A DNA stretch of 64,000 nt from an uncultured bacterium (GTDB taxonomy: Bacteria > Patescibacteriota > Minisyncoccia > Phycocordibacterales > GWA1-40-21), in NCBI GenBank assembly GCA_903831305.1, contig CAIKXE010000004.1:9026-73025 (forward strand), given 5' to 3'. A program made the position numbers and the translations under genes. Of this stretch, positions 1 through 64,000 are shown piece by piece (positions within the stretch are counted from its first letter, which is position 1; every line of letters starts with the position of its first letter). The notes below the pieces were generated by a model. It ran no database searches. It saw only the letters and a program-made list of their open reading frames with translations, and had not been told where the DNA came from.

Positions 1-475
1 CATACAAATCTACCTTTTCTCCGGTGGCGAAGCCAGAGGCAATCTCATCACAGCGCTCATTCCCGGCCACCCCCACGTGACCACCGACATAGTTCCACTT
101 AATCTTTCTATCTTTGATTAGTTCCGCCAGTTTTTCCCAGATATCTTTATTTAAAACTTCTTTTTTTTCTTTTGTTTTCCACCCATTTTTCTGCCAACCA
201 TAAATCCAGCCGGTAACACCGTTGATTAAATATTTAGAATCAGTATAGACTTCAACCTCCCTCAGTCCCCCCTCATCTGATAGGGGAAGGTGAGAAAGAG
301 CTTCCACGGCCCCGGTTAGCTCCATTCGATTATTAGTAGTCTTTTTTTCTCCACCGCCAAGCTCGATAACTTTTCCTTCCGGTAAAACTACCACGGCTCC
401 ATATCCCCCCGGTCCCGGATTCCCTTTTGACGCCCCATCTGTGAAAATTATTATTTTATTTTCCTTGTTTTGCAT
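1..475 (-). CDS. rnhA: Ribonuclease HI, partial (C-terminus lies beyond the window start)
   Basis: Reverse-strand translation from ATG (cat at about 473-475) gives MQNKENKIIIFTDGASKGNPGPGGYGAVVVLPEG...TTNNRMELTGAVEAL, typical of the RNase H fold. The ORF is open to position 1. Confidence 0.75.
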   Translation of the reverse strand, partial: MQNKENKIIIFTDGASKGNPGPGGYGAVVVLPEGKVIELGGGEKKTTNNRMELTGAVEALSHLPLSDEGGLREVEVYTDSKYLINGVTGWIYGWQKNGWKTKEKKEVLNKDIWEKLAELIKDRKIKWNYVGGHVGVAGNERCDEIASGFATGEKVDLY

Positions 476-482
476 AAAAAGA

Positions 483-2300
483 TTATAGCACAATTTCTAC
501 ATCCACAATTCTAAGCCGGAGTTCGGCAAAACCACGGAAGGTGGATTTTTCAAAGTTGGCCAGAAGGTTTATTCTATTGCCCACTTTTAGGGCGGGTCCA
601 TAATCAGTGTCCTTGGTAAAAAAACCAATTGCTTTGACGTCCCGCCCGCGGGAATTTTTAAATAACAACTCCAGATGATTTGCCTCCTTACCAAACATTT
701 TAACGCCTTCAATCATTACCTTTTCAAATAAGAATAAAGGTTTAGGATTCCCTACTCCGTAGGGGGCCAATTTTTCAATCAACCGATAATTTTCATTTGT
801 CACCTCATCAAAACTAATCTTGGCATCAGCAGTTATTTCTTCAGTCTCGATTTTACTTTTTATAATTACTTTTTCATAAGCTAACTGTAGTTTTTCTTCC
901 AACAAATGAACTTTTTCCTGCACCACGGAAAAACCACCAGACATATTATGCCCACCAAATTCTTCAAATATCCCCGCTTCCACTTCCATCATCAAATCAA
1001 TCACACTGGTACAACCATCACCCCGGCAAGAACCTTTTAAAATATTTCCACCATCCCGGCCCCAGAGAAATACTGGCCGAGCATGATCATCCACTAAAGA
1101 GTTAGCCACCAGCCCCAAAAGAGATGGCTTCCACTCTGGATTGCCGATAACTACAACTTTTTTTTCGGTCGTACCGTCAGAATATCTCTCCCGCATTATC
1201 TTCCGGACTTCTTTGACTATTCCCGCCACTACCCCTTTTCTTTCATTATTAATATGATCCAAGTGGCGAGCTAAAATATCCGCTTCTTCATCTGTCTTGG
1301 CCACAAATAATCTAAAAGCATCCTCTGGGTCACCCATCCGCGAAGCGGCGTTAATTCGTGGTGAAATAGAAAAACCGATATCATCCTCGGTAATATTTTT
1401 TTGCTCAATTTTTAACAAAGACAAGAGTTTCATTAGTCCCACCCGCGGAGATTTACGCAAAACCTTTAAACCATAAAATGCCAAAGCTCGGTTCTCCCCA
1501 ACGAGCGGAACCATATCAGATAAAGTAGCAATCCCCACCATGTCTAAAAACCATTTTTCGTGACCGCTTTTAATTGCTGACAAAATACCCAGAATACCCT
1601 CGGAATGATTAGCCCGCCTGCCGACTTCTAATGGCGGGCAGGTCTGCGTTAAATGGAGAGGGTGTTGTGGGGATTTTGTCAGCAACATGGCTTGAACTAA
1701 TTTGAAGGCCACACCGGCCCCACATAAATCTTTAAATGGATATTTACTATCTGTCCGCTTGGCGTCAATGACAGCGATGGCATCCGGCAAAACCTTACCT
1801 GGTTCATGGTGATCTGTAATAATCACATCAATTCCGTGCTCCTTTGCCCGAGCCACCTCGGCCACATCCGCAATGCCACAATCTACGGTAATAATCAAAC
1901 CTACTTTATCTACTTTAAACTTCTCTATCGCCTCATGATTTAAACCAAATCCCTCCAAGTGCCGATGTGGAATATAATTGGCAAAATCCGCATAACCAAT
2001 TTTTTCAAAAAAATCATGGAGGATTACTCCCCCGGGAATACCATCCGCATCATAATCACTGAAAATAACTATTTTTTCTTTTTTTTCGATTGCCAGCAAA
2101 ATCCGCTCCACGGCAACAGCCATATCAGGTAAAAGAAATGGATCATTTAAATCTCGTTCATAATCCGGCTCTAAAAACTCTTCGGTTTCCTCCTTAGTTT
2201 TGATTCCCCGGTTCCACAGTAAAATTTTTAGCAATTCTGGATACCCGGCTAGTTGTTCTAACCTTTTTTCATCTCTAATTTTTGACTTAAACTCTGACAT
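483..2300 (-). CDS. recJ: Single-stranded-DNA-specific exonuclease RecJ (DHH/DHHA1)
   Basis: 605 aa. DHH motif region IVIFSDYDADGIPGG...VDCGIADV...ITDHHEP. Domain order and size match RecJ. Confidence 0.85.
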   Translation of the reverse strand: MSEFKSKIRDEKRLEQLAGYPELLKILLWNRGIKTKEETEEFLEPDYERDLNDPFLLPDMAVAVERILLAIEKKEKIVIFSDYDADGIPGGVILHDFFEKIGYADFANYIPHRHLEGFGLNHEAIEKFKVDKVGLIITVDCGIADVAEVARAKEHGIDVIITDHHEPGKVLPDAIAVIDAKRTDSKYPFKDLCGAGVAFKLVQAMLLTKSPQHPLHLTQTCPPLEVGRRANHSEGILGILSAIKSGHEKWFLDMVGIATLSDMVPLVGENRALAFYGLKVLRKSPRVGLMKLLSLLKIEQKNITEDDIGFSISPRINAASRMGDPEDAFRLFVAKTDEEADILARHLDHINNERKGVVAGIVKEVRKIMRERYSDGTTEKKVVVIGNPEWKPSLLGLVANSLVDDHARPVFLWGRDGGNILKGSCRGDGCTSVIDLMMEVEAGIFEEFGGHNMSGGFSVVQEKVHLLEEKLQLAYEKVIIKSKIETEEITADAKISFDEVTNENYRLIEKLAPYGVGNPKPLFLFEKVMIEGVKMFGKEANHLELLFKNSRGRDVKAIGFFTKDTDYGPALKVGNRINLLANFEKSTFRGFAELRLRIVDVEIVL

Positions 2301-2367
2301 TAGGTGATTATAGCAAAAATTTCATCTAATGACTTAAAAACATAAGAAATAGATACCCAAAATTCTA

Positions 2368-4107
2368 CTAGGGTGTACAAGCATCACCGGTTACACAACT
2401 CGTCGTGTAAATACACTGCTTGGGACTAGGAGTAGAGATATATGAGAACATACAACCAGGAGGGGGGCCTGCGAATGTCTCACATGTAGAAGGAGGAGTT
2501 AGCGGTGAACCAGAACAAGTTGGCAAAACAGGTGCTGGTTCGTTGCAAATTATGCCTGAAGGAGCACAGGTAAAGTTTGTGGGGTTATAAACACACTGCA
2601 TTGGATTAGTGATTGACTCCCAGCTATTATTACAAGCGGCCGGACCAGCAAGTATCGTCGAGCAACCGCTTAAAGTCTCTGAGCCATAGCAGGCTATCGG
2701 ATCAGCAACCACCGTAAAGGGAAGTGTAGTCTCTACATCCCCTTCGGAACAGATGCCATCAATAGGACGAGAACAATAAAAACTAAATATTGTGCTATAT
2801 GATCCGGAAGTCGGTGGAGCAGTCAAACCAACATTCCACTTTTCAGTAGAAGAATCGTAAGTGGCATTTTGGCTTCCTGCTTGATCGTATGACCAATACT
2901 GGACACCAAAACCCCTATCTGGAGCACCAACCAGACCGTCTGAAGCTATTGTGCTGATAACATAAGTCATTGCTTCACCAGGAGAGTATGAAGCTTTATG
3001 ACCACTGATAGTCATAGAGTCTGCGGTTAGGTCCGGTCCGGCGGGTGGCTGATCAGCCGTCCACCTGGCATACAAAGTAATATTGACAGAACCCATCACC
3101 GAAGTAGAACCTGGCGTTTGATCCATACCCGTACCGTCGGCAAGCCAATTCCAACTAGCAAAGGTATAACCAGTTTTAACAAGAGAACCAGTGTTGCCTA
3201 AAATTGTAAATAAATCCCCGTTAGCATAATTATTTGAATCAACCGGCACTGAACCACCAGTATTACCGTTACCGCTATAAGTAACACTGTATGTAACAGC
3301 TCCCGGAAGCTCGCCCGCGGTAGGCAAACAATCATCATATGTCACCGTCGCTGTACCAGATTGTGGTATAAAACCAGTGTATTGTCCAGCTGGACCAGTA
3401 TTACTAAAAAATGGTGCATCACTTGGGGAACCGGGCGTAGTACCGATCAACCAGAGAGAATTAGCACTATTATAATAAACACTGTAAGTGCCAGTGTCTC
3501 TAGAGTAAACCGGCTGACCATTAGTACTTCCGTTCTCATAATAATTTCCTGCCACTGAGACATTACCACCGGTGACAACATAACCAGGAACACCAGAAGA
3601 ACAGGCCACTCCCCCCGTACCAACTTCGTCAGCCACACCACAATCAGCCGCACCCGGGGCACTATTCTTGGCCTGTGACTTGCCCGTACTATCTACACAC
3701 CACCCACCACCAGTGACTAGGGCATGCCACATAGAGTAAGCATTGATTTCCCCGCCAGCGGTAGCATCAGAATAACAAATAGGAACAACAGACAAACCAT
3801 CAATCGCCGGCCAAGCCCAAGGGGTCATCAAGTCCCCAAAAGCAGAGTTACTCACCAGTCCCTCACAACCATTATCACTCGTAGCTATACCATAACCACT
3901 ATTACCAAAAGCCAAACCAGAAGCGACTCTGATACTTGATAACTGACTTTTGATAAGTGTATCCCTAGATTTATTCCTAGCCGAATTTATAGAAATAATA
4001 ACCACCGAGGCTAAAATAGAAATAATTGATATAACGACTAAAAGCTCTATAATAGTAAACCCTCTCACCAACTTTTTTTTTAACTTATTAGTCACCCTTT
4101 TAATCAT
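2368..4107 (-). CDS. Type IV pilin-like protein (prepilin N-terminal methylation domain) fused to a large Cys-rich, B-repeat-containing C-terminal domain
   Basis: N-terminus KKKLVRGFTIIELLVVISIISILASVV matches the prepilin cleavage/methylation motif G|FT(L/I)IE. It contains a YSVTYSGNGNTGGSVPVDSNNYANGDLFTILGN...GYTFASWN B-repeat-like unit and a C-terminus with many Cys. It is paralogous to 4189..5199 over the first 150 aa or so. Confidence 0.7.
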   Translation of the reverse strand: MIKRVTNKLKKKLVRGFTIIELLVVISIISILASVVIISINSARNKSRDTLIKSQLSSIRVASGLAFGNSGYGIATSDNGCEGLVSNSAFGDLMTPWAWPAIDGLSVVPICYSDATAGGEINAYSMWHALVTGGGWCVDSTGKSQAKNSAPGAADCGVADEVGTGGVACSSGVPGYVVTGGNVSVAGNYYENGSTNGQPVYSRDTGTYSVYYNSANSLWLIGTTPGSPSDAPFFSNTGPAGQYTGFIPQSGTATVTYDDCLPTAGELPGAVTYSVTYSGNGNTGGSVPVDSNNYANGDLFTILGNTGSLVKTGYTFASWNWLADGTGMDQTPGSTSVMGSVNITLYARWTADQPPAGPDLTADSMTISGHKASYSPGEAMTYVISTIASDGLVGAPDRGFGVQYWSYDQAGSQNATYDSSTEKWNVGLTAPPTSGSYSTIFSFYCSRPIDGICSEGDVETTLPFTVVADPIACYGSETLSGCSTILAGPAACNNSWESITNPMQCVYNPTNFTCAPSGIICNEPAPVLPTCSGSPLTPPSTCETFAGPPPGCMFSYISTPSPKQCIYTTSCVTGDACTP

Positions 4108-4188
4108 AGAGATAATAATAACATAAAATATGCTTTTGCACTTTAAATTGGAGAGCTTCCAGCATAGAAAATATAAAAAGTAAGCCTG

Positions 4189-5199
4189 TTATGGGGCTAA
4201 ACAAATAACACCAGCTACACAACCATTAATAGTCCACTCACACCGTTTAGGGGTCGTTAGATTTTGCCAAGAATTATTACAAGCAATAGGAGGGGCCATA
4301 CCCAACGAAGCACAAGTATTGTTATTGGCAATCCTTGTGGGAGGGCAAGCTGATGCAGGTATCGATGGCTCTACCACCATAAAAGAAAGTGTAGTCTCTA
4401 CCTGTGCAGTAGAACAGATACCATCATTAGGACGAGAACAATAAAACTTAAAGGTTAAACTATGCGGACCCGTACCACTCGGAGCAGTCAGACTAGCCGT
4501 CCATAATTTAGTTAAAGAATCATAGCTACCTATACTATAATTTGTTCCGCCATCAAATGAGTATTGGATACCAAAACCTCTATCAGGACCAGTAGACCCG
4601 CCGTCAGAGGCTGTTGCACTAATAGTGTAATTCATTGACCCTCCAGGAATGTATGAGGAAACACCACCACTAACACTAATAGAACCAGCTGTTAAGGAAG
4701 TAATTACGGCCGGTGGTAGCCCATCTACGTCTCCACAGTCAACAGAGTTTGGCGCACTATCTCTAGCTTGTGACTTACCCGTACTATCCACACACCACCC
4801 ACCACCAGTCACTAGGGCATGCCACATAGAATAAGCCGTGATTTCTTTATTTGCCAAGGCATTGGAATAACAGGTAGGAACAACAGATAAACCATCAGTC
4901 GCCGGCCAAGCAGAAGGAGTCATTAAACCCTTAAGGGCAGAATTATTAACCATACCCTCACAACCATTATTAGTATTAGCTAGACCATAACCACCATTAC
5001 TGCTAAAAGCCAGACCAGTGGCCGCCCTAATACTTGATAACTGACTTTTAATAACAGTATCTTTAGATTTATTCCGCGCGGAATTTATAAAAACTAAAAC
5101 AATAGAAGTTAAAAAGGCGATGATGGAGATAACAACCAAAAGTTCTATGATAGTAAACCCTCGGTTCTTACTCTGTGAGTATGTAAAATCTTTTTTCAT
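4189..5199 (-). CDS. Type IV pilin-like protein, paralog of 2368..4107
   Basis: N-terminus NRGFTIIELLVVISIIAFL carries the prepilin motif. The block SARNKSKDT(V/L)IKSQLSSIR...GCEG(M/L)V.NSA...MWHALVTGGGWCVDSTGKSQA is shared with the upstream paralog. The C-terminus is Cys-rich. Confidence 0.7.
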   Translation of the reverse strand: MKKDFTYSQSKNRGFTIIELLVVISIIAFLTSIVLVFINSARNKSKDTVIKSQLSSIRAATGLAFSSNGGYGLANTNNGCEGMVNNSALKGLMTPSAWPATDGLSVVPTCYSNALANKEITAYSMWHALVTGGGWCVDSTGKSQARDSAPNSVDCGDVDGLPPAVITSLTAGSISVSGGVSSYIPGGSMNYTISATASDGGSTGPDRGFGIQYSFDGGTNYSIGSYDSLTKLWTASLTAPSGTGPHSLTFKFYCSRPNDGICSTAQVETTLSFMVVEPSIPASACPPTRIANNNTCASLGMAPPIACNNSWQNLTTPKRCEWTINGCVAGVICLAP

Positions 5200-5237
5200 A
5201 GTAATAACTATAACATAAAATATGCTATAATATTAGT

Positions 5238-5567
5238 ATGAAAGATGAAAATTGTATATTTTGTAAAATAGTAGCTAAGGAGGTGCCAGCGGAAATCCTC
5301 TTTGAAAATAAAAATTTAATAATTCTTCAGGATATAAAGCCCTCGGCCCCTTTTCATCACCTGATAATCCCCAAAGAGCATATCCAGTCCGTAGCTCACT
5401 TAGAAGAAAATGACCGGGAGATTATTGCGGATTTATTTTTTGCTGCCCGTGATGATGCTAAAAAAGCCGACCTCAAGGGCTACAAAACCATATTTAATGT
5501 CGGCCGAGAGGGCGGACAAATCATTGACCACTTGCACCTCCACCTCATGGGTGGGTGGGCTAAATAA
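5238..5567 (+). CDS. HIT-family (histidine triad) nucleotide hydrolase
   Basis: 109 aa. C-terminal histidine triad HLHLHLMGG. TATAAT lies about 7 nt upstream of the ATG, so the transcript may be leaderless. Confidence 0.85.
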   Translation: MKDENCIFCKIVAKEVPAEILFENKNLIILQDIKPSAPFHHLIIPKEHIQSVAHLEENDREIIADLFFAARDDAKKADLKGYKTIFNVGREGGQIIDHLHLHLMGGWAK

Positions 5568-6600
5568 TACTCTCAATCTGAAACTTTTTATTTAAATTCA
5601 CTTTTTTAAGGATCACTTTTTCTATTCTTTTACTACCCGGATTTATTTCTACCTCTAAGAGCCCGCCTTGCATCGTCTCGGGAGAAAAATACTGATCAAA
5701 GATAAAGTTACCCAGACTATATATAATGTAGACATTTTTATATTGCTCTAACGTCTGTACCACATGCGGATGGTGACCGATAATCAGATCCGCCCCGGCG
5801 TCTATAGCCAGCTTTGCATATTTCTGTTGAAAATCATTCGGCAATTTTTCATACTCCTCACCAAAGTGATATGAAACTACTACTAAATCAGCCTCTGCTC
5901 TAGCCTTACTAACACTCTCCGCTATTTCTTTTTCTAATACCATAGCCATACCCGGACGAGTGGAAGTACTGTTTACTCCCCCATCTCTAAACTGACTAAA
6001 GGTCAGAAAAGCTACCTTTACCCCCTCAACGTTAATAACCTTTCCAGCATAAGCCTCTGAACCTGAAAACCCCCCGCCCACATAGGTAATACCATTTTCT
6101 GCTAGCCTACTTAGGGTATCGGTAAAGGCTTCCCCTCCCCAATTAAAAGTATGATTGTTAGCCACCGAAAAGACAGTAAAGCCAACGGCCTTTAAGGCAG
6201 GCAAGACCTTGGGATCAAAACGAAAGGAATATAGGCCACCCTGATCCACCCCACGGTCTGAAATCGGCCCCTCTAGATTAGCAAACAACAAATCATAATT
6301 GCTCAGCTGATCAGCCACCTCGGAAAAAAGCCCGGCATAATCGCCGGCAAAATTTTTAGAGACCGAGCTTTTCACCCCGCGATCAAGCATCATATCCCCG
6401 ACAAAAGCCACCGTCAGGTGACCATCAATCCCCGCCTTAGTTAAGGCGGGGCGGTTGTATTCTGTTAAATCCGCCACAGTGGCGACCTTGGGAACCTTTA
6501 TTGGACTTATAAAATAAAAACAAAAAAGGTTAATTACAAAAAAAGTTAAAACAAAAACGCCCAGACCCCAGATAATTTGTTTTTTTAGATTAGTCCACAT
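5560..6600 (-). CDS. CapA-family metallophosphatase (poly-gamma-glutamate synthesis CapA-like)
   Basis: N-terminal TM segment, then a calcineurin-like phosphoesterase motif region (GDMMLDRG...NLEGP...ANNH...GHHPH) typical of MPP_CapA. Confidence 0.7.
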   Translation of the reverse strand: MWTNLKKQIIWGLGVFVLTFFVINLFCFYFISPIKVPKVATVADLTEYNRPALTKAGIDGHLTVAFVGDMMLDRGVKSSVSKNFAGDYAGLFSEVADQLSNYDLLFANLEGPISDRGVDQGGLYSFRFDPKVLPALKAVGFTVFSVANNHTFNWGGEAFTDTLSRLAENGITYVGGGFSGSEAYAGKVINVEGVKVAFLTFSQFRDGGVNSTSTRPGMAMVLEKEIAESVSKARAEADLVVVSYHFGEEYEKLPNDFQQKYAKLAIDAGADLIIGHHPHVVQTLEQYKNVYIIYSLGNFIFDQYFSPETMQGGLLEVEINPGSKRIEKVILKKVNLNKKFQIESII

Positions 6601-7357
6601 TCTTTAGCAATTCACCAAACTTTCTGGCGTTCAAACTCTCTCGGCCGACCAAAAGACCCTGAATCTGGCCGGAGATAATCATCTCGCGAGCATTATTGTG
6701 ATTCACCGAACCGCCATAAATAATAGGCACGGTAATAGCCACCTTTTGATCATAAATTTCAGTCAAAACTTTTTTTATAAATATTGATGTTTCATAAATA
6801 TCCCCCGGTTTCATCGCCTCCTCTTCACCCTTACCGATCGCCCAAAGAGGCTCATAAGCTATGATTATTTTAGTTAAAAATCTTTTGGGTAATTTGCCAA
6901 GGGAATTAATAATTTGCCCACGTAAAAAATGCAGATAATCCCCGTGCAGGTCTCTCTCTTTTTCCCCTATGCACAAAATTGTTTTCAAACCCACTTTGCT
7001 GGCCGAAGATACTTTCTTGGCCACTACTTCATCTGTCTCCCCTAATTCCCGTCTTTCAGAATGACCTAATATTACATAGCCTTCGCCTGATAACATTCCT
7101 CCACTTATTTCACCAGTATAAGATCCGCTCTTTTCCCAAAACATATCCTGCGCCCCCAAAATAACAGCCGAGGAAGCCAAACCAGAATTTACTTTCTCCA
7201 AGTCAGATAAATAAACATAAGGTGGACAAATCACTACCTGAGTATTCTTTAAAGCCTTAGTCTCCTTCTTTATATCTTTAAAAATAGTTAAAGCGGAGCT
7301 GACATTTTCCGGATTCATCTTCCAATTTCCCACCACCAATATCTTATTTTTCTTCAT
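6590..7357 (-). CDS. tpiA: Triosephosphate isomerase
   Basis: ILVVGNWKMN...GHSERR...IAYEPLWAIGKG...GGS are the diagnostic TIM motifs. The start is the internal Met (MKKNKILVVGNWKMN) rather than the first Met of the track ORF. Confidence 0.85.
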   Translation of the reverse strand: MKKNKILVVGNWKMNPENVSSALTIFKDIKKETKALKNTQVVICPPYVYLSDLEKVNSGLASSAVILGAQDMFWEKSGSYTGEISGGMLSGEGYVILGHSERRELGETDEVVAKKVSSASKVGLKTILCIGEKERDLHGDYLHFLRGQIINSLGKLPKRFLTKIIIAYEPLWAIGKGEEEAMKPGDIYETSIFIKKVLTEIYDQKVAITVPIIYGGSVNHNNAREMIISGQIQGLLVGRESLNARKFGELLKNVD

Positions 7358-7391
7358 CCTAAAATTATACCATAAAATAAAAATTATATGG

Positions 7392-10298
7392 CTAGTTACG
7401 AACACAGCGGACAGAAAAACCATAATCTTTATCATGAGTGCTATTACGCTCAATAGTGGGTAGGCCTGACTCTAATATACGTGACCAGGCCCTGTTATTA
7501 CCATTCGGAGTAGATGACCAGATATAGGCGGCCGAATCCAAAAAGTTAAATCGGCTCGTATTTGTTGAAGGATAACGGTAACCAGACAGAAGAGCCTTAA
7601 ACAGTCCTACCCCTGATTTTAAAGTAGTACCCTCATTTGTTCCGCGATCGCCGGTGGTAGTCGTATCATAAGGAAAATCCGTAGTGCAAGTCCCTGAAGT
7701 ACAAACCGTCCGTTCCAGAGTGGTAAACTCCTCATGAGTAGGGATATGCCAGCCGGCCGGGCAGAGACCTTGGGTCCCGGGTGTCGTTATGCCACACATC
7801 GCCTGAGTCCACTGATATAAACCACCGTCACTGGTACAGTTGCTTTCAGTGTTACTATAACAATATTTTCTGATTGTGGTGCAGGTATTATTTTGATTAC
7901 TAGTAGCTGAAATAATAGTTCCGACATTTATATTTTCCGCCATCCAGCATTGGAGACCAATCAAGTTTATAGCGTAAGATTTGCCGTCTCTCGTATCCAA
8001 GGTAGTTCCACTACAATTTTCTAGCCAAACAGCGTATAAGGTACTACTAGATACACCCATGCTATATGTCCCCGTATCAGGATAAGCGATACTTCCTATT
8101 GTACTGGTGGCCCAACCAGCAAAGAAATATCCATCTCTGGTAAAACTGTTAGCAGTCAAACTTGCTTCCTCCCCGGTTACTATTATTTGAGGGGTCATGA
8201 CTCCCGTACCACCATTAGCATTAAAAGAAACAGCCGGACCCAGAGCCACCCACTCGGCATATAGGGTCACATTAGAGGCACCAATAATGAAGGCTGAGGA
8301 AGTGGCACGGCTAGTACCAGTACCATCAAGTGAAGTATTCCAACCAGAAAAATAATAACCGGTCCGAGCCAGATCCTCAGTGTTATCAAGGACCGTCACA
8401 ATATCACCTACTTCATAAGCATTGTGATCTACCGGGACAAAACCTCGAGTGTTACTGTTACCACTATAAGTGACCGTATAAACACTGACTGGGGTATATT
8501 CACTGGGAGTAAAAGCGATTTCTCTTTGTTGCCATGAGCTATTAATATTTATAGTCTCGCTCACGGGCTGATAGTCAGCCTTGGCCAAAGACAAATTATA
8601 ATTACCAGACAAAAGACCAGTAAAGAAAACCTGGCCGGGTGGTACACAGTCCGAGGTAAAGGTAAACGACACATCTGAAACCGTGGGCGTTTTAGTCAGA
8701 TCCGCCGTTTGTAAAAATATTTTATAACGTAAATAGCGGTCTCCATCATGATTTGAGTTTATCTCTTGACTGGTCACCGTATAAAAAGTGTCAGCCGTAC
8801 CATCTGGTCCCTTAAAATTCCAAACTTCACCACCACTATTGGTCGCCACTTGAAGCCGAATACTATCCAATCCCGTCTCCGCTGGCTGATCCTCTGGCTG
8901 CCACGAAATTTTATGAAAATTACTAGCTGACCCCGTATCAAAAGTAGAGGAGATAAGCCAAGTAGAAGTGGCATATTCACCCAAGGTGCTTTTTAGTTTA
9001 ATGGTTCCACCAAAACTAGAAATATCCGCATTACCGTCGGAGTCAAAATATTTGGCCGGATCAGAAAAATGGTCTTGACCAGCTCCACCAGCCCAATCCG
9101 TCTGACGTAAAAAGCCTCGGCCAGTAATGTAGGTCGTATCATACTCTGCCCCGGTCAGATTTACCGCTACCTCAGAAAGAGGCAGCCCCGTGGAAACATC
9201 TTTAACCGTGATAAGCAAGCTCTGCGGACTCTTAGGGCTAAGAATCAGCTTGACGGTCTGGATAGTATCAGGGCTCAAGGTAAAAGTATTGGCCGGAATA
9301 ACCCCAGCCAGATCATAAGTATCATCTGTCGTGGTTAGCTTGTAGGTATCCCAATCTAGGCCGGTGATACTTTCCTCCCCAGCACTATCAGTCGTAAATA
9401 AATCATCAAATTTGTAAATGTCCACTCCAATCAGTTTTTCACCGTGCAAAGAAAAATCAAAATTTGGCACAACCAAACAAGTATCACTGACGCTTGATAT
9501 CTGGAGAGTACTGGCTTTATCTATAAAAAAACTAATTTGGGTCAATTGTTGGAGACTGACCGTGGCATGGGTTTTGACCGGGTTTGGGTTAGCTGGCTCG
9601 CCGACGGGATATGTCCGCTCGGTAGTATAACCATCTTTAGAAACCGTTATCTCATAGACCTGTACCCCGGGTGGGGCATCCACAATCTGTAGCAAACCAT
9701 CATTATTAGTCACATCATCAATGACAAAGCTTGGCACAACACTATTATTTTCCACGTGGACGGAAGCACCCGGTAAGGGCACGCCATTGGCATCAAAAAC
9801 CTTGATAAACAAGGCGCCGTTAGTGGAAGCACTTTCCAGATTTTTAGGACCAATATAAGTAGTCACATTTATCGGAGGGAAATTACGGCATAAAGCACAG
9901 GTTATCTCTAATTCGGCTAATTTATAATCCGCTGGTGAGGTATCATTGACCATTCCACCGAGCTCCCCGTCAAAGGGGTCATCAATGTTTCTGATAGTTG
10001 TTATAACGACAAATTCCTTACCGTCACGAATCAAAGTCTGAGTATAAGGGATCTTGCCGGGGGGCAGGCCTCCAGCGATACCGACATCAGCATAAGGCAG
10101 ATTCCGCATTATTTCAAACTGTTCATTGGCCAAAGCAGTAGCGGTCACTTTTATACGCGAAACCCGTATTACGTCCATTGCTAATTTGTAACCCTGATAA
10201 ACAGAGAGCGCCAAAATAACAAAAATAGCACTACCAACTAAGACCTCTACCAAAGTCATCCCTTTATTTTTTACTCTAAAAAAATTTAACTTGAACAT
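7392..10298 (-). CDS. Pseudopilin/pilin N-terminal domain protein with B-repeat and a C-terminal Fibrobacter-succinogenes-major-paralogous (FISUMP) domain; putative pilus-displayed adhesin
   Basis: 968 aa. N-terminus KNKGMTLVEVLVGSAIFVILALSV is a prepilin-type leader. YSGNSNTRGFVPVDHNAYEVGDIVTVLDNTEDLARTGYYFSGWN is a Listeria-Bacteroides repeat. The C-terminus CWMAENINVG...DGGLYQW...CPAGWHIPTHEEFTTL...YRY...YIWSST matches the FISUMP consensus. Confidence 0.65.
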   Translation of the reverse strand: MFKLNFFRVKNKGMTLVEVLVGSAIFVILALSVYQGYKLAMDVIRVSRIKVTATALANEQFEIMRNLPYADVGIAGGLPPGKIPYTQTLIRDGKEFVVITTIRNIDDPFDGELGGMVNDTSPADYKLAELEITCALCRNFPPINVTTYIGPKNLESASTNGALFIKVFDANGVPLPGASVHVENNSVVPSFVIDDVTNNDGLLQIVDAPPGVQVYEITVSKDGYTTERTYPVGEPANPNPVKTHATVSLQQLTQISFFIDKASTLQISSVSDTCLVVPNFDFSLHGEKLIGVDIYKFDDLFTTDSAGEESITGLDWDTYKLTTTDDTYDLAGVIPANTFTLSPDTIQTVKLILSPKSPQSLLITVKDVSTGLPLSEVAVNLTGAEYDTTYITGRGFLRQTDWAGGAGQDHFSDPAKYFDSDGNADISSFGGTIKLKSTLGEYATSTWLISSTFDTGSASNFHKISWQPEDQPAETGLDSIRLQVATNSGGEVWNFKGPDGTADTFYTVTSQEINSNHDGDRYLRYKIFLQTADLTKTPTVSDVSFTFTSDCVPPGQVFFTGLLSGNYNLSLAKADYQPVSETININSSWQQREIAFTPSEYTPVSVYTVTYSGNSNTRGFVPVDHNAYEVGDIVTVLDNTEDLARTGYYFSGWNTSLDGTGTSRATSSAFIIGASNVTLYAEWVALGPAVSFNANGGTGVMTPQIIVTGEEASLTANSFTRDGYFFAGWATSTIGSIAYPDTGTYSMGVSSSTLYAVWLENCSGTTLDTRDGKSYAINLIGLQCWMAENINVGTIISATSNQNNTCTTIRKYCYSNTESNCTSDGGLYQWTQAMCGITTPGTQGLCPAGWHIPTHEEFTTLERTVCTSGTCTTDFPYDTTTTGDRGTNEGTTLKSGVGLFKALLSGYRYPSTNTSRFNFLDSAAYIWSSTPNGNNRAWSRILESGLPTIERNSTHDKDYGFSVRCVRN

Positions 10299-10348
10299 TT
10301 TATTTTCTCTCTATATATTTTAGCATATTTAATGCTATAATTCTCCCT

Positions 10349-10975
10349 ATGAAGAGTTCTTGGCCTAAAAAAAATAATCTTCAAGCTGGTTTTACCCTTA
10401 CCGAGATTTTAGTCGTTTCCTTTATCCTAGTCATTGTTGGCATAGCAATTGTCAACTTTCAAATAGATCTTTTCTCTTTAAACAAAGTTTCCAGTGATAA
10501 TATTGTAGTCCAAGAAGAAGCCAGAAGGGTACTCAAGGCCCTCACGGCCGAGGCCCGCGGTATGTCACCCTCCAATATGGGGGCATATGCTTTAGCCGAG
10601 ATTGGCACTTCTACAATTACCTTTTATACCAATACAGATAATGATACACTCCAAGAACGTGTCCGCTACTTTTTGGCTGGTACTACCCTTAAAAAAGGTG
10701 TCATTGAGCCAACGGGTACTCCGCTAACTTACAATACAAATAATGAAGTGATACGTGAGGTAGTGCACGACATAGCCAACGGTACAACTTCTATTTTCAC
10801 TTTTTTTGATACTAATTATGACGGCACATCACCCGCTTTATCAGAACCAATCAACCTACCGAGCATCCGTCTAATTAAAATAAACCTCATCATTGATCGT
10901 GACCCACTAAAGTTGCCGGCTCCTTTATCTATGACGACACAAGTATCTATGCGTAATCTCAAAGACAATCTATGA
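10349..10975 (+). CDS. Minor pilin / pseudopilin-like protein (prepilin N-terminal domain)
   Basis: LQAGFTLTEILVVSFILVIVGIAI is a G|FTLxE prepilin motif. At 208 aa it is the size of PilW/GspJ-like minor pilins. Confidence 0.6.
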   Translation: MKSSWPKKNNLQAGFTLTEILVVSFILVIVGIAIVNFQIDLFSLNKVSSDNIVVQEEARRVLKALTAEARGMSPSNMGAYALAEIGTSTITFYTNTDNDTLQERVRYFLAGTTLKKGVIEPTGTPLTYNTNNEVIREVVHDIANGTTSIFTFFDTNYDGTSPALSEPINLPSIRLIKINLIIDRDPLKLPAPLSMTTQVSMRNLKDNL

Positions 10976-12393
10976 TTATAAAAAAAATAAAAAAACGGGG
11001 CTATATTCTGATACAAGTAATTATCTTTGCTTCTATTTCTACTTATATTCTAGGGGCCCTGATCAGCTGGGCCGCCACTGATATCAAAGCCTCCAAACAA
11101 GCGGCTGACCGCGAGCTTGCCATCCAGATAGCTGAAGCCGGCATTGATTATTATCGTTGGCATTTAGCACATGCCCCGACAGACTATCAAGACGGCACTG
11201 AGCAAACCAGCACCTATATCCATGATTTTTTAGATAAAAATGGCACAGCCATCGGTCAATTTGCTCTAGATATTACACCGCCACCACTTGGATCAAGTCT
11301 AGTAACCATCAGATCCACTGGCAGTGTTTTAAAGACTCCAAATCTGACAAGGACGATTCAGGTCAAGTTAGCCAAGCCATCTATGGCCAAATTTGCCGTA
11401 GTGGCCAATGACTACATGCGCTTTGGAGAAGGAACGGAAGTTTTTGGTCCGATTCACTCTAACAAAGGTATTCGTTTTGATGGGCTAGCCCACAACATAG
11501 TTTCCAGTTCTGTCATTACGGCTAATGACCCGGACCATACAGGCAATGAAGAATTTGGGGTCCACACCCATGTCACTCCCACTGATCCTCTGCCACCGGC
11601 CAGTATACCAGACCGCTCAGATATTTTTGAAACCGGCCGGGCCGTGGGTATATCAGAAACTGATTTTGATGGAATTACTGGTGATATCTCTCAAATAAAA
11701 ACTCTAGCTCAGGAAGCAACTGGTTTTTGGCGCGCGGGCTCTGGTGCTTTAGGCTATCACGTAATACTGAAAACCAATGACACTTTTGACCTCAAACAAG
11801 TAAACACCATCACAACTGTGAGTTCCTGCAGTGAAAAATGGAGTATCGGCACGGAAACTCTTTTGGGTAATTTTCCTTTCCCGGCTAACGGGATAATATT
11901 TTTGGAAGACCATATTTGGGTGGATGGTAAGATAGATAGTGGCAAGCTCACCATCGTCGCGGCGACTCTACCAGAAAACGCCTCCACCTTGAGAAACATT
12001 ATAGTTAATAATGATTTATTATATACAAAATATGACGGTACGGACGTTATTGGTCTAATTGCTCAGAATAATATTTTGGTTGGTCTTGTTAGTGAGGATG
12101 ATTTACGAATCGATAGCGCCCTGATGGCTCAAAAGGGCAAAGTGGCTAGACTCTCATACAGCCAATCTTGTTCCTCAACTTATTATACGCGCCAGACCAT
12201 TACTCTGTGGGGCATGATTGCCTCCAATGTCAGATATGGTTTTGCTTGGGTTAATATTTCAACTAATCAGTTTATCTCCGGATATGTTAATCGTATTTTA
12301 TATTATGATAGTAATCTACTCTACAGCCCACCACCGAGCTTTCCCCTCACTTCAGACCAATATGTCACTCTCTCTTGGGAGGAGATAAAATAA
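10972..12393 (+). CDS. Pilus-assembly-associated protein (PilX-like N-terminal hydrophobic segment), hypothetical
   Basis: 473 aa. One N-terminal TM segment (GYILIQVIIFASISTYILGALIS). It overlaps the upstream minor pilin by 4 nt, which suggests translational coupling. I recognise no catalytic motifs. Confidence 0.45.
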   Translation: MIIKKIKKRGYILIQVIIFASISTYILGALISWAATDIKASKQAADRELAIQIAEAGIDYYRWHLAHAPTDYQDGTEQTSTYIHDFLDKNGTAIGQFALDITPPPLGSSLVTIRSTGSVLKTPNLTRTIQVKLAKPSMAKFAVVANDYMRFGEGTEVFGPIHSNKGIRFDGLAHNIVSSSVITANDPDHTGNEEFGVHTHVTPTDPLPPASIPDRSDIFETGRAVGISETDFDGITGDISQIKTLAQEATGFWRAGSGALGYHVILKTNDTFDLKQVNTITTVSSCSEKWSIGTETLLGNFPFPANGIIFLEDHIWVDGKIDSGKLTIVAATLPENASTLRNIIVNNDLLYTKYDGTDVIGLIAQNNILVGLVSEDDLRIDSALMAQKGKVARLSYSQSCSSTYYTRQTITLWGMIASNVRYGFAWVNISTNQFISGYVNRILYYDSNLLYSPPPSFPLTSDQYVTLSWEEIK

Positions 12394-12398
12394 GAAAA

Positions 12399-12468
12399 AT
12401 TACCTAAAAAAGTCTCTCTCCACTTAACACCAGAACTAATCGTTCCGTGAGACTTTTTTGGGTAATTT
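12399..12468 (+). terminator. Intrinsic terminator hairpin with a family-E conserved loop (TTAAC..CAGAACTAATCG)
   Basis: attacctaaaaaagtctc...gagacttttttgggtaat. The stem is followed by a T-tract, and the loop carries cacttaacaccagaactaatcgttccg. Confidence 0.5.
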
Positions 12469-12476
12469 AGTAGGTA

Positions 12477-13703
12477 TTACACATTATCCATCACGGAGTA
12501 GATCGGCGCCACCATAGATAGAGCAAAGAAGCCCACCGCCGCCCCAATAATGACCATGAGTACTGGTTCAATAATCGTAGAGAGATCTTTGGTTCTTTCC
12601 TCCACATCTAGTTCATAAAAAATAGCTACCTCAGTCAGCATATTGGACATATTTCCTGTCTCCTCCCCCACGCCCATCATCTCCCCCACAAAGGTCGGAT
12701 AATACTTAGGATTTTTCATAAAAATTGCTGAAATATTTTCTCCCTTCTCCACCGCCTTAGAGGCATCGTCTAGCACTTGCTTATAATAATGGTTTGTTAC
12801 AATATCTTTGGTAATCAAAATAGATTGAGCAATGGGGACGCCCGCCGTCAAAAGTGAGGCCAACGTTCTAGCTACCCGAGCCGAGTTAGCCTCCATAATC
12901 AAGTCCCCCACTACTGGTAATCTGATGACTAAATAATCCCTTAGATTTTTACCCATCATAGTTTTTAAAAAGAGATAAGTACCTGAGACCGCACCAATAA
13001 TAAATAAAATAGTTAAAATCCAGTGCCCCACCAAAAAGTCACTAAGTCCAATGATAACCCGGGTGGTAAAAGGTAATTCTGTATTTAGCTCCTTAAAAGT
13101 AGCAGTAATCCCTGGCACCACAAAGATAAACATCAGTATCCCGACGATGATCATCACAGTCACAATCACCGCTGGATAGATCATGGCTCCCTTTACTTTT
13201 TTCTGCAAACGGTAGGTCTTATCCATTTGCAAAGCCACATTACCCAAGGCATCAGACAAGCCACCGCTCTCCTCACCGGCCTTGGCCATAAAAATAAAAA
13301 GATTGGAAAAAATATTTGGATAACCCCGGAGTGATTCACTTAAAGTTTTACCTTTTTTGATTTCAAGATTAATACCTTCTACAATATTTTTTAGCCGGCC
13401 GGGCTTGCTCTGTCTTTCAATTACTGATAAGGCTCGGCTCAGGGACAGTCCAGACCTGGTCATCGCTGATAAATTTTTTGCAAAAGAAATCTTTTGGGCG
13501 ATGGAAACACCACCCAAGAAACTGAAAATTTTATAAAAATATACCTGCCATTTGGTATGGCTGATTTCCTTAGCTGAAATCAGAACACTACCCTCGGCCT
13601 TGAGGTCATTATATAAGTTAAATTTGCTTTGGGCTTCAACCACCCCTTCGTAACGCTCACCACTTTTTTTTATAGCGCTGAATTTAAAATGCATTTTATT
13701 CAC
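12477..13703 (-). CDS. pilC: Type IV pilus assembly platform protein PilC / T2SS GspF family
   Basis: 408 aa. Duplicated GspF domain architecture with three TM segments. It overlaps pilB by 8 nt. Confidence 0.85.
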   Translation of the reverse strand: MNKMHFKFSAIKKSGERYEGVVEAQSKFNLYNDLKAEGSVLISAKEISHTKWQVYFYKIFSFLGGVSIAQKISFAKNLSAMTRSGLSLSRALSVIERQSKPGRLKNIVEGINLEIKKGKTLSESLRGYPNIFSNLFIFMAKAGEESGGLSDALGNVALQMDKTYRLQKKVKGAMIYPAVIVTVMIIVGILMFIFVVPGITATFKELNTELPFTTRVIIGLSDFLVGHWILTILFIIGAVSGTYLFLKTMMGKNLRDYLVIRLPVVGDLIMEANSARVARTLASLLTAGVPIAQSILITKDIVTNHYYKQVLDDASKAVEKGENISAIFMKNPKYYPTFVGEMMGVGEETGNMSNMLTEVAIFYELDVEERTKDLSTIIEPVLMVIIGAAVGFFALSMVAPIYSVMDNV

Positions 13704-15453
13704 TTATTACCCGAAGCACTTCCTCGATCGTCGTTACCCCCTGGACCGCTTTAAAAATACCATCTTCAATCATACTGATCATCCCCTCTTTTTTAGCCTG
13801 CTCGTTTATTACATGGTCAGGCTCGCCCCGCACCACGAGTTCCTTGATAGTGGGAGTCATCTTTAGCACCTCACAGATACATACCCGCCCACCATAACCA
13901 TCTTTGGATTCAGCTGACTCCTTTGGTTTATAAAAAGGAATAGTTTCGATCGTTTCTTTATCTCCAATTATTTTTTCCTTCTGCAAAAACTCCAGCACCC
14001 GTTTAATATCAATAATCTTGGCCAAGGAGGCTACTTCAGATTTTGACAAAAAGTATTTTTCTTTATTGGCACTTAACCGACGAATGAGCCTTTGAGCAAT
14101 AATCACCTTCACCGTTGAAACAATGAGAAAAGGCTCAATCTTCATGTCCACCAGACGGGGCATAGCCCCAGCCGCCGAATTAGTGTGTAAAGTGGAAAGA
14201 ACCAAGTGCCCAGTCAAAGCCGCATTAATAGCCAGAGAAGCCGTTTCATTATCACGAATTTCTCCGACCATGATGATATCTGGATCCTGACGAACTAAAG
14301 AACGCAAACCATTGGCAAAAGTAAAACCAATTTCTGGTTTGACCTGGGTTTGGTTTATCCGATCCATCTGATACTCTACCGGATCTTCAATGGTAGAAAT
14401 ATTCACATCAGCGGTATTTAAAATATCAAGCAAGGTATAAAGCGTGGTCGTTTTACCGGAACCAGTGGGACCGGTTGTCAATATAAGACCGGTAGTCTGC
14501 TTGATCGCCTCATGTAAAATTTCTAAGGCCTCACCATGAAAACCCATGGCTTCCAAAGTAAAACCAGAAACATTTTCTCGTAACAATCGCATAACCGCCT
14601 TCTCACCAAAATAAGTCGGCAAGATAGAAACACGAAAGGATACCCCCTCTCCATTCACCTCCATTTTAAACCGGCCGTCTTGAGGCAAGCGCTTTTCATC
14701 TAGCTTCAAACTGGCGAGTACTTTGATTCTAGCAATGATACTAGAGGCCACACTTTTTGGCAAAACCATAGCGTCATGCAAAATACCGTCAATCCGGTAA
14801 CGGATCAGTAATTCGTTCTCCAAAACTTCAATGTGAATATCAGAAGCATTTTGTAGAATGGAGTGCTTGAGCAAAGTATCCAAAATACGAATCACCGGTA
14901 AATCCTCTGCCATCTTCTTCAAATCTTCCCCCGTACTACCTACTCCCCGATTATCAATCAGACTCTTAAGCGCCACCGCATCTTTCTGAATAATGTCACC
15001 AAACTCCGCCCGTAAACTTTTCTGATATTGTAACAAAGCGCTTTTGATAGAGTCACTATCTGTCAAACGCAATAGTATTTTCAAGCCAACCTTCTTTTTT
15101 ATAAACTCAATAGATGATAGATCCTTGGTATCAAGCATGGCCACTTCCAAAGTATCACCCTCGCGCCTAAAAGCAATAGCATTATTTTTTCTGGCCACTG
15201 GTTCAGGGATCAACGCTAAAATAACCGGATCAATTTTTTGCCCTTTCAGACTGACAAACGGAATACCTAGGACGTAAGCCTCAGCCCGCCGAAAATCATC
15301 CTCGCTAATCTTGGCATTGTTTATGAGCACGTGGCCAACGGTCAATTTATTTTTACTCCTGCCGGCTTCAGCCATAGCATTTTCATAATCTAGTTCAGTA
15401 ATTAAACCAGAGTCTAAAAGAAATTCCTTGAGCTGCTTTTCTTGAACGATCAT
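13696..15453 (-). CDS. pilB: Type IV pilus assembly ATPase PilB / GspE family
   Basis: 585 aa. Walker A LILTTGPTGSGKTTTLY, a GspE N-terminal domain, and Asp/His boxes. Confidence 0.85.
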   Translation of the reverse strand: MIVQEKQLKEFLLDSGLITELDYENAMAEAGRSKNKLTVGHVLINNAKISEDDFRRAEAYVLGIPFVSLKGQKIDPVILALIPEPVARKNNAIAFRREGDTLEVAMLDTKDLSSIEFIKKKVGLKILLRLTDSDSIKSALLQYQKSLRAEFGDIIQKDAVALKSLIDNRGVGSTGEDLKKMAEDLPVIRILDTLLKHSILQNASDIHIEVLENELLIRYRIDGILHDAMVLPKSVASSIIARIKVLASLKLDEKRLPQDGRFKMEVNGEGVSFRVSILPTYFGEKAVMRLLRENVSGFTLEAMGFHGEALEILHEAIKQTTGLILTTGPTGSGKTTTLYTLLDILNTADVNISTIEDPVEYQMDRINQTQVKPEIGFTFANGLRSLVRQDPDIIMVGEIRDNETASLAINAALTGHLVLSTLHTNSAAGAMPRLVDMKIEPFLIVSTVKVIIAQRLIRRLSANKEKYFLSKSEVASLAKIIDIKRVLEFLQKEKIIGDKETIETIPFYKPKESAESKDGYGGRVCICEVLKMTPTIKELVVRGEPDHVINEQAKKEGMISMIEDGIFKAVQGVTTIEEVLRVISE

Positions 15454-15557
15454 TTGTTTTAATTATACCGCAAATTCCTTTCTCAAGCAAAACAAAAATC
15501 TCATTTCCCTATCCAGAAATGAGATTTTTGTTTTCACTAATAGTTTACAGGCTAAAA

Positions 15558-18500
15558 CTAAAATTCTGAATTTGATCCACCGCTCTCCACAACCGTGACA
15601 GAAGGATTATTACTACAATAAGCGACCTTAGTACCATCAGTTACCTTAGCGGTTACTGTATTTAGTCCCGTGGTCCTTAAGAAATAATAATATGTATTAT
15701 CAGTACTTGAGCCAGAAATCGGTGTGCCGTGCGGATTGGCCACCGTAATAGGATTATTTCTATTAATTATATACCAAGAGTATTGATACGTCCCGTCTGG
15801 CCCATAGACAGTAGCGGTCCAAAGGGAGTTAGAACCTCGATTGATGATGGGTGAGCTTGGGCTAGTTAATTCCACAGTACAGCTCAAGTCACTTCCTGGG
15901 ACACCCGAGCAATAAGAAATAGTCGTTCCTTTAGTACAAGTCCAATCCCCACTAATATATGGTGATTGGGAGGGGGTAGCACCCCCTATACATTCACCAG
16001 CAGTAGAGCTACAATAATCACCCTCATCCGGATTACCACCGCAGTTCTCGGTACAAGAGACCTCACAAGCTGGACAACTACCACCACAATCCACATCAGT
16101 TTCGTTACCATTTTTTTGACCGTCAGTACAAGTTGGAGACGGTGGAGTGGTAACACTCAAATTAGGACAACCAGCACTTAAAGTTTCAGTTCCACTATTA
16201 ATAGTGGAAGTAGCGGTATAATTCTTAACAGAAGTATAGGAAGTATTAACGACACTGGTAGTAGCACCATTAATATTCGTCCCTGCCCAAAGATAAGTAT
16301 ACGCTCCAATTCCACCAGTAGAGGTAGCGGTCCAAGTGACGGTTTGACCAGTAAGAGCAGTAGCTGGAGTGACAGAACAAGAAGCAGTAAGATGATCCCT
16401 AACTATAACATTGTTTTCGCTAGCACTATTAACACAGTTAGCTGAAGAAGTTTCCGTCCCCCTTGTGATTGTAGCAATACCATAATATGTTCCAGCGGTG
16501 GCATATGAGGTGGTGACGATGGCGGTGTTCTTGCCTGTCAAATTTGTACCGGCCCAGCTATAGGTATAGGCTCCGACTCCACCAGTAGAGGTAGCGGTCC
16601 AGGTCACAGTATCACCAGTGAGGACAGTAGCTGGAGCAACGGTACAGGAGACGGTAAAGGTTCCTGATTTGGTAGCTGAACAAGAAACTTCATTCCCTTG
16701 ATTAGCACAGGTCCAGCTCCAAGAATCAGTACCATCCGAGACGACACCTGAGGTACCAATACTACATTTTTCCGCCAGGGTGCTTGGGGCAGTGGTTCTC
16801 GTAGTCCCATTTGCACTACCACAAGAAGGATAAACGACTGGTGGTGGGGTAAAGGTTGCATTTATTGTGGTGTTAGTATTCAAAACAAAACCACAACCAC
16901 CAGTACCCGTACAACCACCGCCAGACCAACCCTGAAAGGAAGCACCACTGTCAGGTGTAGCTGTTAAAGCAATAGTTGTGCCGACGGGGAAAGTCACGAC
17001 ACAATCCGTAGCTGCAGGTCCACAGAGAATCATGGTGGTGGCGTCAGAGACAATACCGGGGCCAACTCTGTTTATACTCAAAGTCGCGGTTTCCGGAACT
17101 ACAACAGCCGAAGCCGAACAGGTGGAAACATAACAATTATTACTACAAGACCAAGTCCAAGGTCCAGTAGAACCTCCCACCACAGCACTTGCCGTACCAA
17201 TATCACATTTTTCTGTATCAGTATTTGGGGCGGTAGTTCTAGCAGTACCGTTTGCACTACCACAATAAGTGTTTGCTGGCTCAGTAGGAGTATCCATGCA
17301 AGCCGAACACTGTGCATTTAAACCACCATATCGCCCATTACAGTCCCATTTATATGTAGCTCCTTCGTCAGCAACATCAACAAAATCTCCTGTAGGACAA
17401 GTGTCTTTTGGCACACCACAAGTACCATCCACACCGTTAGTCTGTATCTCACAAGAAGAAGTAGCTGTTTTATTATTTACCGAATCTATAACTTTTATGT
17501 TAGCGATGTACTTGGTCGTGCCAGTGACAATATTCTGCAAGAAAGTGGCTGAAGTAGAACTCAGATCACCATTCCAGAAATAATTTGGATTACCGGTGTT
17601 ATAAGAGGTAGCCAGCCAAGAAATCTTTCCACTTGGAATATTTAACGGATCATCATAATATCTAGTACCAGAACAAGAAACCGTTGGGTCTGGAGTAATA
17701 GTCACATGATTATCACATGAAACGGTATATTCATTGGCATCCTGATCAGTCACTGTCACTTGACCATAATAGTCATCAGCCTCAGAGTATGAAGTAGTGG
17801 CGGCAGCGGAGTTGTTGCCAGTCAGATTAGGGCCTACCCAGCTATAAGTATAATCCCCAACTCCCCCAGTAGGAGTAGCCGTCCAAGTGACTGTCTCACC
17901 AATGGCCGCCGTAGATGGACTAACCGAACAAGAAGCTAAAAGTGGGGCCGCCGGGAAAGTCGTACTACAAGATGAAACGTAGCCAGCCGAGGAACATGTC
18001 CATGTCCAAGGAGCATCAATGCCACCAGTGATATCACTAGGGATACCGACTCTACATTTTTCTTCATTAGTGCTTGGAGCAATAGCTGTGGTGGTGGCAT
18101 TAAAAGTACCACAATAAGCAGGTGGTGGTACAGGTGGTGGCGTGACAGTACAAGTCACACTACTTGTTACTTCAGTACAAGTCCAATTCCAAGGACCGTT
18201 GGCATCACCATTTATAGCACTAGCAATACCGACCTGACACTTTTCTTCAGCCGTGTCTGGAGGAGTAGAACGGTCAATACCAGCCGGACGTACCTCATCA
18301 GCAACAGTACCACAGGCAGGATTACAAGGGTTTGATGGTGCACCGAACACCCCTACTGATAGAGCGGACTCTTTAGCTCCTAGATATGAACTGACCATGA
18401 ATAAATCAGTGGCTGAAGACGTGGCGGTGGTAGAAGTGGCGGTAGTGGTAGCGATGCGATTTGTCCCCTTGTAAACGTAATAACCGGTAACACCAGGGAC

Positions 18501-21500
18501 GGTACTCCACCTAATGGTGGTATAACCACCACACTGGCCAGCCGACTCGGCAGTAATAGTAGTAGGTGGACAAGGGGCCGAAGGCACACCATGGACAGCA
18601 CTAGATGATGTAGACTCCTGAGTGCCGAGATATGATCTGACAGTAAAGGTATCAGTGGTGGAGGCCAATAGTGTATAGGCAAGAACGGGCGTAGTAACAA
18701 GAGGGGTGGTCTCAGTACCACGATAGACTTTGTAACCAGTAGTTCCAGGAACTGGGCGCCAAGAAAGAGTGGTGTACCCGCCACACTGGGCAGCAGTGGC
18801 GACAAGGCTAGTTGGCGCCCCAAGATTAAATTGAGCAGTAACAGTAGTGGAGGTACTCATAGTAAAGGTACAAGTGAGAGCTGTTCCACTGCAGACTCCT
18901 CCCTGCCAACCGACAAAAATATGACCAGCGGTGGAGGTGGCAGTGAGAGTGACGGTAGTACCATTAATAACCGAAGTAGAAGTAGCTAAACAAGTTGCCC
19001 CGCAGATAACTCCTCCACCAGACACTGTACCAGTTCCCGTTCCAGTTTTGGTGACAGTTAGGGTAGAGGTACAAGGTCCTGAAGGAACTGCGGTTGCCGA
19101 ACTCGAAAATGCAGACTCTGCATTACCATTGTCAACGGCTTTAACTCGAAAAGTTTGTCCAGCTGTACTACTTGCCACATAAGAAATGTTGACAGTATAA
19201 CGAAGAAGTGTAAAAACAACATCGTTACTACTGACATAGATATTGTATCCTTTAGCACCAGGAATAGTGCCCCAGTTTAGAGAAATATTTCCCCCGCAAG
19301 AGGCAGAAGTAGTAGCCGTAAGATTAGGTGCTCCAAGGCCAAACCTGGCAAAAACAGTAGTGGTTGTACTCATAGTAAAGGTACAAGTAAGAGCTGTGCC
19401 ACTACATCCCCCTCCTGACCAGCCGACAAAGGCACTACCAGTAGTAGGGGTGGCCGTGAGAGTGACAGTAGTACCATTAATAACCGAAGTAGAAGTCGCT
19501 AAGCAACCGGCTCCGCAAGAGATTCCTCCACCAGACACTGTACCAGTTCCCGTTCCGATTTTAGTGACGGTTAGGGTAGAGGTACATGAAACAGAAGGGA
19601 TAGGTGATACTGAGTTTGAGGCGAGTGACTCGGTTTGACCAACATCAACAGCCTTAACTTGAAAATATTGTCCAGTGCTACTTGCTATGTAAGAAGTGGC
19701 GGGAGTCTCATAAAGAGGAGTAAAAACCACGCCATCAATACTTTTATAAATATGATATCCAGCTGCTCCGGGTATAGCGTCCCAGTTTAAAGAAATGTTT
19801 CCCCCGCAAGAGGCAGAAGTAGTAGCCGTAAGATTAGGTGCTCCAAGGCCAAACCTGGCAAAAACAGTAGTGGTTGTACTCATAGTAAAGGTACAAGTGA
19901 GAGCGGTGCCACTGCACCCCCCTCCAGACCAGCCGATAAAAGTGTTTCCAGGAATTGGATTAGCGGTGAGTATAATATCAGCACCAGGAATTACGGTAAT
20001 ACTTGCATTCTTACAATCGGCATCACAATTAATTACTGGAGTAACAGGAATACTAGAAGTACTGGTGACCAAACCAGTTCCAGATGATCCACTTTTACTA
20101 ACAGTTAAGACAGGGTATGGGAGAGAACAGGTAGTACTGGCACCGCCATACTGACCATTACAAGTCCAAAACGAAGTATCAGCAGTGTCTTCCGTATTAG
20201 TAAAAGTGCCTTCAATAGCACAGGTATTTACAACCAACGGCAGACTACAAGCACCAGCGACGGGAACGGGACAAGGAGCTGATGGCACACCATTTACAGA
20301 ATTTGATGATACAGATTCTTGAGTATCAAGATATGATCTGACAGTAAAAGTATCCGTAGTAGAGGCTAATAGAGTATAGCTAGTAACCGTGGTGGTAACG
20401 AGAGGGGTGGTTTCCGTTCCACGATAGACTTTGTAACCAGTAACACCAGTAACCGGCTGCCAAGAAAGAGTGGTAAAGCCTCCACACTGACCTGGGGTGG
20501 CTTGGGCGGTGAGCGAACTAGGTGCAGAAATAGTTTTATACTGACAATTACTAACAATGGCTGGACAGATAAAAACTTCCGACCAAGTACCACCTACGTT
20601 TGTTATTGTCTCCGAACAAGCAATACCATTTGGAGGAATTTTCCCAGCACAGGGAATATAAGGATCTATTACTACTTCACAAGTAGAAGACGCCGAAATT
20701 GAGGAACTATCAGTAGCGGTTACTTCAACAGTATAACGAGTCTTGGTCTGACTATTATATTCCTGCCAAACAGTATTCAATGAATCACCAGGGAGACTAT
20801 TGAGCAAGCTTGTTGGATCACCCTTCCACGTATAGGTGTAAGGAGCGTCTCCATTGGAAGCAGATGCCGTCCACTGAAGAGCATCACCATAATTTTCATC
20901 ATATGAAGACTTACCTAAATACGAACAACTAACATCAAGCCCAGGCCCAACGACAACTTGATTTGAACAGTTACTAAAACTTTCCTTATTTGCCTGATCA
21001 ATCACTTTTACAGAAAAAGCATATGTCCCAGGAGTAGAATAAACAATAGTGGTATTTGCGCTGCTAGTCGTGGCCATTTCTAAACCACTACGCTCATCTG
21101 TAAAGCGATACCGGTATGGAGCTGTTCCATCTGTAGCCACAGCCGTCCAGGTAACCAGTTGCCCCACCTTAGCTGAAGACCTGTTTGCGGAACAAGAAAC
21201 TTTAGGGCTAGGAATAGGGGTAGGGGTAATGATACACGGAGCGGAAGGCACAGCAGTAGCAAAATTGGAAAAGGGTATGTTAGCCGGATCTACTCCCGTT
21301 ATTAGTGGTTTAATGGCAAAGGAGTCTCCAATGACCGCATTTAACTCATATGAAATACCCGTTACTGTAGAAACAAAAACGGTTCCCGACGCATTTTTTT
21401 TATAAACCTGATAACTTGTTATACCCGGAACAGAATTCCAGTTTAAAATAACAAAACCATCACAAACGTCAGATGTTTTTGCCCTAATCTCTACAGGTGG

Positions 21501-24500
21501 AACAACTGTAAATTTGATATAGCCCTTTCCCCGAGCCACTGTCTGCCAAATTTTAGATTCAAACGTCTCCCAATTTATCTCCACAAATTCAGGTACATAC
21601 CACTGATTATCTACTTGTAAAAGAATATAATACACACCAGGAGTAGATGGAGCAATAAAAGATGCTCCTTGTTTTTCTAAAGAAAAATTATTACTATTCC
21701 AACCTTTTGGACAATCAAACCCCTCGCAACCACCTCCTTCATAGCGCCCATTGTTTATAATATAAGTTTCTTTATTATAAGGGTCAGTACCTACGGGAGA
21801 AGAAGACTGTAAAATATCTGATCTTTTAATAACTAATTGTTGAGGAGCATTACTACAAGCATAGCTTGATAAACTACCGGTAATATAAAACTCTTCATTT
21901 GGTGAAAGGATGAGCTGAGGAGCCGTTATGGTCATGGTTGTCACATTTCCACCGATATTATAAGCTGTATTAGAAGTCCAGACCACACTATTGGCACTAG
22001 CACTATCAAACGCCAAGAAAGAAGAAATCAGAACTAACACAAAAACTAATATAGTTTTCATCTCCTTTCTTTTTCTAAAAATATAAACACTGATAGACAA
22101 AATAATAACAGACAGAACGCCGAGTAAATAAAAGATGGCTTTACTTGTCGTCTGGGTATTCCCAGTCACCTCATTAGTATAGGTCGTGATAATATTATCA
22201 TTATCATCAGTCACTTTTATATCAATAAATATATTTTGTGCAGAAGCTTTTGCCTTTAAGGAAATGTCCAAAGAGATACCTTTGTTAAAATCTAATTTTC
22301 GGCTATAAGCAGACACAATTTCCTTGTTTTCGTTTAGAATATTTATAAACAGATTAAGTGGATTTTCTTTTACTGTCGGACCTAGATCAATATCCAGTGG
22401 GGCTCCGGTATAGACCATGTTAAAATTATAAGTATCCCCAACCTTCAAAATATTTTTGTTCAATGAGACAGATTGGATAGCTGCCACTGACCCCGTCACA
22501 ATGTATCTTGCTAAAACAGTCGGAGTGACTTTAATAGCATCTGAGTTTAAAAAATCAACGGACAGCTCATAAACTCCTGACTTGTCTAAATATGAAATCC
22601 CCCACTGAAATAGTTTTGTAGTACTGGCAGAAATAGTTATAGGATCAAGCCTATAACTAGTAATCAAATTCCCCGATACGGTCCGATCATATATTTTAAT
22701 CTCAGGGGTTAAAACCTGTCCCGTAGTAAAAGGATTCTCTACATTTATGTAAAGTGTTCCTTTCTTATCTGGGGAGAGAGTCGGCCCCTCCTGCAATCCA
22801 TATTTTTTCTCTCCTATCGTTAGATAAGCATCACTGACCTTTAAAAGTGAGTTATCCCCAGTAACTTCAATAAACTTATCCTTCCAAGACAAAGGCATGC
22901 CGGCCGCAGTATAAAACTGAATTTGAATACCTAAGGCTTTTCCTGAAAAGTTAGTCGGCAGTAAATAACTAAAATTAATTTGTTTCATTTCTCCCGCCTT
23001 TAGAAAAACCGGGCCGTATGACTTACTATCATAAATGACGCCCGCCAAACCGTTTCTCCGATACTCCCCAGCCAAAGAAACCGTATATTTTAAATCTGGC
23101 AAATTATAGTCCTTATCATTTTTCAAAGTAAAAGTTCCTGTTACTTCTTCACCAGCGGAATATTTATCCTTGGGCAGAGAAATATTTTTAATCTCCACTG
23201 ATGGCAGATTATTCAGCTCCGCTATCTCAGCCGGAGTAGCCTGAACTTCATAAGTGTCACCATTATTGGTTTGAGCCAAGACCGTATTAGCTGAAAAAAT
23301 TAAACTGCAAGACACTCCAATAAACAAAAATGTTTTCAGCATTTTATTTTTTTTATAAAACACACTGATAATAATTATTGCTAATAAAACCAAAAGCCCT
23401 AACGCCCATAAAACACCAGGAAAGCCGGTCGAAACGTTATTGCCTGTTATTTCGTGATTATAAGAGGTAATTTTGTCACCCTTGGCATCGGTCACTACCA
23501 CATTTACAAATACCCTGCTAGCACCAGCATTAGCGGTCAAAGGAACTTCTAATACGACTCCTTTATTAAAATCTAATTTACCATTATAGCTTGATACGAG
23601 GCGAGCCTCCTCATTCAAAATAGTAACTGATACATTGAGTACATTTTCCTTAAGAACAGAGGGTTGATCTATATCTTTTGGTATTCCCGTATAAACCATC
23701 TTAAAATTAAACTCCTTACCAGATTTTAAAGTATTCTTGTCTAGAGTGATCTGCTGAATAGTGGCCATCGGTCCGCTGATAACATATTTGACCAAGGTGG
23801 TCGGTGCTACTTTCACTTTTTGGCTGTTATAAAAGTTTACGGCCACTTCATAAATACCAGGCTTATCTAAATATGAGATTTCCGAGGAAAAAGATTTTGT
23901 ACCCCTAGCAGAAATTGTAAATGGTTTTAAAGTGGTGGTTTTAAGCAATGCCCCCATGGCTGATTGGTCATAGATTTTAATTTCGGGGGTGAGGGTTCGT
24001 TCCTGATTAAAAGGATTTTCCAGCTTTACATTTATTACCGCTTTCTTAGTGGCTGACAAAGTCGGCCCTGATGATACAGAATATTTATTATTCCCAATAT
24101 TAAGATAAGCATCAGCTATTTTCATCATTGAGTTTCCACCTGTTACTTCAAGAGGTTTATCCTTCCAAACCAAAGGTAGCCCGGTAGAGGTATAGAGCTC
24201 TATGCGGAGTCCCAAGTTTGACCCAGCTACATTACTTGGTAACAAATAACCAAAACTAATTTCTTTTGTTTCACCAGACTTCAAAAAAACAGGACCGTAA
24301 AACCGGCTATCGTATATTTCTCTCGCCAGACCATCAGCCCCATACCCGCCTACTAAAGATATCTGGTATTTCAAATCAGGAATGCTGTAGCCTTTAATAT
24401 TTTTAATAACAAATACTCCCGCTACTCCTTCGCCTTGAGTATAGGTAGATTTGGCTGGAGAAATATCTTTGATCTCAATTACGGGCAGACTGTCTGTCTT

Positions 24501-24632
24501 GGCCAACTCCTCTAGAGTGGTTTGCACCAAATCCATATTTCGGTTTACTGTCTGGGCTGAGGCGCTAGGGAGAAAAAAGCCAGACCCCAACAAAACCAAA
24601 GCCAAGACAGAGATCAAGAGAAGTTTTTTCAT
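15558..24632 (-). CDS. Giant (3024 aa) polytopic surface protein: two paralogous modules of about 430 aa, then a module of about 2170 aa with FN3-like, PKD-like, B-repeat-like and Cys-rich WxWTC repeats
   Basis: A single uninterrupted frame. The N-terminus MKKLLLISVLALVLLGSGFFLPSASAQ is a signal peptide. There are internal TM + KKNK/RKRKE + signal-like segments at residues of about 415-450 and 845-880. PKD-like units carry (T/V)TWTAT.TGG.G.YTY.W. FN3-like units carry GYK(V/I)Y. The DGQKNGNETDVDCGGSC motif is present. Confidence 0.7.
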   Translation of the reverse strand: MKKLLLISVLALVLLGSGFFLPSASAQTVNRNMDLVQTTLEELAKTDSLPVIEIKDISPAKSTYTQGEGVAGVFVIKNIKGYSIPDLKYQISLVGGYGADGLAREIYDSRFYGPVFLKSGETKEISFGYLLPSNVAGSNLGLRIELYTSTGLPLVWKDKPLEVTGGNSMMKIADAYLNIGNNKYSVSSGPTLSATKKAVINVKLENPFNQERTLTPEIKIYDQSAMGALLKTTTLKPFTISARGTKSFSSEISYLDKPGIYEVAVNFYNSQKVKVAPTTLVKYVISGPMATIQQITLDKNTLKSGKEFNFKMVYTGIPKDIDQPSVLKENVLNVSVTILNEEARLVSSYNGKLDFNKGVVLEVPLTANAGASRVFVNVVVTDAKGDKITSYNHEITGNNVSTGFPGVLWALGLLVLLAIIIISVFYKKNKMLKTFLFIGVSCSLIFSANTVLAQTNNGDTYEVQATPAEIAELNNLPSVEIKNISLPKDKYSAGEEVTGTFTLKNDKDYNLPDLKYTVSLAGEYRRNGLAGVIYDSKSYGPVFLKAGEMKQINFSYLLPTNFSGKALGIQIQFYTAAGMPLSWKDKFIEVTGDNSLLKVSDAYLTIGEKKYGLQEGPTLSPDKKGTLYINVENPFTTGQVLTPEIKIYDRTVSGNLITSYRLDPITISASTTKLFQWGISYLDKSGVYELSVDFLNSDAIKVTPTVLARYIVTGSVAAIQSVSLNKNILKVGDTYNFNMVYTGAPLDIDLGPTVKENPLNLFINILNENKEIVSAYSRKLDFNKGISLDISLKAKASAQNIFIDIKVTDDNDNIITTYTNEVTGNTQTTSKAIFYLLGVLSVIILSISVYIFRKRKEMKTILVFVLVLISSFLAFDSASANSVVWTSNTAYNIGGNVTTMTITAPQLILSPNEEFYITGSLSSYACSNAPQQLVIKRSDILQSSSPVGTDPYNKETYIINNGRYEGGGCEGFDCPKGWNSNNFSLEKQGASFIAPSTPGVYYILLQVDNQWYVPEFVEINWETFESKIWQTVARGKGYIKFTVVPPVEIRAKTSDVCDGFVILNWNSVPGITSYQVYKKNASGTVFVSTVTGISYELNAVIGDSFAIKPLITGVDPANIPFSNFATAVPSAPCIITPTPIPSPKVSCSANRSSAKVGQLVTWTAVATDGTAPYRYRFTDERSGLEMATTSSANTTIVYSTPGTYAFSVKVIDQANKESFSNCSNQVVVGPGLDVSCSYLGKSSYDENYGDALQWTASASNGDAPYTYTWKGDPTSLLNSLPGDSLNTVWQEYNSQTKTRYTVEVTATDSSSISASSTCEVVIDPYIPCAGKIPPNGIACSETITNVGGTWSEVFICPAIVSNCQYKTISAPSSLTAQATPGQCGGFTTLSWQPVTGVTGYKVYRGTETTPLVTTTVTSYTLLASTTDTFTVRSYLDTQESVSSNSVNGVPSAPCPVPVAGACSLPLVVNTCAIEGTFTNTEDTADTSFWTCNGQYGGASTTCSLPYPVLTVSKSGSSGTGLVTSTSSIPVTPVINCDADCKNASITVIPGADIILTANPIPGNTFIGWSGGGCSGTALTCTFTMSTTTTVFARFGLGAPNLTATTSASCGGNISLNWDAIPGAAGYHIYKSIDGVVFTPLYETPATSYIASSTGQYFQVKAVDVGQTESLASNSVSPIPSVSCTSTLTVTKIGTGTGTVSGGGISCGAGCLATSTSVINGTTVTLTATPTTGSAFVGWSGGGCSGTALTCTFTMSTTTTVFARFGLGAPNLTATTSASCGGNISLNWGTIPGAKGYNIYVSSNDVVFTLLRYTVNISYVASSTAGQTFRVKAVDNGNAESAFSSSATAVPSGPCTSTLTVTKTGTGTGTVSGGGVICGATCLATSTSVINGTTVTLTATSTAGHIFVGWQGGVCSGTALTCTFTMSTSTTVTAQFNLGAPTSLVATAAQCGGYTTLSWRPVPGTTGYKVYRGTETTPLVTTPVLAYTLLASTTDTFTVRSYLGTQESTSSSAVHGVPSAPCPPTTITAESAGQCGGYTTIRWSTVPGVTGYYVYKGTNRIATTTATSTTATSSATDLFMVSSYLGAKESALSVGVFGAPSNPCNPACGTVADEVRPAGIDRSTPPDTAEEKCQVGIASAINGDANGPWNWTCTEVTSSVTCTVTPPPVPPPAYCGTFNATTTAIAPSTNEEKCRVGIPSDITGGIDAPWTWTCSSAGYVSSCSTTFPAAPLLASCSVSPSTAAIGETVTWTATPTGGVGDYTYSWVGPNLTGNNSAAATTSYSEADDYYGQVTVTDQDANEYTVSCDNHVTITPDPTVSCSGTRYYDDPLNIPSGKISWLATSYNTGNPNYFWNGDLSSTSATFLQNIVTGTTKYIANIKVIDSVNNKTATSSCEIQTNGVDGTCGVPKDTCPTGDFVDVADEGATYKWDCNGRYGGLNAQCSACMDTPTEPANTYCGSANGTARTTAPNTDTEKCDIGTASAVVGGSTGPWTWSCSNNCYVSTCSASAVVVPETATLSINRVGPGIVSDATTMILCGPAATDCVVTFPVGTTIALTATPDSGASFQGWSGGGCTGTGGCGFVLNTNTTINATFTPPPVVYPSCGSANGTTRTTAPSTLAEKCSIGTSGVVSDGTDSWSWTCANQGNEVSCSATKSGTFTVSCTVAPATVLTGDTVTWTATSTGGVGAYTYSWAGTNLTGKNTAIVTTSYATAGTYYGIATITRGTETSSANCVNSASENNVIVRDHLTASCSVTPATALTGQTVTWTATSTGGIGAYTYLWAGTNINGATTSVVNTSYTSVKNYTATSTINSGTETLSAGCPNLSVTTPPSPTCTDGQKNGNETDVDCGGSCPACEVSCTENCGGNPDEGDYCSSTAGECIGGATPSQSPYISGDWTCTKGTTISYCSGVPGSDLSCTVELTSPSSPIINRGSNSLWTATVYGPDGTYQYSWYIINRNNPITVANPHGTPISGSSTDNTYYYFLRTTGLNTVTAKVTDGTKVAYCSNNPSVTVVESGGSNSEF
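18780..20160. repeat. Intragenic tandem DNA repeats (period about 519 bp; 2 full copies plus partial copies) inside the giant gene
   Basis: 19264-19420 and 19782-19940 are more than 95% identical (cccagttta.agaaat.tttcccccgcaagaggcagaagtagtagccgtaagattaggtgctccaaggccaaacctggcaaaaacag...). 18790-19100 is a more diverged copy. These encode the repeated protein unit of about 173 aa, GAPNLTATTSASCGGNISLNW...TLTVTK.GTGTGTVSGGG..CGA.CLATSTSVINGTTVTLTAT. Confidence 0.8.
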
Positions 24633-24745
24633 AATAAATTAATAATTATTAATAATAAATAGCTGGTAAATTAGCCCACCAAGTTTTTATTATAAAAACT
24701 TAAATGAGCAAACTACTGCCTCAGATAATTATACCATACCCCCGC

Positions 24746-24773
24746 TTGACAACAAGGGTAAATTTGCTATACT
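24746..24773 (+). promoter_or_regulatory. Putative sigma70-like promoter for nusA
   Basis: TTGACA, a 16-nt spacer, then TATACT (cttgacaacaagggtaaatttgctatacttg), about 155 nt upstream of the nusA ATG. Confidence 0.35.
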
Positions 24774-24930
24774 TGAGTAGTAAGGTTTCAGTTCGCCCAC
24801 AAAGCGGACTTAATTTTTTATCAAATAATAAGGATGAGGGGTTGGAAGATATAGTTTAATTTTTTTGTCCGGACCCAACCAGACTAAAAAAATTAAATAT
24901 ATCCTTCCACCCCTCCCAAAAATAAACAAC

Positions 24931-26121
24931 ATGGTAGATCTTAAAGTCTTAAACGCAGTGTTAGAACAACTAGAACAAGAAAGAGGTGTCCCCAAGGAAA
25001 AGATGCTTGAGGCTATTGGCATGTCCCTCGCGACCGCCTATAAGAAGGAATACGGTAAAAGAGGCCAGATTGTCAGGGCTAAATTTGACCTAAATACCGG
25101 TAAAACTGAGTTTGAACAGGTAAAAACCGTCGTAGAGAAGGATAATGTCATTATGCGTGATGAAAGTGAGATTGATTTGACCAAAAAGGAGGTTTTTAGC
25201 CATAAAACCGCTAATAAAGCCAGTGATGTGGAGGAAACTGAAGGTGATTTAGTCTATTTTAACCCGGAACACCATATTCTACTGGAAGATGCTAAAAAGA
25301 TTAAGAAAGGTATTGCCGCTGGTGATGAGATGATTTTCCCCTTGGAAGCCAAGGATGATTTCAGCCGTATTGCCGCTCAAACTGCCAAGCAGGTCATCAT
25401 TCAGAAGCTCCGCGAGGCGGAAAAAGTGTCTGTTTTGGGTGAATATGGCAAAAAAGAAGGTGAAATCGTCACTGGTTCCGTCCAAAGGATGGAAAGAGGT
25501 AACATTTTCATTGATATGGGGCGAGCAACCGCTATTTTGCCATTTGAAGAGCAAATTCCAGGTGAAAAGTATGCCCAAGGTGAGCGAATACGAGCTTATT
25601 TATATAGAGTAGAAGAGACCCCTAAGGGGATTTTCCTCAAATTATCCCGTTCTCACCCTAAATTCTTGGAAGAATTGTTTAAAATCGAAGCTCCAGAGGT
25701 GTTAAACGGTGTTGTGGTTATGAAAGCCATCGCTCGTGAGGCTGGTTCTCGTTCCAAGGTAGCCGTGGAATCCACGGACGCCCATATTGACCCCGTCGGA
25801 TCCCTGGTGGGTCAGCGTGGTGTGCGCGTGGCCACGGTTATGAGTGAGCTGGGTGGAGAAAAAATAGACATTATTGAATGGTCGGCTGATCCTAAGAGAT
25901 TCTTGGAAGATGCCTTGTCTCCGGCCAAAATCCTAAATGTGGAGATAGATGAGACAGAAAAGAAGGCTACGGTTGAAGTTTCTCCTGACCAACAGTCATT
26001 GGCTATCGGTAAAGGTGGACAAAACGTCCGTCTCGCCGCCAAGCTCACTGGTTGGAAGATAGATATCAAGTCCACCGCCGCTCCGGTGGCTGAAGAAACA
26101 GTAGAGAAAATAGAAGAGTAG
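24931..26121 (+). CDS. nusA: Transcription termination/antitermination factor NusA
   Basis: MVDLKVLNAVLEQLEQERGVPKEKMLEAIGMSLATAYKK is the NusA N-terminal domain, followed by S1 and tandem KH regions (GQRGVRVATVMSELGGEKIDIIEW). The start is the internal Met of the track ORF. Confidence 0.85.
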   Translation: MVDLKVLNAVLEQLEQERGVPKEKMLEAIGMSLATAYKKEYGKRGQIVRAKFDLNTGKTEFEQVKTVVEKDNVIMRDESEIDLTKKEVFSHKTANKASDVEETEGDLVYFNPEHHILLEDAKKIKKGIAAGDEMIFPLEAKDDFSRIAAQTAKQVIIQKLREAEKVSVLGEYGKKEGEIVTGSVQRMERGNIFIDMGRATAILPFEEQIPGEKYAQGERIRAYLYRVEETPKGIFLKLSRSHPKFLEELFKIEAPEVLNGVVVMKAIAREAGSRSKVAVESTDAHIDPVGSLVGQRGVRVATVMSELGGEKIDIIEWSADPKRFLEDALSPAKILNVEIDETEKKATVEVSPDQQSLAIGKGGQNVRLAAKLTGWKIDIKSTAAPVAEETVEKIEE

Positions 26122-26179
26122 TACCGCCCTAACAAAAGCCCTCAGAATATACTTTCCGAATAAAGGGTGCAAAGCACTT

Positions 26180-26335
26180 CCACTAAATCCCCACCTTAGT
26201 TAAGGCGGGGTGGTGAGGCTTTGCGAACCGGGGCGGTGTGTCTGTAGGGAGTACCGAGTCAGCGAGGGGAGGTGGTATAAAAAAACGGAAACAAACAAGG
26301 GCGGGAGGGGGTGCAGCACCCCCTCCCGCCCTTTC
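26180..26335 (+). repeat. GC-rich structured intergenic element, family C copy 1
   Basis: Hairpin ccccaccttagttaaggcgggg plus the motif gggagtaccgagtcagcgaggggaggtggt (also present at about 32246 and about 46938). A perfect 15-bp-stem hairpin ggcgggagggggtgc/gcaccccctcccgcc follows. Confidence 0.6.
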
Positions 26336-26337
26336 CG

Positions 26338-26553
26338 CTACTTCCGTGGTTTATGTAGCTTCTTAGTGGCATGCCACCGACGTGGCTTATGCTTTTGGGG
26401 TTTATTACTGTCGCACCACTTCTCAAAGCGCTGCCACCAGTCCAAACATTTACACACCACGATAGCACACAGAAGCACCGCACAACACAGAATACCGGCA
26501 AGAACCATCAGACCAAGGGTTTTAGCCTGCCATGTCATATTATCCCAGGTCAT
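26338..26553 (-). CDS. Small membrane protein (71 aa; single TM, Cys-rich, basic C-terminus), hypothetical
   Basis: A strong SD (aaggaggg) sits 5 nt upstream of the ATG on the minus strand. One TM helix, TLGLMVLAGILCCAVLLCAIVVC. On the minus strand it is followed by the GC hairpin 26302-26332 plus a T-tract, an intrinsic terminator. The overlapping plus-strand ORFs lack such signals. Confidence 0.45.
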   Translation of the reverse strand: MTWDNMTWQAKTLGLMVLAGILCCAVLLCAIVVCKCLDWWQRFEKWCDSNKPQKHKPRRWHATKKLHKPRK

Positions 26554-26712
26554 CTCGCCCTCCTTAACCTTTTATGGTCTTCTATTTTTGCCCCTATTCC
26601 AAATCTATTCTTAATAATACATATAAATGACATAATTGAAAGAGTTTAAACAAGGTTGTCTTATTTCTAAAAATCCGCTATAGTAAACCACATTATTAGT
26701 TTATTAAGATAA

Positions 26713-26800
26713 GAGAGCAAACATATTTGATTTTAAAATGTCTGGCCGAAGTTCTGACGAGGAGATCCGAGGACTTTTAAAATTAAATATGTTTGCTCTC
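26713..26800 (+). repeat. Family A miniature palindromic element, copy 1 (core about 64 bp with 14-bp TIRs, nested in a copy-specific 16-bp inverted repeat)
   Basis: gagagcaaacatattt | gattttaaaatgtctggccgaagttctgacgaggagatccgaggacttttaaaattaaat | atgtttgctctc. The core recurs at 36721-36820 (minus) and 41144-41236 (plus). This copy ends 15 nt upstream of the hppA ATG. Confidence 0.7.
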
Positions 26801-26814
26801 GCAACAATAAAAAT

Positions 26815-28830
26815 ATGTCAGGATACATTTGGTTTGCACTCATCGCTTCGCTCGTCGCTATCATCTATGGTCTGGTTCTCGCCCGATCAATTTTAAAAAA
26901 GTCCGCTGGTAATGCCCGTATGCAAGAGATTGCCAAAGCAATTCAAGACGGTGCCGGGGCTTATTTAAATAAACAATACAAAACTATCGGTATCATTGCC
27001 GCCATTTTGTTTTTGATAATTGGTTTTATTCCTAAACTTGGTTGGACCATGGCTATTGGCTTCCTCGTCGGGGCCTTTCTCTCGGCTCTTGCCGGCTATA
27101 TCGGGATGAACGTTTCTGTCCGCGCCAATGTCCGTACTACTGAAGCCGCCAGAAGTGGCATCAACGCCGCCCTCTCCCTGGCCTTTAAAGGCGGTACGGT
27201 TACTGGTCTTCTCGTCGTCGGTCTCGCTCTTCTCGGTGTCACCGCTTTTTATGCTATCACCGGTAGTGTCACCGCTCTCGTTGGTCTTGGTTTTGGAGCC
27301 TCCCTCATTTCCGTTTTTGCCAGACTCGGTGGAGGAATATTCACCAAAGCGGCAGATGTGGGTGCAGACTTAGTGGGAAAACTGGAAGCGGGAATTCCTG
27401 AGGATGATCCTCGAAATCCAGGCGTAATTGCTGATAACGTCGGAGACAACGTCGGTGACTGTGCTGGTATGGCCGCTGACCTCTTTGAGACTTATGCCGT
27501 TACCTCGGTGGCTACCATGCTTCTTGGTTCACTTCTCTTTGTCGGTTTTCAAGGCGCTATTTTATATCCCCTTGCTATTGGTGGTATTGCTATCTTTGCT
27601 TCCATTATCGGTACTTGGTTTGTAAAACTCAGTGCTGGTAGCCAAAACATTATGGGTGCTCTCTACAAAGGATTGATCGTTTCCGGAATTCTCGCCGTGG
27701 TCGCCTTCTACCCTATTACCAAAATGTTGATGGGCGGTCAGAATCTTTATTCTGTCTGGGACCTTTTCATCTGCTCCCTTGTTGGTCTCGTAGTAACTGG
27801 CGCCCTCGTCGTTATCACTGAGTACTTCACTTCTACCAAATATTCTCCCGTCCAAAGTATTGCTAAAGCTTCCCTCTCCGGACACGGCACAAACGTTATC
27901 CAAGGTTTAGCTATTTCCATGAAGTCTACCGCTTGGCCTTTGATCACTATCGTCCTCGGTATCCTTATTACTTATTATTTTGGTGGGCTTTACGGTATAG
28001 CGGTGGCGGCTATGTCCATGCTTTCTATGACCGGTATTATTGTGGCCATTGATGCTTATGGCCCTATCACTGATAACGCTGGTGGTATTGCGGAAATGGC
28101 GGAATTACCAGAATCCGTTCGTGATGTCACTGATCCTTTGGACGCTGTGGGTAACACCACCAAAGCTGTCACCAAGGGTTATGCTATCGGTTCCGCTGGT
28201 CTCGCTGCCCTTGTCCTCTTTGCTTCTTATACGGAGGAAATTGTCAAAGCCGGCAAAACTATTTCTTTTGACTTAAGCAATCCTTACGTTATCGTCGGTC
28301 TCTTTATTGGCGGTCTTCTCCCTTATTATTTTGGTGCTCTCTGTATGGAGGCCGTGGGTAAGACTGCCGGCAAGGTGGTAGAGGAAGTCCGCCGACAGTT
28401 CAAAGAGATCAAAGGTATTATGGATGGAACCGGCAAGCCAGATTATGCGGAGTGTGTTTCTATCGTGACTGGTGCGGCTATCAAGCAGATGATCATTCCC
28501 GCCCTGATTCCTGTCCTTACTCCTATCCTCATCGTCTTAATTTTTGGTAAAGATAATGGCCTAGTGGTCCTCGGTGGTTTGCTTATGGGTTCTATTGTCA
28601 CCGGTCTCTTCGTCGCTATCTCTATGACTTCTGGTGGTGGCGCTTGGGACAATGCCAAGAAATATATTGAGAAAGGAAACTTTGGTGGTAAAGGTAGCGA
28701 TGCCCACAAGGCCGCCGTCACTGGTGACACCGTGGGTGATCCTTACAAGGATACTGCTGGCCCCGCTATCAACCCCATGATCAAGATTCTAAACATTGTG
28801 GCTCTTATTATTGTCGCGCTGATGGTGTAG
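26815..28830 (+). CDS. hppA: K+/H+/Na+-translocating membrane pyrophosphatase
   Basis: 671 aa with many TM segments. Signature GDNVGDCAG and a DVGADLVGK-type motif. Confidence 0.9.
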
Positions 28831-28837
28831 CTCCCCT

Positions 28838-28900
28838 TTCCCCACCTTAGTCAAGGCGGGGTGTCTGTTCTGACAGACGGGGCGGTTGGTCAGGTATTGA
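28838..28900 (+). repeat. GC-rich hairpin element related to family C (lacks the gagtaccgagtc motif)
   Basis: ccccaccttagtcaaggcggggtg plus the gtctgttctgacagac hairpin plus ggggcggttggtcagg, immediately after the hppA stop. It shares ccccacctta...aaggcgggg and cggggcggt with the element after nusA. Confidence 0.5.
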
Positions 28901-28920
28901 ATTTAAAATTTTTAGTGTAT

Positions 28921-28957
28921 AATAAACGTATGGAGATATTTTCTCCATACGTTTATT
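28921..28957. terminator. Perfect 16-bp inverted repeat hairpin
   Basis: aataaacgtatggaga tatt ttctccatacgtttatt, in an AT-rich context between hppA and the next gene. Probably a terminator or operator. Confidence 0.4.
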
Positions 28958-28989
28958 AATTAACTACTCGATTAAAATTCGAGAAAAAA

Positions 28990-29817
28990 ATGAAAAAAAT
29001 AATTGGTACTAGTATACTTGCCTTGTTATTAGTCATCCCGGTGCTCTCCGTTAGAGCGGAAACGGATACAGAGAAGCCAAAAACTGGCGCTGAACAGCAA
29101 ACAGAATGGCAAGGTTTAACTAACAAAGAAAAGGAGGCCAGGGCAATCGAAGCCTTAAGATTAAAAGGCATCAAAATTGAGGTGAGAGCAAGCTCTACTG
29201 AAGACCGGATAGAGGCTCACGAGGCCCGTCTAGAAAACAGAGAAAATAAATTTGATATCAAATATGATCGGAATATAAACAGGGCCAGCACCACTGAGAA
29301 AAGATTAGAGAATAGAGAGATGGATATTGAGAGAATCCGTGAAAGGCTAGCTTCAACCACGTCTTCTACTTCAGCCAAGAGAATAGAGCAGATTAATGAC
29401 CACTTAGAGAAGCAAAGAGAGCAGATGAAGCAAGTCAAGGAAAGATTATTAGAAAAGGAATTGAAAGTATTAGAGGTTTTGGGTGAAATTGCCTCTAAAA
29501 TACAAGAAAGGATAGCCATCCTAGCCGCCAAAGGATTAGATATGACTGTTGCCAAAGCTAAATTAGCTGAAGCCTCTATCAAGATTGAAGAAATAACCGC
29601 CGAGGGTCAAAGCCTAGCACTTTTGATTGAAACAGAGATTACCGAAGCTAACAAAGACCAGTTATTTTCAGACATAAAAACTTCGCAAGGCAAAATAAGG
29701 AGTTTAGCACAGGCCACACATGGTCTCTTGGTCGATACTATCAAAGAGATCACCAAGGTTCTACCCGCCAAGGTAATCCGGACCGCCACGACAACTATTC
29801 CAGACACCACAAATTAA
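28990..29817 (+). CDS. Secreted coiled-coil protein, hypothetical
   Basis: Signal peptide MKKIIGTSILALLLVIPVLSVRA, then a highly charged Glu/Lys/Arg-rich heptad-like sequence. Confidence 0.5.
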   Translation: MKKIIGTSILALLLVIPVLSVRAETDTEKPKTGAEQQTEWQGLTNKEKEARAIEALRLKGIKIEVRASSTEDRIEAHEARLENRENKFDIKYDRNINRASTTEKRLENREMDIERIRERLASTTSSTSAKRIEQINDHLEKQREQMKQVKERLLEKELKVLEVLGEIASKIQERIAILAAKGLDMTVAKAKLAEASIKIEEITAEGQSLALLIETEITEANKDQLFSDIKTSQGKIRSLAQATHGLLVDTIKEITKVLPAKVIRTATTTIPDTTN

Positions 29818-29844
29818 TTTATAAAATAATTTAACACATATCAT

Positions 29845-30093
29845 ATGGAAAACGAAACAACTAACACCATACCAACAGAAAATAAAGGCGGGTTCGGCGG
29901 TGTAGCCGGAGCGGTCATTATCGTCGCCATTATCATCATTGGTGGTTGGTATTTTATCGGTAATCGTGTGGAAAAAATTCAAGATCAAAAATCAGCCACT
30001 ACTTCTTCCCTACAAATCACCACCGGGACTTCAACTGAGATAGATGACATCCAAACAGACTTGGATAATTTGAATCTGAAAGTTTTGGATTAA
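29845..30093 (+). CDS. Small single-TM membrane protein, hypothetical
   Basis: 82 aa. TM segment GGVAGAVIIVAIIIIGGWYFIG. Confidence 0.45.
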   Translation: MENETTNTIPTENKGGFGGVAGAVIIVAIIIIGGWYFIGNRVEKIQDQKSATTSSLQITTGTSTEIDDIQTDLDNLNLKVLD

Positions 30094-30103
30094 AATCACC
30101 AAC

Positions 30104-30180
30104 AAAAAACCTCCAGCAAACCTTCGCAGCGATTAGTTCTGACGTTAAGCGAAGAAGGTTAGGCTGGAGGTTTTTTGTTT
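30104..30180 (+). terminator. Long intrinsic terminator hairpin; the loop carries the family E core (reverse orientation)
   Basis: aaaaaacctccagc...gctggaggttttttgttt with nested stems ccttcgc/gcgaag(aag)g. The loop agcgattagttctgacgttaa is the reverse complement of ttaacgtcagaactaatcgct. Confidence 0.6.
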
Positions 30181-30186
30181 ACAAAC

Positions 30187-30260
30187 GGAAGCCCAGCAAA
30201 ACAATCTTCTTCGTTTAACGGAGTACCTAATCACTACGAAGATTGTTTACCGGGCTTCCA
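30187..30260 (+). other. Second long hairpin upstream of tig, with a family E-like variant loop
   Basis: ggaagccc/gggcttcc and aaacaatcttc/gaagattgttt stems. The loop is ttcgtttaacggagtacctaatcactacgaa, and ccattttgcatttt follows. Confidence 0.45.
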
Positions 30261-30296
30261 TTTTGCATTTTCTGTGTTTTTTGCTAGACTCTAGAA

Positions 30297-31349
30297 ATGA
30301 CAAAATATAAAATAATCAAGACTAAAGAGCTAACGGATTCTGAAGTAGAAATAGAGTGTGAAATAGACGCGGAGGCGGTGGCCACCTACCGACCAAAGGC
30401 AATTGCTAAAATCCAGAAAGACCTCAGCTTACCCGGTTTCCGCCCTGGTCATGTACCGGAAGCCATGCTCGTCAAGCATGTCGGCGAGCTCTATATTTAT
30501 AATGAGATGGCCGAGCTAGCCATTAACGCTTCTTTTCCAGAAATAATTACTGAGAGCAAAACCAGTTTTATCACCATGCCAAATATTCAGATTACTAAAT
30601 TAGCGGACAAGAACCCCGTGTTATTTAAAATCATTGGTCCTGTAATGCCAGAGATAAAGCTAGCGGATTATAAAAAAATCGCCAAGAAAGAAAATGAAGC
30701 TAAGTCAGAGCCCACTGAATCTACGGAAAAAGAATTAGAAGAAACGATAGAGGAGATCCGCAAAAATTTTGCTTTGAGAAACCATACGCATGCCGAGGGT
30801 GAAGAACATAAAGCTGATGAAAAAATGGATCTGCCAGAAGTGACCTTAGACTGGGTAAAGAAACTCGGCGCCTTTGAGACCATGGAGGATTTTAAAATTA
30901 AGATAAAGGAAGGAATACAGAAGGAAAAAGAATTCAAAGCCAAGGATAAAAAGCGTATGGCCATTATTGAAAAGATTTTAGAGGATACAAAAGTCACTTT
31001 ACCTAAAGTGATGATTGAGAGCGAGCTCCATAAAATGCAAGCTCAGTTTGAAGATGATATTACCCGCGCGGGCTTAAAAGTGGAAGATTATTTAAAGCAT
31101 TTAAAAAAGACCCCCGAGGATTTGAAAAAAGAGTGGGCGGGAGATGCGGAAAAGAGGGCCAAGGTCCAGGTCATCATCACCAAGATTGCCTTAGAGGAAA
31201 AGATTGAAGCTGATCCTGAGATCGTAAAAAAAGAAGTAGAAAATCTATTAAAAACTTATAAAGACGCCACTGAGGATCGCACCCGCGCTTATGTGGAAAT
31301 GATGCTCACCAATGAAAAGGTCTTTGAGTGGCTGGAGAATATAAAATAA
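30297..31349 (+). CDS. tig: Trigger factor (short form, apparently lacking the PPIase domain)
   Basis: The N-terminal ribosome-binding domain has the signature GFRPGHVP. At 350 aa it is shorter than the roughly 430 aa typical of TF. Confidence 0.75.
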   Translation: MTKYKIIKTKELTDSEVEIECEIDAEAVATYRPKAIAKIQKDLSLPGFRPGHVPEAMLVKHVGELYIYNEMAELAINASFPEIITESKTSFITMPNIQITKLADKNPVLFKIIGPVMPEIKLADYKKIAKKENEAKSEPTESTEKELEETIEEIRKNFALRNHTHAEGEEHKADEKMDLPEVTLDWVKKLGAFETMEDFKIKIKEGIQKEKEFKAKDKKRMAIIEKILEDTKVTLPKVMIESELHKMQAQFEDDITRAGLKVEDYLKHLKKTPEDLKKEWAGDAEKRAKVQVIITKIALEEKIEADPEIVKKEVENLLKTYKDATEDRTRAYVEMMLTNEKVFEWLENIK

Positions 31350-31351
31350 AA

Positions 31352-32113
31352 TCATCCCCGGTGAAAGGCTTCCCAGACAGCGGTGATAGCCGCTGTTTCT
31401 GCCCGCAGAATATTGTGACCAAGAGAGCAAACCTGAAAATTATTCTCTGTAAATAGCTTCATTTCTTTTTCCGTCCACCCGCCTTCCGGACCCACAAACA
31501 CCGCTACTTTTTCAACTAATATTTGCCCCGCTTCATCATATCCCCGCTCGGTAGCTGAATCACAATTTAATTCACCAGTATGAAAAGCCACACACATTTT
31601 ATTATTTTTCTTGGCCAGCAAAACCGCTGATTCTAAATCAGTAATTTCAAAAACCTCGGGGAGGCTTAGCCGGCCACTTTGTTCACTGGCCTCTTTAACA
31701 ATTTTTTCCAAACGAGGAATATTCAGATCCTTCTTTTCACTACGCAGAGAAATCACTGGGTGAATCTCCGCCACACCAATCTCCGTACATTTTTCCGCGG
31801 CTAATTCAAAATTATTTTTTTTAATCAGAGACAAATAAAGAGAAACAAAATTACGATCCGTCAAATGATATTCTCTAGGTGACTCGGCCAGGACCGGCAC
31901 TACGGTTTTAGCTAAACTCAAAATTACTTCTGTTCTACTCGCGGAAACTATTTCCGCCTTACCCTCAAAACCAGTACCGTCAAATACAATGATAGAATCC
32001 CCCACTTTGAACCGAAAAACGTTTAGGAGCTGATGGATCAAATCAGCATCGGAGATAGTCACCTCCTCATTATTACCCACCTTTTGCGCAATATAAAATC
32101 GGTGTAACCTCAT
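31352..32113 (-). CDS. rsmE: 16S rRNA (uracil1498-N3)-methyltransferase
   Basis: MRLHRFYI... is the typical RsmE N-terminus. A PUA-like N-domain precedes a SPOUT C-domain. The start is the internal Met of the track ORF. Confidence 0.75.
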   Translation of the reverse strand: MRLHRFYIAQKVGNNEEVTISDADLIHQLLNVFRFKVGDSIIVFDGTGFEGKAEIVSASRTEVILSLAKTVVPVLAESPREYHLTDRNFVSLYLSLIKKNNFELAAEKCTEIGVAEIHPVISLRSEKKDLNIPRLEKIVKEASEQSGRLSLPEVFEITDLESAVLLAKKNNKMCVAFHTGELNCDSATERGYDEAGQILVEKVAVFVGPEGGWTEKEMKLFTENNFQVCSLGHNILRAETAAITAVWEAFHRG

Positions 32114-32149
32114 ATGAAACAGTATAGCGTAAAACAAACACAAAACACA

Positions 32150-32280
32150 ACCGCCCCGGTCATCGGAATGACCACCCCGCCTTGACTAAGGCGGGGAAAG
32201 GGAACAGGAGCAGGTAGGGTCCCCTTTCTCCTCCTTGATTAAGGAGGAGTACCGAGTCGGCGAGGGGAGGTGGTGGGGTG
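32150..32280 (+). repeat. GC-rich structured intergenic element, family C copy 2 (between divergent rsmE and clpP)
   Basis: Palindrome ccccgccttgactaaggcgggg. Hairpin ctcctccttgattaaggaggag. Motif ggagtaccgagtcggcgaggggaggtggt, about 65 nt upstream of the clpP ATG. Confidence 0.6.
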
Positions 32281-32338
32281 GTTGTGTTTTTTGTTTCTTT
32301 ATTATAATCTTTACTCATTATCAACTAATATAAAATTT

Positions 32339-32914
32339 ATGTCATATTTAATTCCTACGGTTATTGAAAAGGGGCAAAACGGCGAACGCGCTTATGATAT
32401 TTATTCTAGGCTATTAAAAGAAAATATTATTTTCCTCGGTGGTCCGATCGATGATGATGTAGCCAACATTATTATTGCTCAGCTTTTATTTTTACAAAGC
32501 GAGGATCCTAAAAAAGATATCAAACTTTATATAAATTCCCCTGGTGGTCATGTCTCCGCGGGTCTCGCCATTATTGATACTATGAATCATATCAAAAATG
32601 ATGTCTCCACCGTCTGTGTGGGTATGGCGGCTTCCATGGGCGCGGTGATCCTAGCCTCCGGTGCCAAGGGTAAAAGGTATTCCCTACCAAACTCAGAGAT
32701 CATGATCCACCAACCATTAGGGGGCGCCCAGGGTCAAGCTACTGATATTCAGATTACCGCTAAACAAATTCTAAAATTAAAGGAAAAGTTAAACAAAATG
32801 ATGGCCGAGAGAACAGGCAAAACCTTTGCGGAAATAGAAAAGGATGCTGACCGTGACTACTATATGTCCGCCGACGAAGCTAAAAAGTATGGCATTGTGG
32901 ATAAAGTGCTCTAG
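32339..32914 (+). CDS. clpP: ATP-dependent Clp protease proteolytic subunit
   Basis: [12 protein letters not shown]...[19 protein letters not shown]..., catalytic Ser region GMAASMG, and a His/Asp region. The start is the internal ATG; the track ORF begins at an upstream GTG. Confidence 0.9.
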
Positions 32915-33132
32915 GTTGAAAATTGTCTGACTGGTTTTTAAGCATTGGACATTTTGTTCAAAATATTATAGTATGAAAAAGTTACTAATTAATTTATATG
33001 ACCCTGTTTTTTATCCATTTGAAATCAAAATATCTAGTGTCTAGGCAAAAAATGCCTTTATTTAGTCTACCAAAGGGTAACTAATAAAATTTGTTTTCAA
33101 TTACATAAAAAGCGGAGCATATTCGCAAATTT

Positions 33133-34662
33133 ATGTCATTACAAATTGTAATTTTGTTGGCGGGAGGGGCGGGACTCTTGGGCATTGCCCTGGGGTACTT
33201 TTTGCGTTTGATCATTTCCCTTGGGAAAAAGGGCTCCATGGAGCTAGAGATAAAAGGGATGATGCTTCAAGCCAAGGAGGAAGCTAAAAAGATAGTCTTA
33301 GAAGCGGAGAACAAAGCGGTTGAGACTTTGAAGGAAATCAAAGCCGAGGCTAAAGAGAAAGAAGACGCGTCCAAGATCGTGGAGGCCAGATTGATCAAAA
33401 AGGAGGATCTCCTGGACCAGCGCCAAACGGATATTGATAAGGAAGTAGAAAACATCAAAAAGAAAATTCTAGAGATCAAAGAGATCCGCGAACGAGCAGA
33501 GAAAGTGGAGTCTGAAAAAGTAGGCGAATTACAAAAAATAGCTAATTTGAGTGTGGAGGAAGCCAAAGAAGAAATCCTAAAAGCCACGGAAAAAAAATAT
33601 GAGGAAGATATTTTAGTTCGTATAAAGAAACTTGAGTTATTTGGAGAAGAAAAATATGAGGCCAAGGCCAAAGAAATTTTGACCACCGCTATCCAAAGAC
33701 TAGGTAACTCTGTGGCCTCAGATGTCATGTCCACTATTGTGAATATCCCATCAGATGAGATGAAGGGTAAGATCATTGGTAAGGAAGGAAAAAACATTAA
33801 AGCGTTTGAAAGAGCTACCGGTGTAGAAGTGATAGTAGATGATACCCCAGGAGCTATCACCATATCCTCCTTTGATCCCGTACGCAGACAAGTAGCGAGA
33901 GTGGCCTTGGAAAACCTCTTACTAGATGGACGCATTCAACCCGTCAAGATTGAGAAAATAGTGGAAGAGGCTAAATTAAGTATAAATAAAATCATTAAAG
34001 AAAAGGGCGAGGCCGCCGCTTATGAATGTGGGGTCTTTAACTTGGATCCGCGCATCGTCGCTATCCTTGGTCGCTTACACTTCCGCACTAGTTATGGCCA
34101 AAATGTGCTTCAGCACTCAGTGGAGATGGCCCATATTGCCGGCATGATTGCCGAAGAAATGAAGGCCAATGTCACGGTGGCCAAGACGGCCGCCCTCTTA
34201 CACGACCTTGGTAAAGCCGTGGATCATGAAGTGGCTGGTACCCATGTGGAGATTGGTCGCCGTATCCTCCAGAAATTTGGAGCCAGTGAGGAAATCATCA
34301 AGGCTATGCAAAGCCATCATGAAGAATACCCTTATGAATCCGTAGAATCCATCATTGTCCAAGTGGCTGACGCCATCTCTGGTAGTCGCCCGGGCGCTAG
34401 ACGTGACAACATTGAGAACTATATCAAGAGATTACAGGACCTAGAAGCCTTGGCTAATTCCTTTGCTGGTGTGGAGAAATCCTATGCCTTGCAAGCCGGT
34501 CGTGAAGTACGGGTCTTCGTTACCCCAGAGCAGATTACTGACTTAGAAGCCAAAAATCTGGCTCATGATATAGCCCAAAAGATAGAAACGGATCTGAAAT
34601 ACCCAGGAGAAATCAAGGTAAACGTGATTCGTGAGCTCCGAGTAGTAGAATACGCCAGATAA
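33133..34662 (+). CDS. rny: Ribonuclease Y
   Basis: N-terminal TM, a coiled-coil region, a KH domain (GKIIGKEGKNIKAFE), and an HD domain (LLHDLGK...H...D). Confidence 0.85.
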   Translation: MSLQIVILLAGGAGLLGIALGYFLRLIISLGKKGSMELEIKGMMLQAKEEAKKIVLEAENKAVETLKEIKAEAKEKEDASKIVEARLIKKEDLLDQRQTDIDKEVENIKKKILEIKEIRERAEKVESEKVGELQKIANLSVEEAKEEILKATEKKYEEDILVRIKKLELFGEEKYEAKAKEILTTAIQRLGNSVASDVMSTIVNIPSDEMKGKIIGKEGKNIKAFERATGVEVIVDDTPGAITISSFDPVRRQVARVALENLLLDGRIQPVKIEKIVEEAKLSINKIIKEKGEAAAYECGVFNLDPRIVAILGRLHFRTSYGQNVLQHSVEMAHIAGMIAEEMKANVTVAKTAALLHDLGKAVDHEVAGTHVEIGRRILQKFGASEEIIKAMQSHHEEYPYESVESIIVQVADAISGSRPGARRDNIENYIKRLQDLEALANSFAGVEKSYALQAGREVRVFVTPEQITDLEAKNLAHDIAQKIETDLKYPGEIKVNVIRELRVVEYAR

Positions 34663-34682
34663 TCTGTCAAGACTTTTCCCCT

Positions 34683-34710
34683 CTTGCCCTTTATTTACAA
34701 GGGTATATAA
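34683..34710 (+). promoter_or_regulatory. Putative promoter for hup
   Basis: TTGCCC, a 16-nt spacer, then TATAAT (ctcttgccctttatttacaagggtatataat). A 16-bp perfect palindrome ttgctcgcgcgagcaa lies between it and the start codon. Confidence 0.3.
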
Positions 34711-34793
34711 TAGTAGGGTAAGTAAGGTCGAAATAATTATTAGAATAAATTAAATTTGTTTGCTCGCGCGAGCAATTAAAGTAAAAAAATAAT

Positions 34794-35066
34794 ATGAATA
34801 AACAAGCAATTGTCGAGGCCGTAAATGGTATTTTGAACACCACTAAAGTTCAAGCTGAACAAGTAGTTGATAAGGTTTTTGATTCAATCGTCGCTTCTCT
34901 TAAGAAAGGCGAGGAAGTATCTGTCGCTGGTTTGGGTATCTTCTCAGTGAAGGCCCGCGCCGCTCGTGATGCTAGAAATCCAAGAACTGGTGAGACCGTC
35001 AAGGTCCCTGCTATGAATGTGCCAAAATTCCGAGCTGCTAAAGCTTTGAAGGACGCTGTTAAGTAA
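34794..35066 (+). CDS. hup: DNA-binding protein HU
   Basis: 90 aa. MNKQAIVEAV...GEEVSVAGLGIFSVKARAARDARNPRTGETVKVPA is the canonical HU/IHF fold sequence. Confidence 0.9.
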   Translation: MNKQAIVEAVNGILNTTKVQAEQVVDKVFDSIVASLKKGEEVSVAGLGIFSVKARAARDARNPRTGETVKVPAMNVPKFRAAKALKDAVK

Positions 35067-35071
35067 TTCTT

Positions 35072-35115
35072 AATAAAAAAGCACTCTGAAGTTTATCAAG
35101 GGGTGCTTTTTTATT
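35072..35115 (+). terminator. Intrinsic terminator after hup
   Basis: aaaaaagcactc...gggtgcttttttatttt. A stem followed by a T-tract. Confidence 0.5.
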
Positions 35116-35130
35116 TTGTAAATCTTTATT

Positions 35131-36354
35131 TTACGGCTTCTCGGTATTATAAATATTCAATATTTCCTCTACCGAGAGAGCTTTACTATAAATACGAACA
35201 TTATCAACAACCCCAGTAAAAAAACCTTGGACCGCACCATAGGTAGCCTGAGCACCAAATACTGAAATATTTGCTTTTGTTGTTGCACTAGTAAAGATAC
35301 TATACAGCCATTTAGTTTTGTCGGTTTCAGTACCTATATTTAAACTTTTTTCTACACCATTTAAATAAACAACCGGCGATATTGCGTTTTGAGTAACGGT
35401 AATCATCCCCCAATTATTTATAATGGGATCTAATGTGTCAGTAGAAGTATAGTAACTCCACATTACAGAACTATCCTGATTAAGACTTATTGATAATCTA
35501 TCAAATCTCATATCCGGAACTATATACATTCTGGTTTGTCCGCTCCAAGAAGAAATTGACACAGCATGTCCTTCACTATAAATATCTGGCATTCTAATCC
35601 AAAAATTAACAGACCCGGTTGTATTTTGACTTAGAGAGGATGAACTAATACCACTAATGTCAATATAATCATTCCCATCAAACGCATACGCCGTATTAGA
35701 GAGTCCCTTCACCCCCGTAGTGGCAGTAGCACCAGTGACAGTACCGTTATTACTCCCCCAGTTATCATTCGCATTCCCATCAAAGGACCAGTAAGAGACT
35801 AAGTGATCTGGCAAGATACCGTCAGAGGGTCCTAGAGCAATGGTTTGAGACAGTTCAGCATTAGAGGCTTTGACATAGATCTTGTTAGCGGAGTTCTTAG
35901 CCACTAGGTAGCCAGTGGAGGTACCAGAAGACTGGGGGTCAGTAGGAATAGCTACTAGGTAAGTAGGGACTAGGGGTGATAGGTCGACATAGCCAGTACA
36001 GGAGACACTGTGAGGGGAAGAGGTGGCTCCAGTGTTACAGATCTCTCCTAGGTTAGTGGCAGGGACACCAGCAGGGTAAGTACCGTTATCTATATAGTAT
36101 TGGTATAAAGCTTTGTTGATTTCCGCTAGATTAGCCTTCCTTTGGGTATTACGGACTTGGGAGAACATCTTGATGGGGTTTAGGGCCAGGATGACGATAC
36201 TGGCGAGGATGGCGATGATACCGATGACGAGGAGGATTTCGAGGAGGGTAAACCCGCTCACTAACTTTTTTCTAAAAGTTAGTGAGCGGGTAAAGCCCCC
36301 ACTACGCTTTAGCTTCGCGGGGCAGGCTTTCTGTTTGTATGCTTTTAAGGTCAT
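35131..36354 (-). CDS. Type IV pilin-like protein fused to a C-terminal LamG/concanavalin-A-like lectin domain
   Basis: KLVSGFTLLEILLVIGIIAILASIV is a prepilin motif. The C-terminal approximately 200 aa show LamG_3-like features (FDG.DY....NVRIYSKALSVEEI). The start is assigned to the internal Met (MTLKAY...). Confidence 0.6.
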   Translation of the reverse strand: MTLKAYKQKACPAKLKRSGGFTRSLTFRKKLVSGFTLLEILLVIGIIAILASIVILALNPIKMFSQVRNTQRKANLAEINKALYQYYIDNGTYPAGVPATNLGEICNTGATSSPHSVSCTGYVDLSPLVPTYLVAIPTDPQSSGTSTGYLVAKNSANKIYVKASNAELSQTIALGPSDGILPDHLVSYWSFDGNANDNWGSNNGTVTGATATTGVKGLSNTAYAFDGNDYIDISGISSSSLSQNTTGSVNFWIRMPDIYSEGHAVSISSWSGQTRMYIVPDMRFDRLSISLNQDSSVMWSYYTSTDTLDPIINNWGMITVTQNAISPVVYLNGVEKSLNIGTETDKTKWLYSIFTSATTKANISVFGAQATYGAVQGFFTGVVDNVRIYSKALSVEEILNIYNTEKP

Positions 36355-36601
36355 GATATTAAATAAACCTGTGCTTAATATAATAGCATATATACTGCGA
36401 ACCAACACACCGTTTTGCTCAACTCAGTACCTAATTAGTCACAATTTCAAGTAAGCCATGGCTTACTTCAGCAAAGAGTATACTTAATATTATTATTGTT
36501 AAAGTGGTCAACGTGGCAGGTTGACCACCTTAGACAAAATACCAAGTGAACCATGGTTCACTTGGTATCGGTTACTAATATAATAACAAAACATTTCATT
36601 G

Positions 36602-36672
36602 TGCGGGTAGGGCGAATCGAACGCCCAACATCAGTTTGGAAAACTGAAGTTTTACCATTAAACTATACCCGC
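36602..36672 (-). tRNA. tRNA-Gly (anticodon UCC)
   Basis: The reverse complement folds as a cloverleaf. Acceptor GCGGGTA/TACCCGC, D-stem GTTT/AAAC, anticodon stem TCAGT/ACTGA with loop TTTCCAA, T-arm GGGCG-TTCGATT-CGCCC. No CCA is encoded. Confidence 0.85.
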
Positions 36673-36720
36673 GAACATAATTAAAAGAACCCTCACATTA
36701 TACACATTTTCCCCAAATTT

Positions 36721-36820
36721 CAAAGTAACAAACGTCAAAATTATTTAATTTTAAAAGTCCTCGGATCCCCTCGTCAGAACTTCGGCCAGACATTTTAAAA
36801 TCAAACAATTTTTACTTTGC
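36721..36820 (-). repeat. Family A miniature palindromic element, copy 2
   Basis: The reverse complement contains gattttaaaatgtctggccgaagttctgacgaggggatccgaggacttttaaaattaaat, flanked by caaagtaa/ttactttg. It sits just 3' of the RNHCP gene. Confidence 0.7.
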
Positions 36821-36821
36821 A

Positions 36822-37124
36822 CTACACTGTACCTTTAGAAATCCGAACCACCTCTTCAAAATTATCATTCTTCTCCACTTTCTTCCGGCGCAAGAAATTA
36901 CATTTTTTACACTGATAAGTGAGCACATATTCCCCTTTCTCTATCTCCACCCTGACCGGTTTCATCAACCCTTGGCAAGTGGAAGCACGGTCCCCGGGGT
37001 TTATGTCCACATGTTTACTCCACAAGCATTTTGGGCAGTGGTTCGTATAGCCATCCCCTATCACTTGTTCACCACATTTTTCACAAGTAAAATCCTCAAT
37101 CCTTTTTTGAAACAATTTTGGCAT
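36822..37124 (-). CDS. RNHCP-domain zinc-ribbon protein
   Basis: 100 aa. CEKCGE...YTNHCPKC...CKKCNF gives two CxxC pairs plus the (R/T)NHCP motif. Confidence 0.65.
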   Translation of the reverse strand: MPKLFQKRIEDFTCEKCGEQVIGDGYTNHCPKCLWSKHVDINPGDRASTCQGLMKPVRVEIEKGEYVLTYQCKKCNFLRRKKVEKNDNFEEVVRISKGTV

Positions 37125-37181
37125 ATTTATATTCTTTCACAAAATAAAAAACTATGCTAGTATTCCATGGTCAATCAAATA

Positions 37182-37252
37182 TCGGGGCGTGGTGTAACGG
37201 TAGCATTCATGATTTGGGATCATGCAGTTCGGGTTCAAATCCCGGCGCCCCG
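37182..37252 (+). tRNA. tRNA-Pro (anticodon UGG)
   Basis: Acceptor cggggcg/cgccccg, anticodon stem catga/tcatg with loop tttggga, T-arm tcggg-ttcaaat-cccgg, discriminator A. Confidence 0.85.
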
Positions 37253-37300
37253 ACAAGTTAAACGGCCTCAAGCCGTTTTTAACTTGTCGGGGCGCAAAAA
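37245..37300 (+). other. Extended inverted repeat that includes the tRNA-Pro 3' acceptor strand, plus a second small hairpin
   Basis: gcgccccgacaagttaaacggc ctcaa gccgtttttaacttgtcggggcgc, followed by aaaaatgc gactaa gcattttt. Confidence 0.5.
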
Positions 37301-37404
37301 TGCGACTAAGCATTTTTAGGGATTTGAAAAGGTTCTCCCATATTTTTGAATCCTGACTATCTTATGGAAGGATGAAAAAATGGGAAACCTATACTGGTCA
37401 TGTA

Positions 37405-37520
37405 ATGACCAAAACTCCCGGTGACCAGGCAAATTTTTGTGACGACAAAAATTTAGCCGAGGGAAAAACTCCCGGCAAGACGGAAAAGTACCCGACGGTG
37501 TAACCGTCAAAATTCCCGGC
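37405..37520 (+). repeat. Three direct repeats of aaaa(c/t)tcccgg at 43-54 nt spacing in a non-coding stretch
   Basis: aaaactcccggtgacc at about 37411, aaaactcccggcaagac at about 37465, aaaattcccggcctac at about 37508. No supported ORF (the track ORF 37316..37540 has no start context and no similarity to anything I recognise). Confidence 0.5.
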
Positions 37521-37557
37521 CTACAAGCTCTATCGGACATCCATAAAGGACATCCTT

Positions 37558-38043
37558 TTATAATATAATATCCTCCATATAATTCACCTTGGCCTGCATA
37601 CTTTTTAGGTCCAAATACACTACCGCCACATCAAACTGCCAGTCTACCTCAGTGTTTACCCTTCCAGTTACATGTGCCTGCCCGCCAACTCGGAGGGAAA
37701 CAGCGGTATTCCCTCTGTAACCAAGCAAAAACGTCTGTATTACCCTACTCAGGCGCTTTAACTTCCAAGGGTGGAGGTTATCTTCCGGTCGATATTTATC
37801 CATTTCATACGAAACAGGTGATCCCGGTTTAGTAATATAGTCTGGCAAATGAGAAACAGTTTTAACCTCAATGAAGTGCAGCTTTTGGCCTTTCCGGGCA
37901 ATAATGTCTATTTCACCCCATTTCTTTAGGTAATTCCGCTCAATCACCTCAAAACCACGTTTCACCAGAAACCTACAGGCAATATTCTCGCCAATATCCC
38001 CTATTTTTCGCTTTTCTGTCCTTTTGTCTTCCATTTGTTTCAT
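37558..38043 (-). CDS. YraN/UPF0102-family PD-(D/E)xK nuclease-like protein (with an internal insertion)
   Basis: GDIGENIACRFLVKRGFEVIERNY...GEIDIIARKG...HFIEVKT is the YraN signature. At 161 aa it is longer than the roughly 120 aa typical. Confidence 0.65.
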   Translation of the reverse strand: MKQMEDKRTEKRKIGDIGENIACRFLVKRGFEVIERNYLKKWGEIDIIARKGQKLHFIEVKTVSHLPDYITKPGSPVSYEMDKYRPEDNLHPWKLKRLSRVIQTFLLGYRGNTAVSLRVGGQAHVTGRVNTEVDWQFDVAVVYLDLKSMQAKVNYMEDIIL

Positions 38044-38064
38044 ATGTAACGTTAGAAATCATCA

Positions 38065-38160
38065 CCGGGAATATAATTTTTGGAGTGCGCATAATTTTCT
38101 GCTGAAAATTTGCTCTCTCTCGCCTACCCGGCTGTGAAGCCTCCAAAATCATATTCCCGG
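38065..38160 (+). repeat. Family B conserved structured element, copy 1
   Basis: ccgggaatat | aattttggagtgcgcataattttctgctgaaaatttgctctctctcgcctacccggctgtgaagcctccaaaatcat | attcccgg. The core of about 78 nt is at least 95% identical at about 45770-45882 (minus) and 57198-57290 (plus). It contains the inner palindrome aattttc tgc tgaaaatt. Confidence 0.75.
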
Positions 38161-38167
38161 TATGATT

Positions 38168-38830
38168 TTAGATCTTACGTAAAATCATCTCAAACTTGGG
38201 CTGAGACTTAATGTCCTGAATATCCTTATAAACCACAAAGAAGCGGTATGGGCAAAGCTTTTCAATATCCTCCGGCTTATAAAAGTAATAATATTTCTCA
38301 TCACCCAGGTTCGTAGTCAATTTTTCCTGATAATCACCGTATTTACTAGAAAAAATACACAAAACACCCCCCGGTTTAAGCATTTTGTGGCATTTATCTA
38401 TAATACTAGCCGTTTCCGCCATGTTCATATGCACAAAAAAGGAAAAGGCAAAAATAATACCAAACGTTTCATGAACCTGCCCGCCAACTCCTAGGGTAAC
38501 CTCCATCTGCCGAACATCAACTAACCTAAAGTCCACCCCCGGATTTCTAGCTTTTGCTTCCTTTAAAAGTCCGGCCGAGGCATCTAAACCGATATAATTA
38601 TCCTTACCAAGTCGAGAAACGATATACTCAGCATCCCTACCACTTCCACAGCCAAGCTCCAGCACCTTATCTGATCCACTCTCATTTAGCTTGATGGCTC
38701 TATCAATATCCACCGTACTGACCCCATGACCATCAAAACGTTCCGCATAAAACTGCGGGTTTTTATCATAGGCTTCAATTGTTTTCTTATTTTTGTCCAT
38801 TATTTCCTTCATTTGTTTCATCTGAAACAC
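38168..38830 (-). CDS. Class I SAM-dependent methyltransferase
   Basis: VLELGCGSGRD is motif I, and there is a downstream acidic motif II. 220 aa. No DNA-MTase motifs (no DPPY, no PC). Confidence 0.7.
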   Translation of the reverse strand: MFQMKQMKEIMDKNKKTIEAYDKNPQFYAERFDGHGVSTVDIDRAIKLNESGSDKVLELGCGSGRDAEYIVSRLGKDNYIGLDASAGLLKEAKARNPGVDFRLVDVRQMEVTLGVGGQVHETFGIIFAFSFFVHMNMAETASIIDKCHKMLKPGGVLCIFSSKYGDYQEKLTTNLGDEKYYYFYKPEDIEKLCPYRFFVVYKDIQDIKSQPKFEMILRKI

Positions 38831-38994
38831 TATTTACTAGATATATCCTGTTTCACGTGAAACATTTACCATGTTTGACTTTAATCTAAAAAGTTATTTT
38901 GTCTGTCTATTTAAATATCGTTATTACTAGCCATATTTTGTTAAGGACCTAATTAAATGATCACGAATAGCTCTTTTTTAAGGCCATTTATTGG

Positions 38995-39030
38995 ACGTCT
39001 GTTATCAACATATCCCCATAGTTATCCACA
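38995..39030 (+). promoter_or_regulatory. Two DnaA-box-like 9-mers in a 410-bp AT-rich gene-free region
   Basis: ttatcaaca is one mismatch from consensus, and ttatccaca is the perfect TTATCCACA. They are direct repeats about 20 bp apart. The region 38831-39250 has no ORF and is AT-rich. Confidence 0.3.
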
Positions 39031-39256
39031 GTTTGACCTTTTTAGAAAGTTTACAGAATAAGCATTTTACACTTATAACTATAAACAAAGGCTAGAAAAT
39101 GTGTCAGAGTTTGCCCATCTGTCCTTTATGAGTAAGTACCAAAGAGCTGGTTAAAAAGATTAGTTTATGAGAAAAATAATTTTCTAACCATACTAAGTAT
39201 AGCACCTTAAATTATAATTTGTAAAAAAAATGATTTTAATATATGATAGGGAAGTT

Positions 39257-39327
39257 GCGGGCATGGTTTAGTGGTAGAACAGGTCCTTGCCAAGGATCAG
39301 ACGGGAGTCCGATTCTCCCTGCCCGCA
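39257..39327 (+). tRNA. tRNA-Gly (anticodon GCC)
   Basis: Acceptor gcgggca/tgcccgc, anticodon stem ggtcc/ggatc with loop ttgccaa, T-arm gggag-tccgatt-ctccc. Confidence 0.85.
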
Positions 39328-39356
39328 CTCCGAATTGTTTATTAATACATAACTTT

Positions 39357-39431
39357 GCTCCCATGGTGAAATGGATATCACGCAACGCTTCGGACGTTGT
39401 ATTGTGGGTTCGAGTCCTACTGGGGGCGCCA
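39357..39431 (+). tRNA. tRNA-Arg (anticodon UCG), 3' CCA encoded
   Basis: Acceptor gctccca/tgggggc with a G-U pair, D-stem gtga/tcac, anticodon stem caacg/cgttg with loop cttcgga, T-arm gtggg-ttcgagt-cctac, then gcca. Confidence 0.8.
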
Positions 39432-39577
39432 ATTAAACCGGAGGTTTAATTAGGACGAGAACGGCGGAGCTATATTTTTTCAGCCGAAAAAATAGCGAGC
39501 CGGTGGCCAGCCTAAAATTTCTGACGAGAAATTTTAAGGCGAGGCCGAGATTCCTACCAAACTTTCACATCAAAAAT

Positions 39578-41140
39578 ATGGCTCTAAATAAGTACGAGAT
39601 AAAAAAGTTAGATCTACCACTGGAAGTCATAAATGTCATTCAGACCTTGAAGGATAAGGCCTGCCCGCCCTCCGTAGGTGGCAGGCGGGGTTTTGAAGCT
39701 TATCTCATTGGTGGCTGTGTGCGTGATTTGTTATTAAACAGAAAGCCCAAGGACTGGGATGTGACTACAGATGCTACGCCAGAAGAAATAATTGCTTTGT
39801 TTAAGGATACTTTTTATGAGAATAATTACGGTACAGTGGGGATTGTGAATGAGGAAAGTAAAGATGAAACCCTAAAAGTAATCGAGGTTACGCCATATAG
39901 ACTAGAAGCCGAATACTCCGATAATCGCCGGCCAGATCATGTCACTTTTAGTAAAAATTTAGAAGATGATTTACAAAGAAGAGATTTTACTATCAATGCT
40001 ATTGCTCTAGATATAAAAGAAATAGCCAAAAATAAATCTGTTAAAGGCGGGCCAAAGTTTAGCGGAGAGTATCTGGATTATTATAACGGACATGAAGATC
40101 TGCAGGCTAAAATCATACGGACAGTGGGGGAAGCACATGATAGATTCACGGAAGATGGCCTCCGCATCCTCCGGGCGGTGAGAATTGCCACGGAAATCGG
40201 CTTTTGTATTGATAAAAAGACGGAAAAAGCCATAGTTACGAACGCTTCCTTACTTACCAATATCGCCAAGGAGAGAATCCGTGATGAATTTACCAAGATA
40301 ATTATGTCTGACAACCCCATGGCCGGACTTGTATTATGCCGTAAAATGGGCTTAATTCCTTATATTATACCAAAAATTGAGTCCACAGTGAGTGTTGAGC
40401 AGAGCCGGTCCCATATTTATGATGTTTTTGAGCATAGTTTACGCTCTTTACAGCACACCGCAGATAAAAAATACCCCTTGGAGATACGCCTGGCGGCTTT
40501 GTTTCATGATATCGGCAAGCCACCTACCAGAAGACGTGATAAAGAGCAGGATATTTGGACTTTCTATGGTCATGAGGTAACGGGGGCCAAAATAGTGGCC
40601 GAGATTTTAGCGGATTTACGATTTCCCAAAAAAATAATTGAAAAAGTGACCAAACTGGTGCGCTGGCATATGTTTTTTGCAGATACAGAACAAATATCCC
40701 TGTCCGCCGTACGCCGGATTATTTCTAGTGTCGGCCGTGATAATATTTGGGATCTGATGAACTTGAGGGGAGCGGATAGAATGGGTATGGGAAGGCCAAA
40801 AGAGAGCCCCTACCGCTTGAGAAAGTATCATTCGATGGTGGAGGAGGCTATGACAGATCCCGTGTCTGTAGGCATGCTCGAGATTGATGGTGCCCAGGTG
40901 ATGAAATTCACTGGTGAGGCACCCGGACCAAAAATTGGTTATATGTTACACGCTCTGCTGGAAGAAATGCTAGAAAATCCGGCCCTAAACACGGAAGAGT
41001 ATTTAAAGAAAAGAGCCAAGGAATTAGCCAAATTAGACGCTAATGACCTTAAAAAGCTAGGGGATTCTGGTAAAGAAACCAAGGAAAAAGAAGAGGAAAA
41101 GAAAATTGAGGAAATTCGTAAAAAACATTGGGTGCAGTAA
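39578..41140 (+). CDS. cca: CCA-adding enzyme / tRNA nucleotidyltransferase with a C-terminal HD domain
   Basis: AYLIGGCVRDLLLNRKPKDWDVTT is the Pol-beta NTase head motif, and the HD motif is LAALFHDIGKP. The start is assigned to the internal Met MALNKYEI. Confidence 0.8.
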   Translation: MALNKYEIKKLDLPLEVINVIQTLKDKACPPSVGGRRGFEAYLIGGCVRDLLLNRKPKDWDVTTDATPEEIIALFKDTFYENNYGTVGIVNEESKDETLKVIEVTPYRLEAEYSDNRRPDHVTFSKNLEDDLQRRDFTINAIALDIKEIAKNKSVKGGPKFSGEYLDYYNGHEDLQAKIIRTVGEAHDRFTEDGLRILRAVRIATEIGFCIDKKTEKAIVTNASLLTNIAKERIRDEFTKIIMSDNPMAGLVLCRKMGLIPYIIPKIESTVSVEQSRSHIYDVFEHSLRSLQHTADKKYPLEIRLAALFHDIGKPPTRRRDKEQDIWTFYGHEVTGAKIVAEILADLRFPKKIIEKVTKLVRWHMFFADTEQISLSAVRRIISSVGRDNIWDLMNLRGADRMGMGRPKESPYRLRKYHSMVEEAMTDPVSVGMLEIDGAQVMKFTGEAPGPKIGYMLHALLEEMLENPALNTEEYLKKRAKELAKLDANDLKKLGDSGKETKEKEEEKKIEEIRKKHWVQ

Positions 41141-41143
41141 GGA

Positions 41144-41236
41144 AAAAGCCCAGAATTGTTTGATTTTAAAATGTCTGGCCCTAGTCTGCGACGGGAGATC
41201 CGAGGACTTTTAAAATTAAATAATTCTGGGCTTTTT
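41144..41236 (+). repeat. Family A miniature palindromic element, copy 3, nested in the loop of the cca terminator stem
   Basis: aaaagcccagaatt | gtttgattttaaaatgtctggccctagtctgcgacgggagatccgaggacttttaaaattaaat | aattctgggctttttat. The outer 14-bp stem plus T-tract looks like an intrinsic terminator. Confidence 0.7.
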
Positions 41237-41249
41237 ATACATAATATTT

Positions 41250-41320
41250 AAAATCCCCAGGAAAATCCTCTCCGCTTAACGTCAGAACTAATCGCTCCGA
41301 GGAAATTCCTGGGGATTTTA
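41250..41320 (+). other. Hairpin with the family E conserved loop core
   Basis: aaaatccccagg...cctggggatttt is the stem. The loop ctccgcttaacgtcagaactaatcgctccgagg carries the same 22-nt core as the loop at 30125-30160. Confidence 0.55.
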
Positions 41321-41797
41321 TGAAATCAAAAAACCGCCCCTCAGTGTTTTCTTAGTCGGTAAGAAGACGTTTTGGAACGGTTTTGAAGCCGGTTCCTTTT
41401 GTTTTTGTTGGTACCGTACTTCACGATATGTGTGACATTGATCAGATGTCATTTTTTACTTAAAGAACTGATATTTTCTTCAACACTTTTGGCTGGAGAT
41501 ATTTTGCCGCTTGTGTTGGTCTGGTATTATTATATTCTTTATAAAAGACATGTAAAGGACAGACCTGTGGATAACTTTTTATTCTGTCCTTTATAACGGA
41601 CAACCACCAAAACGAGAGAAGCAAAAAATGTTGTCTTTCATTTGATCCTTATTTTATATTATATTTTTGATATTTAAATTACTCTTGACTTATATCTTAC
41701 ACTATGCCATATTGTTTTACAGAACGTTTTTCATGACTGCTCTCTACGAGCGGGTGGAAACGAAAAGTGTCCTTTCAATGAAAGAGGTCAGGGAAAA

Positions 41798-42082
41798 ATG
41801 AGTAAGGATGTTGTCAAGAAGTTTGAGGAGATCGTCGCCACGACCAGTCCCCGAGTTCGCTTCCGGATCAATAACCACGGCTTGGAAAATGGCGACTTTT
41901 ACCTTTTCCTGTGGAAAGTTGCAACAAGAAGAGAAGAGGCCGTCTTCCTGAGGGATGACGACAAGGTGACCCTCTGCCGTCTGGCTGAACGGCTGGCTGA
42001 AATGCTCGGCAAAGATCTGAGGAACGTCAGCCTCGACCGGGGCTATGAACTAACATATAACCTCCTCACTCCCAAGAAATAG
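41798..42082 (+). CDS. Hypothetical small protein (94 aa), first cassette-like ORF; about 52% GC
   Basis: SD-like ggtcagggaaaaATG. Its GC is elevated relative to neighbours. It is followed by a family D element. Confidence 0.4.
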   Translation: MSKDVVKKFEEIVATTSPRVRFRINNHGLENGDFYLFLWKVATRREEAVFLRDDDKVTLCRLAERLAEMLGKDLRNVSLDRGYELTYNLLTPKK

Positions 42083-42096
42083 GGAGCGGGGGGCTT

Positions 42097-42195
42097 TCCG
42101 CTATGATGGCGGACGCGAGTGGGAGAACGCGTGAGTTTCTCCCCTTTATTCAGTGCAAGATCTAAATCGTGCCTTGATAGAGAAAAACTATTTAT
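42097..42195 (+). repeat. Family D conserved element, copy 1 (about 95 nt; TATAAT-like box, then hairpin gggagaa..ttctccc and T-tract)
   Basis: ccgctatgatggcggacgcgagtgggagaacgcgtgagtttctcccctttattcagtgcaagatctaaatcgtgccttgatagagaaaaactattt. It is about 90% identical to 44442-44538, and a partial copy lies at 43621-43680. Confidence 0.75.
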
Positions 42196-42989
42196 TCTTT
42201 GATCCTTGATTTTTCTATAAGCTCATCACTTTGTTTTTCTGACATTTTCCAAGTGTACTCAAAAAATATTTTAAAAGTCTCCGCTATATTTTTATTCTCA
42301 ATAATCGTAGTAAATAAATTATCCTTGTAGGATGTGATTCCCACTTTATCACCGTAAATAAGTATCTGGGCGGGGACATTAAACTGCTCCCATGGAACCC
42401 AGCACCTAGTTACACTATTATTCTTATCATTTTGGGAAATATGAGATAAAGACATATTTTTTGCTGGAGAAATAACTCTAGTTTTTATACCCTTTTTTAC
42501 TTGCTTCTCAATTTGAGAAGCAACCAAATCCTTGAGCTCAAGTGTATCGTCATCCATGGGAGACCTAATTAACCTAATATCTTGAGTCTCAAAAAGTATA
42601 TCTTCATAAAGTTTATTCAAACCATCCTTACCTTCAAAAAAACGAACATTAGGCTTGCCTGAGAAAAAGTTATATTCAGAAACCAAACTACCAATAATAT
42701 TTTCGATTGAATTTTTGGCGAGCTTAGCCTCCTTTTGTTTCTTTTCAACTAGTTCTAGTATTTTTGAGGGATGAAGGCAGGTAAAAAGGGCAATCTTTGA
42801 AATTCTTTCATTTTTTTCAATCAGACCAAGAGTTACAAGGTCATCCAACACCTTGTAAGCAAGACCACGTTTCAGACCAGCCGAAATAGCTACCTTTCTA
42901 GCAGGCATAAAACCGCCTTTTAATAAAACTTGATAAACATTTGCCTGATCCTTTGTCAGGCCTGATTGAATTAAAAATTGCTCATACAT
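42192..42989 (-). CDS. TrmB-like winged-helix transcriptional regulator (about 33% GC)
   Basis: The N-terminal wHTH QANVYQVLLKGGFMPARKVAISAGLKRGLAYKVLDDLVTLGLIEK resembles the TrmB N-domain. 265 aa. Confidence 0.55.
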   Translation of the reverse strand: MYEQFLIQSGLTKDQANVYQVLLKGGFMPARKVAISAGLKRGLAYKVLDDLVTLGLIEKNERISKIALFTCLHPSKILELVEKKQKEAKLAKNSIENIIGSLVSEYNFFSGKPNVRFFEGKDGLNKLYEDILFETQDIRLIRSPMDDDTLELKDLVASQIEKQVKKGIKTRVISPAKNMSLSHISQNDKNNSVTRCWVPWEQFNVPAQILIYGDKVGITSYKDNLFTTIIENKNIAETFKIFFEYTWKMSEKQSDELIEKSRIKE

Positions 42990-43220
42990 GCAAGTATAAT
43001 ACTAAATTAAAACAGATTTGTCATGTATTAATGACGAAAATAGACTATTCTATATGTACTTTTTATTGTATTATCAAGATTTTATAACAATATTTGACAT
43101 ACCCTACTTATTGGGTTGACATTTATGGTAGGTATGCTAAGATTGTATCAGAAGGTTAGATCCTCGAAAGAAGATAGTGGCTTTATGTAGGTGTGCCAAT
43201 GAACACCAGAGGAGAGAGAT

Positions 43221-43604
43221 ATGAAGTTCGTATTCGTCATGCAACACGTGCCGACAACTGAGCAGTTGTCGGCGGCCGGAGCCGAGGGGCGGGAAGTCGT
43301 TCAGCTGGCCGACAAGAAGTTGTTGGCCGTGCCGGACGACGCATCCCTCGGGCGCGACTGGTTCACCACTCGCGCCGCCGAGATCTTGGCCGCGGTCGGT
43401 GGGCTCCAGGAGGGGGACACTCTCCACGTCATGGGTCAGCAGCAGCTGGCCATGGTGGTCTCGGCGATGGGACGCAAGGCCGGGGCGACACTCGTCGAGA
43501 GTGTCACACCTCGCACCTCTAAGGAGGTGACTCAGCCCGACGGGTCCGTGAGGAAGGAGAGTGTTTTCTCCTTCGCGGGGTTCCGCACAGTCCACCAGTA
43601 CTGA
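43221..43604 (+). CDS. Hypothetical protein encoded by a high-GC (about 63%) segment; probable foreign origin
   Basis: SD gaggagagagat precedes the ATG. GC3-rich codons (gtc, gcc, ggc, ctc), unlike the rest of the window. A partial family D element follows on the same strand. Confidence 0.45.
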   Translation: MKFVFVMQHVPTTEQLSAAGAEGREVVQLADKKLLAVPDDASLGRDWFTTRAAEILAAVGGLQEGDTLHVMGQQQLAMVVSAMGRKAGATLVESVTPRTSKEVTQPDGSVRKESVFSFAGFRTVHQY

Positions 43605-43620
43605 CCGACTGGTGAAAATG

Positions 43621-43680
43621 CCGGTATAATGCCGGCCGTTAAGGGAGAACGCGTAAGTTTCTCCTCTGTCCTCCGCTAAG
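43621..43680 (+). repeat. Family D element, partial or divergent copy
   Basis: ccggtataatgccggccgttaagggagaacgcgtaagtttctcctc. It shares the tataatg.cgg box and the gggagaacgcgt.agtttctcc hairpin. Confidence 0.6.
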
Positions 43681-43764
43681 CGGGGCTGATGAGACTTCCA
43701 TTACAATCTCGTTTGAGGTTGGTGGTAAGACGAAACAGATGTTCTTTGAGAGAAGAGAGATACC

Positions 43765-43881
43765 ATGACAACAAATGATTGGATTCAGATAACCCAGGAA
43801 GTAACAAAGGTACTCCATTTGGTAATGGGACCATTCGCAATCGCGTATTGGCTTTCCGTTGCGCTTAGGAAAAAACCATAA
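43765..43881 (+). CDS. Possible small hydrophobic peptide (38 aa)
   Basis: gagagaagagagataccATG gives MTTNDWIQITQEVTKVLHLVMGPFAIAYWLSVALRKKP. It is below the ORF-track size cutoff. It is weakly supported. Confidence 0.2.
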   Translation: MTTNDWIQITQEVTKVLHLVMGPFAIAYWLSVALRKKP

Positions 43882-44028
43882 ACGAGAGGAGGTGATGCGT
43901 GGAGTTGAGGGACTCCAAATTAAAACCCTCCTGTTCCACGAGTGTGTACTTGTGCTGATGAGTCCAAGAGGACGAAAACAGAGTTCTTTGTTAAAAATTT
44001 CCAGATAATATAGAGGGGGGGATAGGAT

Positions 44029-44370
44029 ATGTGGAACAATGAAGAGCGGTTAACATGTGTTAATGGCGGGGCCAGTTGGGGTCCGGCGACCGTTAAGGCG
44101 GACTTTGGCACCTGGGAAGACCAGTGGGCAACTCTCGGAATTTCCCATGGTCAAGTTTTGACCCTTACCCAAAAAGAAAAGCTAGAGGAATTCAGGAGTG
44201 GGTATATGGGAGATTTTTCAGGCATTCAATTCAAAGCGGAAGAGGGGCGGGTAACACCCGAACTTCTGGCGCTATGGGCCGAGTTAGCTAGAATTGTCCA
44301 AAAAACGGAAAAGAGTTGCAAGCAGGCAACTCAAGATGAACATTATAGGAGGTTTGGTATTAGAATTTGA
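44029..44370 (+). CDS. Hypothetical small protein (113 aa), third cassette-like ORF
   Basis: SD agagggggggataggatATG. It is followed by family D copy 3. Confidence 0.4.
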   Translation: MWNNEERLTCVNGGASWGPATVKADFGTWEDQWATLGISHGQVLTLTQKEKLEEFRSGYMGDFSGIQFKAEEGRVTPELLALWAELARIVQKTEKSCKQATQDEHYRRFGIRI

Positions 44371-44441
44371 AAATACAGTTTTTGTCCCCGTTTGCACTAT
44401 AAGCAAATGGAGAGTCCAGAGGAAGCAGAGCCTCTCAAATT

Positions 44442-44538
44442 CCGCTATAATGACGGACGCAGATGGGAGAACGCGTGAGTTTCTCCCCTTTATTCAGTGC
44501 AGGATCTAAATCATGCTTTGATAGAGGAAAACTATTTT
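44442..44538 (+). repeat. Family D conserved element, copy 3
   Basis: ccgctataatgacggacgcagatgggagaacgcgtgagtttctcccctttattcagtgcaggatctaaatcatgctttgatagaggaaaactatttt. It overlaps the 3' end of the convergent xthA. Confidence 0.75.
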
Positions 44539-45296
44539 AACTCCAGCATCACCGGACAGTGATCACTGCCGAGCATATTGTCCAGAATTTCCGCCCGTTT
44601 CAAGACGGGGAGGAGATCAGGAGAGATGAAAAAATAATCCAACCGCCAACCCACATTCCGCTCCCGAGCAAAAGTCTTCATGTCCCACCAGCTATATTTT
44701 ACTTGCTCCGGATGCAAAGTTCTAAACGTATCTAAATAACCCTTACTGATGACTTTATCCAGCCAATCCCGCTCAATTCGGAGGAAACCAGTGTGATTGG
44801 AATTCTCTTTTGGTCGAGACAAATCTATTTCATTGTGCGCGGTATTTATATCACCGCAAAAAATAACTTTTTTATCTGACTTTCTCAACTTTTCTATAAA
44901 AATCAAAAATTGCTCGTAAAATTCTAATTTATATTTCAACCGCTCCGGATCCACCCCACCGTTTGGAAAGTAACCGTTTAAAAGCACAAAATCCTGGAAA
45001 TAAGCGATGATCATCCGCCCCTCCTTATCCAAATCCCCATTACCCAAACTATATTCCACTTTTTCCGGTTTTATTTTACTGAAGATAGCCACCCCGCTAT
45101 AGCCCTGACGCATTTTAGAATGATCAAAATAAGCGTGATACCCAGCCGGGTTTTTTACTTCCTCCGGTAGCTGATCTGGATGAGCTTTAGTTTCCTGCAA
45201 ACAAAAAATATCTGGATCCAGCTCAAAAATACTATTGAAAGCACCTTTCTTATAAAAAGCCCGGAGACCATTTACGTTCCAAGATATTAATTTCAT
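44532..45296 (-). CDS. xthA: Exodeoxyribonuclease III (AP endonuclease)
   Basis: MKLISWNVNGLRA...CLQETK...SGVAI...GDINTAHNEIDL...GSDHCPV is the ExoIII/EEP signature. Confidence 0.9.
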   Translation of the reverse strand: MKLISWNVNGLRAFYKKGAFNSIFELDPDIFCLQETKAHPDQLPEEVKNPAGYHAYFDHSKMRQGYSGVAIFSKIKPEKVEYSLGNGDLDKEGRMIIAYFQDFVLLNGYFPNGGVDPERLKYKLEFYEQFLIFIEKLRKSDKKVIFCGDINTAHNEIDLSRPKENSNHTGFLRIERDWLDKVISKGYLDTFRTLHPEQVKYSWWDMKTFARERNVGWRLDYFFISPDLLPVLKRAEILDNMLGSDHCPVMLELK

Positions 45297-45368
45297 GCTC
45301 TAATACTAGCATGAAATTAGTATGAGTATAAAGTATAAGTATGTTCTGGAGTCTTTTTGTGCAGTTAG

Positions 45369-45722
45369 CTACTTTAAAAAAGTAAAAAGTTTACCAATAA
45401 CTGGCAATGGTTCCATTTTTCTTTCTAAAACATTTTTAATACCGATAATTAAGAGGGCGAGTATGGCAATATTCCAAATTCCTTTAAACCAAGTCAGTAT
45501 TGAGAGCCAAAATGGTAAATAATCCACTCCAAAATTACCGACAATAGCAACCAGCAACAAAATTATTCCCTGATTGATATGATAATTTAAAAATGAGGAA
45601 CGATTCTTCACCGCGAATAGGGGAATAAGAAATAAAATGTAAGCCAGTATGCCCCATAACTTATCATTATCAATCTGGTGATCAGGATTTACCGCTGGCA
45701 TTTGTTGATTTGAATTATCCAT
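45369..45722 (-). CDS. DUF4870-like small membrane protein
   Basis: 117 aa. KLWGILAYILFLIPLFAVKN...HINQGIILLL is the typical DUF4870 pattern, with three TM segments. Confidence 0.55.
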   Translation of the reverse strand: MDNSNQQMPAVNPDHQIDNDKLWGILAYILFLIPLFAVKNRSSFLNYHINQGIILLLVAIVGNFGVDYLPFWLSILTWFKGIWNIAILALLIIGIKNVLERKMEPLPVIGKLFTFLK

Positions 45723-45769
45723 AATTTTAAATTATTAAATTAATAATAAAGGTATTATAACATAAAAAC

Positions 45770-45882
45770 GGGATGATAAAATAATATGATTTTGGAGGCT
45801 TCACAGCCGGGTAGGCGAGAGAGAGCAAATTTTCAGCAGAAAATTATGCGCACTCCAAAAATTATACTATTTTATCATCCCC
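45770..45882 (-). repeat. Family B conserved structured element, copy 2
   Basis: gggatgataaaataatat | gattttggaggcttcacagccgggtaggcgagagagagcaaattttcagcagaaaattatgcgcactccaaaaatt | atactattttatcatccc. The core is in reverse orientation, with copy-specific 18-bp flanks. Confidence 0.75.
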
Positions 45883-45883
45883 C

Positions 45884-46831
45884 TTAACTCTTATTATGAA
45901 ACTTTTTGTGAATGTCACGGAGATGCTTATCCGTCACATGAGTGTAGATCTGCGTGGTGATAATACTGGAGTGGCCAAGCATGGTCTGGACCGAGCGAAT
46001 ATCCGCCCCATTGCTCAGTAAATCTGTAGCAAAGACGTGCCGGATGACGTGCGGGGTGACTTTTTTAGTAATACCCGCAATAGTGGCATAACGTTTGACT
46101 ATCCTTTCCACGGACCGGCCGGTCAGAGCGGTGACCTTCCCAGAGATGGATTGCTCCCGGTTCTTATCAATCGTCACAAATAATGCTTCAGACAAATCTT
46201 TACGTACCGCCAAGTAATCCCGGATGGCTTTCTTGGCATCATCAGACAGGAAAACCACGCGCACTTTTCCTCCCTTACCGCGAATAGAAAATTCATCCAA
46301 ATTCAAATCTAAATCCGTGGTCAAAGAACAAAGCTCAGATACACGTAAACCAGTAGAAAAAAGTAACTCCAAAAGTGCTTTATCTCGCGCTCGGCGCTCC
46401 AGATTTTGCTCTTGATTCGGCGCTTCAAGCAAGCGCTGTAATTCTTGGAGGGAAATCAGATCAATGGATCGCTCGCCGACTTTAGCGAGCTCGATATTGT
46501 CTGCTGGCAGGGAAGTGACGCCTCGGCGCGCCAAAAATTTCAGAAAGACGCGCAAAGCAATCAGGTAATAGTTTTGCGTCTTCTTGGCCATGGTGCCACC
46601 GGCCCGCGCTGGTGTACCAAACAAGTGGTAGGCCTTGGCTCCCGGCCGGCGGTTCAGCCAAATGCGGAATTCGCGGATTTTCTCATTGGTGATGTCCTTG
46701 GGATCCGTGATTTTAGTCTGCTCCAGGAAAAAAGTCAGATACCGGTCATAGCGGTCAATGGTTTTCAGGGCTCGGCCTTTTTCTATTTCCAAATATTCCA
46801 AAAATTGAGTTTTATATTCCTTGATATTCAT
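45884..46831 (-). CDS. Xer-like tyrosine site-specific recombinase
   Basis: An N-terminal SAM-like core-binding domain (MNIKEYKTQFLEYLEIEKG). The catalytic domain has R (LRVSEL), H.R (HVIRHVFAT) and LGHSSIITTQIYTHV (catalytic Y). The start is at the internal Met of the track ORF. Confidence 0.8.
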   Translation of the reverse strand: MNIKEYKTQFLEYLEIEKGRALKTIDRYDRYLTFFLEQTKITDPKDITNEKIREFRIWLNRRPGAKAYHLFGTPARAGGTMAKKTQNYYLIALRVFLKFLARRGVTSLPADNIELAKVGERSIDLISLQELQRLLEAPNQEQNLERRARDKALLELLFSTGLRVSELCSLTTDLDLNLDEFSIRGKGGKVRVVFLSDDAKKAIRDYLAVRKDLSEALFVTIDKNREQSISGKVTALTGRSVERIVKRYATIAGITKKVTPHVIRHVFATDLLSNGADIRSVQTMLGHSSIITTQIYTHVTDKHLRDIHKKFHNKS

Positions 46832-46861
46832 GTCGTACAATATTATACACCACCTCGTCAT

Positions 46862-46970
46862 CAGAATGCCACTCCTCCTAAGAATAGGAGGAGATGAAGC
46901 CCACCCGAAGTTACGTCTTACTCTCCGCCTATCTTAGGAGGAGTACCGAGTCTGCGAGGGGAGGTGGTAT
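46862..46970 (+). repeat. GC-rich structured intergenic element, family C copy 3 (between divergent xer and rpsO)
   Basis: Hairpins ctcctcctaagaataggaggag and ctccgcctatcttaggaggag. Motif ggagtaccgagtctgcgaggggaggtggt ends about 45 nt upstream of the rpsO ATG. A 10-codon uORF (MGLAFLGETC) starts 3 nt after the SD-like ggaggtggt. Confidence 0.6.
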
Positions 46971-47010
46971 GGGCCTTGCATTTTTAGGAGAAACGTGCTA
47001 ACATCCTAAA

Positions 47011-47271
47011 ATGCTTACAAAAACCAAAAAGGCAAAAGTTATCAAGGAAGTAGCGGTTCATGACACCGATACTGGTTCTACTGAAGTCCAAGTGGCTGTT
47101 TTGTCCAAAAGAATTGATGAATTAGCCTCTCATTTAAAGAAAAATCCCAAGGATAATCACTCCCGCCGTGGCTTGCTGGGTATGGTGGCTGATCGCCGAA
47201 CTCATCTTAAATACTTGGAGAAGAAGAACTTGAAGCGCTACACCGCTTTGGTTAAGAAACTTGGTTTATAA
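47011..47271 (+). CDS. rpsO: 30S ribosomal protein S15
   Basis: 86 aa. ...DTGSTEVQVAVLSKRI..L..HLK.N.KD.HSRRGLL..V..RR..L.YL is the canonical S15 sequence. Confidence 0.9.
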   Translation: MLTKTKKAKVIKEVAVHDTDTGSTEVQVAVLSKRIDELASHLKKNPKDNHSRRGLLGMVADRRTHLKYLEKKNLKRYTALVKKLGL

Positions 47272-47385
47272 TTAAACTCCACAAAATATAGTAACTATAT
47301 TCTTGCTCCGTTTAATTTACAGCTATTGAATATGCTATACTGTAAGTAGGTCGAATTTTTAATAAAAAATTAATTATATTTTAAT

Positions 47386-47907
47386 ATGTTAATAAAACAT
47401 AAAGATCAGAGAGTTGGTATTTTTATCGACGCTCAAAATTTATATCATTGTGCCAAGAATTTGTACGGCGCTAAAGTAAACTTTGCCCAAGTGGTAAAGG
47501 ATGCCTTAGGTAGCCGTGCTCTTATCCGAGCGATTGCCTATGTGATTTCCACTGAAGGTGGAGAAGAGAAAAGTTTTTTTGATGCCCTGACTAAAGCGGG
47601 GATTGAGACCAAAACCAAGGATTTACAAATCTTTGCAGGTGGCCAGAAGAAAGCAGACTGGGATGTGGGTCTAGCGGTAGATGCTATCAAAATGGCGCCT
47701 AAGCTCGACACCGTCATCATCATTGCTGGTGATGGCGACTATGTTCCGCTCGTGGAATACCTCAAAATGAACGAGGGTTGCCAAGTGGAAGCTGTTTGCT
47801 TTGGCAAGAGCACTTCCGCCAAACTGATTGATGTCGTGGATGGCTTTACGGATTTGGATGTCAATAATCGTAAATACTTACTAGGGTCAGTGGGGCTAAG
47901 ACGTTAG
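47386..47907 (+). CDS. NYN-domain (LabA-like) putative ribonuclease
   Basis: VGIFIDAQNL...(D)...GGQKKADWDVGLAVDA...IIIAGDGDYVPL is the NYN/LabA acidic-residue pattern. It sits between rpsO and pnp. Confidence 0.7.
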   Translation: MLIKHKDQRVGIFIDAQNLYHCAKNLYGAKVNFAQVVKDALGSRALIRAIAYVISTEGGEEKSFFDALTKAGIETKTKDLQIFAGGQKKADWDVGLAVDAIKMAPKLDTVIIIAGDGDYVPLVEYLKMNEGCQVEAVCFGKSTSAKLIDVVDGFTDLDVNNRKYLLGSVGLRR

Positions 47908-48083
47908 GAAACGTCCGCAAGTAAGCCATGGCTTACTTGGTATGAGCCCTTGTTCCCACACCTACTTTAAATAAGCAGGCGTGGGACTTGCATTTAAAAA
48001 TCGGGAGGTAGAGGGATTACTTGCTAACTTTCTGTTTTTTGCTAATCTTAAACTAGAAAGTACAAATTCAAAGGAGGTGCGAT

Positions 48084-48272
48084 ATGCTGAAGAAAGCGAA
48101 GCGTAAAAGAACAGATCCCGATAACCAGGCAATTGGGGGTAGTGATTTTCACTTCCAAAAGTTAAACCGCAGTCAAGGGCCTGGTTCGGGGAGGAAGAAA
48201 GTCAGAAGAGCCTTGAGTCGGTGGAAGCGGCAGAAAATACTGGAAGGTGTGCTTGTTGGGTTGAGCAACTGA
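48084..48272 (+). CDS. Small highly basic protein (62 aa), hypothetical
   Basis: Strong SD aaggaggtg lies 5 nt upstream of the ATG. A GC-rich terminator follows immediately. Confidence 0.4.
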   Translation: MLKKAKRKRTDPDNQAIGGSDFHFQKLNRSQGPGSGRKKVRRALSRWKRQKILEGVLVGLSN

Positions 48273-48276
48273 ACAC

Positions 48277-48330
48277 CTTCGGATCTCGTGGGCCGGGCGC
48301 GCCGCGCCCGGCCCATTTGTTTTCCTTTTT
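48277..48330 (+). terminator. GC-rich intrinsic terminator
   Basis: tgggccgggcgcgccgcgcccggccca, a perfect palindrome, followed by tttgttttcctttttattt. Confidence 0.6.
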
Positions 48331-48447
48331 ATTTCTTATGTGCTATCCTAAAATCAGTTATTTTATCAGTGCTGGTCTTTGAATATGCAGTTTAGAACCT
48401 TGAGTTCTGACCTGAAATTCAGAGATCTAGCTTAAGCAATATTAATT

Positions 48448-50571
48448 ATGAAGAAAAAAGAGTTTGTGACCGAGCTTAATGGCAAGAAGCTCCAGGCGGA
48501 GTTTAGTGATTTAGTAGAAAATGCCCACGGTTCAGTCATCCTTAAATATGGCAATACCGTTATTTTAGCAACCGCGGTTATTAGTAAGGACGAGATCAGC
48601 AAGGATTATCTACCCCTCACGGTGGATTATGAGGAAAAGTTTTATGCTTCTGGTCAAATCCTCGGTAGCCGTTTTATGAAGCGAGAAGGCAAGCCGTCTG
48701 ACGAAGCCATATTATCCGGCCGAGTGGTGGACCGAACTATCCGCCCTCTCTTTGACCAATGGATCAGAAATGAAATACAGGTGGTCATCACTATCCTCTC
48801 GATTGATCAAGATGACCCAGATGTACTAGCCGTTATTGCCGCTTCACTTGCCCTTGGTGTCTCCAAGATTCCTTTCCACGGACCAGTGTCTGCTATCCGT
48901 ATTGGCAAACACAAAACCGATGGCTTTGAAATCAACCCTACTTATACAGAAAGAGAAAATGAAAACTTTGAAATTGATTTGATTGCTTGTGGTAAAGATG
49001 GCCATATCAACATGATCGAGCTTGGCGGTGATGAAGCCCAAGAGGAAGTGATCATTGAAGCCATGACCAAAGCCTCTATTGAAATTGAGAAGTTAAACGC
49101 TTGGCAGAAATCAGTCATTGCCGAGATTGGCGTACCAAAGATTTCTCTCTCCGCTCCCGTGATGCCCGAGGAAGTAAAAAAACTTTTTGCTACCGAGATT
49201 GAGCCAAAGCTTGAAGGCTTTGTGATGAGTGGAATTCCGGGTGGTTCCAAGATCGGCGAGATCATGGATATTTGGCTGAAATTGGCGGCTGAGAAATTAC
49301 CAGAAGTAAAATCATCTTTTGCTGAACATTTGTTTGAAGAAAAAGTAGATGCTTTGATCCACGAGCAAGTCTTGAAAAATAACAAGCGGGCGGATGGCCG
49401 GGGGATAGACGAACTCCGACCCCTCTTTGCTCAAGCGGGTGGCATATCACCAGTCCTTCATGGCTCCGGTATATTTTACCGCGGAGGAACCCACATCTTA
49501 ACTGCTTTGACTTTAGGTGGACCAGCTGATGCGCAGATAATAAATGGTATGGAAGAGAGTACGGATGCCAAGCGCTTTATGCATCACTACAACTTCCCAC
49601 CATATTCGACCGGTGAGACCGGCAAGATGGGTGGCACAAACAGAAGGATGATTGGTCACGGTGCTCTCGCCGAAAAAGCCTTGCTTCCTATTATTCCTAA
49701 AAATGTGGACTTTCCTTATACTATCCGTCTGGTCTCTGAAGCTATGTCTTCAAATGGTTCTACTTCTATGGGCTCGGTCTGTGCTTCTACTATTGCCCTC
49801 ATGGATGGTGGGGTGCCGATCAAGGCTCCAGTGGCCGGTATTGCCTCCGGACTGATGATGGATGATAAAGGTAATTATAAAGTCCTCACCGATATCCAAG
49901 GACCGGAAGATCATTATGGTGATATGGACTTTAAAGTGGCTGGAACTAAAAACGGAGTGACCGCTATCCAGATGGATGTAAAAGTCTCTGGGGTGCCGAT
50001 CAGAGCTTTAGCGGAAGCTTTTCAAAAAGCCAAGGCGGCTCGTTTAAAAATACTAGAGGTAATCCTGGCTGAGATTTCTGAAACTAGAAAAGATATTTCG
50101 GCAAACGCGCCCAAAATATTAGTTCTAAAAATAAAACCAGATCAGATTGGTGGAGTGATTGGTAGTGGTGGAAAAACAATCAAAGAAATAAAAGAGCGGA
50201 CGGGTGCTGACATTGATATTGAAGATGATGGTACTGTGTATTGTACAGGAAAGGATGGTTCGGCCGAGAAAGCCAAACTGATCATTGAAGCCATGACTCA
50301 CGAGTATAAGGCCGGGGAGAAATATGAGGGAACCGTAACCAAGGTGACGGACTTTGGTGCCTTTGTAAAAATCGGTGATAGTGATAATGAAGGACTCGTC
50401 CACGTGTCTGAGATTGCTTCCTTCCGCGTAGAAAATGTCAGTGCGGTTTTGAAACCAGGTGACAAGGTACCGGTGATAGTAAAGGGAGTAGATGAGAGAG
50501 ACCGTATCAGCTTGTCCATCAAACTTGCCGACCCAACTTTCATTAAGAACAAGGCTATAGAAAAAAAGTAA
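48448..50571 (+). CDS. pnp: Polyribonucleotide nucleotidyltransferase (PNPase)
   Basis: 707 aa. Two RNase PH domains followed by KH (GGVIGSGGKTIKEI) and S1 domains. The rpsO-pnp synteny is preserved. Confidence 0.9.
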   Translation: MKKKEFVTELNGKKLQAEFSDLVENAHGSVILKYGNTVILATAVISKDEISKDYLPLTVDYEEKFYASGQILGSRFMKREGKPSDEAILSGRVVDRTIRPLFDQWIRNEIQVVITILSIDQDDPDVLAVIAASLALGVSKIPFHGPVSAIRIGKHKTDGFEINPTYTERENENFEIDLIACGKDGHINMIELGGDEAQEEVIIEAMTKASIEIEKLNAWQKSVIAEIGVPKISLSAPVMPEEVKKLFATEIEPKLEGFVMSGIPGGSKIGEIMDIWLKLAAEKLPEVKSSFAEHLFEEKVDALIHEQVLKNNKRADGRGIDELRPLFAQAGGISPVLHGSGIFYRGGTHILTALTLGGPADAQIINGMEESTDAKRFMHHYNFPPYSTGETGKMGGTNRRMIGHGALAEKALLPIIPKNVDFPYTIRLVSEAMSSNGSTSMGSVCASTIALMDGGVPIKAPVAGIASGLMMDDKGNYKVLTDIQGPEDHYGDMDFKVAGTKNGVTAIQMDVKVSGVPIRALAEAFQKAKAARLKILEVILAEISETRKDISANAPKILVLKIKPDQIGGVIGSGGKTIKEIKERTGADIDIEDDGTVYCTGKDGSAEKAKLIIEAMTHEYKAGEKYEGTVTKVTDFGAFVKIGDSDNEGLVHVSEIASFRVENVSAVLKPGDKVPVIVKGVDERDRISLSIKLADPTFIKNKAIEKK

Positions 50572-50597
50572 AAATTCGGTTATACTAGAGGTCAGAT

Positions 50598-51752
50598 ATG
50601 CCTCCCGAAGAAAATACAAATAAAAATAATCTACCCTTGGGTGCTTTTAGAGTCGGGATTGACCCGGTTTTTAAAGGTAACCCAGTTACTCAAACGAGAT
50701 CTAGTATCCCTGGTTTCACTGGTATGAGCCACCCCGTGGAGGCCGGAGGTGCTTATGACGTTCTGAATAACCAAAAATACGTTCCTTCTGCCTCGCCTGT
50801 TCCACTTGCCCCAAAACAAACAGCAACTCAAAATAGTACTCCAAAATCCATCATCCGGACATACAAAGGTGACCTAGAGTCTGCGGTGGAGGCCAACCAC
50901 TTATCTTCTATAAACATCGCCATTGCCGAAAATGAAAAGATGCATAATCAGATTAAAGCGGGGACAGGCGGGGAAAACTATGGCTTAAACACCACTGCTG
51001 ATTATTCAGACTATTCTAAAAGTAAAATAATTATTTTTATTAGTTTTATTTTTATTTTGGCGGGCGGGATCGGCTTGGGTATTACTTTCTTTATAAAGAA
51101 TCCAAATTTAAATATCATTCCCGTGGTTCAAAGCCAGGAATGGCCATCACTCATAACCGCCGAAATAAAGGCTGAGTTAGACACAAACACTGTGGCTAAA
51201 GGCAAATTTATTATTACTTTATCTGACATGATTAGTGGAAGTCAAATACCAATAAATAATTTTTATAATATTTCCATTACCACCGGCACCAGTACAAAGA
51301 GACTGCTCAGCTCTGCCGAGCTTGTTACTCTACTCAATTTTAAAATGCCCGATCTGATGAAGCGGACATTATCAACCAGCTTTATGATAGGGGTATATTC
51401 GCAAACAAAAAATACACCTTTCCTTATTTTAAAAACCACCTCTTCAGAAAATACCTATGCCGGAATGCTAGCTTGGGAAAAAGATCTAGAAGATAATTTC
51501 AAAATATTATTTAAGCTCCCAGGTTATGAAAAAAACGTCAGCCTAAATGATTTACTCGGCCCGACTGTTTTGAAAAAATTTGAAGATGCCGTCATTATAA
51601 ACAAGGATGTCCGCCTGCTCCGAGACGCTGATAAACAAATAATACTGCTGTATAGCTTGATTGATAAAGAAACGGTAGTGATTACCACTGATACTCAAGC
51701 CTTAAAAGATATTATTGCCCGGCTTAATAAGGAAAAAACCCTTAAAAGGTAG
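50598..51752 (+). CDS. Hypothetical membrane-anchored protein
   Basis: 384 aa. A single TM (IIIFISFIFILAGGIGLGITFFI) after an N-terminal cytoplasmic region of about 150 aa. I recognise no motifs. Confidence 0.45.
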   Translation: MPPEENTNKNNLPLGAFRVGIDPVFKGNPVTQTRSSIPGFTGMSHPVEAGGAYDVLNNQKYVPSASPVPLAPKQTATQNSTPKSIIRTYKGDLESAVEANHLSSINIAIAENEKMHNQIKAGTGGENYGLNTTADYSDYSKSKIIIFISFIFILAGGIGLGITFFIKNPNLNIIPVVQSQEWPSLITAEIKAELDTNTVAKGKFIITLSDMISGSQIPINNFYNISITTGTSTKRLLSSAELVTLLNFKMPDLMKRTLSTSFMIGVYSQTKNTPFLILKTTSSENTYAGMLAWEKDLEDNFKILFKLPGYEKNVSLNDLLGPTVLKKFEDAVIINKDVRLLRDADKQIILLYSLIDKETVVITTDTQALKDIIARLNKEKTLKR

Positions 51753-51789
51753 CCTGGTGGTTTTTCCATTTTGTGCTATTATTTATGAT

Positions 51790-52143
51790 ATGGAAACAAA
51801 TAAATATAAGAAGTTGCTTGAGGAGGAAAAAGTCAAATTAATAAAAGAGCTAAATACTATTGGCCAGAAAAATCCTTCTAATTCTAAAGATTGGGAAGCC
51901 AAGCCTACAAACATGGATTCAGATTCCGCTGATGACAACGAAGTAGCTGACACCATAGAAGAATTTGAAGGTAACTCCGCCATCTTAAAACAACTGGAAA
52001 TCCAAGTGAATAATGTGGAAACCGCTTTGAAAGAAATCCTGGCTGGCACTTACGGTAAATGTCTCATCTGTGGGGAGCAAATCCCTGAAGACCGCCTCCT
52101 AGCGAACCCCGCTTCACTGACTTGCATCGAGCATACTAAGTAA
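51790..52143 (+). CDS. DksA/TraR-family C4-type zinc-finger protein
   Basis: C-terminal CLICGEQIPEDRLLANPASLTCIEH (CxxC...C..H/C), preceded by a coiled-coil region. Start at the internal Met METNKYKK. Confidence 0.65.
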   Translation: METNKYKKLLEEEKVKLIKELNTIGQKNPSNSKDWEAKPTNMDSDSADDNEVADTIEEFEGNSAILKQLEIQVNNVETALKEILAGTYGKCLICGEQIPEDRLLANPASLTCIEHTK

Positions 52144-52149
52144 TAAAAA

Positions 52150-52192
52150 CAAAAAACCTATGCTATACTAAACATAGGTTTTTTGTTTTCAC
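52150..52192 (+). terminator. Bidirectional-looking intrinsic terminator
   Basis: aaaaaacctatgctatactaaacataggttttttgtttt. Confidence 0.55.
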
Positions 52193-52229
52193 TTTATAAA
52201 CTTTAGAACTTTTAACTTTACAAACTAAT

Positions 52230-53837
52230 ATGGGATTTGCTAAAACATACAGTGCCCAGCCCAGTATCCTCGGGGCCAGGATTATTGACGTGGAGGTAGA
52301 TATTTCTAAAGGTTTAAATGCTTTTACCGTGGTGGGGCTAGGGGACAAGAGTGTGGAGGAGAGCAAGGACCGTATGGCCTCCGCCATAAAAAACTCTGGC
52401 TTCAAATCCCCAAAACAAAGCAATCAAAAAGTAGTTATTTCGCTTGCTCCTGCGGATTTTAAGAAAGAAGGCCCAGTGTTTGACCTAGCGATGGCGATAG
52501 CTTATCTGACAGCGAATGAAGAACTATTTTTTAATCCGGACGGCAAAATCTTCTTAGGGGAATTATCCCTGGATGGTAAATTGCGAAAAATCAGTGGTGT
52601 GCTTCCAGCTGTAGCGGAAGCCAAGAAAAAAGGTTTTACGGAAATATATTTACCTAAAGAAAACGCTCGCGAGGCGGCCTTGATTTCTGATATTTTAATT
52701 TATGGCGCCGACACTTTAGAGGAAGTAATCACTCATCTATCATTAGGTGAGGGCAGTGGAGAGGAGGAAACGGATGCCGAGTGTTTTGAGGCGGAAGAAA
52801 AGAATAATCGTTTTCATAAAAGTTCCAGAAAAATAAATAATCAGCCCAAAACCAAAATTGAATACCCAGATGAGGAAAATGAGATTGATTTCTCTGATGT
52901 AGTGGGGCAGGAAAGCGCCAAAAGAGGATTAGAGATAGCCGCCGCTGGTGGGCACAACATAGCCATGTATGGACCACCCGGGACTGGTAAAACCATGCTA
53001 GCTAAAGCATTCTCTGGAATATTACCGCCGCTCTCCTTTGATGAAATAATTGAGATTACTGGTATTCACTCCGTAGCGGGAACACTCAAGGGGGATTTGG
53101 TCAGTGTACCACCAATCCGTGCCCCTCATCACACGGCTTCTTATGTCTCGCTTGTCGGTGGAGGCACTATCCCCAAACCAGGAGAAGTGACTTTAGCTCA
53201 CCGCGGAGTACTATTCCTAGATGAATTTCCAGAGTTTGATAAGAAAGTGTTAGAGACTCTACGCCAGCCACTAGAGGAGAGGGAAATCAGTATTTCTCGC
53301 GCTCGGGGGTCTATCACTTTCCCCGCTAATTTTATTTTAATCGCTGCTATGAACCCTTGCCCCTGCGGTAATCACGGTTCAAAAACCAAAGAGTGTATTT
53401 GCCGAGCGATTGATCTGCTAAAATATCAACGAAAGATTTCTGGCCCGATCATGGACCGGATAGATATGTGGGTAGAAGTTTCCCTCATCAACCACGCTGA
53501 TCTGTCTGGTAAAAAAAGTGATAAGCAAATAAAAAATAATCCTAAAATCCGCACCCGCATCGCCGCCGCCAGAGAGATGCAAAAAGTCCGTTTTGCCAAT
53601 TTAAAAAGAAAAGTAAAAACCAATGGGGAAATGAACTCTAAAGATATTTCTAATCTGATTGAGCTGTCTAAAGAGGTAAAGGATATTCTGGATAGGAGTG
53701 CCGTAAAGCTCGGCCTCTCCGCCCGCGCTTATCACCGGGTGATCAAGCTTGCTCGCACCATCGCTGACCTAGAGAAAAAAGCCGAGATTGAATTACCACA
53801 TATCTTAGAGGCTCTGCAGTATCGCCCTAAGAATTAA
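52230..53837 (+). CDS. comM: YifB/ComM-family Mg-chelatase-like AAA+ ATPase
   Basis: The N-terminal Lon-like domain, the Walker A motif GPPGTGKTMLAK, and the C-terminal helical domain match the YifB/ComM family. Confidence 0.85.
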   Translation: MGFAKTYSAQPSILGARIIDVEVDISKGLNAFTVVGLGDKSVEESKDRMASAIKNSGFKSPKQSNQKVVISLAPADFKKEGPVFDLAMAIAYLTANEELFFNPDGKIFLGELSLDGKLRKISGVLPAVAEAKKKGFTEIYLPKENAREAALISDILIYGADTLEEVITHLSLGEGSGEEETDAECFEAEEKNNRFHKSSRKINNQPKTKIEYPDEENEIDFSDVVGQESAKRGLEIAAAGGHNIAMYGPPGTGKTMLAKAFSGILPPLSFDEIIEITGIHSVAGTLKGDLVSVPPIRAPHHTASYVSLVGGGTIPKPGEVTLAHRGVLFLDEFPEFDKKVLETLRQPLEEREISISRARGSITFPANFILIAAMNPCPCGNHGSKTKECICRAIDLLKYQRKISGPIMDRIDMWVEVSLINHADLSGKKSDKQIKNNPKIRTRIAAAREMQKVRFANLKRKVKTNGEMNSKDISNLIELSKEVKDILDRSAVKLGLSARAYHRVIKLARTIADLEKKAEIELPHILEALQYRPKN

Positions 53838-53848
53838 AACAAAAAAAC

Positions 53849-53910
53849 CATCATATATTCTCTTCACTTAACGAGGACTAATCGTTCAGAGAACATATGA
53901 TGTTTTTTTA
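53849..53910 (+). terminator. Terminator hairpin between convergent genes, with a family E loop core
   Basis: catcatatattctc...gagaacatatgatgtttttttagg. The loop ttcacttaacgaggactaatcgttca shares ttaacg..ctaatcg with the loops at 12425, 30125 and 41262. Confidence 0.5.
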
Positions 53911-53914
53911 GGAC

Positions 53915-54973
53915 TTAAAAAGGATTCTTAGCCCCACGAATTTCAAAGTGTAGGTGCGGACCGGTGGACTTACCAGTATTACCAGAATAACCGATGAGCT
54001 GGCCCCGGCTGACCGTCTGCCCGACAGAGACCACGGTGCTGGTCATATGACCATAAACCGTTTGGGTATTGTTTGGATGCTCTATAACCACATAATTACC
54101 ATATCCACCGTTCCAACCAGAATTCTTACTAATAATCACCGTACCGGGAGCTGAGGCGTAAAGGGTGGAACCAAGTGGCATACCATAGTCTACACCATTA
54201 TAACCATGCAAACCTTGAGTCCTGTGTCCACCAATAAAAGGCTTGGCGTAATAACCATCATAAGCCGGGCCCGAAGCGGAAGTAATCAGACGAGAAGTGG
54301 CGTTGGTAGAAGGACGAATAGAAGAAGAAACCTGGCCATCAGGAATCAGGATAGTATCACCGATCGCCAGCTTGGCGCTCACACTTAAATCGTTAAAGCT
54401 TGCTATTTCAGACAAATCTCCGCCATATTTTTTAGCAATAGTGTTTAAAGTATCACCCTTAACCACCGTGTGCATCACCCCTGAGATAGGCAAGATAACA
54501 AGAGTCTGACCAGCGCGCAAAATAGAGCTCTTAGTCATATCGTTAGCCCAGAGGATAGTGTTTACTGATACATCAAACATCTCGGCAATCTTGGCCAAGG
54601 TATCTCCACTTCTAACTGTGTAAACGCTGATCTGGGCGTTTGAATTGTCTATTTCTTCCGGTGCCAAACTGGAAGGTCCAACTTCAGGCAATAAAGCCTG
54701 CCCACCATCAATAACAAGCTCGGCGCCAGTTTTAGGAATTGGGTCAAAATTGTTTGCGGCTTCAAGGACATTTTGTGAACTATTCTCTATAATTGAATCA
54801 GATTGGGCTGAAACATCTTGTCCGGAAAAGATACTGGTAACCGAGGACCAAAAACCAGCCTGGGTAACCGCCGGCCTAGCAAAAAGTAAGGTCAGAATGA
54901 GGAATAACAAAAAAAACCTTTCAAAGAAAGACCGTAAAAACTTCACTATTTCAATATAAATTTTAAAATCCAT
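53915..54973 (-). CDS. LysM-domain-containing M23-family peptidase
   Basis: Signal/TM segment, two LysM repeats (YTVRSGDTLAKIA..., HTVVKGDTLNTIAKKYG), then an M23 domain with HxxxD and the HLHFEIR motif. Confidence 0.8.
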   Translation of the reverse strand: MDFKIYIEIVKFLRSFFERFFLLFLILTLLFARPAVTQAGFWSSVTSIFSGQDVSAQSDSIIENSSQNVLEAANNFDPIPKTGAELVIDGGQALLPEVGPSSLAPEEIDNSNAQISVYTVRSGDTLAKIAEMFDVSVNTILWANDMTKSSILRAGQTLVILPISGVMHTVVKGDTLNTIAKKYGGDLSEIASFNDLSVSAKLAIGDTILIPDGQVSSSIRPSTNATSRLITSASGPAYDGYYAKPFIGGHRTQGLHGYNGVDYGMPLGSTLYASAPGTVIISKNSGWNGGYGNYVVIEHPNNTQTVYGHMTSTVVSVGQTVSRGQLIGYSGNTGKSTGPHLHFEIRGAKNPF

Positions 54974-55182
54974 AATTAAGGCAGTTACAAGGGAAAGAGG
55001 TGAACCAACATATCAGGAAAATCATAAAAACTGCTAAACTGCCTACCTTCCTATATTAGCAAAAAAGTGGTAAAAAATCAATCTAAAGGTGCCTAACCTG
55101 TGGATATCTCTAAATAATTATCTGGCTCAAAATAAGGCTATTTTAGCTAGGGAATAGCCAAAAACTGTGTTAGAATGAATAA

Positions 55183-57150
55183 ATGGAAGAAAAAAAGGTA
55201 AAAAATGATCATTTGGAGGGACTAAACCCCGCCCAAAAAGAGGCCGTTTTACACACAAACGGACCCCTTTTAATCTTTGCCGGGGCGGGAGCAGGCAAAA
55301 CCAAGACCATCACTTGCCGAATAATGCATTTAATCAAGTCTGGGGTAGAGCCCAAGAACATTTTAGCTATTACCTTTACTAATAAAGCGGCCAAAGAGAT
55401 GCGTGACCGAGTATTAACTGCCTTAGAAAAGGAAAGGGGGTTGGCAAATACTCCTTACCATGAAAAACCCTTTATTAGTACTTTTCACTCCCTCGGGGTC
55501 CATATTTTAAAAGAAAACAGCCGAGAGCTCGGTCTCACCAGGAACTTTTCTATTTTTGATAAGAGTGATTCACAAAAAACCGTCCGGGACATTGTCCGAG
55601 ATATGGGTCTGGACCCTAAACAGCATGAACCAAATAAGATTTTGAACATCATTTCTCGGGAAAAAGGTGATTTAAAAAATGCCCAAGACTTTGCGGAGTC
55701 TATCAGTGGGGAAAACCACACCGCGGCTCATGGCTTGATCTCCCAAATCTGGACCGAGTATGAGAAGAGGCTACGAGCAGAAAAAGCTTTAGATTTTGAT
55801 GATTTATTGCTCCAGACATATAAATTATTAAAAAATCACCCTGCCATCTTAGAAAAATATCAGAACTTGTGGCAATACATCCATATAGACGAGTATCAAG
55901 ACACCAACAAAGTGCAATATATGACGGTGAAACTATTGGCGACCAAGCACCAAAACTTGTGCGTGGTGGGGGATATTGACCAGAATATTTACAGCTGGCG
56001 TGGAGCAGATATTAAAAATATTTTAAATTTTGAAAAAGATTATCCTCAAGCCCTGGTAGTACTGCTTGAAGAAAACTATCGTTCCACCCAAAATATTTTA
56101 GCGGTAGCTAATAGCATCATTAAAAAAAATACTAATCGTGTAGAAAAAAATCTATTTACTAAAAATGCTGAGGGAGATAAGGTCTCCCTTTATGCTGGTT
56201 ACAATGAAGCTGAGGAAGCACATTATATTGCTAATAAATGCAAAGAATTAATAGCCACTGGTATCTCGGCGCGGGAGATTGCCGTTTTATATCGGGCCAA
56301 CTTTCAGTCCCGCGCCCTGGAGGATGCCTTCCTAACTAAAAGTGTCCCGTATCAAGTGCTCGGCACAAAATTCTTTGAGAGAAAAGAAGTCAAAGATATC
56401 GTTTCTTTTGTCCGCGCCGGACTCAATCCCGAAAGCATGACAGATATAAAAAGAATCATAAATGTGCCGGCTCGCGGTATCGGCAAGGTCACTATTTTAA
56501 AAATATTTGCTGGCCAAAAAGAGGAGATTCCACTGGCCACCAGACTAAAAGTAGATCAATTTTATAATTTACTAAAAGATATTGGCAAGCTGGCCCACGA
56601 GACCAAACCATCAGAAGTAATCAAATTCATCATCAAGGAAAGTGGCATTGAAAAGGAGCTCCGGGACGGGAATGATGAAGAGAAAGAAAGGCTGGAAAAC
56701 ATGCGTGAATTAGCCACTTTAGCTATAAAATACGACCATTTTCCGCAGGGTGAGGGGATAGAAAAGCTGGTGGAAGAAGCGGCTCTAGCGACAGACCAGG
56801 ACAGCCTAGAAAAAAATGAAAATGCGGTCAAACTGATGACGGTACATGCTTCCAAGGGCCTAGAATTTGATTATGTTTTTATCACCGGACTGGAAGAAGA
56901 TTTGTTTCCGCATCAGCGGATGAACAGTGTAAAAAATAAAGAAGACAGCGAGGAGGAAAGGCGATTATTTTATGTGGCCCTCACTCGAGCGCGCAAGAAA
57001 GTATTTTTAACTTATGCTAATACTCGAACTATTTTTGGCTCGGCCCAAGTAAACACCCCGTCACAATTTATTGGTGATATTGAAGAGAGCTTTATTGAAG
57101 CGGATCAGACATTTGAATATCGGGAGAAAATAATTTATTTGGAGTTGTAG
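55183..57150 (+). CDS. pcrA: ATP-dependent DNA helicase PcrA/UvrD family
   Basis: Walker A AGAGAGKTKTI. The SF1 helicase motifs are VDEYQDTN and YRANFQSR. Confidence 0.85.
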   Translation: MEEKKVKNDHLEGLNPAQKEAVLHTNGPLLIFAGAGAGKTKTITCRIMHLIKSGVEPKNILAITFTNKAAKEMRDRVLTALEKERGLANTPYHEKPFISTFHSLGVHILKENSRELGLTRNFSIFDKSDSQKTVRDIVRDMGLDPKQHEPNKILNIISREKGDLKNAQDFAESISGENHTAAHGLISQIWTEYEKRLRAEKALDFDDLLLQTYKLLKNHPAILEKYQNLWQYIHIDEYQDTNKVQYMTVKLLATKHQNLCVVGDIDQNIYSWRGADIKNILNFEKDYPQALVVLLEENYRSTQNILAVANSIIKKNTNRVEKNLFTKNAEGDKVSLYAGYNEAEEAHYIANKCKELIATGISAREIAVLYRANFQSRALEDAFLTKSVPYQVLGTKFFERKEVKDIVSFVRAGLNPESMTDIKRIINVPARGIGKVTILKIFAGQKEEIPLATRLKVDQFYNLLKDIGKLAHETKPSEVIKFIIKESGIEKELRDGNDEEKERLENMRELATLAIKYDHFPQGEGIEKLVEEAALATDQDSLEKNENAVKLMTVHASKGLEFDYVFITGLEEDLFPHQRMNSVKNKEDSEEERRLFYVALTRARKKVFLTYANTRTIFGSAQVNTPSQFIGDIEESFIEADQTFEYREKIIYLEL

Positions 57151-57197
57151 GGTAGCTTTTTTCTCTCTAGATTGGTAGGATTAGAACGTCTCGGCTA

Positions 57198-57290
57198 GGA
57201 TAACATAATTTTGGAGTGCGCATAATTTTCTGCTGAAAATTTGCTCTCTCTCGGCTACCCGCCTGTGAAGCCTCCAAAATCATATTATCC
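57198..57290 (+). repeat. Family B conserved structured element, copy 3
   Basis: ctaggataacat | aattttggagtgcgcataattttctgctgaaaatttgctctctctcggctacccgcctgtgaagcctccaaaatcat | attatcctag. It lies between pcrA and rsmA. The outer flank is a copy-specific palindrome. Confidence 0.75.
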
Positions 57291-57307
57291 TAGCTGATAC
57301 TTAAAAC

Positions 57308-58150
57308 ATGGAAAATATAATTGCAAAAAAATCACTTGGCCAGAACTTTTTGAAATCCAAAACAGCTTTATTAAAAATGATTGAGGCCGGAGAAATAAAT
57401 AATGAGGATACGGTGCTTGAAGTGGGCCCGGGGAAGGGGGTGCTGACCGAGAAACTACTAGAAAAAGCCAAGAAGGTGATTGCGGTGGAAAAAGATGACC
57501 GCCTGATTTCTTTTTTACAAGAAAAGTTTGCCACGGAAATTTCTGCTGGTAAATTGCAAATCATTCATGATGATATTTTAAATTTTGATTTAAAACGCAA
57601 CCTCACCCCAGCACTCTCCTTAACTAATGAGAGGGAGAAGAGGTACAAAATAATCGCTAATATCCCTTATTACATCACCGGACAATTCTTGCGTCAGTTT
57701 TTAGAAACGGATAATCAGCCGGAGCGGATAGTGGTGATGGTCCAAAAGGAGATCGCCCAGCGCATCATTGCTAACAACCCGACCAAGGCGGGGGAAAAGA
57801 AGGAGAGCTTGCTGTCAATGAGTGTGAAGGCTTTTGGGACGCCTAAAATGATCATGAAAGTGGATAAAGAGAACTTTTCCCCCGCCCCCAAGGTAGATTC
57901 TGCTATTCTCCTAATTTCTGGCATTTCTAAAGGCTTTTTCACGGATAACCAGATAACGGAGAAGGACTTTTTTGCCACCATCCACGCTGGTTTTGCCCAC
58001 AAAAGAAAGATACTAGCGAGTAATCTAAAATCCGTGTTTCCTGGTGTTGATTGGGCTGAGCGGATGGAGAAGGCGGGATTAAATATAAAAGTGCGAGCGG
58101 AGGACCTCTCCCTAGTGGACTGGATGAAACTCATTTCCATTGTAATCTAA
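57308..58150 (+). CDS. rsmA: 16S rRNA (adenine1518/1519-N6)-dimethyltransferase
   Basis: SLGQNFL, VLEVGPGKGVLTE and IANIPYYIT are the KsgA/Dim1 motifs. Confidence 0.85.
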   Translation: MENIIAKKSLGQNFLKSKTALLKMIEAGEINNEDTVLEVGPGKGVLTEKLLEKAKKVIAVEKDDRLISFLQEKFATEISAGKLQIIHDDILNFDLKRNLTPALSLTNEREKRYKIIANIPYYITGQFLRQFLETDNQPERIVVMVQKEIAQRIIANNPTKAGEKKESLLSMSVKAFGTPKMIMKVDKENFSPAPKVDSAILLISGISKGFFTDNQITEKDFFATIHAGFAHKRKILASNLKSVFPGVDWAERMEKAGLNIKVRAEDLSLVDWMKLISIVI

Positions 58151-58178
58151 AAGCATAAATGTTATTATTCAGTGAGTT

Positions 58179-59207
58179 ATGAACAAATTTTTGCCATCGG
58201 GAAAATTTTTGCTTGTTCTCTTTTCCATTATTTTAGCCTTGGGACTTGTTTTAGGCACACCAGTTCTCTCTCGCTATTATAAAAACCAAAAAATAGTCGT
58301 CACTAACCCCCAAACAAGCAATCAAATCTCTGTCAAAGAATTTATGGCTGTTGATTCTGACCAGGACGGCCTTTTGGACTGGGAAGAAGCCCTCTGGAAA
58401 ACAGACCCCCAAAGAGTAGACACTGACGGGGACGGGACACCTGACGGGGAAGAGACTAACCTCAACCGCAACCCCATCATAACCAATACCGCCCAAAAAA
58501 ACCAAACCCCTAATGATCAAATAGATGAGAAAATAATCACTGACGCTAAACAAGCCCAGGAAGAATACGACAAGCTGACTGATACAGAAAAGTTTTCCCG
58601 CGAGCTTTTTTCTCAATACGTGATTGCTAAAAATAACAACGGCGGAAAAGCCTTAGATAATACCGCTAAAATGGAAGTGCTGAACACTGTAATTGACAAA
58701 ACGGTAGCTACTATAATCACCAAATATTCTATTTCTGATATTAAAAACACCGTGGAGATGACTGACACTAATTTAAAAGATTATGGTAACAAGCTGGGAG
58801 AAATCCTCATGCAATACTCCACTAACGGCGCCGGTGATGAATTACTTTATATTCAAGAGGCCATAACCAAAGAGGATGAAACCCTGCTTAAGCCACTTGT
58901 CCCTATCATCACGAATTACACCAATATGCTTGTGAGCTTTATCCTGATGCCGGTGCCAAAGGATTTGTTGGATATCCACATCAAGATAGTAAATAATTTT
59001 TATAATGTTATAATTAGCTTAGAAAATATTAAGAGTTTCTTTGTTGACCCGATAAACGGCGTCACGAGCCTGCAAACGTATCAAGCTTCCTTTGCTGACC
59101 TTTTTAAAAACATTGAAATACTGAGAATAAAGATGCTAGAAAAAAATATAATTTTTGGAGTAAATGACCCGGGTTATGTTTTTATTAATGTTTCACAACA
59201 ACAATGA
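58179..59207 (+). CDS. Membrane-anchored/secreted protein with thrombospondin-type-3-like Ca-binding Asp repeats, hypothetical
   Basis: N-terminal TM/signal segment. DSDQDGLLDWEE and DTDGDGTPDGEE are D.D.DG..D-type repeats. Confidence 0.45.
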   Translation: MNKFLPSGKFLLVLFSIILALGLVLGTPVLSRYYKNQKIVVTNPQTSNQISVKEFMAVDSDQDGLLDWEEALWKTDPQRVDTDGDGTPDGEETNLNRNPIITNTAQKNQTPNDQIDEKIITDAKQAQEEYDKLTDTEKFSRELFSQYVIAKNNNGGKALDNTAKMEVLNTVIDKTVATIITKYSISDIKNTVEMTDTNLKDYGNKLGEILMQYSTNGAGDELLYIQEAITKEDETLLKPLVPIITNYTNMLVSFILMPVPKDLLDIHIKIVNNFYNVIISLENIKSFFVDPINGVTSLQTYQASFADLFKNIEILRIKMLEKNIIFGVNDPGYVFINVSQQQ

Positions 59208-60916
59208 TGAAATCATTTTTTAAAAAAAATATTTGCGCTTTGCTAATAGTTTCTATTATCCTTCCAACGGTCTTTTTTTCTCAGCCCCCAAAGGCCCAAG
59301 CGGTATATCCAGTGACTGATGCCCTCAACTTGGTCCGTAATATCTATACGGGGACCATGACCGCCCTGACAAAGGCTAGTGTTTTTATTTCCGCCCATAA
59401 GGAAACAGTCCTGGACCCCCTTGCTTATGCGGCTGCTCGTATGGTTATCCACCAGTTAACCCAGAGCATAGTGCAGTGGATAAACAACGGTTTTGAAGGC
59501 AGTCCGTCATTTATCCAAGACCCCGGGCGTTTTCTCACAGATACTGCTGATCAAGCTATCGGGGAATTCATTTTTGGCTCAGATTTAGCCTTTCTCTGTG
59601 ACCCTTTTGGCGATGGACAATTTAAACTAAATATCCAGCTCGCCCTCGGCCTTTCATACTCTACGACTCGTCACAAAATAAACTGTACTCTGTCTGATGT
59701 TTTAAAAAACACTAAGGATGCTTATAAAAAGTTTACCAACGGGGACTTTATAGCTGGTGGCGGCTGGGATAGCTGGATATCTGTATCAGCCAATCCCCAA
59801 AACAACGAGCTCGGAGCTATGGTTATAGCTAGCGCGGAAATGGAAGCAAAAATTGACGCTAATAAAGCCCAGGCTAGTATGGAAGCCGGCTGGGGTACGG
59901 GTACTTTATCAATGAAACAATGCAGAGAAACTGTGGTAAACAATCAAGGGGTGCTTGTCAGGGAAGTTTCAAAGTTTGACGGTAACCCAGCAACTCATTC
60001 CTCTACCGACCTGTCAACGGATGATATGGCCCTAGGTTATAGCACCAAGGTGACCTGTAGCACCGTCACCCCCGGCAGTTTGATCAATCAACAGATGGAA
60101 GAGGTAGTTGGTTCTGATTTAAAACAATTACAATTAGCTGATGAATTTAATGAGATTGTGGGAGCACTGGCAAACTTTATGATTAGTAAAGTGGCAAAAA
60201 AGGATGGAGGAGGCCTGCTAGGTGCGGGAGCTCAGGGGGATACAGCAGATAATAAATTTGACAGCCAGATGGCTGGTCTGACTGACGCTTATAACAGTGC
60301 CAACCAAGGCTTGAACCTCGCAGACACAATACTCGCTGCTCAGATAGCCAGCAGTACTATGTCAAACTCCCAAAAGATTGTCGCTGAACAAATAATCCTG
60401 GAACAAAAATACCAGGCCAACTTAGAGATGATTCTGACGAACCTCTACTATGACCCAGCTTCTGCCTACAACCTCTTTGAAAACATCGCCATCCCCACCT
60501 GTAACCCAGAAGCCACTGTGGTGCTTGACCTGATTGACGGTACCACCCCATATGATACCACCGACCCGGACCGCCTGGGCCCGCTTGAAAATCTAACTGT
60601 ACCGGCTTTAGAGGCAAAAAGTGAAGTTGCCACCCAAAATTTGACCGCCTTGGGGACTTTGTTTGAAGAAATCAAAACCAAAACCTCTACCGAGGCCCTG
60701 TTTGTGATCCGAGCTAATGACTTGATCAATACTCCTAGTATGCACCACCAGTCTGACGTTGATTCCTTTAGCCGCCAAGCCACCAACAATTCCAAATATA
60801 CAGCTATTAAAAACTGGCTAAATGATATGAAGATCAAATATGAAGGAGGTGCTTCTGGCCCACGTGGTACAAAGACCTGCAGGATAGATCTTAGCGCTTT
60901 ATGGCCGATTCGTTAA
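59204..60916 (+). CDS. Secreted hypothetical protein (signal peptide), possibly a T4SS-like module component
   Basis: MMKSFFKKNICALLIVSIILPTVFFSQPPKAQA is a signal peptide. At 570 aa it immediately precedes the VirB6/TrbL-like gene, and its start overlaps the upstream stop by 4 nt. Confidence 0.45.
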   Translation: MMKSFFKKNICALLIVSIILPTVFFSQPPKAQAVYPVTDALNLVRNIYTGTMTALTKASVFISAHKETVLDPLAYAAARMVIHQLTQSIVQWINNGFEGSPSFIQDPGRFLTDTADQAIGEFIFGSDLAFLCDPFGDGQFKLNIQLALGLSYSTTRHKINCTLSDVLKNTKDAYKKFTNGDFIAGGGWDSWISVSANPQNNELGAMVIASAEMEAKIDANKAQASMEAGWGTGTLSMKQCRETVVNNQGVLVREVSKFDGNPATHSSTDLSTDDMALGYSTKVTCSTVTPGSLINQQMEEVVGSDLKQLQLADEFNEIVGALANFMISKVAKKDGGGLLGAGAQGDTADNKFDSQMAGLTDAYNSANQGLNLADTILAAQIASSTMSNSQKIVAEQIILEQKYQANLEMILTNLYYDPASAYNLFENIAIPTCNPEATVVLDLIDGTTPYDTTDPDRLGPLENLTVPALEAKSEVATQNLTALGTLFEEIKTKTSTEALFVIRANDLINTPSMHHQSDVDSFSRQATNNSKYTAIKNWLNDMKIKYEGGASGPRGTKTCRIDLSALWPIR

Positions 60917-60982
60917 TCATTAGTGGATTATAAAGTTTTTTTAGGGTAAAATATGATTAGTTAATTAAGTTTAGACAGGTAA

Positions 60983-63094
60983 ATGAAGAAAAATTCTTCA
61001 AAAATTATTATTTTATTTTTACTCACCATCTTTTTATGGAGTGGGGTGAATTTTAGTTTTCAAAAAAAGGAGTTTATTGTTACAACAGAGAAGGCATATG
61101 GACTAGTTATTCCCGGCGAACAGCCGGTAGTACCAACCGTTACCCCGACTACTGGGTCAACAGATGCCACGAATTGTAATACCCAGAAAGCAGCCTGGCA
61201 AGCAAACCCCAACAATGGTAATCTGAATAAGGCATATACAGATTGTTTAAAGGCAACCATGCAAATGGCAGCAGCAGAGAGCGCAGCAGGACAAATGTAT
61301 GATAATATTTTAACAGCGGCAATAAAGGGTCTTGATATTGCCGAGATGCTATCAGAGAGTGTTTTAAAAACAGTACTCACGGTTATTGCTTCAATATATC
61401 AATTTGCAATAATTCCGCTACTGGGCGTCCTGGTAAGGATAGCGGCTGGCTGCCTAGACCTAGCCCTTAGATTCACCCTAGATTCAAAAAATATTACTAA
61501 TATTGATGGCGCTATCCAGCAAACCTGGATGATTATCCGAAATATTTTTAATATTACCTTCATCTTTATTTTGCTTTATACCGCTATCAGAACCATCTTG
61601 GGTACGGCCGGGACCGATACTAAGAAAATGATTGCTAATGTGGTCATTGCCGCTCTGCTTATAAACTTCAGTTTATTTATCACCAGAATACTTATTGATG
61701 CTGGAAACGTTTTGGCAGCCGCCTTATACAATGCCGCCACCAGTAATGGGGCCTCTTTTTCCGAGTCTCTCGTTACCGCTCTAGGAATAAGCGCTTTATG
61801 GGGTAAGACGGGAGTTACTTGTTTGGTTTGTGTACCATTCTTTGTTGCCACTGCTATACAGACCATAGTTTTATTAAGTTCGTTCATAATTTTAATATAT
61901 GTGACCCTCCTTATGGTGGCCAGAACAGTGGTATTGATCTTCCTGATGGCTATATCACCTGTTGGTTTTATGGGGGACATACTGCCTCAAGTCAAAGAAT
62001 ACAGTAAAAAGTGGCGGGAAAATCTCTTTGGTCAGATCTTTATTGCCCCAGTTTTCCTTCTATTTTATTATTTGATAGTTAATATTAGCGGAACATTCAC
62101 CGCCACCGGCGTCAGCCTTACTGATGATACAAAAAACTATGCTGGTATTTTTAAGTTTATAATAATCCTTGTTCTCCTTTTTGCCGCCGTTAAAATAACC
62201 AAAAAGATGGCCGGGGAGGTTGGCGGTTTTGTAGAGAAAGCCGGGATGCTAGCGGCCGGAGCGGCTATTGGCTATGCCACCGGTGGTGCATCAATGCTAT
62301 TGAAGGGAACTGTCGGTAGGGTAGCTGCTAAAGCCGCTGCAAGCAATAGTCTAGTAGACGCTGCAGATGGAAAAGGTATCCGTGGTTTTGCTTCTCGTAT
62401 GACGCTCAAGGGAGCTACTGCCGCTTCTAAAGCAAGCTTTGATATTAGAAATACTGAGTCATTCAAAAAGGGCACGGGCTTTGTTGGGGATAATACTGGA
62501 GTTAAGGTTGATTACAATACCGGCCGAGCAGCTCAAAAGGGAGGCTATGCTGACATAATTGAAAAGAGGAAGAAGGAAGAGGAAGCAAAAGCTAAAGCAA
62601 TAGCAAATACCGATAACTTAAAGGTTGATCATTGGTCAATTGAACAAGAAAAAGTTGATGCAGAAATCGAAAAAAGAAAAGCGGAGGCAGCAACAAACAA
62701 TGCAATCCTAGTTAATGAAATACAAGCCAAGAAAGATAAGTTACAGGCAGAGGCTCTAACCCTGACACCAAAAGAAAAACAAAAAATAGAAAAAGAGATC
62801 GATGACCATCAAGAAGTAATAGAAAGAAATCAAAAGTTAACGAAGGCTGACCTGTCCGAGGAAGAAAAAATGAAACTAGAGGAAGATATTAGGAAGGATA
62901 TGGCAAAAGCCCAAACAATAGCTAACGCAAACAGTAGAGTAAAAGCGATTGCGTCAAATGGTACAACCGCAAACAAAAGAGCCGCGGCGGTGGTCAGAGG
63001 CTTTATTAAAGCAATCAATAGGGAAAAAACTGATGCAGAAAAGCAAACTGACCTCCTTGAGGAAATAAAAAGGAATTCTAAGACAACAACATAA
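60983..63094 (+). CDS. VirB6/TrbL-like polytopic membrane protein with a long charged C-terminal tail (type IV secretion-like)
   Basis: N-terminal signal peptide, an extracytoplasmic domain of about 100 aa, five or more TM helices with TrbL-like spacing, and a Lys/Glu-rich coiled-coil tail of about 200 aa. A PrgI-like gene follows. Confidence 0.45.
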   Translation: MKKNSSKIIILFLLTIFLWSGVNFSFQKKEFIVTTEKAYGLVIPGEQPVVPTVTPTTGSTDATNCNTQKAAWQANPNNGNLNKAYTDCLKATMQMAAAESAAGQMYDNILTAAIKGLDIAEMLSESVLKTVLTVIASIYQFAIIPLLGVLVRIAAGCLDLALRFTLDSKNITNIDGAIQQTWMIIRNIFNITFIFILLYTAIRTILGTAGTDTKKMIANVVIAALLINFSLFITRILIDAGNVLAAALYNAATSNGASFSESLVTALGISALWGKTGVTCLVCVPFFVATAIQTIVLLSSFIILIYVTLLMVARTVVLIFLMAISPVGFMGDILPQVKEYSKKWRENLFGQIFIAPVFLLFYYLIVNISGTFTATGVSLTDDTKNYAGIFKFIIILVLLFAAVKITKKMAGEVGGFVEKAGMLAAGAAIGYATGGASMLLKGTVGRVAAKAAASNSLVDAADGKGIRGFASRMTLKGATAASKASFDIRNTESFKKGTGFVGDNTGVKVDYNTGRAAQKGGYADIIEKRKKEEEAKAKAIANTDNLKVDHWSIEQEKVDAEIEKRKAEAATNNAILVNEIQAKKDKLQAEALTLTPKEKQKIEKEIDDHQEVIERNQKLTKADLSEEEKMKLEEDIRKDMAKAQTIANANSRVKAIASNGTTANKRAAAVVRGFIKAINREKTDAEKQTDLLEEIKRNSKTTT

Positions 63095-63099
63095 TTAGT

Positions 63100-63843
63100 A
63101 TGGGTGAAGAAACACAAAAAATAATAGCCGAGCAGATGAAAAAGCTACCGAATGAAGTTCGTGAGGCTATTCTTTCTATTGATTATGAAATAAAACTCCA
63201 AGAAATATACAAGAGACAAAGGTTGCTTATAGATCAGGCCCAAAAACTGGAAACAGAGACCTCCTTGGTACTGCTCGGCCTAGAACCAATCTCAGATTAT
63301 ATTAGTAATCTAGAAAAAAATCTGAACATCACGCCTGATAAGGCCCAGGAAGTAGCACTAGATGTAGATGAAAATATCTTTAAAAAAGTGCGCACCTCTC
63401 TACAAAAAATAGACGAGGATATGCTGGCCGCTGACTATTTTGGTACACCGGAAGAGGAATATTCAAAGGAACCACCCGTTACCAAATTTACTAATACCAA
63501 TGAGGCTATGCTGAACCGAGACCAGATATTGAAAGAGATTGAAGACCCATCAGTGACTGAAGGAGGGGAAGAGGTTGTAAAAGCAGAAAAGGAGACTCCG
63601 ACAAAAACCTCCACCGCACTTGAAGTACGCCCCGCCCAAGAGCTTGAAACTCTGCCTGGGGAAGGAGTAAAAGATATCACCCCAAGTGCTAATCTGACTA
63701 CAGATATCCTCCAAGCCAAGATGAGCAGTCCCACTATTATTTCCAAGCAGGCCGTAGAAGTAAGACCGAGTGCAAGGCTTCCTGAAATTGAAAAAATAAA
63801 AACATATAAAGGAGTAGACCCTTATCGAGAACCCATAATATAA
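63100..63843 (+). CDS. Acidic hypothetical protein
   Basis: 247 aa, Glu/Asp-rich with no TM. It is tightly packed between the TrbL-like and PrgI-like genes. Confidence 0.4.
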   Translation: MGEETQKIIAEQMKKLPNEVREAILSIDYEIKLQEIYKRQRLLIDQAQKLETETSLVLLGLEPISDYISNLEKNLNITPDKAQEVALDVDENIFKKVRTSLQKIDEDMLAADYFGTPEEEYSKEPPVTKFTNTNEAMLNRDQILKEIEDPSVTEGGEEVVKAEKETPTKTSTALEVRPAQELETLPGEGVKDITPSANLTTDILQAKMSSPTIISKQAVEVRPSARLPEIEKIKTYKGVDPYREPII

Positions 63844-64000
63844 TGCGCTTTCAAGTACCACAATTTATTGAAATAGAAGATAAAATATTTGGTCCCTTGA
63901 CCATCAAGCAGTTTATTTATATTGCCGGTGGGGCAGGGTTATCCTTTATAATATATCGCTTTTTACCATTATTTTTAGTTATTCCTTTGGTTATAGTTGT
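63844..64000 (+). CDS. PrgI-family (VirB3-analogous) small membrane protein, partial (runs off the window end)
   Basis: MRFQVPQFIEIEDKIFGPLTIKQFIYIAGGAGLSFIIYRF... matches the PrgI N-terminal pattern (VP..l..e.ki.fG.lt.rQ) followed by a TM helix. The ATG directly abuts the upstream stop. Confidence 0.45.

Follow-up and report, generated by a model that had tools for sequence, protein, structure and literature searches.

A modular palindromic repeat family, probably mobile, between and within the genes of Paceibacteria-type Patescibacteria

The GC-rich repeat that is the subject of this report, here called family C, is in our reading a non-autonomous, insertion-polymorphic palindromic repeat of Paceibacteria-type Patescibacteria that carries no gene of its own, and we would put the probability of this reading at roughly three in four. 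Its most conserved part, a 29-nt motif, is present three times in the window, by which we mean the whole 64,000-nt stretch of DNA that was analyzed, and an earlier note on this DNA had offered regulatory 5′-leaders, protein-binding sites and dispersed repeats as possible explanations for it, the last of which proved to be the correct one. The family is selfish-DNA-like and exerts no control over clpP or rpsO.

Results

The 29-nt motif and the pieces of family C in the window

The GC-rich pattern GGAGTACCGAGTCNGCGAGGGGAGGTGGT matches the window three times, each time on the plus strand and with no mismatch outside the N position, which is A, G and T in copies 1, 2 and 3, respectively, and a match of any kind was found in none of 100 dinucleotide shuffles. 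The elements to which the motif belongs have a GC content of 53–62%, compared with 42% for the window. The three intergenic 29-mers that the earlier note had reported are confirmed at 26248–26276, 32246–32274 and 46940–46968; its coordinates were right for copy 2 and off by 1–2 nt for copies 1 and 3, and copy 2 lies 64 nt from the start codon of clpP and copy 3 lies 42 nt from that of rpsO, where it had counted 65 and 45. The names that it had given to the neighboring genes (nusA, hppA, clpP and rpsO) agree with Pfam, and the GC-rich hairpins that it had placed beside the motif are real on inspection of the sequence. The genes with which the copies are associated, all identified by Pfam, are as follows.

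24865–26121: NusA
26815–28830: H+-pyrophosphatase (hppA)
31352–32143, minus strand: RsmE-type methyltransferase
32339–32914: ClpP, with its ATG at 32339
45884–46861, minus strand: XerC/D-like tyrosine recombinase
47011–47271: ribosomal protein S15 (rpsO), with its ATG at 47011

A census of the window with nhmmer gave five family C pieces. They are listed here, with copy 1 and the unit that adjoins it on separate lines.

6425–6467, minus strand: left-unit remnant of 27 nt, inside an ORF of the PGA_cap family (5560–6600, minus strand); nhmmer match
26181–26241, minus strand: inverted unit adjoining copy 1; nhmmer minus-strand match
26248–26276, plus strand: 29-mer of copy 1, a right-end head and neck without its own hairpin, in the 3′ region of nusA; exact match
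28832–28889, minus strand: solo left unit that starts 2 nt past the hppA stop codon; nhmmer E = 3e-10
32145–32276, plus strand: copy 2, full-length and of type A, between the divergent genes rsmE and clpP; nhmmer E = 4.5e-33 and alignment
46846–46971, plus strand: copy 3, full-length and of type B, between the divergent xerC-like and rpsO genes; nhmmer E = 1.3e-34

Copy 2 begins with the head ACAACCGCCCCG and continues through the hairpins P2 GGTCATCGGAATGACC and P3 CCCCGCCTTGACTAAGGCGGGG, a variable P4 and the hairpin P5 CTCCTCCTTGATTAAGGAGGAG to the 29-mer at 32246–32274 (plus strand), and an extended closing stem spans 32142–32290. Copy 3 begins with the head ACCACCTCG, followed by P2, P3 CTCCTCCTAAGAATAGGAGGAG, a variable centre, P5 and the 29-mer at 46940–46968 (plus strand). 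For copy 1, the nhmmer match covers positions 23–52 of the right-half profile only. The unit at 26181–26241 that adjoins it consists, when read on the minus strand, of ACACACCGCCCCG and GTTCGCAAAGCCTCAC, the hairpin CCCCGCCTTAACTAAGGTGGGG, and ATTTAGTGG; it has the left-end type common to loci L011, L016 and L033, and an A-C mismatch on its plus strand becomes a G·U pair on the minus strand. Copy 1 is a rearranged composite, in which a minus-orientation unit abuts a hairpin-less right-end head and neck.

The solo unit past hppA has the order head AACCGCCCCG, hairpin GTCTGTCAGAACAGAC, hairpin CCCCGCCTTGACTAAGGTGGGG and then AAAGGGGAG. The earlier note had described a hairpin element at 28838–28900, after the hppA stop codon, as related to the motif, and nhmmer bears this relationship out at 28832–28889. 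Its further statement that the motif is always plus-oriented holds for the 29-mer and fails for the units at 26181–26241 and 28832–28889, which lie in minus orientation. In the remnant at 6425–6467, AACCGCCCC is fused to the hairpin GCCTTAACTAAGGCGGGG, and it is identical at 27 of 29 nt to 26186–26214. It is read in frame as the peptide NRPALTKAG near the N terminus of the PGA_cap-family protein, which has a Pfam PGA_cap match. The peptide HPALTKAG encoded by the murC insert described below is the same as that of the remnant.

One other hairpin of this region, located within the span that the earlier note had reported, lies in the gap between nusA and a convergent 71-aa ORF on the minus strand (26338–26553).

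26297–26333, no strand assigned: 17-bp perfect GC hairpin

The family C profile gave no nhmmer match at this position, and the hairpin received a terminator-like call in a scan that called none of the family C hairpins. It is probably a bidirectional terminator that lies outside family C.

The full element consists of two inverted units

The full element is modular and palindromic, with a length of about 130 nt (120–190 nt, and 120–145 nt among the aligned copies). In its basic unit of ~50 nt, the conserved head ACCRCCYC is combined with a neck of 14 nt and a GC-rich hairpin of 9 bp, and the alignment of copies presents the full element as two such units, inverted around a variable centre, with the 29-mer as the head and neck of the right unit. 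In the aligned copies the order of parts from 5′ to 3′ is head, P2, P3, variable centre, P5 and 29-mer, which puts four hairpins and a closing stem into an element of about 130 nt. The head reads (AACAC)AACCGCCCCG in type A and ACCACCTCG in type B. P2 is a small hairpin with the conserved loop TCAGAA, P3 is a 9-bp hairpin of the form CCCCGCCTT-NNNN-AAGGCGGGG or CTCCTCCTA-NNNN-TAGGAGGAG, and P5 is a second 9-bp hairpin, CTCCKCCTT-NNNN-AAGGAGGAG, after which comes the 29-mer with its SD-like end GGAGGTGG. Reverse-complemented, the right end (ACCACCTCCCCTCGCNGACTCGGTACTCCTCCTT) aligns with the alternative left end AACCGCCCCGGTTCGCAGACTCACCACCCCGCCTT of L011, L016 and L033, and the terminal inverted repeats are ~35 nt long and imperfect.

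In 16 of 16 aligned copies, the closing stem forms between the head and the end of the 29-mer. Over the whole structure, 94.8% of the cells are paired, compared with 46–62% when the partners are slid, and seven pairs show double (compensatory) changes; P2 and P3 likewise keep their pairing through double changes. Covariance with homologs, which the earlier note had proposed as a check, thus finds hairpins that are maintained by compensatory change. The predicted fold of copy 2 has an energy of −78.8 kcal/mol (z = −5.9), a value that its opposite strand reaches about equally, as a palindrome should, and the closing stem has G·U pairs in the plus sense only. The intergenic copies have stop codons in all frames and therefore no conserved ORF. 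Rfam gave no family match for the whole window at the gathering threshold, nor for the three regions and L002 at E ≤ 10, the latter search returning noise-level miRNA and snoRNA matches only. The sequence CUGAUGA on the minus strand of P2 made a hammerhead or other small ribozyme a candidate, which was rejected on the grounds that the other core elements are missing and that Rfam has no match.

Distribution and hosts

Copies were collected from a genome collection and a metagenome collection by an exact scan with the 20-mer core ACCGAGTCNGCGAGGGGAGGT, which gave 18 genome loci and 26 metagenome loci. The apparent conservation of this core is partly built in, since the copies were gathered by exact match, and diverged copies are represented by L010, L033, L002 and the rsmE copy. 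Two loci (L013 and L043) were set aside as chance matches within an Actinomycetota-type coding region, and the remaining 42 all come from lake and groundwater assemblies of Patescibacteria (Paceibacteria-like). The proteins of the loci that carry the NCBI label “Saccharibacteria” are 60–70% identical to those of Taylorbacteria and Paceibacteria loci, so that these labels appear unreliable; given this identity, we regard all hosts as members of a single Paceibacteria-level clade and make no claim of cross-class spread. The named S15 sequences closest to that of the window belong to Paceibacterota. The sites in uvrC, upstream of dnaK and upstream of rpsO are occupied in diverged genomes.

Short-read contigs of the window's own species end 70–94 nt upstream of rpsO and clpP, which is the position of the element. 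The same-species contigs have an rpsO spacer identical to that of the window and a clpP spacer of equal length, and because they match the window in this way they are uninformative on gain or loss. In viral contigs, the 20-mer core had no match, and a 17-base left-end pattern had six matches, all of which were rejected as chance matches inside one phage gene.

Presence and absence at orthologous sites

Relatives were found by means of the S15 protein of the window, and their loci were then compared. All of the relatives that were fetched share the xerC-like/rpsO gene pair, and it is the spacer between the two genes that varies, both in its length and in what occupies it (the percentages give S15 identity to the window).

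Window, S15 100%, 150 nt: type B element
L036, similar length: type B element
L055/L056, S15 97%, 384 nt: type A element with a further nested insert
L057, S15 95%, 249 nt: unrelated repeat
L058, S15 95%, contig starts 108 nt upstream of rpsO: unrelated repeat
L059/L060, S15 94%, 208 nt: unrelated repeat
L061/L062, S15 91%, 57 nt: no insert

Copy 3 has orthologous filled sites in L036 and L045-46 and an empty site in L061, and the unrelated repeat found at rpsO in L057–L060 is the 78-nt family that the window itself carries at 38078 and 57209. The spacer between nusA and hppA is 694 nt long in the window, where it contains copy 1, versus 61 nt in L003, a locus whose proteins are ~90% identical to NusA and the H+-PPase of the window; L003 in turn carries a full element before tig, a position at which the window lacks one. 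In L055 the gap after nusA is only 32 nt. The rsmE/clpP spacer holds a full type A element that faces clpP in the window and a type B half-unit that faces rsmE in L055, and no family C copy is present in the 20 kb compared of either L059 or L061. At none of the window sites that allowed such a comparison is the element indispensable. At rpsO, where the window and L036 were set against L061 across a diverged junction, there is possibly a target-site duplication of 2–3 nt (ATA) and possibly none, and the divergence between filled and empty sites is too great for a target-site duplication to be made out clearly.

The same comparisons bear on the suggestion of the earlier note that the motif acts as a cis-regulatory 5′-leader or attenuator in the mRNAs of clpP and rpsO. 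Copies 2 and 3 do face these two genes, whose start codons follow at 64 and 42 nt, the motif ends in the SD-like GGAGGTGG, and the predicted structure is strong, all of which would suit a leader. The rpsO spacer of L061, however, has no element, and a promoter-like block lies on the gene side of the insert.

46976–47013, plus strand: block TTGCAT-17-TAACAT-6-ATG of rpsO, outside the element and conserved in relatives

In the form TTGCAW-17-TAnAnT-6-ATG, this block is kept in the window, in L036, L055, L057 and L059, and at the empty site of L061; in every relative it is located between the insert and rpsO, and it has no SD sequence. The arrangement suggests that the block is the promoter of rpsO and that the mRNA is leaderless, a role that we infer, since a simple promoter scan scores the window block below threshold and makes no call there. 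An arrangement of TGCTAGACT, 6 nt and ATG also precedes tig in both the window and L003. Because the block is downstream of the insert in all relatives, the element is probably located upstream of the transcription start.

Further evidence against a leader comes from the site occupied by the other repeat in L057–L060, from the different and oppositely oriented partial unit of L055 between clpP and rsmE, and from the copies that lie after genes and inside genes. A start codon at SD distance is not conserved among the loci, and no leader family in Rfam is matched. The 10-codon uORF that the earlier note had seen before rpsO overlaps the promoter-like block, and its ATG is missing in L036. The leader reading thus founders on the empty rpsO spacer of L061, the promoter-like block downstream of the insert and the copies inside genes, and we consider it scarcely tenable.

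Copies inside genes

In uvrC, family C inserts are found in frame between ALI(K/R)EEH and RIEAYD, where the type A insert of L006/L026 is 40 aa long and the type B insert of L038 is 42 aa long. In murC, inserts of ~60 aa are found in frame in the C-terminal domain in L024, L025 and L027; the murC gene of L015 has an in-frame copy as well, and the right half of the element has the same reading frame in uvrC and murC. The rsmE gene of L055 contains an in-frame copy in reverse orientation that has three mismatches and is read as TEHNRPTSHHLPSQTQDSSLEKEEISG, and the RsmE of the window has an unrelated stretch at this place. The in-gene inserts of 120, 126 and 180 nt are multiples of three, contain no stop codon and keep the downstream frame. 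The Pfam domains around them are intact, with Mur_ligase_C ending at residue 412, where the insert starts, and UvrC_RNaseH_dom beginning right after the insert. Intergenic copies have loop stop codons in the very frame that the in-gene copies keep open, and this difference is what selection for read-through translation would predict. From the open frames we infer that the in-gene copies would be translated as inserts of 40–60 residues. A profile of the insert peptide, searched against 5.8 billion proteins, found one weak match only (38 aa, E = 0.012).

The uvrC gene of L014 has no family C copy, and at the same site it has a different, 54-nt palindromic linker, so that it is not a clean empty site; the uvrC insertion site seems to be a tolerated hot spot. 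One of the in-gene murC copies has an element of ~95 nt nested inside it, and a hairpin arm of the element is the target of a second small insert.

The in-gene copies change slowly, as assessed at orthologous positions with whole inserts for murC and with the right half of the element for uvrC. The murC inserts of L024 and L025 are identical at 179 of 180 nt, versus flanks that are 94% and 91% identical (Fisher p about 0.001), and the right half of the uvrC element is identical at 49 of 50 nt between L006 and L038, versus 74% overall. We attribute this conservation to recognition by a copying machinery, possibly together with gene conversion among copies.

Nucleotide conservation that exceeds that of the surrounding codons is also compatible with in-gene copies that are untranslated intervening sequences, either excised from the mRNA or skipped by the ribosome, and the closing stem that joins the two ends of the element and the SD-like sequence (GGAGG) near its 3′ end would fit such a role. 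This is difficult to square with intact in-gene copies that are stop-free multiples of three (120, 126 and 180 nt) and keep the frame, since a stop-free copy would be unnecessary if the copy were removed and since the intergenic copies do have loop stops in that frame, and no ribozyme or intron family is matched; we find this reading barely credible. A more specific version takes the in-gene copies and the ~95-nt nested murC element as a new bacterial intervening sequence that is spliced out or skipped, with the 29-mer as the recognition site of a Patescibacteria-specific enzyme, and in this version the closing stem and the SD-like 3′ end would be used for removal or bypass. We regard it as very improbable.

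A possible structural role kept by the host

The 29-mer and the stems are near-invariant across genomes whose proteins are 60–70% identical, and they change more slowly than the flanking coding DNA. Many copies are located between divergent or convergent genes, short forms lie 25–50 nt past the stop codons of folD (L009), uvrA (L014) and a gene of L041, and copy 1 follows nusA. These observations speak for a structural sequence that is kept by the host, either as a protein-binding site, as an insulator or terminator, or as a stabilizer of mRNA 3′ ends. The hairpins, however, are not followed by a T-run, and the element is therefore not a classical intrinsic terminator. The dispensability at all comparable window sites and the 20-kb stretches of L059 and L061 without any copy also weigh against a host function, the in-frame copies in uvrC, murC and rsmE are hard to reconcile with an intergenic role, and some copies are rearranged or decaying (copy 1, the remnant at 6425–6467 and the rsmE copy with its three mismatches). 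We judge a host-kept structural sequence to be improbable, with the consideration that the shared sites and the conservation of the 29-mer could reflect either a host-selected function or old insertions homogenized by gene conversion.

How the copies could be made

The mobile repeat that we favor would be copied by an enzyme supplied in trans that recognizes the hairpins together with the invariant head and neck, and such recognition would explain how the 29-mer is nearly unchanged between genomes with 60–70% protein identity. Insertions would survive only where they are tolerated, that is, in spacers, at gene ends and in surface linkers, and stop-free copies inside genes would then be translated as peptide inserts, as in the Rickettsia palindromic elements (RPEs). 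Any effects on neighboring genes, such as termination, insulation, or the supply of an SD sequence or a −35 element, would be a by-product. Family C copies adjoin the ends of genes and precede promoter-like blocks; they occur in either orientation, and some of them are solo units or have been rearranged.

No transposase was found in the window, and the window and the 20-kb neighborhoods of its relatives contain housekeeping genes only. Among 147 ORFs next to copies, Pfam found housekeeping families only, with no recurrent transposase or Y1_Tnp, and tblastn with approximate queries (IS608 TnpA and E. coli RAYT) found no Y1 transposase in 510 kb of genome fragments. Nor did the genome fragments searched (the window, the 147 ORFs and the 510 kb) yield an autonomous parent element that shares the ends of family C. 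With no mobilizing gene found, it is on the presence/absence patterns only that mobility rests.

Within the mobile-repeat explanation, one mechanism of copying would be the recognition of single-strand hairpins by an HUH/Y1 enzyme, as in REPIN-RAYT and IS200/IS605-like systems. The hairpin units, which have a conserved 5′ head and form inverted doublets, are like REP doublets, there is no obvious target-site duplication, the G·U pairs of the closing stem occur in the plus sense only, and the three 29-mers of the window have one orientation. Set against these points are the missing Y1 transposase in the window, the 147 ORFs and the 510 kb (a weak test, given the approximate queries), hairpin mismatches that have no strand-specific wobble (two G-T versus two C-A), the occurrence of the element inside genes, unlike REPINs, and a REP signature GTAG that is not conserved in the element. 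We hold the HUH/Y1 mechanism to be a tentative possibility, and a doubtful one.

Four other candidates were considered and rejected. Integron attC sites form same-orientation arrays that separate cassettes beside IntI, and they have R″/R′ cores RYYYAAC and GTTRRRY; the family C copies are 6–15 kb apart among housekeeping genes, and on direct reading their ends misfit the core sites. Against these sites, and equally against a XerC/D site, a TIGR array and a DGR, stand the housekeeping context, the dispersed rather than tandem copies, and the recombinase gene next to copy 3, which the empty site has too.

Discussion

The very small genomes of Patescibacteria are usually said to contain few repeats and little mobile DNA, and in our full-text searches of the literature such repeats were not described in this group. 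Family C adds a repeat family that shows gain and loss among close relatives and that breaks short-read assemblies, so that it would help to explain fragmented assemblies in Patescibacteria. The 40–60 residues that its in-gene copies would add to the essential MurC, UvrC and RsmE proteins would help to explain lineage-specific insertions. For annotation, it means that GC-rich islands beside promoters are here not regulatory leaders. The near-invariant 29-mer and the second, nested element point to at least one trans-acting enzyme that can be searched for, and the 29-mer could serve as a marker of this clade in lake and groundwater metagenomes.

A comparator with similar behavior is the RPE family, which consists of palindromic, multi-copy, gene-less elements of ~100–150 bp in the reduced genome of a host-dependent bacterium (PMC10969869), and which is inserted between genes and also in frame inside unrelated housekeeping genes, where the ORF is kept open and a conserved peptide is added (PMC10969869). 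Family C is also palindromic and hairpin-forming, multi-copy and gene-less, it is of comparable size and likewise belongs to host-dependent bacteria with reduced genomes, and it occurs both between genes and in frame within them (uvrC, murC, rsmE and the PGA_cap gene); it is by these in-frame copies that it behaves like RPEs. Its hosts, however, are Patescibacteria, an unrelated clade, and the likeness that we claim is one of behavior, with no relationship in sequence to be expected. Family C further differs in being modular, with solo units, inverted doublets and composites, in its strictly conserved 29-nt end, and in having a hairpin arm that is hit by a second small insert.

REPINs are described as short GC-rich imperfect palindromes with a conserved head that occur singly or as inverted doublets, mostly at gene ends. 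The inverted doublets and mosaics of family C at gene ends resemble REPINs and BIMEs, and the variable linkers, the conservation within a lineage and the insertion hot spots are likewise shared with REP, REPIN and BIME sequences. Unlike REPINs, family C has copies inside coding genes, does not conserve the GTAG head and has no RAYT that we found, and its units are longer (~50 nt), with a second small hairpin that has the loop TCAGAA. A third likeness is to MITE-like elements such as Correia, ERIC and Nezha, which family C resembles in being small, non-coding and multi-copy, with imperfect terminal inverted repeats of ~35 nt and insertion polymorphism, as well as in its occasional in-frame fusions and in that it may supply a promoter or SD-like sequence; it differs from MITEs in having no demonstrable target-site duplication and no parent insertion sequence that was found. 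The likeness to the leaders of S15 and other ribosomal proteins consists of one structured copy upstream of rpsO, and family C differs from them in having no Rfam match at E ≤ 10, in that a close relative lacks it in the rpsO spacer, and in adjoining unrelated genes. Given that no RAYT or parent insertion sequence was found and that the element is not strictly extragenic, family C is not a demonstrated member of the RPEs, the REPINs or the MITEs, and it is instead a new family of a known kind.

An element nested within family C hairpins

A second, smaller element lies within the family C repeats of several related Patescibacteria loci, where it splits the arm of the family C hairpin. It is about 95 nt long and AT-richer, and it takes the form ..CATCATTACATGATCAGTACACCTTTCAC...CATTTGGGTCCC..CCCAAATTTCAA, with the following occurrences in the fetched loci (L-numbers).

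Occurrences of the nested element of about 95 nt
L002, 2093-2187
L002, 3364-3458
L055, 9786-9880
L036, about 660-760, minus strand
L015, about 4030-4130, inside murC
L033, 10716-10881
L033, about 5820-5912, reverse
L014, about 40-97

The insertion point is CCCC / CCTT, with the single middle base replaced, and the orientation relative to this target is constant in all cases. The ends are asymmetric and carry small subterminal hairpins, and from these end features it looks like a separate homing element. In the Taylorbacteria locus L015 it sits in frame within the family C insert of murC, and it is absent from the murC inserts of L024 and L025. The window itself may hold a relative, judging by a 32-nt stretch on the minus strand (37377-37408, GGTCATTACATGACCAGTATAGGTTTCCCATTTT) that is 84% identical to the start of the element; this stretch is flanked by tRNA-Pro and the ORF at 37558-38043 and lies outside any family C hairpin.

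Inserts and changes at genes of relatives

The L015 murC gene has other peculiarities as well (about 5060-5190 and about 5390-5420), with unrelated sequence and a frame change in place of the P-loop region GTHGKTTT, and with an additional GC-rich in-frame insert of 11 aa (NPPSQCFGETR) that L025 lacks. These anomalies could mean that the gene is a pseudogene, that it was misassembled, or that it took up more small inserts. In uvrC, the linker that holds family C in loci L006 and L038 holds a different insert in L014, 54 nt long (about 5020-5075) and composed of two inverted GACCAAAG..CTTTGGT-like units. In L055 a type B family C half-unit (3512-3562) has the terminus AGGAGGAGATG. Because rsmE is called as starting at the ATG of this terminus, its SD sequence and start codon may both come from the repeat in that genome.

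Other repeats and features of the window

A 78-nt repeat, TTTTGGAGTGCGCATAATTTTCTGCTGAAAATTTGC...CCTCCAAAATCATATT, has two window copies (38078-38155 and 57209-57286) that are 97% identical, and its relatives occupy the spacer between the xerC-like gene and rpsO in loci L057-L060, exactly at the window's family C site. A further family is represented by a 98-nt pair (42096-42193 and 44440-44537, 91% identity) and a site at 43643-43667; its core hairpin, GGGAGAACGCGTGAGTTTCTCCCCT, occurs three times.

Between nusA and hppA the window has a spacer of 694 nt, compared with 61 nt in the close relative L003, and the whole block is therefore lineage-specific. Within it (26336-26815) a minus-strand ORF at 26338-26553 encodes a putative membrane protein of 71 aa that gave no Pfam match. 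Also on the minus strand, a 3024-aa ORF (15558-24632) with Flg_new_2 matches contains long internal direct repeats around 18.5-20.5 kb, in units of about 510 nt and about 80% identity, and its product is probably a giant surface protein.

Starts of rpsO and tig

Finally, rpsO and tig share a conserved -10 box, similar to TGCTAnACT, at a distance of exactly 6 nt from the ATG on its 5' side, and neither has an SD.

Positions of the -10 box before ATG
Window, 46976-47013, rpsO
Window, 30270-30299
L003, about 4200-4230
L055, L057, L059 and L061, upstream of rpsO

This spacing, together with the absence of an SD, suggests that this lineage commonly has leaderless mRNAs.

Follow-up and report, generated by a model that had tools for sequence, protein, structure and literature searches.

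Rickettsia palindromic elements (RPE), reportedly described by Ogata et al. in 2000, are hairpin repeats of about 100 nt that live in a small, reduced genome without a transposase of their own, and that are found in intergenic spacers and also, in frame, in tolerant loops of housekeeping proteins. Several other systems combine short palindromes with dispersal. REP and REPIN sequences, mobilised by RAYT proteins of the Y1/HUH type, are short interspersed palindromes that form a single-stranded hairpin on one strand, reach tens of copies per genome and often lie beside gene ends. MITEs such as Correia, RUP and Nezha are small non-autonomous repeats with inverted-repeat ends, which may contain promoters or terminators and may be inserted in frame within genes. 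The attC sites of integrons are active as a folded single strand, whose shape is recognised through its extrahelical bases and whose terminal structure is variable. Mobile palindromes of organelle genomes, among them the GC clusters of yeast mitochondria, are short and spread in compact genomes, also into coding sequence with both arms translated. They further include the palindromic repeats of Volvox organelle genomes (PMC2670323) and the coding palindromes found in an organelle genome of Nematomorpha (PMC6649704).

The repeat family analysed here, termed family A, recalls each of these systems in the traits just listed and departs from each in others. RPE copies are alike over their full length, whereas family A is conserved only at its centre, with tip and base free; in addition, its stem is partly host flank and its host phylum is CPR. 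In REP/REPIN the stem is conserved and the spacer variable, which is the reverse of family A, and these sequences are by definition extragenic, whereas family A is found inside genes as well. Unlike MITEs, family A lacks fixed termini and has its conserved recognition part in the interior. At integron attC sites, which flank gene cassettes, the base carries conserved R''/R' boxes, whereas the base of family A is free and its copies are dispersed. The organelle palindromes differ in being organellar, unrelated in sequence and devoid of a conserved asymmetric core. Two kinds of behaviour are RPE-like: insertion in frame into conserved protein genes without disruption, in genes whose homologues lack the segment, and patchy presence at the cca, pheT and iscS sites and at 57.2 kb of the window compared with the related loci L002 and L004. 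Judged by its core sequence and host phylum, family A is unlikely to be homologous to RPE-1 through RPE-8, and the likeness is one of behavioural class. We regard family A, with a probability of about 60%, as a selfish palindromic element resembling the Rickettsia elements. Within the RPE/REP/MITE kind it stands out by three traits: its recognition centre is conserved, its stems are free in sequence, and the stem grows into the DNA of the host.

Three copies of family A are present in the window, i.e. in the whole 64,000-nt stretch of DNA that was analysed, whose CCA-enzyme homologues place the organism near Candidatus Taylorbacteria. Copy 1 (26713-26800, plus strand; MFE -42.2 kcal/mol, z -8.05; 69.4 bits with the covariance model) lies between a small ORF and hppA. 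Its copy-specific outer 5' arm, GAGAGCAAACATA (26713-26725), pairs with the equally copy-specific outer 3' arm, TATGTTTGCTCTC (26788-26800), and its conserved core (26740-26774) consists of GTCTGGCC and AGATCCGAGGAC separated by a tip hairpin (26746-26762). Copy 2 (36721-36819, minus strand, core at 36757-36791) has an imperfect outer stem and a fold z of -3.7; its neighbours are an RNHCP-domain gene (37124-36822) and tRNA-Gly(tcc) (36672-36601). Copy 3 (41144-41236, plus strand, core at 41173-41207; MFE -45.4 kcal/mol, z -7.78) starts 3 nt past the stop codon of cca (41138-41140). Its outer arms, AAAAGCCCAGAATT and AATTCTGGGCTTTT, are followed by T, the copy ends in TTTTT, and its tip hairpin, CCCTAGTCTGCGACGGG, differs from that of copies 1 and 2. 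The pattern GTCTGGCC-N16-GATCCGAGGAC has exactly three matches in the window against 0.00 expected from 100 shuffles, and the pattern GATCCGAGGACTTTTAAAAT leads to the same three sites. Over the unit of about 64 nt, copies 1 and 2 differ by a single A/G, and in copy 3 only a 15-nt inner segment is swapped; the inner inverted repeat TTTGATTTTAAAA / TTTTAAAATTAAA pairs, one G.T included. The outer flanks of the three copies are palindromes, different in each, and the whole regions fold beyond their shuffles (z = -8.1, -3.7 and -7.8 for copies 1, 2 and 3). Thus the three copies of the original prediction, each within its own palindrome, are real, with one small correction: copy 2 ends at 36819 rather than 36820. 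The neighbours are also those of the original prediction, copy 1 ending 14 nt before the ATG of hppA (26815). As to the proposed 14-bp terminal inverted repeats, a repeat of 13-14 bp bounds the 64-nt unit within this genus, and across genera this stem changes.

Some further features of these loci deserve mention. In copies 1 and 2 the tip variant GAAGTTCTGACGAGG, together with TAAAAT of the 3' inner stem, makes up a sigma-70-like pattern, CTGACG-18-TAAAAT (9/12 matches), at 26754-26783 (plus) and 36777-36748 (minus), which points outward to hppA and tRNA-Gly(tcc), respectively. This tip variant is the commonest among the metagenome matches (21 copies); copy 3, with the other variant, lacks the pattern. 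Upstream of cca, whose true start is ATG 39578, the spacer that separates it from tRNA-Arg (39432-39577) folds strongly (-48.9 kcal/mol for the 149 nt of 39432-39580) and contains GGCCAGCC-TAAAATTTCTGACGAGAAATTTTA-GGCGAGGCCGAGAT, reminiscent of pieces of the family A core; the GTG at 39503, given as the start in the ORF list and probably wrong, lies inside this spacer. Orientation relative to replication, approached by GC skew, was uninformative, as gene orientation dominates the profile and copies 1-3 are not co-oriented.

To place these copies in a wider setting, we scanned one genome per species with the pattern AATGTCTGGCC-N10-22-GATCCGAGGACTT, which returned 40 loci, several genomes having more than one. 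The attribution of family A to its hosts rests on the titles of these 40 genome-collection loci, nearly all of which name Paceibacterota-type CPR MAGs (labelled Vogel-, Nomura- or 'Saccharibacteria') and a few only a 'bacterium'. A looser scan of metagenomes added 105 loci, and from about 165 fetched loci a total of 144 distinct copies was obtained. A search of the whole window against Rfam 15 at the gathering threshold returned four tRNAs only, and a permissive scan of copy 3 returned generic miRNA-precursor hairpins with at most 23.9 bits against thresholds of 38-230. Literature searches by topic, by related element types and by the sequence string found nothing on such an element. Family A is therefore apparently an undescribed hairpin repeat family, common in Paceibacteria.

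Across genera the asymmetric core alone is kept, GUCUGG(CC) and (GG)AGAUCCGAGGAC on either side of the tip hairpin. Its 5' strand reads (A)AAU-GUC-U-GG-CC and its 3' strand GG-AGAU-CC-GA-GGAC-UU(U); a single U bulges from the former, and the latter has two bulges, of 4 nt and 2 nt. This conservation is partly a matter of ascertainment, because the invariant core positions were preset by the search patterns. The tip hairpin, of 14-28 nt, is free in sequence and always paired; it often opens with tandem G.A/A.G, which in other copies are replaced by Watson-Crick pairs. Beyond the core follow an A/T-rich inner stem typical of the subfamily and then an outer stem unique to the copy. The element-borne unit comprises about 45-65 nt, and the outer stem beyond GUC/GAC has a median of 21 paired positions and a maximum of 40. 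Three ideas about this architecture were dropped. CCGAGG as a common recognition word is only 2-fold enriched (40 vs 18.6), mostly in coding DNA. A kink-turn has in its favour the tandem G.A/A.G of the tip hairpin, but the bulge is misplaced, lying two base pairs off and on the wrong side. A hammerhead or other known ribozyme was suggested by CUGACGAG in the tip of copies 1 and 2, which is absent from most members; the Rfam searches gave no such match.

The pairing of the hairpin is supported by covariation. In 108 copies aligned to the model, 86.4% of cells pair, against 72.0% after shuffling, and the covariation score is 0.318 vs 0.093, a value reached by none of 500 shuffles; the signal collapses once the 3' partners are slid by 1-3 columns, and both helices flanking the core covary. 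The covariance model also recovers diverged copies, with GAACC or GGTCC for GATCC; among the further changes are GAAGAC, a U-A in place of a U.G pair and a G/C inner stem in place of AAAAU. The mismatches of the arms are strongly asymmetric. Counted as distinct events, 64 are G.T and 10 A.C, and in the copy-specific outer arms the numbers are 47 and 6. The bias is found alike in copies that are sense to both neighbours (27:0) and in copies that are antisense to both (36:3). Since it is independent of the orientation of the neighbours, the fold is selected on the element's own strand and not in host mRNA, which makes either single-stranded DNA of this strand or a transcript of the element itself the likely folded molecule. 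As for orientation, between co-directional genes 35 copies are antisense and 24 sense, 21 copies lie between divergent and 11 between convergent genes, and in coding DNA 11 of the 12 copies are antisense to the host gene, all gene contexts having been assigned with a crude ORF caller. That only 1 of the 12 coding copies is sense suggests that the sense RNA harms the mRNA.

Analysis of orthologous sites shows that copies are gained and lost. Downstream of the cca stop codon the window has a family A hairpin, then a hairpin of another family, family C, and then a conserved block, AAAAAACCGCCCC. In L055/L056, whose CCA enzyme is 88% identical to that of the window, the block follows directly, without any hairpin. 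In L053 (CCA enzyme 85%) a plain hairpin, AAAAAGTAGGCC-AAAA-GGCCTACTTTTT, sits right after cca at the position of copy 3; it is built of A-tract, stem and T-tract and is terminator-like. In L057 (83%) there is a family C element with arms of its own, of which the left one, GGAAGAAAACACCGGAATG, is similar to the left arm of the window's family A hairpin, GGAAAAAGCCCAGAATTG. The second site is at 57.2 kb, in the part of the window (52-60 kb) that is syntenic with L002/L004 at about 75% nucleotide identity. Here the window has a third family, B, at the place that family A occupies in L002 and L004, and the arms of the two families bear no relation to each other; comparison of L002 with L004 shows fully compensated changes in the arms. 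As the arms are wholly different between the families at this site, they go with the element and not with the site. In L032 family A lies upstream of a gene where the window has yet another repeat. Within pheT, the first of two sites, in orthologues that are 85% identical, has unrelated arms in L059 (1490-1570) and L028 (3260-3350), and the L059 copy is a core minus the tip hairpin (GTCTGG-TGAACTGAC-CCGAGGAC); at the second site the same two orthologues are conserved to about 90%. The divergence of one site next to the conservation of the other indicates that turnover is rapid and site-specific. Contigs from one strain often end at the element, and those with identical CCA enzyme and HppA carry it in all cases, without presence/absence polymorphism. 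Mobility is inferred from the patchy occupancy, because no insertion was caught between near-identical strains.

The block downstream of cca is an observation in its own right. It spans about 70 nt (window 41326-41400), has the form AAAAACCGCCCC..GTTTTC..AGTCGG..AAGA..CGGTTTTGAAGCC, is present in all four related genomes and is kept whatever repeats intervene (window, L053, L055, L057). Rfam gives no match for it; it might encode a small RNA or serve as a terminator.

Twelve copies fall within long reading frames, at permissive loops that recur as insertion sites, and the frames stay open throughout. The host genes are iscS, pheT (two sites), tgt, uvrC (two sites), uvrB, argS and mnmA; in tgt one site is occupied in three lineages, in different frames. 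Alignment to solved structures shows that the IscS insert puts 35 residues in the place of 6 in the PDB homologue and the Tgt insert 47 in the place of 10, and the PheT inserts are absent from most Paceibacteria homologues. Among 120 IscS homologues many have the empty form, IRHFRKSN-NTN-FPLFHTDA, and at this insertion point dozens of lineages have different inserts, some of family A and some of other hairpin families. The palindrome inside a gene is net extra DNA of about 60-90 nt. In tgt of L020 (3280-3320) a complete copy lies, with its 5' arm, directly against a truncated older one, GAAAATGTCTGGCCGAGCGAAGGAGAC, which indicates repeated insertion at the same spot. The surface loop IRHFRK...FPLFHTDA of Paceibacteria IscS (homologues P0241-P0360) is an insertion hot spot, with inserts of 15-50 residues such as FFRSSDEGGRGARPFKN, SAPQGLASGSLEARPF and CEECKFLGACELDG, several of which resemble hairpin elements of other families in translation. 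Insertion follows a similar pattern in Tgt (after HRWAERSL), PheT (at its two sites) and UvrC.

The iscS copies also reveal where the arms come from. In L023 the stem has 31 bp, and one arm ends in TTTCTTTTTCCGATTTTTC, which encodes F-L-F-P-I-F-H, with F-P-I-F-H conserved; the other arm, the reverse complement of TTTCTTTTTCCGATTTTTC, is newly added DNA. Between the equivalent flanks, the empty alleles L165 and L166 show nothing but AAT AAT ACG AAT, and no hairpin is present in L165 and only a low-complexity A/T run in L166. The inserted arm tracks the proline codon of the host, CCG/CGG in L023 and CCT/AGG in L167 and L168. It follows that at least the outer part of the stem was made by inverted duplication of the host flank or has been kept complementary to it. 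In iscS the native side lies 5' in the element's sense strand. This polarity plausibly extends to pheT site 1 and mnmA; in tgt an older partial copy takes the 5' position. The result that one arm is native is clear only at iscS, and uvrC and uvrB are ambiguous. In a general permutation test, arms bear no relation to the sequence just outside them (similarity 5.07 vs 4.89 +/- 0.12). An arrangement of the type X-core-X'-X, in which the 5' arm is a direct copy of the sequence right of the hairpin, was hinted at by copies 1 and 3, L002 and L004; it was abandoned, as the permutation test was unsupportive.

Family A does not pass the target-site test for a MITE, nor the tests for a REP/REPIN, an intrinsic terminator or any Rfam family. 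Direct target-site duplications, as for MITEs, were not found, the flanks being inverted and not direct, and no parent IS with matching ends is present among 1063 ORFs from about 900 kb of element-bearing loci. Clustering of these ORFs yielded only housekeeping families and one HTH protein, and no transposase, recombinase or other autonomous partner; a RAYT gene is likewise absent from the fetched DNA (about 900 kb of loci). No R''-L''...L'-R' boxes of the attC type (RYYYAAC / GTTRRRY) were found at the base of the hairpin, and the contexts are ordinary housekeeping genes. For an intrinsic terminator, i.e. a G+C-rich stem with a loop of 3-8 nt and a U-tract, the 'loop' of copy 3 is too large at about 62 nt, and a terminator scan called none of the three copies. 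Only copy 3 of the three has a T-tract; copies 1 and 2 and most family members have none.

The reading of family A as a selfish RPE-like element would proceed as follows. The core would serve as the recognition site of a trans-acting factor, on single-stranded DNA or RNA of the sense strand. Once inserted, the sense strand could fold and have its 3' end extended on its own 5' flank by fold-back or template-switch synthesis, and such extension would both grow the palindrome into host DNA and keep it perfect. The terminator look of copy 3 (A-tract, stem, T-tract) might then be a by-product of copying an A-rich 5' flank. Because a T-tract follows its stem, copy 3 is a candidate terminator and may well end cca transcription; on this evidence its stem came with or after the element and not before it. 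A bolder form of the idea, possible if rather doubtful, is that the internal loop GUCUGG / AGAUCCGAGGAC with its bulges is a new kind of motif, for catalysis or recognition, that works on single-stranded nucleic acid, and that the element spreads by extension of its 3' end onto host DNA. If so, each copy would build its stem from host sequence, with an inverted instead of a direct target duplication, unrelated cores such as those of families B and C would share the route, making up a CPR-specific class of hairpin elements, and such elements would also remodel the surface loops of essential proteins.

The identity of the core across distant genera, which stands against a selfish nature, also fits a structured element useful to the host. 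The corresponding alternative, which we consider unlikely, is a functional structured RNA (a self-cleaving ribozyme, a processing or protein-binding signal, a terminator or a stabiliser) selected by the host at each locus, with the internal loop displayed between arbitrary helices. The invariant nucleotides in and around the bulges, the covariation of both flanking helices and the tolerance of G.U-type wobbles on one strand only would all be expected of it, as would, if sense RNA harms the mRNA, the rarity of sense copies in coding DNA (1/12) and their slight shortage between co-directional genes (24 vs 35). Gene neighbourhoods also recur in lineages less than 60% identical, and among the recurrent positions in deeply diverged lineages are the one upstream of a 272-aa HTH gene next to ftsK and one near efp. 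However, about half of the intergenic copies have both neighbours in the opposite orientation (35, vs 24 with both in the same one), and the G.T bias is equal in sense and antisense copies, so host read-through transcription is not what selects the fold. A conserved promoter outside the hairpin is missing, occupancy is patchy at orthologous sites among close relatives, and insertion in frame in seven housekeeping genes is unlike a cis-regulatory RNA. In addition, neither the known small ribozymes (hammerhead, twister, twister-sister, pistol, hatchet, hairpin and HDV-like) nor any other Rfam 15 family scores above the noise of generic hairpins. A host-maintained single-stranded DNA site, with a fold like attC or REP, that a resident recombinase or HUH nuclease uses for a chromosomal function, would account for the one-strand folding signature irrespective of transcription context and for the attC-like combination of conserved extrahelical bases with variable terminal structure. 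We find it very improbable: the window and the 900 kb or so of loci contain no associated enzyme, the outer stem is free in sequence, unlike the R/L boxes of attC, and both coding insertion and patchy occupancy argue for parasitism.

The original prediction saw in family A a MITE-like unit of about 64 bp that targets the loops of pre-existing hairpins, so that both arms would be older host sequence and copy 3 would have landed in the loop of a cca terminator. Several findings are in line with it: the arms start exactly at the unit boundary in every copy, the same build is common to several families, including family B, a plain A-tract/stem/T-tract hairpin does exist at the position of copy 3 in L053, and the left arms of the window's family A and of family C in L057 are similar, as expected if the arm belongs to the site. 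Nevertheless, L055/L056, the closest relative, is hairpin-free after the cca stop codon. The arms differ completely between families at the site that the window shares with L002/L004, which speaks against arms that belong to the site, and at iscS one arm consists of native codons and the other is an inverted copy of them, which speaks against arms older than the element; inside genes the palindrome is about 60-90 nt of extra DNA, and the empty alleles have no comparable hairpin. A T-tract follows only copy 3 in the window and only a few of the listed family copies. The MITE label also fits poorly, given the lack of target-site duplication and the conservation, across genera, of the centre of the hairpin and not of its ends. 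Taken together, this makes loop targeting quite improbable; for intergenic copies it may still apply, the hairpin of L053 and the similar left arms at the cca site being the strongest points for it. The more general part of the prediction, a dispersed repeat that behaves as a mobile element, is borne out. Orthologous sites are empty or otherwise occupied, and in the relatives compared identical flanks and core do not form one conserved unit.

The genomes of CPR bacteria are among the smallest and most streamlined known. Nonetheless, family A and at least two families of like build fill many of their short intergenic spacers, and the inserts add 15-35 residues to essential enzymes (IscS, PheT, Tgt, UvrB/C, ArgRS, MnmA). 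Such repeats break assemblies, inflate or split gene calls and explain many of the lineage-specific 'insertions' in alignments of CPR proteins; they may also provide terminators, and possibly promoters, beside genes. The conserved centre with free stems, the folding of one strand and the host-copied stem lie outside the usual MITE and REP schemes, and these three features point to a mechanism of spread or maintenance outside those schemes.

The two other families with this build are represented in the window as well. Family B, correctly singled out in the original prediction as having a similar architecture, has two copies (38078-38155 and 57209-57286) with a 78-nt core that is 97% identical and has internal hairpins of its own, enclosed in outer palindromes that differ (CACCGGGAATAT vs GCTAGGATAA), as in family A. 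Family C, with the core CTCTCCGCTTAACGTCAGAACTAATCGCTCCGAGG and copy-specific arms, is found at 12416-12462 and, directly after copy 3, at 41268-41314, and a reversed copy lies right after cca in the Taylorbacteria-like L057 (4013-4110). For such a small genome, structured intergenic repeats are unusually frequent in the window. A small family, GGAGTACCGAGTC.GCGAGGGGAGGTGG, occurs at 26248-26278, 32246-32276 and 46940-46970, a 98-nt repeat with GGGAGAACGCGTGAGTTTCTCCCC at 42096-42193, 44440-44537 and 43643-43667, and a G+C-rich hairpin, CCCCGCCTTAGTTAAGGCGGGG, after nusA and hppA, at 6427-6455, 26186-26214 and 28837-28865.

Two proteins are worth noting. The 272-aa protein (L014:944-1762; also in L039, L070, L089, L098/L135, L152 and L092) combines a DeoR-like winged helix at its C-terminus, a Pfam match below threshold (E = 0.005), with an N-terminus that by eye looks like a four-helix bundle. 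In five lineages less than 60% identical the element lies within 50-200 nt of its gene, often in the spacer common with ftsK, and in L014 two inverted copies bracket the gene, which could be a hot spot for the element or encode a partner protein. Upstream of nusA, an ORF of 3024 aa (window 15558-24632, minus strand) contains internal repeats of about 510 nt with 80% identity and has a precomputed Pfam match to Flg_new_2; it probably encodes a giant surface protein.

Follow-up and report, generated by a model that had tools for sequence, protein, structure and literature searches.

An undescribed dispersed hairpin family with a conserved core and variable paired stems in Candidatus Saccharibacteria

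Family B is an undescribed dispersed non-coding hairpin family of a Candidatus Saccharibacteria clade. Three copies lie in the window, by which we mean the whole 64-kb stretch of DNA analyzed here, and ~20 are known in all, each with a different outer stem that is nevertheless paired. We found no account of repeats of this kind in the literature on Saccharibacteria or Patescibacteria. In CPR bacteria, Saccharibacteria among them, genomes are very small, and few mobile elements or regulatory RNAs have been recognized. The family B core would represent a functional module, of RNA or of DNA, that is so far undescribed, or else a mobile element that persists and spreads in an unusual way. The explanation that we favor, tentatively and at somewhat less than an even chance, is that family B is a MITE/REPIN-like hairpin element, old and formerly mobile, with a core that is strongly constrained for a putative function. 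That role would most likely be as a duplex at gene boundaries that is recognized by a trans factor.

Copies in the window and their relatives

An initial annotation of this DNA had described a core of about 78 nt in three near-identical intergenic copies, and this proved real. A 45-nt probe taken from the core has exact matches at 38078-38122 (+), 45816-45860 (-), and 57209-57253 (+), against an expectation of 0 from 100 shuffles. Copies 1 and 2 are 100% identical across 84 nt (38072-38155 versus 45783-45866), copy 3 is 97-98% identical to the other two across 78-80 nt (73/76 in the core), and the positions of the flanking genes place all three between genes. The copy-specific self-complementary flanks had been quoted correctly as well, and pairing extends further outward in all three copies. 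The family B unit is a whole hairpin of ~100-115 nt, with a 76-nt core on top of an outer stem.

The core folds as a three-way junction of helices P1 (TTTTGGAG.GC/GC.CTCCAAAA), P2 (GCAtAATTTTC-TGCT-GAAAATTTGC), and P3 (GSC-TACCC-GSC). Two features named in the initial annotation are present, the repeat TTTTGGAG/CTCCAAAA, inverted at the core termini, and an inner palindrome, AATTTTC-TGCT-GAAAATT. Beneath the core lie 9-20 bp of outer stem in which the sequence is free and the pairing is kept.

Copy 1 (38055-38169, + strand) is delimited by sequence, fold, and a covariance-model match at 38062-38163 (115 bits). It lies between a methyltransferase (MTase) gene (38168-38830, -) and a YraN/UPF0102 gene (37558-38043, -), and its core, on the + strand, is antisense to both. 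The 5' arm of the outer stem, GAAATCAT-c-ACCGGGAATAT (38055-38074), pairs with the 3' arm, ATATTCCCGGT-ATGATTTT (38151-38169), which abuts the TAA stop codon of the methyltransferase gene and overlaps it (38168-38170). Within the core (38075-38150), P1 pairs 38078-38085 with 38141-38148 and 38087-88 with 38139-40, P2 spans 38089-38113 with the loop TGCT, and P3 spans 38122-38132 with the loop TACCC. With its flanks, copy 1 folds at -47 kcal/mol on the plus strand (z = -9.0) and at -49.7 kcal/mol on the minus strand (z = -7.9).

Copy 2 (45770-45881, - strand; covariance-model match 45775-45876, 119 bits), recognized from its sequence, begins 2 nt past the stop of an XerC/D-like gene (45884-46861, -) and is sense to its flanking genes, with GTTTTTATG coming after the unit. 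Its core (45788-45863) is identical to that of copy 1 at 76/76 positions, and its 5' arm GGGATGATAAAATAGTAT (45864-45881) pairs with the 3' arm ATATTATTTTATCATCCC (45770-45787) with one G.T. Metagenome assemblies from several samples break inside this copy. In practical terms, family B interrupts the assembly of these organisms from metagenomes.

Copy 3 (57194-57294, + strand), again recognized from its sequence and with a covariance-model match over the same interval (116 bits), is in the sense orientation between uvrD/pcrA (55183-57150, +) and rsmA (57308-58150, +), and has an ortholog in another species (L006). The arms GCTAGGATAACAT (57194-57206) and ATATTATCCTAGC (57282-57294) pair with one C.A. 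Its core (57207-57281) differs from the others by the deletion of one T before P1 and by a compensatory pair in P3, GCC..GGC to GGC..GCC.

Homologs in relatives, to which the initial annotation had looked as a check, were found in number: ~17 further copies came from related genomes and metagenomes, and a covariance model was built. Two copies are in GTDB Saccharibacteria MAGs, 14 Saccharibacteria-type loci are in metagenomes, and the covariance model added 2 more full copies and 3 divergent relatives ("B2"). Three soil metagenome loci (L012, L013, and L017), considered as a wider GC-rich family, share the 22-nt search pattern and a two-hairpin layout, have no complementary flanks, and score at most 14.8 bits with the covariance model (E 1.9); we treat them as unrelated or undecidable. 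There was no family B match in IMG/VR, INPHARED phages, or PLSDB, and a phage or plasmid origin was rejected on this basis. Other core families of like architecture occur in the same window and at the same sites, the 64 kb holding at least 13 conserved-tip hairpins from four or more families. The P2 hairpin TTTTCTGCT(G/A)AAAA is found again in several of these sister families.

Filled and empty sites and the probable moving unit

A compact genome leaves few neutral gaps, and it is in these that family B copies sit, either immediately downstream of a stop codon or where two promoters diverge. At sites A, B, C, F, and I, occupancy is shared across species. Relatives also carry empty alleles at four orthologous sites. 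At the MTase-YraN site these are 6-18 nt long with no hairpin (L027, L028, L049), the XerC site is empty in L049 (47 nt), and both L049 and L051 lack an element at the site 3' of an M23-peptidase gene. The rpsO-xerC gap has no element in L049, a family B copy in L048, and a relative that shares the P2 hairpin ("B3") in L051, while in the window it holds another core family at apparently the same junction. A decayed remnant directly follows the XerC stop in L051.

The near-identical genomes L019 and L026 (YraN 99% amino acid identity) differ by a clean swap of an entire hairpin cassette; measured in 50-nt windows, their flanks are 84-100% identical as far as the junctions. The unit that is present or absent is the whole hairpin and not the core alone. 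The stem also travels with the core: the outer stem at site A of L019, TTACCAGCAATAT, has a counterpart, TCACCAGCAACAT, in the copy at L048 898-998, which is a different locus, and shared outer-stem sequence is found in L014 (TTCTTCAGCAATA) and L006 (TTCTTCAGATAATA). All contigs with identical neighboring proteins are filled, and strain-level contigs show neither presence/absence nor orientation polymorphism, so there is no sign of current mobility.

Under the explanation that we favor, the whole hairpin would have been duplicated or transposed to give the copies, since 8-17 nt of the outer stem is still common to certain copies from different loci, and the copies would then have persisted at the same loci across species. 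Selection would hold the core almost invariant, with homogenization among copies inside one genome, while the outer stem would drift at a roughly neutral rate and keep its pairing through compensatory or template-switch changes. The latter could also flip the core and lengthen the stem into host sequence; the core inversions at orthologous sites and the L026 arm described below bear this signature. If the element is transcribed along with its host gene, whichever way it faces, its outer stem and P1 would together provide ~20-30 paired positions, near-continuous on the core-antisense strand. Such a stem may act as a 3'-end or intercistronic stabilizer, a processing site, or a terminator, and the invariant core may be where a trans-acting protein docks, whether this is a factor of the host or a mobility enzyme that has been domesticated.

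Some observations fit this account less well. The copy at L048 898-998 is set between divergent promoters rather than at a 3' end, and the G.U asymmetry described below is not accounted for by the model. The element also has no conserved end repeats, the outermost 6-15 bp differing between copies, and no target-site duplication, there being no direct repeat at filled/empty junctions; the ATAT..ATAT beside the core varies as an inverted repeat (ATGT/ACAT, AGTAT/ATACT, AGTTT/AAACT) and not as a direct one. Among the scanned window ORFs (Pfam at 1-35 kb and gene calls at ~36-57 kb, leaving out ORFs at 15558-24632, 42-44 kb, and 58-64 kb) we found no transposase, reverse transcriptase, or HUH/Y1 nuclease.

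REP/REPIN sequences are hairpin-forming intergenic repeats of ~100 nt with long persistence at orthologous sites, and their maintenance is attributed to one enzyme acting in trans, the RAYT transposase. In a REPIN, two inverted REPs form a conserved stem around a free loop; family B has the reverse pattern of conservation, and no RAYT gene was seen in the scanned window ORFs. Hairpin-folding bacterial MITEs, such as Correia/NEMIS of Neisseria, ERIC/IRU of enterobacteria, and RUP, BOX, and SPRITE of pneumococcus (PMC3184786), are also comparable. Like these, family B is small (MITEs are ~100-150 nt), non-coding, multi-copy, intergenic, and often found just after genes. We also count as likenesses that the MITEs listed form very stable hairpins, are co-transcribed with neighboring genes, occur in either orientation, and vary in presence or absence between relatives, which for family B corresponds to four sites with empty alleles and one remnant. 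Unlike MITEs, which have conserved inverted repeats at their ends and target-site duplications, family B has variable ends and a conserved center. It also differs in that no parent IS or transposase was found in the scanned window ORFs, and in that its core is conserved across species far beyond neutral expectation.

Constraint, covariation, and strand

Cores are 92-100% identical across species, a level inflated by the retrieval of metagenome copies with a 22-nt exact pattern, while four-fold sites are at 33-68% identity and near saturation. The comparison of the window with L048, which was located via its protein and is free of this ascertainment bias, gives 76/76 in the core against 55% at four-fold sites. 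Purely selfish repeats would not be expected to preserve a 76-nt core against a background of saturating synonymous sites, and this favors a function. All copies of the window lineage share a TGTGAAG variant, from which we infer within-genome homogenization.

The pattern of constraint could also be that of a structured RNA with a function, acting in cis or as a small RNA, in which the three-way junction is the active part and the outer stem a covarying closing helix. We regard this as a serious alternative, though on balance not a probable one. The strand opposite to the core as first written would be the active one, and this reading would explain why the core is nearly unchanged, why its loops and junctions are invariant among copies, and why the P2 hairpin recurs in sister families. 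Outer-stem pairing across copies is 92.9%, compared with ~45% in slid controls, and double-sided changes affect 11 pairs of the outer stem, 2 of P1 (in L048 898-998), 1 of P2, and 1 of P3. Helices with compensatory changes in independent lineages are what is generally expected of a structured ncRNA, with the caveats that paralogous copies may lack homology in their outer stems and that template switching is able to mimic covariation, producing compensatory changes with no RNA-level selection (PMC8794818).

Strand preference within the core also points in this direction. The core-antisense strand is the better fold in 15/16 copies, and transition mismatches are G.U on that strand in 19 cells versus 5. 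A conserved A.C of the sense strand becomes G.U on the antisense strand, where it makes P1 continuous with the outer stem. Once shared ancestry is allowed for, the G.U bias is marginal, at ~13-14 versus 5 independent events. The asymmetry tracks the orientation of the core and not the host transcript, and simple transcription-linked deamination is therefore probably not its source.

The structured-RNA reading is weakened by orientation. With respect to host genes, 13 copies are sense, 5 are antisense, and 1 lies between divergent genes (L048 898-998), and the strand favored by G.U is the non-mRNA strand in most copies. Moreover, with homologous stems on either side, the core is inverted at orthologous sites, at site A between the window and both L019 and L020, and at site C between L025 and both L010 and L014. 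Since the core occurs in both orientations, read-through would yield complementary RNAs at different loci. We found no constant transcribed strand with a consistent signal: promoter and terminator consensus matches in or beside the three copies are not above chance, no conserved promoter is seen in or beside the element, and a simple terminator consensus scan found none at any of the three copies. An intrinsic terminator is a G+C-rich stem-loop with a U-run immediately behind it on the transcribed strand; a T-run lies 3' of the stem in copy 2 and in about half of the related copies and is absent at copy 3, L007, and the tuf-rpsJ copies.

Across the whole window, Rfam 15 returned only 4 tRNAs at the gathering threshold. 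A relaxed scan of copy 1 gave chance matches only (E > 1, for example plant miRNA precursors), and nothing was found for sister elements in L051, bearing out the remark in the initial annotation that it recognized no RNA family here. Compared by eye, hammerhead and twister ribozyme cores appear not to match. The earlier proposal of an ncRNA with a covarying terminal stem thus stands in part, as regards a widespread family, a conserved core, and compensatory changes in all helices. The two orientations, the inversions at orthologous sites, and the lack of promoter or terminator signal above chance mean that a strand-specific read-through RNA does not fit simply.

Alternative origins of the hairpin cassettes

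A more speculative reading, which we consider unlikely, is that CPR bacteria have hairpin cassette elements of a new class, to which family B and its sister families would belong. Here a dedicated trans factor would recognize the core once its antisense strand, whether ssDNA or RNA, had folded on itself as a single strand, the cassettes would spread with neither terminal repeats nor target duplications, and the long stem would be built by copying host flanks. Such cassettes would create terminator-like gene-end hairpins in genomes with almost no intergenic DNA. Integron attC sites offer a possible parallel. What is recognized there is a folded single strand with a conserved structure and a sequence that can mostly vary, and bases that are unpaired or extrahelical determine which strand is used; family B has a conserved bulge and G.U on one strand. 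An attC site differs in having conserved ends, a variable center, and a place in cassette arrays beside an integrase, none of which applies to family B.

The copying of host flanks could instead account for the copy-specific stems. In that case, which we think quite unlikely, only the core and a short proximal stem would move, and the stems would be made from the host flank at or after insertion via template switching, the nascent strand folding on the inverted repeat of the element and copying the flank so that the palindrome grows outward. In a sister-family hairpin of L026, the right arm includes 9 nt complementary to AAAATTTAG, the ancestral end of the MTase gene that the empty alleles retain, and the L020 stem takes in the last MTase codon and its stop (TATAA/TTATA). 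In several copies the stem begins 0-4 nt from the host stop codon or enters it. L019 and L048 898-998 have the proximal 12-17 nt of the stem in common, while the distal 6-7 bp differ yet pair. Hairpin-associated template-switch mutations and loop inversions have been described (Monttinen and Loytynoja 2022, PMC8794818), and the core inversions would be the other expected product. Template switching accounts for one-step compensatory changes, stem extension, and inter-arm inversion, all three of which are seen in family B. Small inversions are known in chloroplast hairpins.

Template switching is a mutational process and not an element family, however, and leaves the conservation of the core and the spread of copies unexplained. 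As an origin of the stems it also meets a site I arm, GGGATGAT..., that has no counterpart in the empty allele of L049. In L023 a stem arm lies within the host gene, whose homologs finish in ...IEAVK plus 0-3 residues. The clearest case, that of L026, belongs to a different core family, and overlaps of 5-9 AT-rich nucleotides are possible by chance. The loci form a clean natural data set on how long stems arise, stay paired, and invert, with filled, empty, swapped, and flipped alleles at the same sites.

The initial annotation had also raised a miniature mobile element that enters the loops of existing hairpins such as terminators, a possibility that now appears improbable. The ordinary terminators of this genome (15489-15534 and 52146-52189) are perfect hairpins, long and AT-rich, that carry both an A-run and a T-run, and many family B outer stems resemble them, a Family A copy (41143-41236) lies inside a textbook AAAAAGCCCAG...CTGGGCTTTTT stem, and different core families occur at the same sites. 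Insertion into existing loops is nevertheless unsupported, because the empty alleles at four orthologous sites, the intact-hairpin check that the annotation had suggested, keep no hairpin. The swap between L019 and L026 takes the whole hairpin, stem parts are shared between loci, different families at one site have no common outer stems, and target-site duplication is lacking. The "terminator" stem of Family A recurs with the same core at another L051 locus, so the stem moves with the core. Group IIC introns sit next to terminators. IS1397 and ISKpn1 insert in REP loops (PMC3184786). Hairpin-targeting elements of this kind leave recognizable empty hairpins, unlike the empty sites of family B.

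Very improbable, finally, is an inverton, in which recombination between the complementary flanks would flip the core to regulate neighboring genes: inverted repeats do bracket the core, both orientations occur at orthologous sites, and a tyrosine recombinase gene adjoins copy 2, but no promoter is detectable in the core, the recombinase is a conserved chromosomal XerC/D-type gene next to only 1/3 copies, and phase-variable inversion is rejected in that the strain-level contigs of different samples (4-7 per site, partial ones included) all agree on a single orientation at each site.

Structure and constraint of the family B hairpins

Family B is a family of whole-hairpin elements that are present or absent as units, are placed in the rare neutral gaps that a compact genome leaves, and are old at many sites. 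The conserved centre of about 76 nt, the core, is strongly constrained and its structure is supported, while the copy-specific outer stem is free in sequence yet paired. An exact 45-nt core probe matches the window at 38078-38122 (+), 45816-45860 (-), and 57209-57253 (+), with 0 matches expected by chance. The corresponding copies 1 (38055-38169, +) and 2 (45770-45881, -) are identical over 84 nt, and copy 3 (57194-57294, +) differs from both by one missing T and two substitutions that turn a G-C pair of a small hairpin into C-G. All three are intergenic. Copy 1 lies between a methyltransferase (MTase) gene and a YraN/UPF0102 gene, and since both are on the minus strand its core as written is antisense to transcription. 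Copy 2, which begins 2 nt past the stop of a XerC/D-like gene, and copy 3, with uvrD/pcrA on one side and rsmA on the other, have the core in sense. The flanks are complementary in copy 1 (GAAATCAT-c-ACCGGGAATAT / ATATTCCCGGT-ATGATTTT), copy 2 (GGGATGATAAAATAGTAT / ATATTATTTTATCATCCC), and copy 3 (GCTAGGATAACAT / ATATTATCCTAGC). The initial annotation had described three near-identical intergenic cores in copy-specific self-complementary flanks; the probe matches and gene positions bear this out, and the flanks prove longer than it gave. With its flanks, copy 1 has a folding energy of -47 kcal/mol on the plus strand (z about -9) and -49.7 kcal/mol on the minus strand (z about -8).

The core is a three-way junction of helices P1 (TTTTGGAG.GC / GC.CTCCAAAA), P2 (GCA-t-AATTTTC TGCT GAAAATT-TGC), and P3 (GSC TACCC GSC), with a first junction strand TCTCTCTC and a second T(T)G(C/T)GAA; the outer stem adds 9-20 bp outside it. 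Across 17 copies this structure is 95% paired, versus 40-49% with slid partners. Double-sided changes in these copies affect 11 pairs of the outer stem and a single pair each in P2 and P3; for the outer stem, part of this covariation may come from comparing non-homologous stems of paralogous copies. Two more compensatory pairs occur in P1 (TTTCAGAG/CTCTGAAA) of the copy at 898-998 of L048 (L numbers denote contigs or loci from relatives and metagenomes). Loops and junction strands are near-invariant among copies. A less probable but real possibility is that family B should rather be classed as a structured RNA not described before. The ATAT..ATAT at the core borders was rejected as a target-site duplication, since it varies as an inverted repeat (ATGT/ACAT, AGTAT/ATACT, AGTTT/AAACT). 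Taken as 7 nt closed by a 5-bp A-U stem, the P2 loop (e.g., 38099-38105) is CUGCUGA and fits the anticodon-loop pattern Y-U-NNN-R-A, with variants GUU, GGU, and CUGCUAA; this likeness is probably a coincidence.

Of 16 copies, 15 fold better on the core-antisense strand, where a conserved sense-strand A.C turns into G.U and makes P1 continuous with the outer stem. Transition mismatches give G.U in 19 cells on the antisense strand, versus 5. Corrected for shared ancestry this becomes about 13-14 events versus 5, a bias that is suggestive and not decisive, and that tracks the core rather than the host transcript.

Distribution and age

The window organism is a Candidatus Saccharibacteria (TM7) bacterium. 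Among the GTDB representatives searched, the family B pattern matches two Saccharibacteria MAGs, and ENA, JGI, and NCBI metagenome contigs encode proteins identical to those of the window. Numerous short contigs, from several samples, break off within family B, as expected of a genomic repeat. A metagenome scan recovered 18 loci, with Saccharibacteria-type copies at 14, by an exact 22-nt pattern that biases retrieval toward conserved cores. The initial annotation recognised no RNA family and proposed an Rfam search and a covariance model from relatives. Rfam gave no match, so membership in an Rfam family is rejected, and none was found in the viral contigs, phages, and plasmids searched. The covariance model, built from 17 family B copies and run against 273 kb of DNA, added two full copies (L024 595-695 and L048 898-998) and three divergent relatives, B2 (L051 13573, L020 2181, L023 3890), in which P2 is exactly kept and P1 and P3 differ. 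The motif TTTTCTGCT(G/A)AAAA is also present in further distinct elements. Three G+C-rich soil-metagenome sequences directly past gene ends (L012 253-330, L017 2261-2321, L013 931-997) start with TTGGAGTGCGC, end with CCCTCCAAAA, and have two hairpins in between; those in L012 and L017 are clearly related to one another, and no link to family B could be shown.

Five orthologous sites are filled in more than one species: site A (MTase to YraN; window, L019, L020), site B (window, L006), site C (tuf to rpsJ; L010, L014, L025), site F (L007/L008, L016), and site I (after XerC; window, L048, and a decayed 3' remnant in L051). Flanking genes in these pairs have 33-68% identity at four-fold degenerate sites, near saturation, while cores are 92-100% identical. 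Between the window and L048 the core is identical at 76/76 positions and four-fold sites at 55%, the cleanest comparison, without pattern ascertainment because L048 was located through its XerC protein. Across these distances the divergence of outer stems is about that of the flanks, but pairing is kept (e.g., ACCGGGAATAT/ATATTCCCGGT versus ACCAGCAATAT/ATATTACTGGT). All window-lineage copies (three in the window, both in L048, and those in L019 and L023) have a TGTGAAG variant, where other lineages have TGCGAAG or TTGCGAAG. This lineage-specific variant points to homogenisation of copies within a genome.

Filled, swapped, and empty sites

We located orthologous sites in relatives via flanking proteins. 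Site A holds Family A, another core family, in L051, another core in L026, and another long hairpin in L029-31, and is empty in L027/L028 (6-nt gap), L049 (18 nt), and a third contig (7 nt). At site I no other family was seen, and L049/L050 are empty (47 nt, without a comparable hairpin). The M23-peptidase 3' end carries family B in L024 and a different hairpin with a family-d core in the window, and is empty in L049 and L051. In the divergent promoter gap between rpsO and xerC, L048 has family B, L051 a relative sharing P2 (B3), the window a different family, and L049 nothing; one junction, after ...TTGCAAG, is apparently common to all four states.

The initial annotation had considered a core that inserts into the loops of pre-existing hairpins, and had proposed a search for core-less hairpins at empty sites. 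Empty alleles were found, but none has a hairpin at the four orthologous sites compared, and different families at one site have no outer stems in common, which argues against such insertion. Outer-stem sequence can also be common to copies at different loci, as between L019 at site A (TTACCAGCAATAT) and the L048 rpsO-xerC gap (TCACCAGCAACAT) and between L014 (TTCTTCAGCAATA) and L006 (TTCTTCAGATAATA), and AAAGCCCAGAATT is common to the Family A copies at window 41143 and L051 site A. The stem is thus part of the element and travels with it; in family B the entire hairpin is the unit, as opposed to a core placed in an older hairpin. In the near-identical genomes L019 and L026 (YraN 99% and MTase 95% identical in amino acids), a clean swap replaces the complete cassette from the stop codon to GTTACATATG, and right to both junctions the flanks keep 84-100% identity in each 50-nt window. 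Strains may exchange cassettes via homologous recombination in flanking genes, which fits the slightly lower identity of these two over the final 100 nt of the MTase gene.

Relative to host genes the core is sense in 13 copies, antisense in 5, and between divergent genes in one. It is inverted at two orthologous sites whose outer stems are still homologous: site A (antisense in the window, sense in L019 and L020) and site C (sense in L025, antisense in L010 and L014). This is the pattern expected of hairpin-mediated template switching, which in hairpins also gives one-step compensatory changes and stem extension (PMC8794818). In L026 the right arm carries 9 nt complementary to the end of the upstream MTase gene, AAAATTTAG. 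This gene end is ancestral and also present in empty alleles, and an apparent stem extension into host sequence is visible here. An inverton was rejected by a population test, strain-level contigs having no orientation or presence/absence difference at the window copies.

Spread, possible function, and other repeats

Copies would spread as whole hairpins, with the core maintained by selection and within-genome conversion and the stems changing by compensatory or template-switch events, which would also flip the core. Transcribed in either orientation, the outer stem and P1 would together supply about 20-30 paired positions. Such a hairpin would suit a terminator, a site of RNase III-type processing, or a stabiliser of 3' ends, and a trans factor could dock at the invariant core. 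Correia and ERIC elements are known in these three roles, and we infer only that family B may have one of them. Termination cannot be the whole story, since a T-run follows about half of the copies, the rest have none, and one copy lies elsewhere than at a 3' end. Like the hairpin-forming MITE/REP/ERIC class, family B is small, multi-copy, and intergenic, occurs in both orientations, and has filled and empty sites among relatives; unlike that class, it is without conserved terminal repeats or target duplication, and no partner transposase was seen among the window ORFs scanned. Compared with REPINs and attC sites its conservation is reversed, with the centre conserved and the ends free. We file it with intergenic hairpin repeats, as a variant new to that kind.

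Other unrelated long hairpin elements occupy the same hot-spot sites (L026 2346-2500, L029 2187-2279, L051 13171-13300). L002 (ENA ERZ18658644 scaffold_21764, 1-3642) encodes an identical XerC-like protein with ftsZ upstream in place of rpsO, which places a rearrangement breakpoint in the rpsO-xerC gap, a hot spot for hairpin elements. Family A (26713-26800, 36731-36818, 41143-41236, and L051 at about 16606-16700) has the same architecture as family B, with a conserved core of about 60 nt (TTTGATTTTAAAATGTCTGGCC...GGACTTTTAAAATTAAA) in copy-specific complementary stems. Its 41143 copy, directly past the CCA-adding enzyme gene, has a textbook AAAAAGCCCAG/CTGGGCTTTTT stem, and the L051 MTase-YraN site has nearly the same stem and core. 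Family d (12397-12468, 30101-30179, 30199-30250, 41249-41320, and 53842-53909, the last being the M23-peptidase 3' site) has a core of about 30 nt (CTCTCCACTTAACACCAGAACTAATCG..., either orientation) tipping long hairpins with unrelated, perfectly paired stems. Further G+C-rich palindromic families (TCCCCGCCTTAGTTAAGGCGGGG; GGAGTACCGAGTCNGCGAGGGGAGGTGG), some in compound hairpins, lie at 6427-6455, 26186-26333, 28834-28888, 32132-32300, and 46862-47010, and one such repeat occupies the window rpsO-xerC gap. A 98-nt repeat of 91% identity with the palindrome GGGAGAACGCGTGAGTTTCTCCCC occurs at 42096-42193, 43643-43667, and 44440-44537, one of the three copies being partial, and a perfect 18-bp hairpin at 37245-37295 (GCGCCCCGACAAGTTAAA/TTTAACTTGTCGGGGCGC) overlaps the 3' end of tRNA-Pro (37183-37254). 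The window also holds a minus-strand ORF of 3024 aa (15558-24632) with internal repeats of about 510 nt and about 80% identity (16.7-20.5 kb), PilB- and PilC-type genes at 12477-15453, and, at 2368-5199, two adjacent pilin-like genes with an N-terminal methylation motif and common segments 77-82% identical.
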